A stretch of DNA of 60,246 nucleotides, the filler included, from Sphacelaria rigidula (taxonomy: Eukaryota): NCBI GenBank assembly GCA_964200075.2. It is 9 parts of 9 records of this genome, joined end to end, with 100 filler letters (N's around TTAATTAATTAA, not from the genome) between each part and the next. Parts side by side here need not be neighbours in the genome. Positions count along the whole stretch, not along the records: positions 40,233 to 46,837 come from CAXNAA020019107.1; 8 more parts are not named here. One strand, 5' to 3'. How positions within the stretch are numbered: position 1 is the stretch's first letter; every line of letters begins with the position of its first letter. The notes under the pieces are model-generated. The model was not told the DNA's origin, searched no databases, and saw only the letters and a program-made list of their open reading frames with translations. The position numbers and the translations under genes were made by a program. This document shows, one piece after another, positions 1 to 60,246 of the stretch.

Positions 1-920
1 TGATTGAAAAAATCTGACCCACTGAGTGTTGTTAATTATGTCTTAGAGAGCTCCCGCACGAAATTTCAATACACGAAAACCAAACGTGGGCCGGCGAGTG
101 GCCTTCGAAATGCTGTTCCGAGTTTATACAAATCCGGTTCTTAAAAGGCCCATGCTCAGCCCAATATTTAGAGTTGAAGCGTGAAATTTGGTATGAGCAA
201 TGCATGGGGCATGAAAAAAAAAAAAACGGTACCATTTTTTTTTTTTTTTTTTTTGTTTTTTTTTTTTGTTATGTATTCATTATTATTTTTTTTTGTTTTT
301 TTTTTTTTTGGCCCTTCTCCGTCGTTTTTCCCCAGAAGAGAGGGCTAGGCGGGTGCTGACACCTTCGAATGACTTGCTCTACTCGCCGAGGCCGTTCCAG
401 AGCACCTCTGTATTTTCCGTAGGTCACGGTTCCGTTTTTGGTCGAACTTGCATACTCAATAACGAACAGTCAAGTCACCAAAAAATCGTCAGTTTCCACC
501 CTGTTTTTTCATAACTTCGCCGTTTGTTATTGAAAATGCAATGTTGGCCAAGAACGAAGCTAAAACCTACGGGAGACGCAAGCGTGCTCTGGAACCGTCT
601 CAGCGAGTAGAGCATGTTATTCCAAGGTGTCAACATTCGCCCAGCCCCCTTTTCGGGGGAAAAACGACGGAAAGATCCAAAAATGCACTTTTCAACAAGA
701 TTCATTTTTTGATACATAAAAAGTAGCCTTACGGGCAATAATCAGTTTGCAGGTATCAGTAAAATGCCCTCAACTCATGAAAAAAAAAACTTTTGATACC
801 GACGGAATTTGCTTTTTCATACGCCATGCATTGTCCATACCAAATTTTAAGCTCCAACTCTAAATATTCGGCCGAGCATGGGCGCAAACTTCAAAACCGC
901 CTCTAGGCTGGCCCAGCTCG
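1..920 (-). mobile_element. Partial non-autonomous Tc1/mariner-like element (family of 18811-19837), truncated by contig start
   Basis: Ends in TAGGCTGGCCCAGCTCG+TA (904-922). Bases 1-210 and 750-920 are reverse-complement similar to 18811-19260. Internal inverted repeats lie at ~150-210 and ~825-880. Confidence 0.75.
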
Positions 921-1399
921 TATCCTGCTGCCAGCAACACACACACAGGAGATTACTCTTCTTTTTTGCCCGGTAACGGGTGCTACGCCCCCCAAAACGA
1001 GTCCGTGATGTAAACAGGATTGGCCTCTTTCTTGGTCGATTGATTGTCTTGAACATTTCACTGCCAAGCGCTGGGTCAGCACTCCCGGAAGCCGTCGGCG
1101 ACCGCCGAGTTTCTTGCCTTCGCCCTTCGTTGCAGCTCCTCCTGTAACGTGCTCGCCCTCTCGAATGTTAGAAACCAGAAATATATGAATGATTCGATGG
1201 CCATGCATACTTGGTATTCGACCCCACGAAATCCGGCTACTAAGTTAGTGCATGTGTACCAGTCTGTATGATCGCAAGGGGCGACAACCATGAATAAGGT
1301 GAGGAGCTCTGTCATATTAGCTGTAGGAGCCATTCCCTTTTCCTCACCCGATCGATTTTTCCGGGAAAACTACAGTTGCTCGCACTTATTCCCGAGTCA

Positions 1400-2200
1400 T
1401 ATACGGACGTATTCTCGCATTTTTCACCAAGCCAAGTCTTCATTGATCACAACCGAGGCGGGGTCCAGACCATCGTGAATTAATTTGGGACGGAAATGTG
1501 GATTTCTCGCGGTTACTTTCAAGTCACGTACGGATTTCTCACAGGCTAAGCAGCGCCCACGCATCATTTCCTTTCTTAATCGTGTCTTGGCTTAGCTACG
1601 ATGTGCCAGCACTACTTTATTCTATCGTGACCGATTCAACGTCCAGGTGTCCAAGGATTGAAAATAATCGACGGCGGATCAGAGAGGAGCAGGGGTATCC
1701 GGATTACAACTCCACGGACACCCTTCTACAAGCCGGAATCCTCATATCATAGATGATACTGGAGTCACGCTACGATAAGGAGGGGGAGGGTATTTTTGGC
1801 CGTTTTCCCCACGAAACTCCTCTTCAAATTGTTGTGAAGTGCACCAACGGTTGTTCGAACGCACGTACTACCGATAACAAGAGCACATTCATGGCGCTTG
1901 ACACCGTTTGTACCCGAGTACAAGCGCACCGCGAGTGCAACAGGTCGTATGAAACACCCATGAACCCATTTTTTGTTGAATCAACGCCCCCTCCCCCCGA
2001 CCGTGTAGCGTGGATCATTGACTACGCCCTCCTCGCACCGCAGCTTCACTCGCGGTTGACTTATTTTCTATCGGATAACAAGTGCTTTCGTCGCCCGCCT
2101 CGCGTGGAGTACCTGTGGGAAACAATGTTGAACACGACGAAACGCCGGGTAATTGCAGCAGAACGGGTTAGACGATAGCGTGCAAAGGAAGATCTTCAGA
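1400..2200 (-). pseudogene. Possible very decayed LTR-retrotransposon integrase remnant
   Basis: The minus strand near 1455-1500 reads FRPKL/(frameshift)SRWSGPA, resembling the GPY/F motif of Ty3/gypsy integrases. The rest is broken by stops, and no DDE motif could be resolved. Confidence 0.25.
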
Positions 2201-2520
2201 GAATATAGTTTGAGAAATGAGACCTTGAGTGATTATTCGAAGGCTGCATGGAAGCTAACAAAATGGTAAAGCCCCGGCTATGAACATCGAATGAGGTGGA
2301 TGTCCATAAATTGTAAAATACTGAAAAATGAGTACTGCCTCCGTCCGTGAGGGCAACCAACGCCACCCAGCAGCCTCACTTCAACTACCATGAAAAGACC
2401 AAGTCGTTAGTATTAGCCGAGCTCAAATCTATCCTCGGCGCAAGTTATTTAATTGATCGGCTGAGGCAGGGGGGGGGTGTACTCATGGGGTGTACTCATC
2501 TGAGGCAGGGGGGGGGGGGG

Positions 2521-5500
2521 TACGCATTTGCTGCTTCCCTTAGTCATCTAACTATTGACCACGCATCCCTTTCGAGACGAGACACCGTTCCTTCTCCTAC
2601 AAAAGAGACACCTCCAACATTCGGGCGCTCATTTTGTGTTTTCCATGCATCACACAAGCCTTTTACATATCGTATCCTCTTCCTGTGTCACCGTCTATGG
2701 CCACCATCCATGTCCTCGTATAGCGATGGCTTTCTCGCTACTGTCTCCGTTTACTTCCCAAAATTCCCCCTCTTAGCACGTCCCGTTCCTCCTTGTATAG
2801 TTCGCATTCTCCCACTATATGACTCCTCTACTGCTTCGCCCCACGGTCAATTCTCTGCATGTACTTCCTCCTCCACCCGACTACTGGTGCGCATCTTTCT
2901 TTCTGGCAGGTCCAGGTCCCCCACCCAAAATCTCACCTTATACTTTGTTGCGTGGTCTACTGGGTCGTGCAAATATGTTTTCATCCCGACCCGCTCTCTC
3001 AGCCCCCCTTATACCTTTAGGTGCTCATTCTCTCGACTTTTCGCCTTAGCGGTTGTTTTTCCATCATGTCCACCTTTTTTTCGTCTACTTTTTTTTTCTT
3101 GTGATAGTACAACACCGATTAAAGGTATGGAACGGATATCCTTGTTCCCCACTCCGTCGTGGTGTGTTATTGTGTGCCATTGTCATCCCCCATCATTTCT
3201 GGCCATCAGTCTAACCTTTCGGCATATGTGAGCGCATCAACCGGAAACACACATGAGAAAAGCCATCACAGGAGTTTTCTTTCGTTTCCCATGTTGTGGT
3301 AGACCCTCCATAGCGCACGCAACCTCTCTTGGGGGGCCCCATCTCCCTCCCTCTCGAGTGACTTGTGTGGGAATTTCCTTCAGCGGCTGTCAGCGCCTCT
3401 AGAGGAGGGCTACGTTCAGTCTCTAGAGGGGTTGAACGCCTCCAGAGGCTTCCTCTCCCTCATAAGGGAGAAACCTTCGTGTGGAGGGATGTTGGAGGTG
3501 GCCAAATGTCCGCGTGTGTTCCTTCCTATACTTCTCTTGCATATTCTAGTTTCGAAACAATCACATTCATCAGAATACAAATCTCAATCCTCGTGTCGAG
3601 GTGCGAGTCTCACAGGATGACATCCACCTCATTTATTTGTACCTTCCCCTTCCCTATTACTTTCCTATGTGTGCATTCCGAAAATAGTGTTTCAACATAT
3701 ATATATTTCGGTTAAGAAATCTATATTGGTTTACATCGTTAATTTTCCTCCTCCTCGCTTCCATTCAAACTCTACCGGGTTCTCCTGCAAGTACCACGCA
3801 TTTGTTTGCGTTCACTGTCACTCTCCGTTTCTTGGTGTATACTAGTGTCTTCTCTATTTGTCTCTGCAACCCTCTCTGATATCCGCGAACACCAATCCCG
3901 ATACGGTATCTTCCGTCACACGGATTCGTTGCCTTGCATGTCATGAATAAATACCTTGAAAAAGGTGGATGATAACGCACATTCTTATGCGTGTGCTTTG
4001 TAAAATGTCAATATAATATACCGATATTTCCCCATCCAGCATCATAGCACTTCTCGCGCATTCTGCCATCCTCTTCGATCTTCACATTTTCCCCTCTGAT
4101 CCCAGTTTCTCACGTCATTTTCCACATCCCGTTCCTTCACACGGCCTCATGAAACAGCCGATCATCGAAATTGAGGATGGAGCTTTTCATTGAGGATTTG
4201 AACACGGGGGTTAAAATCTTCGTATCCACACCAAATCTTCGAAATATGGGTTAATTCCTTCACCTACCGGTAGCTATTGACAACCAAGTGCTACACGTCC
4301 TGCGAATTTGGATTTCGATTAACGAAATGTTGGGGATCTACGTGAAAAAACAATTCTGGGGTATCTCGGCGATCCGATCGGATCACCTCAATTCGCCAAA
4401 ATTGGTTTTTCACCAAGGACCCCGATATTTCGCTTATCGAAAGCCAAATGTGTAGGGCGTGTAACTGCTGTCCACAGCTACCAGTAGGTGAAGGAATGGA
4501 ACAATATTCCGAAACATTTCGAGTGAATACGAAGATTTTAATACTCCGGGTTCTCATCCGCAATCAAAAGCTCTATCCTCAATTTCGATGGTCGACTGTT
4601 GTAGGCCTTCTGTACGTCTAGGCAGGAACAGTGCGTTGTTAACTCCGCGTCTTTCTTGCTGCGGGTAATTTTAGCTATTGCATACACATGATCTACGCAG
4701 CTGCAGTTTCCCTAACCCGGTTCGTCTCTCGCTGGTCATTTCTTCCTTCTCCAGTATCGTTTCCACTCCATAGGTCAGAATATTACATACCATTTTCCCT
4801 ACAGGGCTCAGTAGCGCTCTCCCTCTAGGATTATCTACGTCAGCCTCGTCTCCTTTCTTGAGAAGGTTTACTACTTTTACCCTCCAAGTCTTGAGTATGC
4901 ACACGTTTTCCTGGATCCGATTATACGACATAACCATCATGGTAGCCATTCCTTCTCCCCCGTACTTCATCAATCAATTCACTATCTCGTCTGCCCCAGC
5001 AGCTGCCTTCCTATCCTTGAGTTTATCAATATACTCGTTTACTTGCTCTCTTGTGAAGTATCTCAGCAATTCTTTTGAACCACCATCTTCCCGCTTTGAT
5101 GCCTCCACATTTGCCAGTGCCCACGCGTTGGCTCCGTTCTCAAATTCCGCGTCGAATCTCTCGTTAGTTTTTGGTGTTCCTAGCTTTTGACAGGGCTCTA
5201 CTAGTAATTCTCTCTTGCCCTTCGAACTCCTGAATCATTTTTTTGACCGTCGTGTGCTCTTAGTGTGGCTATTTCCCCGTTTGCCTCTCCTGCCTGTTTA
5301 ACCAGAATCCCGATTATTCCTCCCCATATCGGTAAGCCTTTGATTGTTTTGCTAACCATAGCTTTCCACATTCCCCTGACTTTTTTCCTGTCATATTTCA
5401 ACATATTTTCTAGCTTTAGCATATTCCTCTCATCCTACTGAAGTGTTGCTCGATGTATACCTTGCGTGGGCCTCTCTCCTGACTCTTACAGCCTCTACCA

Positions 5501-6450
5501 CTTCCTTACCCCATCATTCTACTGCTGTGTAGCATGGTGTCAGTTTTTTTCCTATGGCTTTGCTTGCTGGGGGCTTGATGACCAGCCCCCATTCTTCTAT
5601 AACCTTCACTCCTGCCTGATCCCTTTATATGCGGCATTAGCTGTACCTACGCTTTCGAACACCTTGGAAACGGTTACTGCATGTTTGGCCATCTCTTCTT
5701 GGAACTCTTCTGTATTACTCTATTTCGAGTTCATATGTTCTCCATTTGTTCAGCTTTTTTCCCCGCCTCCTGTTTGTTACAACTCTCGAAGTGATCAAAA
5801 CAGGCAATTCTCCGTAATTCCCACGTCCGCTGCGCGTACGCATACTTCCGTTTCCTTACCACTTCCAATTTCATCACTTTATAGTCAACAATGGAGCTTC
5901 GTTCCTTTCGCTTGCAATGTCTAGCTGGTGCATTGCGGATCTGGCATATTTCCTCTATTGTTTGATGTCGTCATCTCGTAATTCGCGAAGAACTTCAACA
6001 TCTCTACCTTATTCCTTTTTTTCTCCGTTTCCCCATATTGCCCAAATTGGGTGTTATCATCCGCTCGGCTTACCTTTCCAATTCTTGCAATAAAGTCTCC
6101 TACACTAACGTTACTTGTCACCATCTTTCATACCTCTGTACACCATCTGCGTTTTCTTCGAGCTTCCTACGTATATCTCATCCAGTACTCTTCGACCCTA
6201 GGGGCATAACGATGTTCCTTAAGAATAAACGCTTCGTTTCTCGCTCTCCTGGTACCCGTATCCATACGTTGTCGTCGTTTCTTGTGTTTTTGATCACTTC
6301 TCTTATGTCACACAGGTACCCCTTGACCACGAATCCTAGTCACCCCGCTCCTCTATTCTTGTGTTCCTTCCCCTTTCTCTCTCTCCCTATCCATGCATGC
6401 GTACTCTCCACCTTTGCATCCTATTTCCGCCCCCTGTTTCCTCCACATCT
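2521..6450 (-). mobile_element. Decayed, 5'-truncated LINE (APE endonuclease + RT + C-terminal Cys/His motif)
   Basis: Minus-strand fragments include VGDFIARIGK (APE, 5921-6124), VVNLLKKGDEADVDNPRGRALLSPVGK (RT, 4671-4973) and LVFADI (~3878-3895). It is colinear with 53783-57400. The 3' UTR at 2521-2600 ends at G13 (2508-2520). It has many stops and frameshifts and a MITE inserted at 4153-4600. Confidence 0.9.
4153..4600. mobile_element. MITE with ~45-bp TIRs starting AACAGCCGAT
   Basis: Left AACAGCCGATCATCGAAATTGAGGATGGAGCTTTTCATTGAGGAT pairs with right ATCCGCAATCAAAAGCTCTATCCTCAATTTCGATGGTCGACTGTT. It interrupts the LINE RT motif that is intact at ~55390-55415. Partial copies lie at 26823-26876, ~46695-46837 and 53323-53542. 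Confidence 0.88.
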
Positions 6451-6454
6451 TTGG

Positions 6455-6606
6455 TAGTGGCGATACCAGAAAATAAAGCAACTTATTGTCGGCTGTCATC
6501 CTAATGCAAGATTATCAGTAGGCTTCGGGCCGAACACTCTTAGCAGGATGCAGCTCGCCCTCCATGCGACTCGCCGAACACACCACTGCGCTCCGCGGTT
6601 GGCGGT
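6455..6606 (+). mobile_element. Internal fragment of SINE-like family B
   Basis: GTGGCGATACCAGAAAAT...CAAGATTATCAGTAGGCTTCGGGCCGAAC matches 20600-20720, 39378-39510 and 42568-42705. Confidence 0.8.
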
Positions 6607-6706
6607 NNNNNNNNNNNNNNNNNNNNNNNNNNNNNNNNNNNNNNNNNNNNTTAATTAATTAANNNNNNNNNNNNNNNNNNNNNNNNNNNNNNNNNNNNNN
6701 NNNNNN
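6607..6706. other. Artificial contig linker (44N-TTAATTAATTAA-44N); first of eight
   Basis: Identical 100-bp spacer at 6607-6706, 13313-13412, 20018-20117, 26723-26822, 33428-33527, 40133-40232, 46838-46937 and 53543-53642. TTAATTAATTAA gives stops in all six frames. Intervening contigs are 6606, 6606, 6605 (x6) and 6604 bp, i.e. sorted by length. Confidence 0.97.
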
Positions 6707-8439
6707 CGGCTTTTGAGTTGAACCTCATTTTTTTTGCAACCCCTTTTTCGATAATCGGCTGTTCTATGTTTTTTATCAAGATCGTATATGACTTTGGACG
6801 ATATTGTTGTGTTTGGGGTTGGCAACGCCGGCCGCTCGGCTGCACCTCGGTACTTCACGCAGGTGAGATTCAGTTGGTGCTGAGGACACCGCCATTTCAT
6901 ATTTAGTACACAACACTACAGTCGATGTGATATCGTGATATACACAGTAGACTTGTCTGCCATGTATTGCGTCACAAGCGCCTCACTCTCCATCATTTTT
7001 CCCCTCCTGTTCTTCAACGAGCGACCTCGTCTTCTACAGTCTGTAGGGTGCGGCGTCAAGTGAACCCTAAATCAGAAACCGACAAGTGTCCCCTGAATAA
7101 ACGTTTATTGTAGACTTTGTCTGAAATGAGAACAGGTGACAGTACTGCTCCAGAGCCTTCTTCCCCAGCAGGGCCCCAGAGATTTTTTAAGACACCAGCA
7201 GTTATACAAACAGCTGTTTTTGTTAAAACCAGAAGTATTCCTGCTTTACTGTCCGTTCGAACACAATATGTTACGCATTCAATAATCATCCAACGAATCA
7301 TGACAGGATCCAAACCGATATCCACATTCTAATGTACCCCCATGCTAGAGGTGCTACTGTATTCTACAGGTCTTTCTATAGGCTTGTGCGATTGTGAGCC
7401 GTTTTGCGGCGTTGACAAGTCTGGCATTCAGTGCACCTTTAACGAACATCTTGACGCATGGCTGGCCACCAGTACGTTCACCTCATTCTTTCGTCTGTCG
7501 GTCGGTTTACATGCGAGGTGACCTGCTGCGGACAACGCAGGATCGTGATGTGAATTTCGTAAGAACCCTACTAATTGATCACCGCACGTGCCCCTTTCTA
7601 GGAGGTTTCGTGGCAGGCACAACTTGAACAAAATACCGCTCGGCAGTCAACCTTTCTCTTTCGGTATTGGTGGATTGTCATCTGTTGAGTACTGAATGTA
7701 TGAGGCAAATTCTTTCGCCTGCTCGTTTTGCAATTCTTACATTATCAGAGACGTGACAATATTTGTTGCGCTTGGATAAATGAAGTTCACGGTAAACACC
7801 TCCCCGTCACTTTGCACTGGTTAAAATTTTTCCAGTTTTCTCCGCCGAAATTTGGAATGGTTGGTGAGGTTTAGCTATGTTTAACACGGGATTCTCATGT
7901 ACGTTACGACACAGCGGCGTGTGCAGGAGATTTGACATGGTCTTCCTGTTGCTACGCGAATTACAACATTCGTGTCAGTGTGTCCGGAAAGACGTTTAAT
8001 TTTCCGGTTTGTGCTGCACAGCAATATTGAAGACTGCAATGAGATTGCACACCTACTCAGTATGTTCCTAGTGCCCTGCCTCCAGTACAGATATATATAT
8101 ATATATATATATATCAGTAAACGAGGGGAATCGCTCGAGGACTACAATGCCAATTTTCGGGCCTGGTGCAAGAGGGTAAACTTTCTCTAGCGGTAAGAAC
8201 GAATGATCGCATGTGACCCCGCCCTGAGCAGCAACAAAAGGATAACACACACCAACCGCCACACACTAGTAGACAGCATCGACTTCAGCCCCTCCCGGAA
8301 TTCAGCGTTGGCCCGACATCGGGATACTAAGGCGGGTCAACACGGTCAGATTTACCCGCCTAATAAGCCCACCTTTCCATGGTCCGTCATAACAAATATC
8401 CATTTTTTCATTCTCGCCGTCTACGAGCCTTGGACGCAG

Positions 8440-8870
8440 GTGCGCTTTTTTCACTTGATTTTAGACTACGGCTAAACGGGGTCATTCCGTCGTTCCCAGA
8501 AGCTCTGAGAGGCCAGCATTTGCTCTTACTTGATTATAGACTACGCCAAAACGGTGTCCTTCGGTCGTTCTAAGAAGCTCAGAAAGGCGAGCATTTGCTC
8601 TTACTTAATTTTAGAGTACAGCGAAACGGGGTCATTTCGTTCTCTCAAGCTCTGACAAAGCAGCATTGTATGATTTCCCTTCAGGAGGTTTCGGGAGCAT
8701 CGCCTCCCCGGCAGTGCTCTGCATGGTGTTTTCCGCCTTTCTTTCCTCGCCATGGGGGTAGATCCTTCGCGCGTCCATGTCATGCCGCACACAGGACTGT
8801 CAGAATCGTTCCCAGAGGCTCTGAGACAGGTGCCCTTTTTCACGTGCTTTTAGAATACGGCGAAACGGGG
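8440..8870 (+). repeat. Degenerate ~70-bp tandem units; left part of an interspersed repeat shared with 17180-18010
   Basis: The unit CTTACTTGATTTTAGAGTACAGCGAAACGGGGTCATT...GAAGCTCTGA recurs 3-4 times here and again at 17190-17330. Confidence 0.7.
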
Positions 8871-9173
8871 TGTATTTGTGACCCTTTGACCGTCGGAGAT
8901 GACACCTCTTACAACATGCTCTTGCCGTTTTCACTTGAAAATTGAATCAGAATCATGCTCAGTTGGATGGGTTGTGCGGAACGACTCTCCGACCAATCTT
9001 GGCGCACATGGGGAGCATGTTGTGATCTTGCCCGCATGTCGAATAATCTCGACTGTACTTCCCTTTGCCTGTCTCTGGACTGCTGTTGTTGCTGCTGCTG
9101 CTTCTGCTCTGCCAGACATGCGTTTTTCCGTCATGAGGTGCATGCTTCTATTTTTCATGTTTTAGTCGGCAGA

Positions 9174-9755
9174 CGGTCGCTCTGGTGGCTCGGTTGGTAA
9201 CCCCCAAACCTTATGGCGGTTGGGTCGTCGGTTCGAACCTCAGTGCAGTTACACGATCTGGAATTTTATCTCACACCATGTTCAACAGTGGACGGCGACT
9301 ACAAACAATGTTTTCGTGAGATTGAGAGTAGAGCGCTGGTTGAAAGTGGCTTTGACTATTCGCTTCAACGTAGCCAGCTTTTCATTCCGTGCGTGCTTTT
9401 CTTCGCCTCTAGCACTGACGTGTGCATACAACTACACGTCGATATCTTGCTCAGGGGTAATAAGGGTCTCAGTGGCAAGCTCCTACAGTACAGAGATCAT
9501 CTTGAGCCTCGTGAAGGTGCATTTCGGAACTGAAAAAATTCCTTGACTAATTGACCGCTTTTCACTCTCAATCGTATCTTCTATTCTCAATCTTACGAAA
9601 ACATTGTTCACAGTATGTCGTGAGTAGACAGAATTCGGTTTCGCGGTCGACGAGCGAAAGGGACCGCTGAACCCCACTCGCGATGAAAAGGTAAGGCGAC
9701 TACCACAGAATTTCCTGTGTTGACCTCCCTTCTGTGTTACACATAGCGCACACAA
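9174..9755 (+). mobile_element. tRNA-derived SINE copy interrupted by a MITE
   Basis: The head has an A-box-like TGGCTCGGTTGG and a B-box GGTTCGAACC. The body after 9614 matches 35985-36115 and 36627-36790. Confidence 0.75.
9302..9613. mobile_element. MITE with TA target duplication (Tc1/mariner-pogo type)
   Basis: TIR AACAATGTTTTCGTGAGATTGAGA pairs with TCTCAATCTTACGAAAACATTGTT. TA flanks lie at 9300-9301 and 9614-9615. The empty site GACTATGTCG is seen in the SINE copy at 36625-36634, and a related partial copy lies at ~28268-28500. Confidence 0.85.
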
Positions 9756-10419
9756 CTATCAGCATGAATATCGCATGGTCTCGACTTCACTTCATTTGTA
9801 CTGTTTGAAACCTTTTGGGACCGGAATCCCAGAAACACGTGGTTTGCACGCAGGGGCGTTTCCATGAATCGGTAATATTTTTAGTTGGAAACGATTAAAA
9901 ATGATGTCAATTTATTCAAAGGCCCCTGCGTGCATATCACATGTTTCTGGGGATCGGGTCGCGAAAGGGTCAATCCTTTGACCGGTAGGGTAGGTCATCT
10001 GGACCACACTGTAATTTGTGAAGTCCAAGTAACTGATGCCGATTTAACAACAGATAACCTATCATGGCGTTCAAACGGTCAAATTCGTTGCCACTATATG
10101 GGTTCTTGGTTTGCGGGGGCGGTCAGTTCCTCAGGTTCACTTTTGATTGTGATGCGTTGTGTTGAGCCTTCGTACATACTCATCATCCATGTTCCTCTTC
10201 GCCCTGAAAACGAAACATTTTTTTTTTTTAAATCGAATCGACATCATGCTCATGAAACACTCAGAAAACACGACAAATTTTTCCCGCCGCTTTCCATCAA
10301 CCATTTGACAGCGAAAATGATGTAATCTGTTGAATTGGCATCAATTTCACTCTGAAAAACGTATCCATGATCCAGATTTGCTACCGTGCTAAGCCCATGA
10401 GCTTACAAAACGCACACGG

Positions 10420-11268
10420 CTATCGCCGGTGCTCATGTACTTTGGCTGTCGATCCACTGATCGTGGCGGCGAAGCCGTAGAAACGCCACGTTGCGGTTGT
10501 CGTGTGCTCAACTGTCCTGCTATTTCTGGAGCCTGTTCCGTACAATGGGTCATGTCTGTGATGTTGAATCCGGGGTTGTCCGTGTTCCGGGGGATATCGA
10601 TCGCTACTGTTGGTCGAGTGTTCTTTGCTGTTTATGGACGGCTTTCGCACGACGGGATCGTCTGTCATATTGAATCCGTGGTCGTCGTTCACCGTGTTTT
10701 GGGGGATATCGGTCGCTACTGTTGGTCGATTGTTGCCTTACTTCTTCCTTTTCTCTCATATATCCACTACATTGCGGGTATTGCCTGCTTCGTTGTTGCC
10801 CACGAAGGAGGGGGAATGAATATTTTATGTCTTTTCAGTTGCTGTTTCCGGACGCTGTTCCGTACGATGGGCGTTTCTGCGGTGCAATAGAACTGGACTC
10901 ATGGTTGCGAACAGTCCGTCGCAAGTCTTTGTGTCCCCGGGTATCGGGTTCCTATTCGTTGCTGTGGGTGGAAAACGTAAATGAGCGTCTTCGTATCTGC
11001 TCTTCGACGGTGGAGGTAGTCTTTTGCCCGTTCTACCGTATCGGTACAATCGTCAAAACATCATCAAGTCTCTTCTTCATATCCTGCCCCCGGGACACGG
11101 GTCTCCATACGCACACAGCGCAATGTACTGCACTCGAAGCTATGATCTGTTCCGTCACTTAATGCGAGCAACGATGACCGGTCCTCATCTACCTTGGCTA
11201 TCGATCCCATTGAGCGTGACGGCGAAAGCCGCCGAACTCCTTGTGTGTGTGTATATATATATATATTG
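10420..11268 (+). repeat. Interspersed repeat (right part) ending in (TA)n, shared with 18400-18810 + 19838-19985
   Basis: Shared blocks include GCGGTGCAATAG..CTGGACTCATGGTTGCGAA, CTTCGACGGTGGAGGT and GAGCAACGATGACCGG...GAAC(T/C)CCTTGT+(TA)n. Confidence 0.8.
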
Positions 11269-11559
11269 TTCGTCCCCGGTAGACAGGTAGGAACCTTTAC
11301 CGTGCACTTCGCAATTTCTGGTTTCGTACAGCTCTTTCGAGTGCGCTCCACCTCGCCACCGCCTCGAATTTCACCGCAAAACATAATAGCCATTAAGGCG
11401 GTTCAGTGTACGGGTAGGCACCAAGGTAAGGGTCCCCCCCCCCCCCCCAGGTAGTCTTGGACTTGAACGGATCCTTCGTCCTCGAATAGTTAGGGACATC
11501 CTCACCGAGCAAACCTCCTTTCAATGTCCCCCAGCTTGACTCTGTACACAAACCACCCT

Positions 11560-12000
11560 ACTCATCTGGGTGTTGATCCTCAGGTCACACAAGTGAAATG
11601 TCGACCCCACGAAAATGGGCGCTCATGTTGTATCATTTCTAGTAAAACCGCAAAACATTCCTTGAGTGTCCCAGAGCAGTGTCTTTGGGCATGGTTGAAA
11701 CGTTGACTAAAATCATGCCATGATCGCTGGGTCGTCGCTTTCTTCTGCGCAAGAATGGACCCTGCGCCGTCACCAGACGCGTCCACTTGGATCATAACCT
11801 TTAAAAACAATCTGGGAAGTGTAGTATAAGAGTATTCATCAAATGCTGCTTTACTTCAGCGGAGGGCTCGTTATGTTCTGATTTACAATGTTTCGCCACT
11901 TCCTTGACCGCTTCTCTCCTCTGTAAGATCCCCCGAGCTGTGCACTCAATGCCGGACAGCTACGTTGACCCCTTCCATTCTACGCACGTAGATTGCTGCA
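11560..12000 (-). pseudogene. Ty3/gypsy pol relic: RT thumb/RNase H
   Basis: ORF 11580-11810 reads IQVDASGDGAGSILAQ...FSQRFNHAQRHCSGTLKECFAVL...RPFSWGRHFTCVT, matching the gypsy RNase H pattern TDAS-G-GAVL-Q...SRKL-AE-NYS-E-E-LA...YL-GR-F-V-T. Upstream LILHFPD resembles the PVL-PD linker. Confidence 0.88.
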
Positions 12001-12963
12001 GCTGTATTCGTACATTAACCTCGGCTCTTGATTATCCTGGAGAGCAGCATCCTAGTTTGTCTCCCGCGGAGTGAGCAAACAGCTTCAGACAATCGAGATG
12101 ACACACACATGGAGCCCACCGATCATGCTGGCAGACCCGCGATCGATCAGTCAGTCGCAAACGGATCTAACACACCTTTTCCCGTCTGCATTTGTGTCCT
12201 TAGCCTAGGTAACAATGATGAGTCAGTCTACAGCACCCCCCAAGCCTCGCTTACTGCCGACAAGTAGTCAAAATTTTCATCATCGTCAATATATTTACCA
12301 GCGTAAGCGAAAAAGGGATGACAAAAACCCATACTTTAGGCCCTATCAAAAGTGATCCTTTCTGGACCAGTTTTCGTACTTTAAGCCCTATCATTTTTTT
12401 ACCCCTGTAGTCAAGCTGTAAGTTTCTTGCCGTCGTCGAGCGAAGGATTTTTTTTGTTGAGAGTGGTGTTGAGCAAACATCAGGGGAAAGGATGTTGGAG
12501 AAAATCATCAAAGGCCTTAGGAAGAGGAGAAACTATGTTTTTCTTGCCAAGAGAAGATGGTGTCGGGAGAGCAAGATAATATTTTGGGGTTGAGGCGGGG
12601 GCCGCAGAGGATATCGGCGTTGCGGGGCCGTCGCACTCAGTTTGTTGGGGGTCAGGAATTCCCGACTCCAACCGCGCGATTTTCGTTGCAGCTTCCCCAT
12701 CTCTTTCTACTTTTTTACAGTCAGTCGCGTGCTCTGTTTTCCCTTAAAGCTGCTCTCAAACCGCTTTCCTTTCATCAAAGGCAAGACCTATGGGTTTATA
12801 CTACCTTCTCCGTTGTCAGTCATTGTTTGCGCGGTTTATCTGCTATTTTTGGGAGGGTCAAGGAATGGTCGGTGTCAGGAATACAGTGAGTGGAGGATGC
12901 AAGTCCCTGGACAGACGACAGCAGAAATGTCGATTTTGGAGTGGGGTTCAACGACCGAGGGCC

Positions 12964-13020
12964 TATGAGCTGGGCCAGCCTAGAAATGGAATTAAGCTCT
13001 CAAAGCAATATCTCATCGAC
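12964..13020 (-). mobile_element. Solo right-end fragment of the mariner-like family
   Basis: TATGAGCTGGGCCAGCCTAGAAATGGAATTAAGCTCTCAAAGCAATATCTCATCGAC is the near reverse complement of 19783-19839. Confidence 0.75.
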
Positions 13021-24500: not shown

Positions 24501-26600
24501 CGAGGAGAGAGTATAACCGATGAGGACATGTTATGACTCCGCGTTGTGTATATGAACGTCCCCCATTTATCCAACAGCTGATGAGATCCGTGGGTATCGA
24601 GCATTCGCTCTTCCGGTTCCAGAAAGCGCCTGTTGGTCTACAAGCGTGCGTGATGCACAAAATTTTGCGACTATTGATAGAATGATGAACGTATCGAATA
24701 ACGAGTGAGTAGATGACCACCTCCCGTCCGATATTCGGACGTAAATTGAGTATGGCAGTCCATGATGCTCATCACCATCATGTGATCATATATAGTGCAA
24801 TACGCCGTGCACCACGTAAGTTATGAACGCAAACGATCTGTCGCGCTTCGTACTGAAACGTCGGCCCTGCGTGTGTGGCACCCGCGAACACATGTACACA
24901 TATGAAATAATGATATTTTATCGAGGGGTGGCGGCTCGTTCGGTGGTGGGTGCAGCATCCGCCTTCGTGGCCACTGCGTCGCTGATGCCGCCAGGGAATA
25001 TTACGCCTTTGATGTACTTCCTCTCCGTCTCAGTCGGGAAATGTGGGCCACCGTTATATACCTGGTGTTTGGGCAGATCAATCACCAACAGCTTGTCGAA
25101 CTCCAGGGCATCATCCTCACACTTGAGGATGTTTACTACGGCTCTAAAATCGTCGCATACATCCGTAGACCCTTCCGTAAGATGCTGCGTGTGCAGCATC
25201 CCCAGAAGGGCATAGATGACGACGAGCTTCCCTCTGGTCGCCGCCTTCGTCGTGTCCTTGGCTCCTTGTGGTGTACCCATCATCTGCTCTAAGGTATGGA
25301 TATATCAGACAGTGGCTGCATGAACCTCAAGTTGAAAACGGAGACAATATCTGCGATGTGTATGGGGATGGTCGATTGCCAGTTATATGTCATTCTTGCT
25401 CCTGAGGCTTGTGGGACTGAGTTGTCGATGGTAGCCTTTACATCCCAGTTAATCCGCCGGTATACTGCGCCATTGATAAAATAAGTCATGCATCTCAAGT
25501 TGACCATTGGCATCATATACACGGACGAACGAATTCTCAAATGGCATGCCGGTAAGCGTTCATCTATCGGAGTTTGAATGATGCATAATACATTTATTTT
25601 TCAAGATTTGAATGATACACGCGGGTCTGTTTCAGAAACCGAGTCTCACATGTCTTCGTTATTGTAAGACATTCGTTCCCCGTTTGACTGGGAGTGCACC
25701 CATTCGATGTCTGCGTCGTATATACTGACATCGCTGCTAATATATTGTTTAGGTTTCACATTATCTGCATATTATGTAAACCGGGCGCTGTTGCGAACAA
25801 TTCATGCACTCACGAATTCGTAGATGGTGATACCGTCGAAAATGTATGGGTGCGCTCACGCACACACGTGAGCACTTCCCTCGTTCCCACAATGAACGAA
25901 TTCTTGTTGCTGTGGCGCGGGGTCTTCTTCTTAATCCGTCCATGGGCTTTCGCCAAAGTCGTGGACTTCGCCCCGCTGAGTGCGTCCTTGAACACCCGGT
26001 GATATGCGGCGTCTAGCCAATCGAAGACGTTTCTGGTTGCTCCCTTCGCCCCGTCCGACGTGTTGGGGTTCGTAGCCGTGTAAGTGTATGACTGTATCGC
26101 CTTACGGCTTTCCTGCTCATTAATCCGCGTTGCGGATGCCGTAGCAAAATCAAACTGAAGTTGCTGCCACCGCAACGCGGCTATCTTACCGCCATCTTCC
26201 TTATCTTCAGTCGCCACCCGCAGACATGCATTATGACGGCCTCGCTCCAGACATCGGAGGCGATACGATCTCCGTTAGCGGGATGATTGTATCTCGGCAA
26301 CGTTCTGTATAGGTATTTGCGTATGCGGCTTTCAAGATAGCACATCACGGCATTGTGAGGGTTGAGAATGTCGTGGGTCGATTTCCGAAACTGACCGCTT
26401 CGATCCAATGTACGTTTATCGGATGGTAATTTCGGAAGAGGTGCATGTGAATGTCGAAGGATATGGTCACCATCGTGTGCGTTGATAGGGATATCGTTCC
26501 TTACATATTGGAATCGCTTGGCTATCCAATGATGATATTATTCATCGGACCACTCTCAGAGATCGTATATTCGGCCAACGGATTCTCCATCCTTTAACAA
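21540..26600 (-). pseudogene. Unidentified decayed coding-like region with probable intron(s)
   Basis: A series of co-oriented protein-like minus-strand ORF pieces lies at 26181-26408, 25810-26217, 25289-25540, 24918-25283, 23263-23610, 23042-23335, 22317-22652, 21949-22152 and 21541-21849. A GT-AG intron candidate spans 23045-22844 (GG|GTGAGG ... TTTCTCACAG|). The region is interrupted by stops, frameshifts and a retro-insertion at 23663-23696. Confidence 0.45.
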
Positions 26601-26625
26601 GGAGATATTATGAACATTACAAGTA

Positions 26626-26722
26626 ACAGCCGATTTTCGAAAATGGGGTTGAAAAAAAAAAATGAGGTTGAACTCAAAAGCCGTGCTTTCCCTGACCTAC
26701 GTTCATGACAAATGACTTTCAT
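26626..26722 (+). mobile_element. Terminus of a second AACAGCCGAT-ended DNA element family
   Basis: AACAGCCGATTTTCGAAAATGGGGTTGAAAAAAAAAAATGAGGTTGAACTCAAAAGCCG is the near reverse complement of 6707-6763. Confidence 0.65.
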
Positions 26723-27382
26723 NNNNNNNNNNNNNNNNNNNNNNNNNNNNNNNNNNNNNNNNNNNNTTAATTAATTAANNNNNNNNNNNNNNNNNNNNNN
26801 NNNNNNNNNNNNNNNNNNNNNNCGGGTTCTCATCCTCAATCAAAAGCACCATCCTCAACATAGATGATTGGCTGTTTGTAATAGAGTATGAGGAAACCAA
26901 ACAGAGAAAACAACATTTGACCCAGAAAAAAAAACAGATGCGATACAAGCTAAACAGGAATCAAGAAGAAAGAATGTATGGCTAACTGTGATATGATCTC
27001 ACATAACCTCAAAAGATCCGGTGACGCAGGCGACCATTCGGACTGCAACAGTATCTTGCTGTTACAACGATTTTTCTGTTGAATATACCAGAAACCTGGG
27101 AACCTCGAGTTTGAAATCACTTCTACTGAATCAATTAGACGCCTGATGAGTATGCTCCATCCTTCCGTCAGTGCTATTCCTTTTCAATAATATGGAGGCG
27201 GTGCTTTTGGAGAATAGGCGCCCCAACACAGCACACCTGGCGTCTGATGAAGCCGAAAGTTGATGTTTGTGTGGGATCCAGCCGAAGCTAGGTGTCGACA
27301 CAGCAGTTTCGGCGATTTTACGGAGCGGGGGACTAAATGTCACACATAATAAAGTGAAGCATGAAACTAGCGCGGCAAGTAG

Positions 27383-27772
27383 CGGATTGGTGGTCGTGGG
27401 CGGATGCAGAAGTTGAAGCTGGAGCAGGACATGGTCGTTGGGTTGCTCGGTGGGACAGCAAGTACCATAGAGTACAAGGCGCACTATTTTCCCCGCGCAT
27501 CCTCCCTCCCTAGGGGGTGTGCTCATAATATTGCATGCCGTCGCCATAAGACCATTGAATTTGCATCCCTACGAGGCCTGGACGGAGCACGCCGGGTTTT
27601 TGCCGGATTAGGCTCGCAGTCACCATGCGCCCTTCCTAGGGGATTGATGATACTTTTTGGATGGAAAACAGTACGCCTTGTACTCTACGGTACCAGCTGT
27701 CCCACCGAGCTACCCCAGCGACCATGTCCTGGTCCAATTTTAACCTTGGCCTTCGCCATGATCACCAATCTG
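27383..27772. mobile_element. Foldback-type MITE (~110-bp inverted arms) with a family B insertion in its centre
   Basis: 27383-27492 is reverse-complement similar to 27663-27772 (e.g. CAGGACATGGTCGTTGGGTTGCTCGGTGGGACAGC vs GCTGTCCCACCGAGCTACCCCAGCGACCATGTCCTG). Confidence 0.8.
27517..27629 (-). mobile_element. 5'-truncated family B copy with 13-bp TSD
   Basis: Reverse 3' tail of family B, flanked by CCCTCCCTAGGGG (27504-27516) and CCCTTCCTAGGGG (27630-27642). Confidence 0.82.
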
Positions 27773-27961
27773 GTACATTTTGCGCGTATTTCTTCCTTGA
27801 TTTATCATGTCTGTAAGCACTCCCGTGGTCAAGACCAACGTCTCACGGCCCCACTCCTGACTTGAATTGCAAAAAAAAAAAACTCATTCCGACAGGAAAA
27901 TTGGTCCAGGCGCCGAATCCGAGGTGCCTTTGGCGATAATAGCATTCGTTTCACTGGAAAA

Positions 27962-28185
27962 TAGATAGTTTCGGAAAACGTTTTTTGTTATTTCAGGGTG
28001 CAAATATCTCAGGGTCAGAGTGCAGAATTATAAAAAAAATGCAGAATTATAGAAAAAAACACCTCATCGAAAAAACATCAAGGGGATACCACACTTAACG
28101 AAGTGAAAAATGTTCTTTCGTCACACTCTGATCCTGAGATATTTGCACTCTGACTTGACAGAAAAGCGTTTTCCGAAACTCTCTA
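27962..28185. mobile_element. Small MITE with ~60-bp inverted arms
   Basis: AGTTTCGGAAAACG...TCAGGGTGCAAATATCTCAGGGTCAGAGTG pairs with CACTCTGATCCTGAGATATTTGCACTCTGA...CGTTTTCCGAAACT. Confidence 0.78.
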
Positions 28186-28671
28186 ATGGCGTGTTTCACA
28201 TTCGAGATTTCCAGTTCGTGGTACTCAAGACGGGCTATCAAAAAAAGCATCCCGGAAATCGCGTCTACGGTAAACGATGTTTTCGTGAGACTTTGATAAT
28301 TGAGAGTGAGATTTTATTATTTGCTCCAACTGGACCATTTTTTCATTTTGCGTGTTGTGCTCTACTTTGCCTGTGACGCAGTCGTACGGTTACAGCTACA
28401 GGTCAATATCCTACTCAGTGATATCAAAGACTTCGGTGGCAAGCTTCTACAGAAAGCGCGTACAAGGCGCGGTGGGGTACTTCGGGACTAGAATGATTCC
28501 GTTCATATACCATTCTTGTGCGTGATCGACGATTTATTTTCGGGTAGTTGATAGCCAACCACTTGCCGCGCGAAACTTGGTTTCGTGATTGACCCGACTT
28601 GCCTTCTGAATCAAAAGAGTGACTGTAGGCATCCCACCGAAGGACTCCATCGCAGGTGGCAAGCCAAATGG

Positions 28672-29210
28672 CAGGCCCTGACTTCTACGGCATGCCGACG
28701 GGGGGTCTAAGGCAAACCGTTTGAGGCACGTCTCAGGCAAAATAGTTGGCCTCAGGCAACTGCTAAGGCATGCCTTACCCCATATTCATGCCTGAAATGC
28801 CTTAGTTTATAGATCGGGATGCCTTAGACTTGACATAGACTTCCCTTAGACAATCACTCCGGTTACCCGAATATTTGGAGTGGGTGTTGTCATAAGCTTG
28901 ACATATTGCTCTTGTTTTTGTGGTATAATGTGTTTGCCTTTCTCAAATAACGCATCTCAGGCATAAAATACCTCATCAGGCAACCCCTTTACGAGAAGGG
29001 GCTCTAAGGCGAGAAGTCAAACCCCGGTATTCCTATTAATTGGAGTTGGCGTCGTCATTCGTGTGCCTTACATTCCATTCCTTGTTGCAGTGTATGTGTT
29101 TGCCTCGCCCAAACAAGGCATCTCAGGCGCCATACACCCTCTCAGGAAACCCCTTTCTGAAAAGGGGCTCTAAGGCATAGAGTAAGGCATGCCTTAGAAG
29201 TCAGGGCCTA
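28672..29210. mobile_element. hAT-like MITE (539 bp) with 8-bp TSD
   Basis: TIR CAGGCCCTGACTTCTACGGCATGCC pairs with GGCATGCCTTAGAAGTCAGGGCCTA. Flanks are CCAAATGG (28664-28671) and CCAGATGG (29211-29218). Subterminal AGGCA/TGCCT motifs are repeated. Confidence 0.85.
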
Positions 29211-29769
29211 CCAGATGGAGGCAAGATATGCCGATATTTAGAGAATAATCTACACCGCGAAACAAGAAGCCACTCGCTTAATTTTGATTTTAATTTTAAT
29301 TTATTATTTATTGTTTTATATGTCGCTTTGAACCCCTCCCCTTCCTCGGGACGAATCTGTGGTCTCAAGGGACCGATCCATCCATCTTTCCCCGGTCAAG
29401 CAGGACGTACCTGATGTGTACCGGTTGGGTTGGAGTACTTCATACCCTTGACAGTTCATGGTCAATAGTTGTAATCGACAAAAAAATGTACTGCGTGAAG
29501 TGAAGGCCTATTGCAACTATTGACGGCTGACAATATAGCTGCAATAGGCCGTTACTTTACGCAGTATATTTCTTGTCTATTACTACTATTTACATTGACC
29601 ATATATTATTGTCCAATGTGTGGAATACTTCGACATGGGTTTCATTGCCAGCATGGTTTGCTTGCTAGATTGACTAGATTCCAACAAACTGTGCCCTGTC
29701 CATCGCGTGCTACGTCAGGATATGCCGTGTGGACGCTCGTCAAACATCCTCGGCGCGTGCTGGCATGGC

Positions 29770-30890
29770 ATGTGACGATATCACATATCATATCAGACAT
29801 TTTTCGAAATACGGTATCTAGTTAGGCATTAGCTCCGTGAGCACGTTTAAAAAAAAAATAAGCTCCGTTTTTTTTCTATGTAGGCTTTGCCTCCTCGTTT
29901 TATTCCCTCATTTTAAGCTCTTTCCGCGAAAATATGCGTACTTTATGCGCCGTCCTTGTTGTGGCACTGTGGCAGTATCCCCTCACGAGGCGCGCCTTCT
30001 AGAATGAGGAGAAGACGACAATGTGGGCATTCGAAGTTTTAAAAATTGTTCTTCATTGAAAAATAGGACTTTTCTCCGATCGTGGAGTTTGAACGCTACC
30101 GCAAAGCACCTATCGAAACAACATGTCCGCACTACGGTACACTCATAATACATGATGCAGCAGTGGGTAGTTGCAGCCTCTAGACACAGGGTATTGCAGC
30201 CTTTGGCCTCTCGCCCGGAAAGCTTCAAGCTACAAGCTATCGCCCCCACCCCCCACCCCCCCATCATCTACCATCAGTCGACATTTGAAATCGTGTCAAA
30301 CTTCTGGCTCCGATTGTACTTGAGCATAACCGCGGCTTCGACCTCTTCCGGCTCTGCCACAGTGACTTCACTTGTCATCACTTGCAGTCACTTCTCGCTG
30401 CTGCTTTCACTGATTATCCCTCCAAAACGCTGTAGGTTGCACGCTGTACAATGTACAATGGGCCCTGTGGCACAACTATTGCACAAAATATTGATTACAT
30501 TTTTCAATTCAACGTAGTATCAAAGATGTGAAACACAAAGGGAAGGGTTTTTCGGATCAGATCCGCATCCATGGCAGTTTGCAGTATTGAATATGGAGGC
30601 CTGTCTGGTGATAAGTAACGAGTGGCGAGTCACGCCATAGGCCGTAGGGAGTACTTTCAAGCAGCTGATACATCGGCTGCAGGAGGCGCATGAAAAAATA
30701 TCGCAATTTTATGCGCGTTTCGAGCATATTTCAAGCTTTTCAAACATTTCAAGCCCGAGAATCCCAAATTAAGCGTAGCTAAACCTCAAGCGCGCTTACG
30801 GAGCTAGTGCCTATATTTAGTGCGGTTCGAGAACTTCACGATGATCTTATTCTTGACATATTATTGAGGTCAATATGTGATATTTCAGGG
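29770..30890 (-). mobile_element. Old DNA-transposon relic with imperfect inverted ends and possible hAT dimerisation-domain remnant
   Basis: AGGCATTAGCTCCGTGAGCACGTT (~29825) pairs with AAGCGCGCTTACGGAGCTAGTGCCT (~30788). The minus strand at 30000-30300 reads NVDWW*...TLCLEAATT...FDRCFAVAFKLHDRRK, loosely like WW...L-IPATS...ER-FS. Confidence 0.4.
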
Positions 30891-33800
30891 TTTCATGCGA
30901 CGAAGGCACAATTGACGACCGTCTCCTTCGAAAATCTCTCGTTGGTGAAGAGCCCGATGATTTAAACGGGAAGAGCCTGGGCGAGACAAAAACTGAAGCA
31001 TTCATACAACCATAGCCTGGCAACTAGTCGGTTATATAAAAGCTTTTTGGCGATGACCAAACCAATATGTACCATTTAACTGGTTAGTGGTTGCGCTACG
31101 CGTAACCACTCAACGGGATAACGGTTAGGCAAACCAATTCCGAGCTCTACTGGCAACTGAGATCGGTACAAAAGACATATCCTATGCCGCAGCACAGGTA
31201 ATGCACAGTGCAGTGCAAACATATCGCCGCCTCGAAGCAACCTATCACCGTTCATGGGCGAAGCACACGGAGGCTCCTCAACAAAACTTGCCATGAGGAG
31301 AAAGGGCGGGCCACCGACCCCAGAAAACGTGACGGGCGCGACGGCCGGAACCATAACAAGAGAAGAAAGTGACGGACGGGATGGGGGGGATATTCCGTTG
31401 TCCTCCGGAAGACCTGACGATCCGTCACGAACGGCATGAGTGCGACAACCGCCAGACAAAAGCAGGACGGGCGGGACAAGCGAGGTAATATGTCCCGTCC
31501 CGCGTCTCAGGGGATAAATGGATCCCGTCTCGTCAGATTTCTCGTCCCGGTCTCCCAGAAATGTGTACGTAAACAAGCCAGGATCAGCGCATTCAGACCA
31601 GAGTGTAGTGGAACTGATTGTTATAGGCATTGACCGAGGGCTATTGTTAATCGTTTCCTACGTGGAGCAGCCCTCAATGACACTGCAACAGTCACACTGC
31701 ACGGGAGAGCCGCTGTGGAATCTGCCAGTCGTTTTCAATGGGAAACATGATGTCTATTCAACGTATGACCCACCATAGCGGTCAAAGGGTTCATTCAACC
31801 AAGTGAGACCAAGTGAGCGCCGCAGAAGCTGACACCGAATGTGGCAAACAGTTCAAAATCGGGAGGCGAAAAAAAAAGCCGAAGAGCAGCCCTTCACGAC
31901 CAATGCTATCAGTCACTGCGACTTCTTATCGTACCACGCTAATGTTTTGGAGCCTCGTGAGAGCTCACACCCTGCCGAAACTGAGTCTGTCGACGCAGGA
32001 AACCTGGACAAGGGAAGGCATATTTCACGGTACGTTTGTATGCCTACTTAGAAGTACGCAAGACATAAGCCATTAATGTAGTTCGCAAAGATCGAACTGA
32101 CGATAGAAGCGCTCATTCACCGTGGGATGGACAGGACCGCAGACCCTAATAAAAAACGGACGGAGTATTCCGTCCGGTCTGTCGTATCGTATTTTCTATC
32201 CTATTTGGCAAGCCCTTCTTTTTTTTGGCATATTTTCATTGTGTACTGCACAACTTGCACCATTTGATATCATTATTACGGGATAAACATTTCGACCACC
32301 ATCAGTTCATCCAAGCCCAGGTACCTACAACCAATCATTTTGTATGTAGTTGCTGCCGCAGAAAATACATCCAACGCTCCGTGATCAGCGTGCTAACCCT
32401 GTTTTTAATCCCACACCCATACGGATAGCGGAATTTCTCCCACGGCCAACTTGGCTCGGAGGCATCTTGTTTCAGGTGGCAGCGCGCGTATCTGAATAAA
32501 CGGCGTAGAGGTTAAGTACGTACATTCAAATCCGTGCGGGAGAACCCCAAAACGGCTTCAACTACAAGTCAAGTACATATGCATGACCTTCAAACGGCTT
32601 CGTTTGGTCATTCTCGTCAGAAACGTTCTTCAATACTTTGCAAGGAGTGTGCGCTGGCACCCACAGCTATTGAAATATACTCAAGTATACTCTGCTCATG
32701 ATTTGGCAATCTTGGTAATTCCGAGACAATGCTGGCACACGTTGAGCGTGTTAAGATATCGAATGGATGCATTTCACATCTTCCCAGTCATTCGTACCCT
32801 GCCATCTACTCTACTGTTGTACGGCACATAAGCACAGCCGTTTTTCCATCAGCGACTGAAAATAGACAGATACAGCACAATTAGTGTGTCATCACTTTGC
32901 ACTGCGACTAGCCTACTGTGCGCTGAGTCCATCTCTGCTCAGTGTTGTACGGGAACAATATAATGTGACTATTCCCTTCAATCGAGCAGAAATACTCAAG
33001 GGTAAGGACCTGGGGCTGGGTAGTCTCCGGACCCCCGAAAACCGGCCAGCACGTAAGTCGTTCAATAATGAGCGCAGATGTGATCTTATTTCGGAATGTT
33101 GACGGGATGCTTCATATCTCCCGATCCCGAACTTCGGAACCAAACGTTCACAAGATGAGCGGTGGCACACGAAATCACCTCCGAACATCCCGGACGAAGA
33201 AAAATATATAAAAATCTCCTACAAAGTTTTTCAGATGAAAACTACCGCACTACTGTCTGCACTTCACCACACAAGAAGCATGCGACAGAACGTTACGGAG
33301 CACGTACTTTTGCTGGAACCATCAGCACAACTGCCAGTGCGGCGAGTGATTCTACGGTAGGGGGGGGCGTACTCATTTGTTGCTTGCCTTAGTCATTTGA
33401 CCATTGACCACGCATCCCTTTCGAGACNNNNNNNNNNNNNNNNNNNNNNNNNNNNNNNNNNNNNNNNNNNNTTAATTAATTAANNNNNNNNNNNNNNNNN
33501 NNNNNNNNNNNNNNNNNNNNNNNNNNNAGTCCTTACTAAGTCTTCGTCATTATCCCCCGCTGAAACATCAAACAGAGGTTTTGAGGTGGGGGGGGGGGGG
33601 CTCTGCATTCGTAGCAAGGGTGACAACTGTTCTCGTCCGCTTTGACTGGGGTCTCAAGGGAGTTGCGGTCGTCGACGTGAGCGTTTACCCTGTCTTTATC
33701 GCCGGTGGGGTCGGTCATGCGGTGGTGCAGAGTGCTGACACCGATGTCCACGCCACACGCAAGGCAGACGAAGAGGATCCGTTTCTTGGGGCCCTTCGGC

Positions 33801-35129
33801 CCTGGATTCGTTCCCTGGGATACAGAGACATGGGTGTTGCACACGGAGCACCTGTTGATGTTGAACGAATCAGGGGAAGGACGAGCGGACGGTTGCGGAA
33901 CGTTCAGCGAGGAAAGTACGGAAGAAACCATAGTTGAACCATGAGCAAATGCGTGATCAACGGGTGTTGGAAGCGAAATTGTCAAGTGGTTGGAAACAGC
34001 AAGAAGTTGAATAACAGGTTGCTTCCGGTAATCATGTTACGAGCTGAGCTAGTCTGAAGAATTTTGGAGCGGTTGACCACCTTTGCGCGGCCGGTCTAAG
34101 AGTCGAAAGCTGAAATTTGAGGGGAACTCCTTGATGGCCTCATCGTGGTAAGACCACGGGCATGTTAGTAACTGTGGCATTTTCTACAATCAGATTTCGA
34201 GTATGAGACCGACGCGAACACGCAAGTACATAATGTAGAAGTGAGTTGTATTGCGTAAACACGGGAAAAGTGGGAGGTCCTCTTCTTGCGAACCGTCCTC
34301 CGTGTGTGGTAAATCGTGGGCTGAATTTGGATGGTGTTATCACCTCTTATGGGAACGTACACCGAACACATGCATCAATTGGGCTGGGAACCGGACCAGT
34401 TGATGCTGTCTATTTCTACTGTAACTGGAGGTGAACCGGAAATGGCTAAGAGAGCGCCAATTGTTCAGTTTGTCTGGGGTTTTGTCTGACCGGGTACTTT
34501 TGCAATAGTTTTCAATATGGCGAGTTTATTACAAAGAAGCACTATAAAAATTAGACTGTACGATTGAAGTCTGCACTCTACAGTAATACAGGTACCACAA
34601 ACTTCGTTGGTAACTGGTTGTTCTGCAGATTTCCATCTATCGACCATAGCGGGTAAGTCAACGGTTTGTCAGCCGAATGAGGAAAATGAAAAAATAAACA
34701 AGAAGCGTTACTTCTTCATGGTCGGACGCTTGCTGCGGAAGTGCCGAACGCCAGACCCAAATTGCCAATTGCATGATAAAGAGCGTTCTGAACATGACCC
34801 AGTACATACACACTAGAGTAGTCGGCGTCAGAAGTATGCGCAATTCGTAACTTCTTAGTTTCTCGAAGAGTTTCCAAATCTGTTTCGCTTGTCACCGCTC
34901 ATCACAGTGACTGTTGGGTGCCAACAAATGGGCATCTGGAGACAATTTGATCCCCTTGAAAAAGTTTGAAAGAAAAATATCTGCTATCAATGTTGAGTGA
35001 CTTACGGGCTTGACCGCCTTTCGAGGGCCCTGCAAACATTTCAACCCCATGTTCTAGCGTTTCGGTATTTTCGGTGGACCGACTCGATCCCGATCATATT
35101 AGTAAAGACTCAATAATCATTGTTTTTGA

Positions 35130-35725
35130 TGAAATTCGACCTGTTCATTGCGCTGAAGCCGGAAAACTATTTTTCTCGGACCATTCGCGGTCAATAACAC
35201 CCTCCTGATAAACGGGGTCTTCACTCCGTATCGCCCCCCGAACACCAACTTTGGCATTGTGATTTGAGCACAATCTGCTTATTTAGCCAAAACTGTCGAC
35301 GCTAGCACTTCGAGTGCTCATGGAAAATGAGATGCCAGAAAACCCCGAGAAGAGGCCATCCACAGGAAATGCTTGGCTGAGTTTGTGCAGTATAGAAGGG
35401 AAACACGATCTCGGTCGTTATTACGAAGACTTGTATACGTATTCATTTACCTGAATATTTACCGTTTTATCTCGATCGTTAACGTGAAGAATTGTAAACG
35501 TATTCATTTATCAGAATATTTACCGTTTCTCGTTGCGGAAGAGCCGGAAAACTGTTTTTATTGACCCAAAAACGGCCAATAACACCCTACTGATGAACGG
35601 GGTATGTAGTCCGTATCGCCCCAAAAACACCTACTTGGGCACCGCAGTTTGAGCGCGGCCTACACTTTTCCCCTACATCTACCGGAGCTAGCACTTTCAA
35701 GTGGTAATAAAGAATAGTACTCGAG
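35130..35725 (+). repeat. Pair of ~180-bp direct repeats enclosing a ~63-bp tandem duplication
   Basis: GCCGGAAAACT...CAATAACACCCT(C/A)CTGAT(A/G)AACGGGGT...TCCGTATCGCCCC occurs at ~35158 and ~35543. ACGTATTCATTTA..GAATATTTACCGTTT occurs twice at 35437-35530. Confidence 0.7.
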
Positions 35726-35865
35726 AAAACTCAAAAACTACAACATCAACGAATTCTGAAGACTTCTGATGCTGACTACTATACACCTCGAAGTGATGCA
35801 GCAGATTTGTTCCTCATCCGAAAAAGCAATGACAAATGGTAACCCGCGATCACAAAATAGACAAA

Positions 35866-36202
35866 GCCGGTCGCCCCGGTGGCTCAGTTGGTAACCTCGA
35901 GACCTTTTGACGGTTGGGTCTTGGGTTCAATTCTCGGAGCGATCTGGGCGTTTTCTCACACAATGCCTAACAGTGGAGACCGACCCTGTCGTGGGTACAC
36001 AAAATTCGACTGGACGGTCGACGAGGAAAAGGGACTGCTGCAAGCACCGCAGAAGGGTGGAATGCTAAAAAGAAATGAAAGAGAGAAAGCTCCTGTGTTG
36101 ACCTTCCTCCTGTGTGACCCCGGCTGTTGCACCCACATTGACCGAAAGGTGTAGACTGGCGCCCAGAATAGATGGGACGACAACACAACACAACACACAC
36201 AA
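35866..36202 (+). mobile_element. tRNA-derived SINE, apparently full length, CA-rich tail
   Basis: The head GCCGGTCGCCCCGGTGGCTCAGTTGGTAACCTCG...GGGTTCAATTC carries Pol III A and B boxes. The body is shared with 9614-9740 and 36614-36790, and the tail is ACAACACAACACAACACACAC. Confidence 0.82.
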
Positions 36203-36504
36203 GCATTCTATTCAACGACAGGCGTGTGCTTCGATCCGGACGTGGAGAATTATGCGCCCTTGTCCCCGGGTACTGCCAGTCTTGGCTTACTTGCTCCCAT
36301 CCTCCGCTCCCCATGGAGAGTCTCTGTTGCTGCAACCACAGATGGATGATTTTCGAATCGCCCACCACGCTGAATGGCATTTTCGAGCAGTACAAGCCTC
36401 TCAGCTGGTGAATGTGAGAGTGTGTGCATTTTTTACAACTGTTCACGATTTGATAAGGGGAAGTAAGTCAAACGCAGTGATGTTTTTGCTGTATAGACGT
36501 AACC

Positions 36505-36800
36505 GCACTGTTGGGCATGAGAAAAAATCCCGGATCTTCTGAGATTCGAACCCACGACCCAATCGTCAGAAGGTGTCGAGGTTACCAACTAAGCCACCGG
36601 GGCGACCGGCTGGAGTGGAGAGCGACTATGTCGTGCGTACACAAATTTCGACTTCACGGTCGACGAGGGGAGGGACCACTGAGCCCGTCTCTCGGTAAAA
36701 CGAAAGGCACGCACCGCAGAAGGGAGGTGGGGTGATCAAAAGAAATTAATAAAAAAGAAACTCCTGTGTGAGCCTTCCTCTGTGCGAAAAAAGTATTTCC
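36505..36800 (+). mobile_element. tRNA-derived SINE with inverted 5' head
   Basis: 36505-36610 is the reverse complement of the SINE head (B box GGTTCGAATC). The forward body resumes at 36614. Confidence 0.78.
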
Positions 36801-37656
36801 ACCAATAAAGGGGAAAATAAGAACCCACCCACACCTTCTCTTGTGACCGATCCCGCGTCGTTCTATTTATTCCGAAGCCCACTTCTTCTAAATCTGAGGC
36901 GTCAGACCAGCTTGTATCACAGCCAATCCCGAATCTGGCGGGACCCCGATTCGACACATATCGGGGGGACTCATATTCGCGTGTACGCCTGAATGTGTCA
37001 TGGTTTCACAGATTAGTTGGAAATGTTCTGTACACGGAGGATCATTCTCCGCGGGGGTAGGGTGTCACAATGTAGCTGAAGAACAGGCAGGCAGTGAATC
37101 ATCTTTCAAGAGCAGCGTCGTACCGTGGTACCCTAGGGTCAAATGCAGTGCAATACACTCCACAATCACAGTACACGGTAATGCCGTGTGGTAATACATA
37201 CCGATATAGTCGACATTGCGAGAACAGTGCACAGTGTGCGACAAGAGTTCACGAGTGCAGTGTCATTTATCGCCCTTCAAGCCAGCGACAGCAGAGGGTA
37301 GCATAGTACAATACCGTCTGCTATGGTTCACATAGACAGTAGCGCAGTGCAGCATAAAACATTACCATCGCGCCAGGGTACGGCGTCAACACTTCTTACC
37401 CGCTTGTCAAACCCCGTGCGAAGCGCAGCTCTGCCAGCACAGACAGGTCAGTAGTGCAAGGTTGCACGTACAGACTACTGTACTCGCGAGCACATCAGGT
37501 TTCTGTACACTACAGAAAGTATAACGGTACGAGTACACATACCCTGCACCCCAAAAAGCTCGGATTCGGCAGCGGTGTTGTCGGCAATGTCTGTACTTCT
37601 ACACCGTCTAACGGGAAGACTTACCTTAATATATGTTGGCATCGATTTCCTGGCCG

Positions 37657-37795
37657 GTTCGTGGTTGCTCTCTCCTCTATCCCTATGCAAAGCTTCACGA
37701 GGTCATGCAGCGGGAAGTCAATCACGATTCGTGGTTGCTTTCTCCTCTATCCCTTCGTAAAGCTTCACGGGTGAATGAACCGGGAAGTCGATCAT
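37657..37795 (+). repeat. Two-copy ~70-bp tandem duplication
   Basis: TTCGTGGTTGCT(C/T)TCTCCTCTATCCCT...AAAGCTTCACG...CGGGAAGTC occurs twice. Confidence 0.85.
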
Positions 37796-39334
37796 TTACT
37801 CTAACACCCCCTCCCACCTCAGCCACGGACGGCGCCGGCACGCACAAGCGAAGACGATGAAGAAAGCAGCAACAAAGTTGAACCTTCTTGAGGGTGTTAA
37901 AAGTGATTCGGAGAGCCGGTTGGTGCGTGTGATGCCTCCAACCTCAAAATGTGCCTCGTTTGAAGTTGCGACAGTCAAGTCTGAGAAGTCCAATCAAGAC
38001 TCGCTCTGGTCAAAGGGGATCGAAATGGGGGTGCACTCGTGTGCGCCCCAAGACAGCTGCGAAACACAATGCCATGATGACCAATGAAGCTGAATTTTGT
38101 TGGGGGCATCTCGATTGACGTTAAAAGAGCGATGGGGTGGTGTTTTCGCGCAGCGCGGCTTCAAATCAATTCGGGGAAAACCAGTGCGTGGTTCGGAGCT
38201 TCATAATGAGGCCCGGACGGACAGAGGGACGGATGGACACTTACTGAATTTCGGTTCGGTGAAAGTATTTTCCATTCTACGGGCCTTAAAGAAAAAAACC
38301 ACAAAATTCACCAAACGCAAAAAATATGACAACTTTCGAAAACTTGCCCTCCGGGAGAGCGGGGGAAGTCTCCGCGTCCAATGTTTTTCTCTCGTCAGTC
38401 CCTTGGGCTAGATGGAAATAGGATCAGAGTGAGGATTCCAATTGTGTATACAATCGTGAACATTTCTGGGGGGTGCAAATGACACTTGTACTGCTTGTTT
38501 TTCACCAATCACGTCTACACAAGGCATATCTGGTATGCAGTGTACATGACAGCAGCAAGCCGATCGCTACAAGCTGGAATGTAGCAGATAAACAGAGCAG
38601 GGATCAAAGGACACACATGAGCTTCAGCTTTTGAATTGATAGTAGTAGTATTTATCCCTCTTGTTGCACTAATAATGTTCATGAATTGTGGTAGCTGGTA
38701 CAAGCCTAGTAATTTCTCGGTGCCAATCGTGTAGATATCACCAAAAATCGCTGCTCCCTCACATACAGCGTGGAGCCTTTTTACAGCACTAGTTCGGTAT
38801 ACCTCCATAGACTGCCTTGTGCCCAGGACGCTTCCACTTTCAATTTGTTTCGGTTTATGTGACGTTGGGCTCGGATTGCGGCGGTAAAACTGGAGTTGTC
38901 TTGGCTGGGCCTTTGTTAGTAGAAGTGGCTCCAAAATGAAGGTCTGTCGCACGCACCCGGGGTATGGTGATGCGTCGTTGCACGGAAGCATAAAGTTCCA
39001 TTCAAGCGTAAAGTTGTACGGAAGCATATATCGTGTTCGTGTAATCGTCGTCGCCCTACATTCGCAAGGGCCAGCAGCAAGCCGGCGCTGAGACACGAGC
39101 CGTTCCCGGCAATTTTTCGCCAGGCCGTTCCGCACTAGTCCCAGCCACTACCATATGCCTGTTTTTAAGTACACGTACAGGATTCCCTTCCCAGTATACC
39201 ACAGACTAAAAGTTGCTCACTACTCTTTGTCGGGCAGACAGGAGGCAGCATCAAGCGTTAAGCAGCTGCACGCTAGCCAGAGGGGCCCCATATCGGAGAA
39301 TGACAGAACCACCCCTCCCCCTCCCTCCCTGGTT

Positions 39335-39646
39335 AGACACCCATGACGCAGTGTATAAGCCGTGGCTGTCTCTGGAAGTGGCGACACCACAGAATAAAGG
39401 AACATAGTGTTGGCTGTCATCCAAATGCAAGATAATCAGTAGGCTTCGGGCCGAACCATCTTAGCAGGATACACCTCACTCTTCATGCGACTCGCCGACC
39501 ACACCACGGCGCTTCGCGCTTGGTGGTTTGAGTGCAAGCCTGGTCCGGCGAAAACCCGGCGTGCTCCGTCCCGACTTTGTAGGGATGCGAGGTCAATGGT
39601 CTTATGACTATGGCATGCATGATCATGATTACACCTCCCCCCCCTC
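39335..39646 (+). mobile_element. 5'-truncated SINE-like family B copy between C-rich tracts
   Basis: Family B body and tail, with upstream CCCCTCCCCCTCCCTCCCTGG and downstream CCTCCCCCCCCTCCGG. Confidence 0.82.
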
Positions 39647-42256
39647 CGGCGGTCGTAGGATTTTGTTTTTCCACAGTAAGAAACACTCAATATACAACCA
39701 TTTTAGGACGAATTGGGTGAAGTAGCGCCCACGACTGTTGGCCCTATCTGCCACCACAACACTGGACGCAAATTGGCGGTGCAGATAGATGCGCCAAGCT
39801 CGATTGAGGAAGCATTGCAGATCATTGCGGTATGTCTGGTCTTGTTCTTGTCGTGGAAGTGTGCTGTGCAATATAGTGCCGAAAGTCATGAATATGACTC
39901 GGCCTTGGCTCCGGAGGTATGCGAAGAATAAAAGAATCGTTAGCACGAATTTTTATTCTTTATTTCCTTTTTCACTTTTTGACTTTTTTATTAATACATA
40001 GGATTTAGTAACCCGTCAATGGTCTGATGACTATGGCAAGCATGATCATGAGTACACCCCCAGCCTGGTCCGGCGAGAACCCGGTGTGCTCCGTCCCGGC
40101 TTTGCAGGGGCGGACCCCCGATGGGGTTGGCGNNNNNNNNNNNNNNNNNNNNNNNNNNNNNNNNNNNNNNNNNNNNTTAATTAATTAANNNNNNNNNNNN
40201 NNNNNNNNNNNNNNNNNNNNNNNNNNNNNNNNTAGGGATTGATTCGTACGATTCGAATCAACTACACTGAAACCAAGTAGTTTCCAGACGAATCATTGAT
40301 TTGTCCGACCCTTGAAAAACGCGACAAGACAGTGTCCAATGGCGCCTACCCGCAAGGACATGACACTTGGACAAGTAGATGGAACACGTACGTGCATAGG
40401 TCGGCTGTAGGACTGTCGGACCACGCCGACGCACCGCAAAGCTTTATTCTCAAAAGTAGCCGATCATATGCCAGAGCATGTATCGGCGGACTGAAGACAG
40501 ATGATTGAAAATCAGTGTTTTTCGAATACAGGGTTGTGACGCATAGTGCGACGGAGAGCAGCTTAATTAGGGCTTTCACGAGAATTTTTACACGTGCATG
40601 GGAGATGCCAAGGGAGAGATGCCATTTGTACACACCCCACAGGTAGGGGGGTATGGTAAGTCGGAAGGTTAAACAGTTGAGCAGTACTGAGTCCTGGACG
40701 TGTACAGTTAGGGAGAGAGCAAAGTGGCTTGGGGGGTTGTTTTGCTACACTCCTACTTCGCCATTCTTACGCACATCCTCGGCATCGGCAAGTCTTTCAT
40801 CAGCTTTTGACATGCAGTCTATTCGCAGCTTGCTATCAGTTCAACTGGTGAGTTTGAGTTAACTAGCATAAGTGGATAACACCCGGGTTTCGTACTCCCG
40901 TTTAACCCTTTTGGAACTCACGATGGAAAAGTATTCATTTGCGATTGACGGTTTTTGAGCAAGATATGGTTGATGGTTTACAGCACAGACGCAACAACAT
41001 TCACCAGATGCGTATTTTTCAGACCCGTGCGAGTGACAAGTGGAATAAAATAAGGTTTCCTGTCCACCGATGTGACGTATCAGACCCCGGAACCCATTGC
41101 TGTTTTTCGAATGAAATGTTTTATATTGTTTTCGCTGATTATTGCCGATGGATACAACTGGACACACTTCATGCGTTGCGTGGTATGATTGGACCAATCT
41201 CACCCGACCTCTCCAGGGAGGACGTTTTTTCTGCACCCGACGCGCGTGCTACTGGATTCTAATTCGGTTTTCCATTATAAAATGGTTGCCGTCGGCCTAT
41301 TCTGCTTCCATATTTTCCTCTGTCAGGGCTTCTCATGATGAGGCGTTTGGCCCGGGGACAGGAGGGGAGGGTTCCAAACGGGTCGACATGTTATTCTCCT
41401 CCACGTTTCCTCCACAACATATGTCATACTCCGTGGACTTCTCCGTACATGATTGTCATGCTTCCCTGACTTTCGGAATTGCTGACAGCACCCACAAAAC
41501 ACACGTAGACGCGAAAGTCGTTCACAACATCAAAGTACGAGCAGCAGCAGCAGCAGCAGCAGCAGTTCATTTGGGAATAGCGATGACACCGATGTAGATA
41601 TGTTAGACATGAAATATACCCAACATGCACACAGTGTTGTAGGCAGCAAGGCGGTGTTGCAGCGAGTAGTGCTACGGGAAGCGATAATATTTTTCAGAAG
41701 AGCTCTTCCAAATCGCGTCGCGCTTCCGCGATAAATACTGGGCGGAGGGAGGGGGTTCCAGACCTTGACAAAAAAACACGCGCGGAACGCTACGGTGCAT
41801 TTCCTTTCCTCATTTTCGTCTAACGTTACAAGGTAGTGTCACCAAACCATGTCGCATCTTAGCGCTAGTGTCTAGAGCGTTTCTAGGCCTTCTCGATTAG
41901 AGTACGCGCTGAGCGTTACGGCGCATCCATTCCCCACCATCTTTCATTTTCAGCACTCAAGTTGTTAGGATCGTTCTACGGAGGACAAATTCGCAGCGAA
42001 AGGGCGGAGAGGTCGGGTTCCTTTCTTTTGTAAGGGACAAGGCTTCGAGCTCACACCCTGTGTAGTGTGGGTCGCGGACACAAGGAAAAATTGGGCGAGG
42101 CAACGCCAACCTCAGCCCGCAGGCCTTGTCGACTGCATACAGATCAGCTGGCCTGAGTCATAAGGACCCCGCCACACGTAGCATGACACATATCATGACG
42201 GGCAAACGGACATAGTAGGTACAGGGGAATAGTAGGACTGCAAAAGCATCACCCCC

Positions 42257-42711
42257 TAGCCTGGTCCGGCGAGATCCCGGCGTGCTCCGTCCCGGCTTTG
42301 TAGGGGCGGACCACCGACGGGGTTGGCGTCGGTTGGCGATGACGCTATAAACACACGCCACTCACTGCGTAAGCTAGGCAACCAGGTTACCGTTTTGTTT
42401 TTGCGCACTTGCGTTGTTTTTGCGGTAACCATAATAGTAGTCGAGCTAGATCATGTTGTGCGGCATGGGAGAACCTCAACTCCGCACAATGGGGATGATC
42501 ATACCAAGAAGTGTTTATATGGTGAGACAATCATGAGGCAGTGTATAAGCCGTGGCTGTCTCTGGAAGTGGCGATACCGCAAAATGAAGCAATGAATATG
42601 TAGGCTGTCATCCACAAGCAAGATAATCAGTAGGCTTCGGGCCGAACAATCTCAACAGGATGCAGCTCACGCTTCATGAGATTCGTCGAACACACCACGG
42701 CGCTTCCAGAG
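42257..42711 (+). mobile_element. Longest SINE-like family B copy including its 5' head
   Basis: It starts (T)AGCCTGGTCCGGCGAGA just after CCCCC. The same head occurs at 40062-40132 and, reversed, at 53643-53760. It runs into the family B body, and the 3' end is lost at the 10-N gap 42712-42721. Confidence 0.78.
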
Positions 42712-44562
42712 NNNNNNNNNNCTCCGCCGCGTGGTGGGGGGGGGCGGCCCACTGCGTCCTCCCCGCGGGATCGTTCATCAGGCTCCCCCCCCCCCCCCCC
42801 CCCCCAGCTTGGTGGTCATATGGGCCCAACGCCATCAAGCTGAAGATGTGAAACAGAGTATCCTCATCTTTCCACAAAAACATTGACCCTGGTGCAACGG
42901 GGGATTCGTGCACTCTCAAACTCGCAACACACATGTCCCACACCTTGACATGCCAACATCATTGAATTGCATGATAACAAGTGGGCATAAAGCAAACACC
43001 CGCGATATAACCATGAGCAATAATAGACACAAATGGGAATACTCACCCCCCTTTTCAGCCAAACGTGGGTACAAGTATAACCGAAAGTTGTACCAGCCCT
43101 TGCTAAGCCCAAACGAATCAAAGCTCAATCCCGACGCAAAAGTAGCGCGCTCACACAGCCCACGCAGAGCATGTACATGAACTTTTACGTGGAGAACAAG
43201 TGCGATTTAGGGTTAGACAGCACCGCAGGGCACACGGTCCTCGCGGAACACCTGTTCACGTCCGACAATCGAGTGGGTATTCCCACTAATGACTAGGTTT
43301 CTTGTACCCCCTTTTTGTCCATCGTGTGACAACTTTTGACCGAAGTTTACTCACGTTTGACCTTTGTCGGCCTTCCGAAGCCGCGTTTCAGCAATTGCAC
43401 GGGTCGGATGAATATATGATTCGTCTGGAAAGCACTTGATTTTAGTGTGATTGTTTCGTACCGTATGAATCAGTCCTTGGGCTTTGATTTCAGCGTTGCA
43501 ACCCAGGTACGCGCAGCCCAGGCACGCGGGATGGCGCAAAAGTTGCGTGGGAACCTTTTCGGCCATCGGTCGACTTTTTTTCTCCCTTCCGAGCAATCAG
43601 GCATGAAAAATCGTGGATTTGGTGATTCGAACCGGCGATAATTCGTCCGAACAGTGAAATATTGTCGGTCGATACTTCCGATGATAGTTGCAATAGGCTA
43701 ATACTTAAACCAGTACATTGCTTGTCTACTGTATCTATTGGTCATATCTTTGTCCGGGATGTGGGATACTTGAGATACATCTAGTTATACAGGCTGGTTC
43801 ACGCTCATCACCCAAAATTGTCTGAGCTCCGAAGAATACGTTTTGCAGAATCTACCCAATTGTCGCATACATGAAATTATACTGATCGCCATGCACAGCT
43901 GAAGAGAGTGACAGCTGGATTTGTGTTTGAGGCCATAGTGGCGCTGAGGGCGAAAATATGCCTCGACCAATCAGCGCCCTTCAATTTGTTCTGATGTCGA
44001 AAGTAAGAATTCCAACCCCAACTTTCACCCATTCTCCACATGCTCCCAATCGCAGTAGCCGTGATCAGCTCGGGAACCTAACGGAACAGAGTTGAAAACC
44101 TTACGACGGGGTCACATTATACCCGAAACCGTGGTGTTTCAGTGATGTGGGGTCTTGGCGTCATCTAATTTCCAATAATGATGAGCACGAAAGACCCAGG
44201 GAGCCTCGTGACGGTTGCCCGTATATCTGGTCTGGAAAAGCTCAGATGGCCTTCAAACTTGGCGGTTCCGTAGGTATTGATGCTCCAAATGCAAAATTGC
44301 ATTCTTGACAAGATTTCAAAGTGTCTCCGTTCTCTACCGGCTTCCCCGGAAGGTGGCACAGAATACCTCGCAAAAGCAAATGACATGATGCATCCCGGGG
44401 TAGTCCAAGGAACATATGTACAAAGTTTGGTCGAGAAACTCGAAAACCTTGTATAGTTTTTCCCGCCTTGACGTTACATACACCAAAAAAAGACGTTTTT
44501 ATAGCAAAACCAAGACTTGGGAGTTCTGCACCTTTCAAACTCATGTCATCGCACAATGGCGC

Positions 44563-44843
44563 AAAACTTCACGCCGTTTCTAGGAGTTAGACCCTGAAAC
44601 TTTGCAAAAATGTGGTATGGGTCGTCACGCGAATTTTAATGGACGAGGTTTTCATACTTTTCGCCTTTTTTCACCGTTTTTCGGAGGTCCGACGGAATCC
44701 AAATGTCTCCAAGAACCCTGGGAACCCCGAAAAGCGGTAAAAAGGAAGAAAAAAAAAATCGACCTCCGAAAGTAGCGTAGTGATCCCTAGAGAAGTTGTG
44801 CAAAGTTTCAGAGGCCAACTCCTGAAAACGGCGCGAAGATTTA
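44563..44843. mobile_element. MITE-like element with ~50-bp inverted arms
   Basis: AAACTTCACGCCGTTTCTAGGAGTTAGACCCTGAAACTTTGCA pairs with TGCAAAGTTTCAGAGGCCAACTCCTGAAAACGGCGCGAAGATTT. Confidence 0.65.
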
Positions 44844-47800
44844 TCCATGATTGTTCTTAGGTTGATGAGCATGAACCAGCCTGTAGTGGTGGGGTATGAT
44901 ACATGAAGTGATGGTGCACCAAGTGAAGAAGAGCGAACAAGACAAGGGGCGATTCGGAGGATATCCAATCGTGAAAACGCAATGAATCATGACTTCTACT
45001 CATTCGGAGGTTCCCGTACGTCCCGGCATATGACTGGCCGTCTGAATTGTTCATGACAATCATTACGCCGTGTCTGATCGAGACGACAAAAGTAGCACAC
45101 CCTGGATGATGACAATGGATTTCATTGTCGAGAAGCGCAGTGCGTACATCGACTATTGCAGTAGGCAATTATATTCCACACTGTACGCAGTACACTCTTT
45201 GACAGTGTAATCTCCTCTCCAGGGTGTGAAAAGCAGCAAAAAAAAGAGCGAGCAAGGCAGCGTGCCTGCCCACAACGACCGCTTGAGGTCCTACGGCACT
45301 ATTACTACTCTGGCATGTCTGTCCACAATGGCCAGTTGGGGTCCGACGGTCTTACGGCACTACTACTGCAATAGCAGTCAGTGCTATTTCACCGCCTATT
45401 TCTCCGCCTCCACGGCTTGCCGCCGCACGAGGTTTTTTCGCGTGCACGGCTTTCTCACGGGTGTTGGCGTACATGACTCTTTTTTGTTGGCAATTGCTGC
45501 GCCACCAACCATTAAGCCTGTCCGTATGCACGGACCATCTGTAGCGAGCCGACTTGGTGGCCCAAACCTCCGCAAGCAAGAGTCGAATTTTGTTCCGAGA
45601 TCGGAACATGGTCTGGCCTGCCTCTTGAGCGAGTTCACCTCGTGCGAAGAACTCGAAAGGAGTGCCACCATTGTTGTTCTGCCACCTACGGAAAGAGCAG
45701 AAATATGGCCTCTCATCCCCTTGGAATCCGTAACATTCAGGTACAATTTCCGCCACAATTAGGTATAATTCCCGCCACATTCAGGTACACTTGGAAATTG
45801 AGGTAAATATTTGGGGGAAATGACACAGACTCAGGCATATCTGACGCGTTCTCGGCCACAAACAGGTGTGAAATGGTTGAGGACGATCACGTGGCTAGAA
45901 ATCTGGCCGACTTGTGCTACCCGTACACTTTTGTTTTTCTTCCTCACTTTCAACTCCTCTCCTTCCTCGGGAGAAGTCTGCGGTCTCAAGGGATCAACTC
46001 ATCTCCGGTGCACGCCTTACATTTTGGTGTTGCGGATTGGTTCATGACTATCAGCACTCCTGCACCCGCGTCGACTGTTGTCTGACAAACTCAGACAAGG
46101 AGAGTATAATATTTTTGCTACAAACAACATTTCCAAACAACGTTTCCGCCAGATTAAATGTTGAGCCCGTGATCGAGTGATAACCCAGAGAAACGGAAAT
46201 TCCAATCCATTCAGCGACCGTTGTTTCCTGGTGAAAAAATACTTCGCCAAGCCACCCGAGGAGCGGGTTGAATGAAAGCTCTTAGCCGCGGGTTTAACCC
46301 AACAAATGTTGTTCTTGTACTGGCCTCGTCAATCAGCAGAGATCTAGACCCCCCAGAGTTCCAGAGATGGTCGACGGATGTCTGAAACAGTGTTACTGCC
46401 AAATGCCCCTTCAGGCCTTATACGCTTTCTGTAGTAGCTTGCCACTGAAGCCTCTGACATCCCCGAGTGGGGTATCATCGCGTAGCTGTAAGCACACGGC
46501 ATTGTCACGGGCAGAATACACACACAACAACAACAGCGTTTTCATGAGAATAATAGTAGGATCAACCTCGTATTATGGAGCGAAATAAAAAATCCACTTT
46601 CGACCAAACGCTAGCCACTCGATCTGGCGAAAAGGGGTTTTACTCACGCCTTCACGTTTTCTACGAGGGAAGTCAGATACTTCTAGTAGGCGATTTTCAA
46701 AATTGAGGATGGTGCTTTTCATTGAGGATGGTGACGGGAAAGTTAAAATCTTCGTACCCGCACTAATTATTCCACGGTTAGGACAAATCATCACGACTCA
46801 AAATCACCTAATGCACGATTTCTTCGGCCTGATTACCNNNNNNNNNNNNNNNNNNNNNNNNNNNNNNNNNNNNNNNNNNNNTTAATTAATTAANNNNNNN
46901 NNNNNNNNNNNNNNNNNNNNNNNNNNNNNNNNNNNNNCGCTGAACTGTGTATACAAAATTGTAGATGACCCAGGAGCTTGATAAAAAGCCGACGCGGGTT
47001 TTGTCACAAACCGGCGTCTACCTTGACGTTGCCCCCCCCCCCCCTCCTCCCTCTGCCGACGCGGCGGGTTTGGCACTGTAGCAATGTCCCAGTTGAATGT
47101 GCTTCGTCCACACTATGGACGGTTGCTTCACATCGTTCGAGAGAGTGCAGTCTAGAAGACGCAGAGGCGTCCCTTCCACCGAGTATTTTCGTCACAAGTT
47201 CTCAGCGAATTGTTTTTCCATCAAGAGGTTTCAACCATTTCTTGTAGGTCCTTCGTCGGGAGAAGCGTTTTCTGTTTTTGACATCAGGGGGTATTTCCAA
47301 AGAGGTGGAAGATCTATATATTTTGTCGAGAAAGCGGACTGTTTTCGGGTAGATTATAGTTCGCCGGAAAAACGTTCTGTCTGTTCAACACGCCTTTCAT
47401 CAAGCACGCTGCAGCTAGCCATACAGACAGTACATGTATGAAGTACAGCTGCAAACCGCACAGCACACACATAATATGGTCCAGAAACAGTACGATACAA
47501 CCGGTGCCGGGTACAGACAGCACACACAACTGCGGTATGTAGCTGTATACTACATATGCATGCGCGCAAAATCGACAGCAGTATACTGTATAGAACGCTA
47601 TACGTGCAGTACAGTCGCACAGACAGAGCACTGTACGGTATACATATGTGCAAGTACGCAAATATGCCGTGAAGACGGTCCAGAGTCGAGACCGAGTTCT
47701 TGTCTTGGTGTTTTTGAATTGGTATAGTTCGGTAGTTGCTGGCACTGGCTTGATGGACCGATTCCATGTTCTGAGCATCAATCCTGCCTTCGAGGTCTCA

Positions 47801-50528
47801 TCTGTTGCACTTACGTTTGTTTTATAACAGCTGCATCAACTACATACGGTTGTGTAGAGTAGATACAATAACTACGATGACAACTATTTTTGGCCTGGTT
47901 CTGTTTCATGCATCATGCTATTATAGTCAGCAATTTTACTGTGACACACCACTATTATTGTAGATGTCGTGCGTTGTTGTGCATCACAATCAAACAATCA
48001 AACGACCACAAGGCGTTGCACTTTATCGCGATAAATGGAGCCACCAAAGTGAGCTGTCATGTGCGGGTAGTCTACTAGTCCTCAACACCTCGAGAGAGCA
48101 AAGGCGACCGCAAATCTTTTCTTTGGCGCTCCAGGAGGGAGGGGGGGGAGTCCAGGGCGATATTTTTTACCACACATGTTTCCCATGAAGGATACCTTTA
48201 CACGCTCGAGGAAATGGGGATCATTCTGAAGTTTCTCACATGGAAAATTATCTGAAAAGTCAACATGGGAACCTTGATATCAAAAGTCTCAATGCGACGA
48301 CTCCACGCAATGACCACCTTGACCAGCCAACTACAACAATATGCTCAGCTTGCTCTGAATCAGTGTCGTTCAACATATATGACTCACATTCATTACGTCC
48401 GTCTCGTGACTTTACTCAGGAGGCGTTTGCACAGCATGCGCGGGTCTACAGTATGTACTGGTGTTTCCCGAGGTGTAGCGAAGTTGCTAGATGATGAGCA
48501 GTGGTACACAATACTGTGTAAGGCCTCCAAGGCCGCCCGTAGCATGACAAACCGAGGTGTAACGATTGAACGTCGGGTGTAGTAATTGGGAACGTGCACG
48601 TGGCTTTTCGAGCCATAAAATCTCATTTCCCTTGCGGAAACCCGCGTCTTGCGTGTTTTTTCTTGCCTTGAGTTGGAAGTATTGATATCCTGGGCGAATT
48701 CTTGCATGCCTTGAGTCTGTTCTCCCCCTCTCATAGTAAATTGCCTCTCGGATTGCAACGTGGACGGGTTTGTTCGAAAGCTGTGGCAGCAGGCACTCTG
48801 GAAATCCCTCTCTAACGTGTAAGTGAGATGAGGGGTACAATGCAGGGTGGTTAAGGGTGAGCGACTGGAGTATACTCCCCAGCGATTTCCCGTGCCGTTT
48901 TTTGCAGTTAAACCCTCAATTTTTGCATACGAGTGCTCTGAAATATTTCCGGAGGGCTCTATGAATGTGATATTTCGTGTTTTGTTTTTCTTTTTTGCCA
49001 GATGTCCGGGGTCTGACCGGCGAAAACAAATGCCCCCCCAGCTGGAGCCTCAGATATCTGGCGAAAACAAAATAGAAAGACTTTCCTTCATGCAGTCCTT
49101 TGAAATATCTCAGAGCATCGGTATGCAAACTATCGGGGTCTAACTCCAAACCCCGGCGTGAGCAATTGGCCGTTTGTGCGCTGAAGTAAACAGGTGTACG
49201 CGAAACACCCGTGATAACTCAATTTTAGTATGCTACCGATGTCGTCCTTGTGCGCTTAGGCTTAAACCGACCGTTCGGGATCAGTTTTTCGTGTTACGCA
49301 CAGAAATTATGTACAAATGTTCCTTGGACTACCTCGGGACGAGTGAAATTGGAAATTTTCATCTTGAAGCAATCTGAAGGTGTTCAAGCTGGGACCCCTG
49401 GAAGGTAGTAGAGAGCGGATGACCGTTGAAATACTCTTGAGTGTTTTTCTCCCCATTTGAAACACCAATATTCACCAAATGTCTACGTTTGAGCATGATC
49501 GGAGCTTTTCTACGAAAAGTACAAGGGAAAACGGCAAGAGACTTTCTGGGTCTTCGATGCCTATTATCGGTGGGAATTGGACGACGCCAAAACCCCAAGT
49601 CACCGAAACACTACGCTTTCCGGTATAACATCCCATACAAACCGTTTCGAATATGATTTTTGCGTTAGAATCCCAACCCGATGTCGGTTTCTAGGGTGTG
49701 ATTCGTGATGAGCTTGATCACATATTGCGTGAGGAATTCGCATACTTATTGTCAGAACAATTTGAACGCCGCTGATGGGTCGAGAAATGTTTTCACCAAC
49801 AGCGCCCCGGCAAAGATACGAGAAAAATCTGGCCATGCCACACTGTTCGCTCGCTCGTGGGCGTCACTATGACACCAAATATATTTCTATCGGGTCCGTT
49901 TCGCGTTCTGTATCTAGTGGGGGGAACAACTTTCGAGCGTTTACCCTGAACCAGCCTGTAGCCCGATACCCCGGCTTGTCGTATTCCGGAACGATTTGAT
50001 ATTCATTCGATCGAATTTTCGGGTACAGTCAAACCGACTGGTAATTTCTGAGAAGAGAGTCGATCTGTCTTTTGTGGGAATTACCGGCCATTCTACTGCA
50101 AAGGGTATGGCATATATATATATATATATATTGCAGCAGTAGTTTTTCGAAGCTTTTGCGCATGGTTGTAGTTCTGTGCACAGTACTTTGGGTTCATGTG
50201 TGTTGTGGCCACGGCTAGATTCCACGAGGATCAATCAATCACTTCATGTGCGACAACCAATCAACCAACTCAGCTGTGCCGCCCCGACCCATGGCCCTGA
50301 TAAAAGCTAGCATCAACTGGGTCGGGTCAGGGGTTTCGAATCCCAGCCGAAAAGTTTCAATATTTTTTTTGCTGAGGACAGTCCGATGTTTGTCGTTGAA
50401 AACATAAGGACGTGAGTAGCGAAGAAAATTTAGCGTGTGGCGAAATATAATTTGGCGAAAGTCGACGAGGTGCGTGAGTGGTGATCTAATCCACGACATC
50501 AGTATACCAGGCCGGTACTTACCGGGGG

Positions 50529-50590
50529 TGTACTCATGATCATACATGCCATAGTCATAAAGACCATTGGGTTGGTGCTTAGTATTGGGT
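50529..50590 (-). mobile_element. Family B 3' tip with 16-bp TSD
   Basis: TGTACTCATGATCATACATGCCATAGTCATAAAGACCATTG is flanked by CGGTACTTACCGGGGG (50513-50528) and CGGTACTTACCGGAGG (50591-50606). Confidence 0.82.
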
Positions 50591-50925
50591 CGGTACTTAC
50601 CGGAGGAGAGATGGGTTGATCCCTTGAGACCACTGACTCGTCTTCAGGAAGGGGAGGGGCTGGGTGTACCACGGGGAAAAATAACAACATATACTCGAGG
50701 CAAGAGCAGGGCAGTTTCGCTTCAACCCCTCAAAGTACTGTACTGAATGAGTCATCTCACGTAGTGGGTGCTATCAAATCGCCGCTGTGTTCTGTCGCGA
50801 CAAAAGACCAACCATCCTTTCCTCGTGTGTTGGGGCCAAGAGCTGAACCATGATGTCACACTGATACTTCAACACCCGCTTGCTTGACACTCGCGGTCGC
50901 CGTTGTGTGCCCTGCAGCAGCGAAG

Positions 50926-51042
50926 ATGGGGCGGCGCAACAAGAGAAACAAGAGGGCAAAAAAAAACAAAGAACACGTGCAGCCAAAATATATTGTGCAG
51001 CAGGCAAAACCATCCATGTACGATGGTTTTCTTCGTATGACG
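50926..51042 (+). CDS. Probable first coding exon of an unknown host gene (MGRRNKRNKRAKKNKEHVQPKYIVQQAKPSMYDGFLRMT)
   Basis: ATG in the context GAAGATGG, 39 codons, then a canonical donor ACG|GTGAGT in phase 0. The N-terminus is basic and NLS-like. Confidence 0.55.
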
Positions 51043-51507
51043 GTGAGTGCGTGTTTGAATTTTGGCGTGCGTCAATGTCCACGCCCAGAGTAAAGTATTC
51101 CAAGCATGTATTATGTGGGGTACGGGTTTTGGCATACCCGGGGTATTCGCCCGGGTATCACCCGTACCCGACGGTTCTGCGAGGTTTGTAAACTTCTATA
51201 CCATTATCTGACACTTGTGAAAAATCTGCACGAAATATTTATTTTTCACCCGGAGATCGGGAATACCCTTGTGGAAATAAACACCCGGTTGTGGGTAAGG
51301 GTTTCTGTACAGCCTCCATACCGTACCCGACGGGATGCTTCTATACATTATCATGATGATTGGGGATATTTGGATTTGATGGACTCCTTTTCTTTTGTTT
51401 CTTCTCGTAGGATTCACGTGAAAACCGTTAAACTGGAAGGCCTTTCAGGTAGTGTTCTACGGGGTATGGGTATGTTCGGTAGGGTACGAGATTTTCACAG
51501 AAACCTT

Positions 51508-52226
51508 CACACGTCGGACGAGCACGAGTTTGACTCGTGGCACTCGCACTCGTTGGGCTGTTCGTTGGCCGTACAAATCAATAGGGCGAGTACTCGAGTC
51601 ATTGCTCGTTTTGGAGAAAAATATTAGGGCGAGCACTCGAGTCATTGCTCGTTGTGGAGAAAAGCCAATACGGCGAGCACTCGAGTCATTGCTTGTTGTG
51701 GAAAAAATTAACTCCTTGGGGACCGGGCCTCCAGAGCGACCAATGAGGCTGGTTAGGTATGGCGTGTCTGGCGTATGCACGGAACAGTGGCATGTTGCTG
51801 AAAATCCGCGTATGTAACCGCAGGGTTATGAGAAAGAGTGAAATTGTCATCCAATCTATTTTCAGGTGCAGGGTGCGCATTAGGTAATGTAGATCTGATG
51901 TAGTAAGCAGTATGTGTCGCCGTCGAGAGCTTTGAAGAGGATGTCGCCTCGCCATGATTGGGCAGGTCGCTCCCTGACTTATTTTTTATCGTTCCACTAA
52001 CACATGGTCAACCCCGTGTTAGGGGGGGGTCGGTCCAAAAGGGTTAATAAGGCGAGAACTCGAGTCATTGGTCGTTGTGGGAAAACATATAATGGGGCGA
52101 GCACTCGAGTCATTGCTCGTTGTGAAAAAAAGTGACGACTCGAGCACACAAGTCATGCTCGTTGTATTTTCAAAAAACATCCACGAATGCACTCGTTTCG
52201 ACGAGTAATGACTCGTCCGACGTGTG
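51508..52226. mobile_element. Non-autonomous DNA element with perfect 15-bp TIR and 8-bp TSD (hAT/P-like)
   Basis: TIR CACACGTCGGACGAG pairs with CTCGTCCGACGTGTG. Flanks are GAAACCTT and GAAAACTT. There are five internal ~43-bp units GGCGAGCACTCGAGTCATTGCTCGTTGTGG. Confidence 0.82.
51712..52043. mobile_element. piggyBac-like MITE with TTAA TSD
   Basis: TTAA (51708-51711) CTCCTTGGGGACCG ... CGGTCCAAAAGGG TTAA (52044-52047). Removing it restores the periodicity of the host's ~43-bp units. Confidence 0.75.
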
Positions 52227-52949
52227 GAAAACTTGCAGCACTGCCGGGTATACCTGGTGTGGAAGTCTTTCAGAACCTACATAACCTGTCCGTTACGGTA
52301 TGCAGATTGTACAGAAACCTCCACCCCCAACCGGCTATTCATATATTCCCACAAGGGTATACCCGTACCCCGGGTTATGGTAAACATTTCGGACAGACTG
52401 TACCGAACTGTGGGGTACCGGTATGGGAGGCTCACAGAATTCACGGAATTGTCGAGTGCCGAAATGAGAGGCTTGCATAACTCACAAAACTGTCGGGTAC
52501 GGGTAGTAGCCGGGTACATACCCTAATATACAAAAAATCGTACCCTACAGAACGCAGCCTTGGACATTTACCTCCTGCACAGACAGTACGGTACCATACT
52601 GTACGGTCTTCCAAACGTTATATCCCAACAACATGATGCGTGCTTCTTCCACGGGACTGTTGGTCGGGAATATTGTACCGAAACGAGGCCCGACGCTCAA
52701 CGGATTGACTTTTTGGGAGTCTGTAGCTTGGTTCTTGAATGCGGCTCCATTGGGGTTGAGTTAGCATATATTCTTTCCCAGCTTCGATTTTTGAAAGCTG
52801 CGTGTGCAGTAAGAAACGGTATCTCGACGCCTGCTCTGCTGTTTACAGAATGACTGTGGCCTCTATCGTCGACGCCCGGCCGCTGACCAACGTTGGCATA
52901 CATACATACGCTTGTTCTCGCCCCCGTCCCGCCGTTCTCCTCTTTACAG

Positions 52950-53116
52950 GCGAAATTGTTTTCCCAGGTGTCCACGCTATTGCGGGGCGCGGGCAGCTTC
53001 TGGGCTGGAGTGTGGCGTGGCGTCGTGGGCATGCCTGTACTGTTCTCGAACCTGCGGTGGGTTTCCCGGTTGAAGACGTGCTTTTCCGACCCCATGTCGG
53101 TTGCGCAACGGCCAAT
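52950..53116 (+). CDS. Probable second coding exon (AKLFSQVSTLLRGAGSFWAGVWRGVVGMPVLFSNLRWVSRLKTCFSDPMSVAQRP..)
   Basis: Polypyrimidine acceptor TTCTCCTCTTTACAG|, donor AT|GTGAGT, GC-rich, open in phase 0 and compatible with exon 50926-51042. Confidence 0.55.
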
Positions 53117-53782
53117 GTGAGTCATATGTCACCGGGGATGCTTCGGGGCTTGAATTTTCTGTAGAAAGAGCGCCGCGGCAGAGAGTCTCAGAACACGTCG
53201 CAGTCGAAGAATTGAGGCACAGACTCGAAAGCGCGAACCGAGTTCGGTATGCCTTGAGTCTTCTATCACGATCCTTGCTTGTAAGCATGTACTGTAGTAG
53301 TTTCCAGCTGCAACAGGGGATTTAACAGCCGATCATCAAAATTGAGGATGGAACTTTTCATTGAGGATGATGACCCAGAAAATGAAAATCTTCGCATCTA
53401 CACCAATTCTTCGAGATATGGTTATATTTTTTCATGTGCTGGTTGCTATTGACAACTTCTACACACCATGAGAATTTGGATTCCGATGGTCGAAATTTGG
53501 GGGTCCTATTGCAGGTGAGAAACTAGTTCTTGGGAATTCAGGNNNNNNNNNNNNNNNNNNNNNNNNNNNNNNNNNNNNNNNNNNNNTTAATTAATTAANN
53601 NNNNNNNNNNNNNNNNNNNNNNNNNNNNNNNNNNNNNNNNNNCGCTTACGCAGTGAGTGGCGTGTTTTATAGCGTCATCGCCAACCGACGCCAACCCGAT
53701 CGGGGGTCCGCCCCTACAAAGCCGGGACGGAGCACGCCGGGTTCGCGCCAGGCCAGGCTAAAAGAGGTTAAAGAGGGGGGGG

Positions 53783-56700
53783 AGAGCGTACTCATTCGTT
53801 GCTTGCCTTCGTCGTTTGACCGTTGACCACGCATCACTTTCGAGGCTGAGCATCGTTCTTATTCTTATTGAAGACACTTCCAACATTTTGGCGTTCATGA
53901 CGTTTCTCTCATGCACTACACAAAAACCTCTCACACATCTTATCTCCTTCCTGATTCGCCGTCTGTGGCCACCATCTATCTCCTAGTACAGTATTCGTTT
54001 TCTCGCTACCGTGCAATGTATCAGACGATTCCAAGTCACCTTTTTTTACTCTCCACATCTCCCCCTCCAACACGTCTCGTTCCTCCTTGTGTAATTCACA
54101 TTCTATCACTATGTGAGTTCTATTTTCTATTGTTTTTGTCACAGGAGCAACTCTGGGCATCTGCTTCCCTATCCCATCGAAAACTGGAATACCTGTTCCT
54201 TCTTCCTGGCTGGTCCAGGTCCCCCACCCAAACTCGCACCATCAATTTTTCGCCGACTCCGTTGGGCCATGCTGATATGTTTTTATCCCGATCACATCTC
54301 GCAACCCCCGTACATCTTCAGGTGTTCTTCCTCGTCTACTTTCCGTCTTAGCGCTCCTCATCCCTTATTACTATCGTGTCTCTCACTTTCGTCTTGTACC
54401 CGCCACATTTACCTACGGACAGCGTATCGTCTTGATTTCCTCTCATGTCCTTCCATACTTTCTCGACTACTATCCCACCTTATTCCAGCCTGACTTTTCG
54501 TCATTTTCTTCAATACGGCCCTATCAACTGTGGCTGGCGATCTCTTTTTGGGCATGCTCCCCACTTTATATTGCCATATCAGTTTTCTCGTGTCTCTATT
54601 TTGAATAGGTACATTCTCAACTCTGCTCTCAATGCTGTACTACTCGTCGCTTCCGAACATCCAAGTATTTTCTTAGCCTCAGTCACCTGTACTGTTTCCA
54701 GCTTCGTCACCGACTTCGCGCTCCCCTTTCATACTTCTCCGGCATATTCCAGCCTTTGGCACAATCATATTAATCAGAATGCATATCTTTTTCCTAGTAT
54801 CTAGGTGCAAATCTCTTAGGGTCTTGCCCATTGCCGATCTGTGTCTTGCCCTCTTTGATTGCTTCACATGTGCATCCCAACAACAGTTGTTTTAGCTTCC
54901 TACGCCAAGGTATGTATACTGATCCACCATCGGCAGTTCTTCGTCTCCCCACTTCCATTTGAATCTACCGGTTTCCCTTATCTTCGTTGCAAACAAGTAA
55001 CGCGCATTTGTTTACATTCGCTGTCGCTCTCCATTTCCTAGCGCGTTCTAGCGCTATCTCTGTTTGTTTCTACATTCTTTTCGGTGTTTCTGATAACCCC
55101 ACGAAATCATCCGCGAACATCAATCCTGATATCGTGATTTCATCCACCTTGACTCCTTGGTTTGCTGCTCCTATTATTGCTGTTATCACGTCATTGATAA
55201 ATAATTTGAATGCAATGGGTTATACCCTCCACACCTATGCAACTTCTTGTGAAATATCAAAATCTTTCGATATCCCCCCACCTAGTATCATGGCACTTTC
55301 GGCACATTGTGTCATCTTCTTCACCATTCTCCACATGTTTCCCCTGTTATCATCTTCCCATAACCTTTTCCGCAGCTCATTTCTCCATACTGCGTCATAG
55401 GTCTTTTGTACATCTAGAGAGAAACAATACGTTGTCAGCCCGGCGTTTTTCCTACGCTGAGTACTCTTACCTAATGTGTACACATGATCTACACAACTAC
55501 GGTGTGGTCTAAAACGTGCTTACCCTTCGCTGAGATTTTCTCCGTTCCTTAGCATCGTTCCCACCCTGTTATTCAGGATCTTACAGAATGCTTTCCCTAC
55601 GGTGCTCAGTAGCGCCCCCCCTCTGTAATTCTCCGGGTAAGCCTTCTCTCTTTTCTTGAAAAGATTTACAACTACTCCTTCTCTCCACCTCTTGGGTGCG
55701 CAATCATTTTTCCACATCCAATCATACGGCATAACCATCATGGTAATCATTCCCTCTCCCCCGTACGTAAGGAACTAATTCACTATTTCGTCTGCCTCTG
55801 CTGTCTTTCTCTTCTTGAGTTAGCTACACATTTCTTTACTTCACCTCTGGTGAACTCTATCTGGAATTCTTTGGAGACACTGTCCCCCCGATTAGATGCC
55901 CCTACATTTTCCTCTGCCCACACGTTGATTTCTTTCTCGAATTCCTTGTCAAAACTCTCGATAGCTTTTGGTGTTCCTAGTTGACGGTTCTGTTCTACTA
56001 GTGCTTCTCTCTTCCCAATCGAACTACTAACCATTTCACCGTTCAGTAGCTATCCCCTTGTCTGTCTCCCCTGTTTGCTCATTGTCCCTTTCATCTCTAC
56101 CCACATTTGCTTCATCCCGTCATCTCTACCCACATTTGTGTCATGAACTGCATCTTCCCACATTCTTTTCTTTTTCTTCTCTACTACACTTTTTACTTGC
56201 TTTCGAGCTCTAGTATACTCCCCCATCTTACCATAGTTTTACTGGATATATATCTTGAGTGTGCCTCTCTCCTTACTTTCATAGCCCCTTGTACTTCCTC
56301 ATCCCACCATTTTATCGTTCTGTTACATACGATCAGTTTTTTTCCCATGACCTTACTTGCTGTAGTCTTGACCAATTGGTCCCATCTTTCTTCGTCCTGC
56401 CCAATCCCTTTCCATTTCGGTATTCACTGCACCTACTCTTCCCAACAACTCGAAAATTTCTTCTGCATTCTTGGCCACCTCTTCTTAGAAGTCTTACCGT
56501 TCTCTCGTGTTTTTAGCTCATCTATTCTCCATTTGTACGGCTTCTTAACCCGCCTATTTCTGATAGCTCTCGTCTGTTGGTGGTCCATAATAGGTGATGA
56601 TCTCTAGTTCCCACGTCTTCTGCGCATACATTTACTTTCATTCCTCACTTTTTCCACTCTTACCATTATATAGTCAAGAACGAAGCTTTATGTCTTTTTG

Positions 56701-58430
56701 CCTTTGCATTGTGTAGTCCATGTATATTGCGTCTCTCGCTTTTGTGCTCCATCGTTCAGCGCCTTCATCTCGCTATTCTCACGGAGCTTCAGCGTATCTA
56801 CTTCATTCGTATTCTTCTTTTCTTCCCCGTATTGGCGAATGATATCATTCGGTTGACTACTTTTCCAACTCTTGCATCAAAATCTCCCACGAATATTGCT
56901 CCTTCTTGCCCTTTATACTTCTGTACTTCTGCTGCTATCTCTCCAATCTCCTCTGTATATCGTTGTGCCGTACTCTTCGATTCCGAGGGCATCTAGATGT
57001 TCCGCTCTCCTGCTACCCTTATCCATCTACTCTCGTCGATTTTTGTGTCTTTGATCACTTCTATGATGTCACACAGGTATCTTGACGCAGAATCCTACTT
57101 CCCTCGCTCTCTTGTTCTTGGGCTTCTGTCCTTTCCACTTTTTCCCTATCCATGCGTACTCTTTAACTTCGCATCCTCTATCCACTCCCTCTTTCTCCCA
57201 CGACTCTTGGATTCCCACTTTATCTAGGTCGCAGTTACTTACTTGTTTGGCTATCTCTATTATTTTGCACTCGTCTGTGGCGAATCCACACACGTTCCAC
57301 GACCCTATTCTCAACTTCCTTCCCGAATCATTATCCACTCTCTTTGTGTCTATCGTTCTCAATCCGTCCTTTTTACTCCTATTTTTCCGTGCTTAAATTT
57401 TGTTCCCGTTTCCGTTTCGGTCTTTGTCTGTTTTCTTTGGGCCGCTACTTCCCCCTCCCTTCACCTTCCGGGCTTTTGCTCGTTCCTGATTCCCCCTCCC
57501 TCCCTCTACCCGCGGACTACGTCTTAGGTTTGCCATTCCGTCGGCTCTGCACACTCTCCATCCTGTCCTTGTTACCTATGCCGACACCTTACTTGTCTCT
57601 ATCCTTCCCCACTCTTTGCTCGCGCCCTGTTTTAGCAAGACTCGGAAGTGTTCTCCCTCACCCTCTACTCTCTACTTTTTCTCTTGTCGAACAGTATAAT
57701 CCTACTTCATTGCATTTCCTTTTCAACTCTACCCTCGTCATATCGCTAGGTACTCCAAATACCACCGCTACTAGTACTTTACCCGTTCACTCCATGGTTT
57801 CTCCATCCACCCTTCCTTACCGTCTCTGTCCCTCGATCTCTCGAGAGAGTATCTTCACCTTGTTCGTTTTAAGCATTGTGGTGGGATATGGTCCAGGCAC
57901 TGGGATATCCCAATCCTAGTACTTGTTTGGTGTCTGGTGCCCTTCAGTTCTTTCGCTGGCTCACCGACACTAAATAGTGCCTCCAACACGGGCTTGTAGC
58001 CTGAAGCTAAGTTCAACACCCTTGACACAAGTACCTCACATTTGTGCCAGGCGATCTGCATGGTAAATCATTTAGACTTCCCACGGTCGATTAGTCTAAC
58101 TTCTTGGCCAACTGCTGTACGACTCACTTTCTTCCCGGGAGGTCATTTTCACCGTGTACGGTTCAAGGACGGCTTGCATGATACAAGATCTTACTCACAC
58201 ATCGGGACGTCCCGTACATCATCACTTCCTCCCACCCCACGTACGGTCCACCATGGATTGCTACTCCAATAATGCTCCCGAGTAGATCTTCGCTGCAGAA
58301 AGCTTGGCCAACGATTCTCTCACACCTTGCACCGCTTCTACCCTTCAAGATCTCAATGTGTCTTCGTACCGCTTGGTGCTCCTTCTCGTTGGTCATGTGG
58401 CCGGTCATTGGTAAGGTGTTTGTTTCATGA
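53783..58430 (-). mobile_element. Near full-length decayed LINE (ORF1-like region + APE + RT + C-terminal Cys/His motif)
   Basis: APE motifs: LRIGSWNVCG...GIQES (57069-57362) and VGDFDARVGK (56798-56992). RT motifs: ENYRGGALLSTVGKAF (55520-55750), LDVQKTYDAVW (55235-55483) and LMFADDF (55103-55123). C-terminal RTHIVIECELH (53909-54160). The 3' UTR ends at a G8 run (53775-53782). The 5' boundary is approximate. Confidence 0.93.
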
Positions 58431-58849
58431 GTGCAGTAGATCTTGACGTTTATGTAATGGATTATCCACTATTTCCCTTCATTTGACGCCTGTACACTCA
58501 ATGTCGGGAGTTTTAGACTAACCAAATGTCCACCGCCCACTGGAAATCGGTAAAGGTTTCCGGGTATTTTACCACGATACCCAACCTTCGGGTGGATTTA
58601 AGATGTCGGAATGGCCCTATCTATTCCATCCGTATCTCCCATATCTTTTAGACTTTCGATTAGCATGTAGGGTGGTCAACCTTCAAGCATATCATGTCTG
58701 GGTTTAATTTTGTTCATGCCTCGCCTTTAATACGACATGGGGAGGGGACAATGTCGATTTTTTCCCGTCATGATAAAGGGTAATAAAAATGTTTTTCCCC
58801 GCTCTTTCATGCCCGACTGTGTTCTGGTTGATGCAAATAATAAGATATT

Positions 58850-59885
58850 TAGCTTCGTTATTCCGTGCTTATGTTTAGGCTGTGCTCTGAAAGGTTAAAG
58901 AAAACATTGTGATCAGTTTTTCTCTTCAATGTCCGTCTGTGCCATGTTATGGTAGGTAGAACAAAAAAAAACAAGAAGTGGTTAGCTTCGTCCTTCAATG
59001 ACTATACCCGGACTGTGTTGTGGTAGCTTGAAGATAAAATGGTGAGCTTCGTTATGCCATGTCTATATCCGGGCTTCGTTGTGATAGTTTAAAGGAAAAC
59101 ATGGTAAGCTTCGCCATTTCATGTCTATGTCCGGGCTGTGCTGTGATAGGTTGAAAAAAAAATGGTCAGCTTCTTCATTTCATGTCTATGTCGGGGCTGC
59201 GTTATCGTAGGTTGACTAAAAAAAGGCGTTAGTTTCGTCATTGCATGTCTGTGTCTGGGCTGTCATTCCATGTCTATGTCCGAGCTGTGTTATGGTAGGT
59301 TGAAGACAAAAAATGGTGAGCTTCGTCCTTTCACGTCCATATCCGGGCTGTGTTCTGATAGGTTAAAGAAACAAATTATGTCCGGCCTGTTCTGTGATAG
59401 GTTGAAGGGAAAAAATGGTTAGCTTCGTCATTTTATGTCTATGTCCGGGCTGTTTGTGGTAGGTTGACTAAAAAAAGGCGTTAGTTCCGTCATTTCATGT
59501 CTGTGTCTGGGCTGTCATTTCATGTTCATGTCCGGGTTGTGTGATGGTAGATTGAAGACAAAGAAGTGATTAGCTTCGTCATTCCATGTCTATGTCCGGG
59601 CTGTGTTCTGATAGGTTAAACAAAGAAGTGATCAGCTTCGTCATTTCATGTCTATGTCCGAGCTGTGTTATGGTACGTTTAATAAGAAAATGGTTAGCTA
59701 TGTTTTTTCATGTCTATATCCAGGCTGTGTTTTGTTAGGTTGAATAAAAGCATCGTTAGTTTCGTCATTTCCTCTCTATGTCCAAGCGGCATTCTGGTAG
59801 GTCAAAGAAAAAGTGGTTAGCTTCGTTATGTGATGTCTAAGCTTAGGCTGTGCTATGGTATCTTAAAGAACAAGCATGGTTATGT
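58850..59885 (+). repeat. Tandem array, ~58-bp unit, roughly 17 diverged copies
   Basis: Approximate consensus AGCTTCGTCATTTCATGTCTATGTCCGGGCTGTGTTATGGTAGGTTGAAGAAAAAATGGTT. A higher-order block is duplicated (GACTAAAAAAAGGCGTTAG...GTGTCTGGGCTGTCATT at ~59215 and ~59466). Confidence 0.92.
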
Positions 59886-59961
59886 TCAGAAAGCGAATAG
59901 CTTACCCATTGAACCAGTGGCCGCTCACTGGTTCAATGGGTAAGCTGTTCGCTTCCTGAAC
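59884..59961. other. 36-bp-stem hairpin/inverted repeat
   Basis: GTTCAGAAAGCGAATAGCTTACCCATTGAACCAGTG-GCCGCT-CACTGGTTCAATGGGTAAGCTGTTCGCTTCCTGAAC; two DNA mismatches (one is a U-G wobble in plus-strand RNA). Confidence 0.9.
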
Positions 59962-60006
59962 AAAAGATATTCTGTGTGGCCCGTCCCGGTATGACACATC
60001 AGTGAT

Positions 60007-60160
60007 CTACGGGGCCCTGATTACGCGAGCTTTGCAGTCTCGAACCCTGTGTGACAGACCATATCGAAAGCATTCCAGTGGCCTCCTGCCTACTTTTTCA
60101 GCTTTCGCAGAATTACGTGCGTCATCATCAGGTTTTGGCTTCCTTGCTTTACCCTTATCC
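60007..60160 (-). pseudogene. Retrotransposon gag fragment with degenerate zinc knuckle
   Basis: RPLECFRYGLSHRVRDCKAR fits C-X2-(C>Y)-X3-H-X4-C after a basic/Gly-rich linker. Confidence 0.6.
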
Positions 60161-60246
60161 CCCCCCCCCCCCCCCCCCTCCCCCCCCCCGGGGTGGGGGG
60201 CGCCGCGGGTGGGCAACGGAAAAACGCCCCCCACCCACCAACCCGA

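Follow-up and report, generated by a model that had tools for sequence, protein, structure and literature searches.

A short repeat at 42257-42711 raises the question of what kind of element it is, how it is copied, and why its first 48 nt return near its 3′ end. It lies in a window of 60,246 nt of DNA from Sphacelaria rigidula. Our preferred answer, which we hold to be reasonably probable, is a non-coding, non-autonomous brown-algal retroposon of about 570 nt that resembles the RTEX-N1 and ‘Sower’ repeats and is copied in trans by an RTE-X-type LINE encoding an APE endonuclease and a reverse transcriptase (APE-RT). A sequence-only reading of the same DNA had suggested a non-autonomous element of roughly 0.6 kb mobilised by a C-tract LINE, and the present analysis supports that suggestion.

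The window consists of nine unrelated contigs of about 6.6 kb and the spacers between them (44 N, 12 nt, 44 N; starting at 6607, 13313, 20018, 26723, 33428, 40133, 46838 and 53543), and adjacency across the spacers is meaningless. One further gap of 10 N lies within the window at 42712-42721. No complete copy of the element is contained in it: the copy at 42258 ends at the 10-N gap, and those at 40062 and 53759 end at contig ends. Five contig ends fall within the element family or the LINE tail, as is to be expected of abundant repeats in a short-read assembly. Pieces of the family account for 1718 of the 59436 sequenced bases, a figure that the contig ends inflate.

Contigs from public sequencing runs were therefore aligned to 42050-43000 at 80% likeness, using four of the 21 runs listed (49,067, 43,084, 3,228 and 53,738 aligned records). 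The run designated X1 is identical to the flank and may be the source of the window itself. Depth in these runs was not taken as copy number, and run X6, whose RNA origin is a guess, was not counted as evidence of expression. The element is present in runs labelled ‘algae metagenome’. Exact-pattern scans of viral contigs gave no match to the element, and a scan for the LINE protein there likewise gave none. Six metagenome matches and one genome match to the patterns were discarded as chance 20-mers with flanks that lack similarity.

The 5′ boundary of the element is sharp at 42258, as judged from depth and loose ends in the public contigs. In run X1 the depth rises from 23 in the flank to millions from the bin that holds 42258, and in all four runs the loose ends before this position are a mixture of C-rich flank and linker. 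The leading T at 42257 and 53760 belongs to the flank. The element contains no RT-coding region and occurs in many dispersed copies with a defined 5′ end; the family stops at 42258 rather than running upstream into an RT-coding region, which would have made it the 3′ part of another LINE. The three head copies named by the sequence-only reading are all present, at 42258, 40062 and 53759 (−), which differs from the placement in that reading by one base at most. Positions 42257-42374 match 53760-53644 at 93% over 118 nt (E 1e-43).

The order of parts is a 48-nt repeat, the head, the body, a 20-nt linker, a second 48-nt repeat, the tail and a C-run. In the copy at 42258, on the plus strand, the 5′ copy of the repeat (42258-42305) forms the 5′ end of the element. 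It is followed by a junction (42306-42319) that comprises the 3′ arm of a stem-loop and a short C-run, then by a core hairpin module with a GCGTC/GACGC stem (42320-42362), a 9-bp hairpin with two opposed T-rich runs that are likely Pol III stops (42385-42430), and a non-coding body (42431-42711) that is cut by the 10-N gap. In the public contigs the body is followed by the linker and then a further 48-mer, as the loose ends behind 42706 show in all four runs; those behind 42305 run into the tail, again in all four, and joints lead back from 42706 to 42258. Head and body, whose linkage had been at issue, occur together on single contigs (for example 42258-42493 and 42257-42514). The length of 570 nt is that of the composite built from public contigs, and not of any one complete copy in the window.

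The 48-mer recurs immediately before the tail where it had been reported, at 39537-39584, 20763-20810 and 27614-27567 (−), with 94%, 77% and 83% identity, respectively, to the copy at 42258. The first of these belongs to a 5′-truncated copy at 39330-39633 (+), which comprises body, linker, 3′ 48-mer and tail (39585-39633). The second lies in an older 5′-truncated copy between C-runs at 20483-20858 (+), and the third in a 5′-truncated copy of linker, 48-mer and tail at 27519-27629 (−) within an inverted-repeat element. We considered and rejected a second family for 27519-27629, since this truncated copy is flanked by a target duplication of its own. A head copy at 40062-40132 (+) is cut by a contig end, as is one at 53643-53759 (−) that lies directly behind the C-tract of a LINE copy. 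Tail-only copies are found at 40015-40056 (+), where the C-run leads straight into the next head, and at 50528-50569 (−). A 5′-truncated body copy at 6448-6606 (+), also cut by a contig end, sits in the antisense strand of a LINE copy beside a C5 run. Finally, a diverged core-hairpin piece without the 48-mer lies at 20888-20928 (+) behind the C-run of the preceding copy, and none of 60 shuffles matched as well.

The long imperfect inverted repeats of the window (27341-27492 with 27663-27813; 148-223 with 808-883; 4153-4600 and 53324-53542; 51099-51334 with 52285-52564) are probably MITE-like elements. One of them is interrupted by the 27629 copy and another lies inside the first LINE copy. Separately, a tandem repeat of about 62 nt, with up to about 16 units, occupies 58809-59882 upstream of a LINE copy, and 2.5 units of it recur at 21060-21217, 130 nt behind the core-hairpin piece at 20888. 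A perfect 21-bp inverted repeat with a 6-nt loop (59899-59946) lies just outside the tandem array.

The insertion pattern points to how the element is copied. A C-run directly follows all 11 tails, and a run of five C lies within 20 nt upstream of 8 of the 12 5′ junctions, with C4 at two more and neither at the remaining two, against a background of 1.8%. All three heads have C5 within 20 nt upstream, in keeping with the earlier placement of heads just downstream of C-runs. The insertions at 23660, 27629, 39330 and 13495 lie between target-site duplications of about 12-20 nt whose first bases are the C-run; the duplication of the 27519-27629 copy is 13 nt long with one mismatch, and that of the 39330-39633 copy is imperfect and C-rich on both sides. 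The copies at 40062, 53759, 20888 and 13495 sit behind the C-runs of other copies or of LINEs. The element thus shows target duplications of variable length and 5′ truncation, and it shares its C-tract target with the LINE. Insertions of this pattern are those of target-primed reverse transcription (TPRT), and LINE-dependent TPRT into C-tracts is well supported for this family. In this process the LINE protein would bind the 3′ stem-loop and tail of the element RNA, nick the G-rich strand of a C-tract and prime reverse transcription there, with the C-rich RNA end presumably pairing to the nicked strand. Copies would consequently stack head-to-tail behind one another's C-runs. Immediately after a LINE end, at about 2460-2510 (−), a tiny insertion consists of only the last tail bases, present twice, and is flanked by a C-rich duplication of 15 nt.

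The partner LINE is present as two decayed copies. The one at 53790-57830 (−) has a single APE endonuclease and RT ORF, broken by many stops and frameshifts, that runs into the shared tail; the second, at 2520-6446 (−), carries an insertion of about 490 nt at about 4110-4595. Two LINE 3′ ends lie head-to-tail at 13413-13552 (+), the second within an imperfect C-rich duplication of about 20 nt, and further LINE ends are found at 23660-23694 (+) and 33369-33427 (−). Both decayed copies can be aligned along their length with P0004, a near-intact relative of 1360 aa that contains an APE endonuclease and an RT and has the C-terminus GAPSRKGCVVNGQMTKASNK. At the LINE ends of the window, the ‘tail’ codes for this C-terminal peptide, and the stop codon falls only a few bases short of the C-run. 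The tail is thus the last part of the ORF, and the LINE has almost no 3′ UTR. The proposed sharing of the tail with the LINE end is borne out (79-85% over about 61 nt), whereas its description as a 3′ UTR was wrong.

Among named proteins, those closest to the LINE protein come from Ectocarpus and share its C-terminus. The Ectocarpus proteins with this ending form two families, 71% and 52% identical to P0004, which correspond in number and form to the two single-ORF, (C)n-ended RTEX families described in the available parts of PMC12477816. A single APE-RT ORF and a (C)n end fit RTEX-1 and RTEX-2_Ec32, and the partner is called RTE-X type by this description and not by a tree. A C-terminal motif of the G-x-x-V-x-G type is present in 64 of 225 proteins, distant relatives included. 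P0070, P0074, P0082 and P0083, which are distant LINE relatives at about 36-40% identity, also end in it. An ending shared with such distant LINEs suggests an old constraint at the ORF end, perhaps one acting on RNA. P0058, P0182 and P0183 are algal LINE protein fragments filed in NCBI as hypothetical proteins of bacterial metagenome-assembled genomes, probably through host contamination of the bins.

The homology to the LINE continues about 25 nt into the 48-nt repeat, and about 75 nt of the element's 3′ sequence comes from the LINE ORF end. The alignment between the LINE end and the second half of the 48-mer includes a 5-nt insertion, and one frame of that half reads Ala-Pro-Ser-Arg (APSR), the codons of the LINE ORF end. 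This stretch is predicted to fold in the LINE as a short stem with a GAAA loop; the stem of the 3′ repeat has a longer loop than that of the LINE end, and in both 5′ repeats tested the stem forms again, its 3′ arm being altered. At the 5′ end of the element, the 5′ arm of this structure and its loop lie in the second half of the 48-mer. The 3′ copy of the repeat runs without a break into the LINE-derived tail, and the simplest reading is therefore that the 5′ copy is the one that arose by duplication. The origin of the head, for which a structured RNA, a ribozyme or a LINE 5′ UTR had been considered, is in this respect different from what was expected, half of the 5′ 48-mer being LINE ORF-end sequence that was copied from the 3′ module of the element. 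A weak antisense match between head and LINE end (E 0.03-0.09) was attributed to the stem-loop and given no weight.

How did a piece of the 3′ module come to stand at the 5′ end? We lean towards a single capture event, in which the 5′ part of about 62 nt is the relic of an upstream tandem copy. The capture is suggested jointly by what this 5′ part contains, namely the LINE-derived stem-loop with a C-run, and by the absence of the repeat from most relatives. In a tandem pair, a transcript starting inside the upstream copy would have taken along its 48-mer and stem-loop. The stretch of tail that separated the captured repeat from the core would then for the most part have been lost, leaving the 3′ arm of the stem and a short C-run, and this loss would have removed a competing priming site. 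The captured form, placed in front of an older core element, may then have become the dominant family here. The head would accordingly be composite: its front would be a duplicate captured from the 3′ module of the element, and behind it would stand an older core hairpin, putatively the former 5′ end of the family. The reading of the junction as a relic draws on translated relatives, and the junction of the 42258 copy (42306-42319) holds a short C-run where the other two heads have C5.

These relatives were sampled as spurious ORFs on family copies in public assemblies, clustered at 50%, which favours old copies. The core hairpin was found in 64 of 94 translated relatives, 39 of which have at least 20 residues ahead of it. 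In 37 of these 39 assessable relatives the repeat is absent before the core hairpin, the 48-mer scoring above the 99% shuffle cut-off in two and between 95% and 99% in three more; frameshifts may hide a 48-mer, and some of the relatives may simply be 5′-truncated. Many start at the hairpin behind a proline-rich (C-rich) flank, with recurring short leaders. Junctions of tail, C-run and core are intact in P0228, P0281 and P0305, and by eye in P0284, and in the window itself the core piece at 20888-20928 lacks the repeat. The residue at the 5′ junction is Asp in P0013 and P0239 and Trp in P0260; all three match the 3′ (tail-start) form and not the 5′ form of the window, with the ambiguity that back-translation brings, and P0239 lies between the 95% and 99% cut-offs. 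P0231 keeps the window's 5′ form at the junction and joins body, 48-mer and head without a tail. A one-off capture does not predict this tail-less join, which could reflect a template jump, recombination or an assembly artefact. Head positions 49-104 were also compared with the whole tail as its possible diverged copy; only 2 of 20 global comparisons, both against one copy, reached p<0.05, and the idea was dropped. In a related subfamily (P0242, P0250, P0255, P0262 and P0294) the core hairpin module stands twice at the 5′ end, which is a second, independent 5′ extension.

The alternative that survives best, which we nevertheless rate as unlikely, is that the element is a bipartite (internally deleted) LINE whose whole head, including the repeat, derives from the 5′ UTR of an RTE-X LINE absent from the window. 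RTE-type LINEs are among the few clades that yield bipartite elements (PMC5786205, as available in part), and the Ectocarpus curators record a ‘weak homology to 5′ of RTEX-2’ (supplement of PMC12477816, in the part available). Such an origin also fits Pol II transcription, and it can hold for the core hairpin alongside capture of the repeat. When head and body were compared with the 2.9 kb upstream of the window LINE and with both LINE bodies, nothing beyond shuffles was found, in a comparison from which the LINE 5′ end may be missing. A bipartite origin also leaves unexplained the ORF-end sequence at the 5′ end and the relatives that lack the repeat.

A less probable alternative is that the repeat works as a proto-LTR, the 5′ stem-loop copy serving as a second protein-binding or template-jump site. 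RT would jump between the repeats, or the 5′ stem-loop would bind a second LINE protein, and the repeat would be regenerated or selected in each cycle. The hairpin is indeed retained at the 5′ end despite its changed 3′ arm, and the 5′ and young 3′ repeats differ at 3-5 of 48 sites, as the 5′ copies do among themselves. The tail-less body-repeat-head join of P0231 would also fit, although a 48-nt repeat invites assembly joins. Non-terminal repeats occur in TART, and HeT-A arrays resemble LTR units (PMC5537684, available in part). Against a working repeat, position 16 is G in all three 5′ copies and A in all three 3′ copies, a post hoc observation on few copies, and the repeat appears dispensable since most relatives lack it. 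If it did function in this way, it would favour full-length insertion or tail-less tandem copies, and the element would offer a small, very abundant and assayable model for terminal repeats arising in non-LTR elements. LTR retrotransposons, including TRIMs, carry TG...CA repeats at both termini and produce a fixed short target-site duplication. Classification as a TRIM or other LTR element was rejected, given that the repeat starts with AG and ends with GG, the tail comes after the 3′ repeat, the duplications vary in length between about 12 and 20 nt and copies are 5′-truncated.

We consider it improbable to a still greater degree that the element is a true SINE, whose head would descend from a Pol III small RNA of the 7SL, 5S or tRNA kind and have diverged beyond recognition. 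A terminal helix just ahead of a T-run can close off a head of about 122 nt (z −2.6, one copy), and a 13-mer from 42257 resembles an A box with one mismatch. The stem-rich head that had been described exceeds shuffles in stability only modestly (z −2.6 and −1.7). The composite is also stabler than shuffled sequence (z −3.9), an effect due mostly to hairpins beyond position 120. The A box is equalled by 31 of 300 shuffles and is misplaced at the very start, and the B box, of which the sequence-only reading had seen no clear example, is no better than shuffles (266 and 65 of 300). ARAGORN found no tRNA in the window, Rfam gave no match at gathering level, and no derivation of the head from tRNA, 5S, 7SL or snRNA emerged; at E≤10, four copies gave only five weak miRNA or snoRNA matches, far below gathering, and no ribozyme. 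The core hairpin may resemble the SRP Alu domain, and the first 120 nt may resemble 5S rRNA, but neither likeness has Rfam support. A TATA-like hexamer at 42346 was dropped, as it varies in 32-48% of the depth. A body hairpin at about 42623-42654, whose flanks we take to resemble a loop-E motif, was rejected as a conserved feature (permutation p 0.20) and folds no better than shuffles; its equivalents lie at about 39430, 20657 and 6511, and its loop contains UUCG.

The T-runs also weigh against the SINE label. The copy at 42258 has runs of T4, T5 and T5 at 42393-42421, and among the 40 of 108 differences listed, T stands at 42397 and 42416 in 86-96% of the depth, which gives T9 and T8. Pol III terminates at four or more T (PMC3141230, as available in part), so that it should stop inside the element at about +137 and +157, and the label of a SINE in the strict sense fails. 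The element is probably transcribed by Pol II or by read-through, and not as one Pol III transcript.

Least probable of all is an element defined by a ribozyme (an HDV-like 5′ end, or a retrozyme) or a non-autonomous Penelope-like element (Chlamys) with a pseudo-LTR and tail: the sharp 5′ end, the 5′ ribozymes of several RTE LINEs (PMC5786205, in part) and a repeat-plus-tail geometry like that of pseudo-LTRs with a 30-40-bp extension (PMC8557442, in part) would suit it, but the ribozyme head once suggested was found neither among Rfam matches at E≤10 nor by a relaxed HDV-like descriptor and a hammerhead core on any of 10 strands (7 of 100 shuffles match the HDV descriptor, which was run without a positive control), and the ORF that ends in the tail encodes APE-RT and does not belong to a GIY-YIG element.

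The significance of the repeat depends on these readings. If it is functional, it bears on the origin of LTR-like repeats; otherwise the element is an ordinary genomic parasite. The probable recognition signal of the LINE would lie inside its ORF end, which would then be read both as protein and as RNA. The curators of the Ectocarpus family could not trace its 5′ region, and capture may be a partial answer to where such heads originate.

Overall, the element is an abundant LINE parasite of a known kind, with a terminal repeat that derives from its 3′ module, itself of LINE origin; in the available parts of the literature searched, we found no description of such a repeat. Its closest counterpart by description is RTEX-N1_Ec32 of Ectocarpus (Dinatale et al. 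2025, PMC12477816). In the parts of that source available, this family is a non-autonomous element of 607/604 bp with more than 6000 copies, C-rich target-site duplications, tandem copies and a 5′ region of undetermined origin that ‘may not be true SINE’; about 60 bp of its 3′ end is 83% like RTEX-1 and RTEX-2, which have a single EN-RT ORF and a (C)n end. The element studied here, at about 570 nt, shares with it the size class of about 600 bp, the C-rich duplications, the tandem copies and the roughly 60-bp 3′ end in common with a LINE, and is probably related to it, a comparison made by description and not by sequence. The text and table rows of PMC12477816 that are available mention neither a terminal repeat nor a coding tail, and the consensus may still hold the repeat. 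‘Sower’ is the most abundant unclassified repeat of Ectocarpus at about 2.5 Mb (PMC3145265, in part), close to the RTEX-N1 total of 2.48 Mb; we infer that the two are one family, in which case the model brown alga has an element of this kind as its most abundant repeat. An RTEX-1 LINE is mentioned for Saccharina, in a paper whose main text, as available, does not use the term SINE (PMC4421812).

Beyond brown algae, the element resembles RIME, Bov-A and R2 SIDEs, which in the available parts of PMC5786205 and PMC3414825 are short, non-coding, not transcribed by Pol III, provided with a LINE-derived 3′ end and found in tandem at shared targets. The same sources describe template jumps as a way for bipartite LINEs and SIDEs to gain 5′ sequence. 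In those elements the 5′ part is a LINE 5′ end, often with a ribozyme, whereas here it is a copy of the 3′ module and the searches found no ribozyme. The Drosophila TART and HeT-A elements offer the other likeness (PMC5537684, in part): they form head-to-tail non-LTR arrays with 3′ sequence again at the 5′ end, and an upstream copy serves the downstream one. TART and HeT-A are kilobase-sized, protein-coding and telomeric, in contrast to the 48-nt repeat of a dispersed 570-nt parasite described here.
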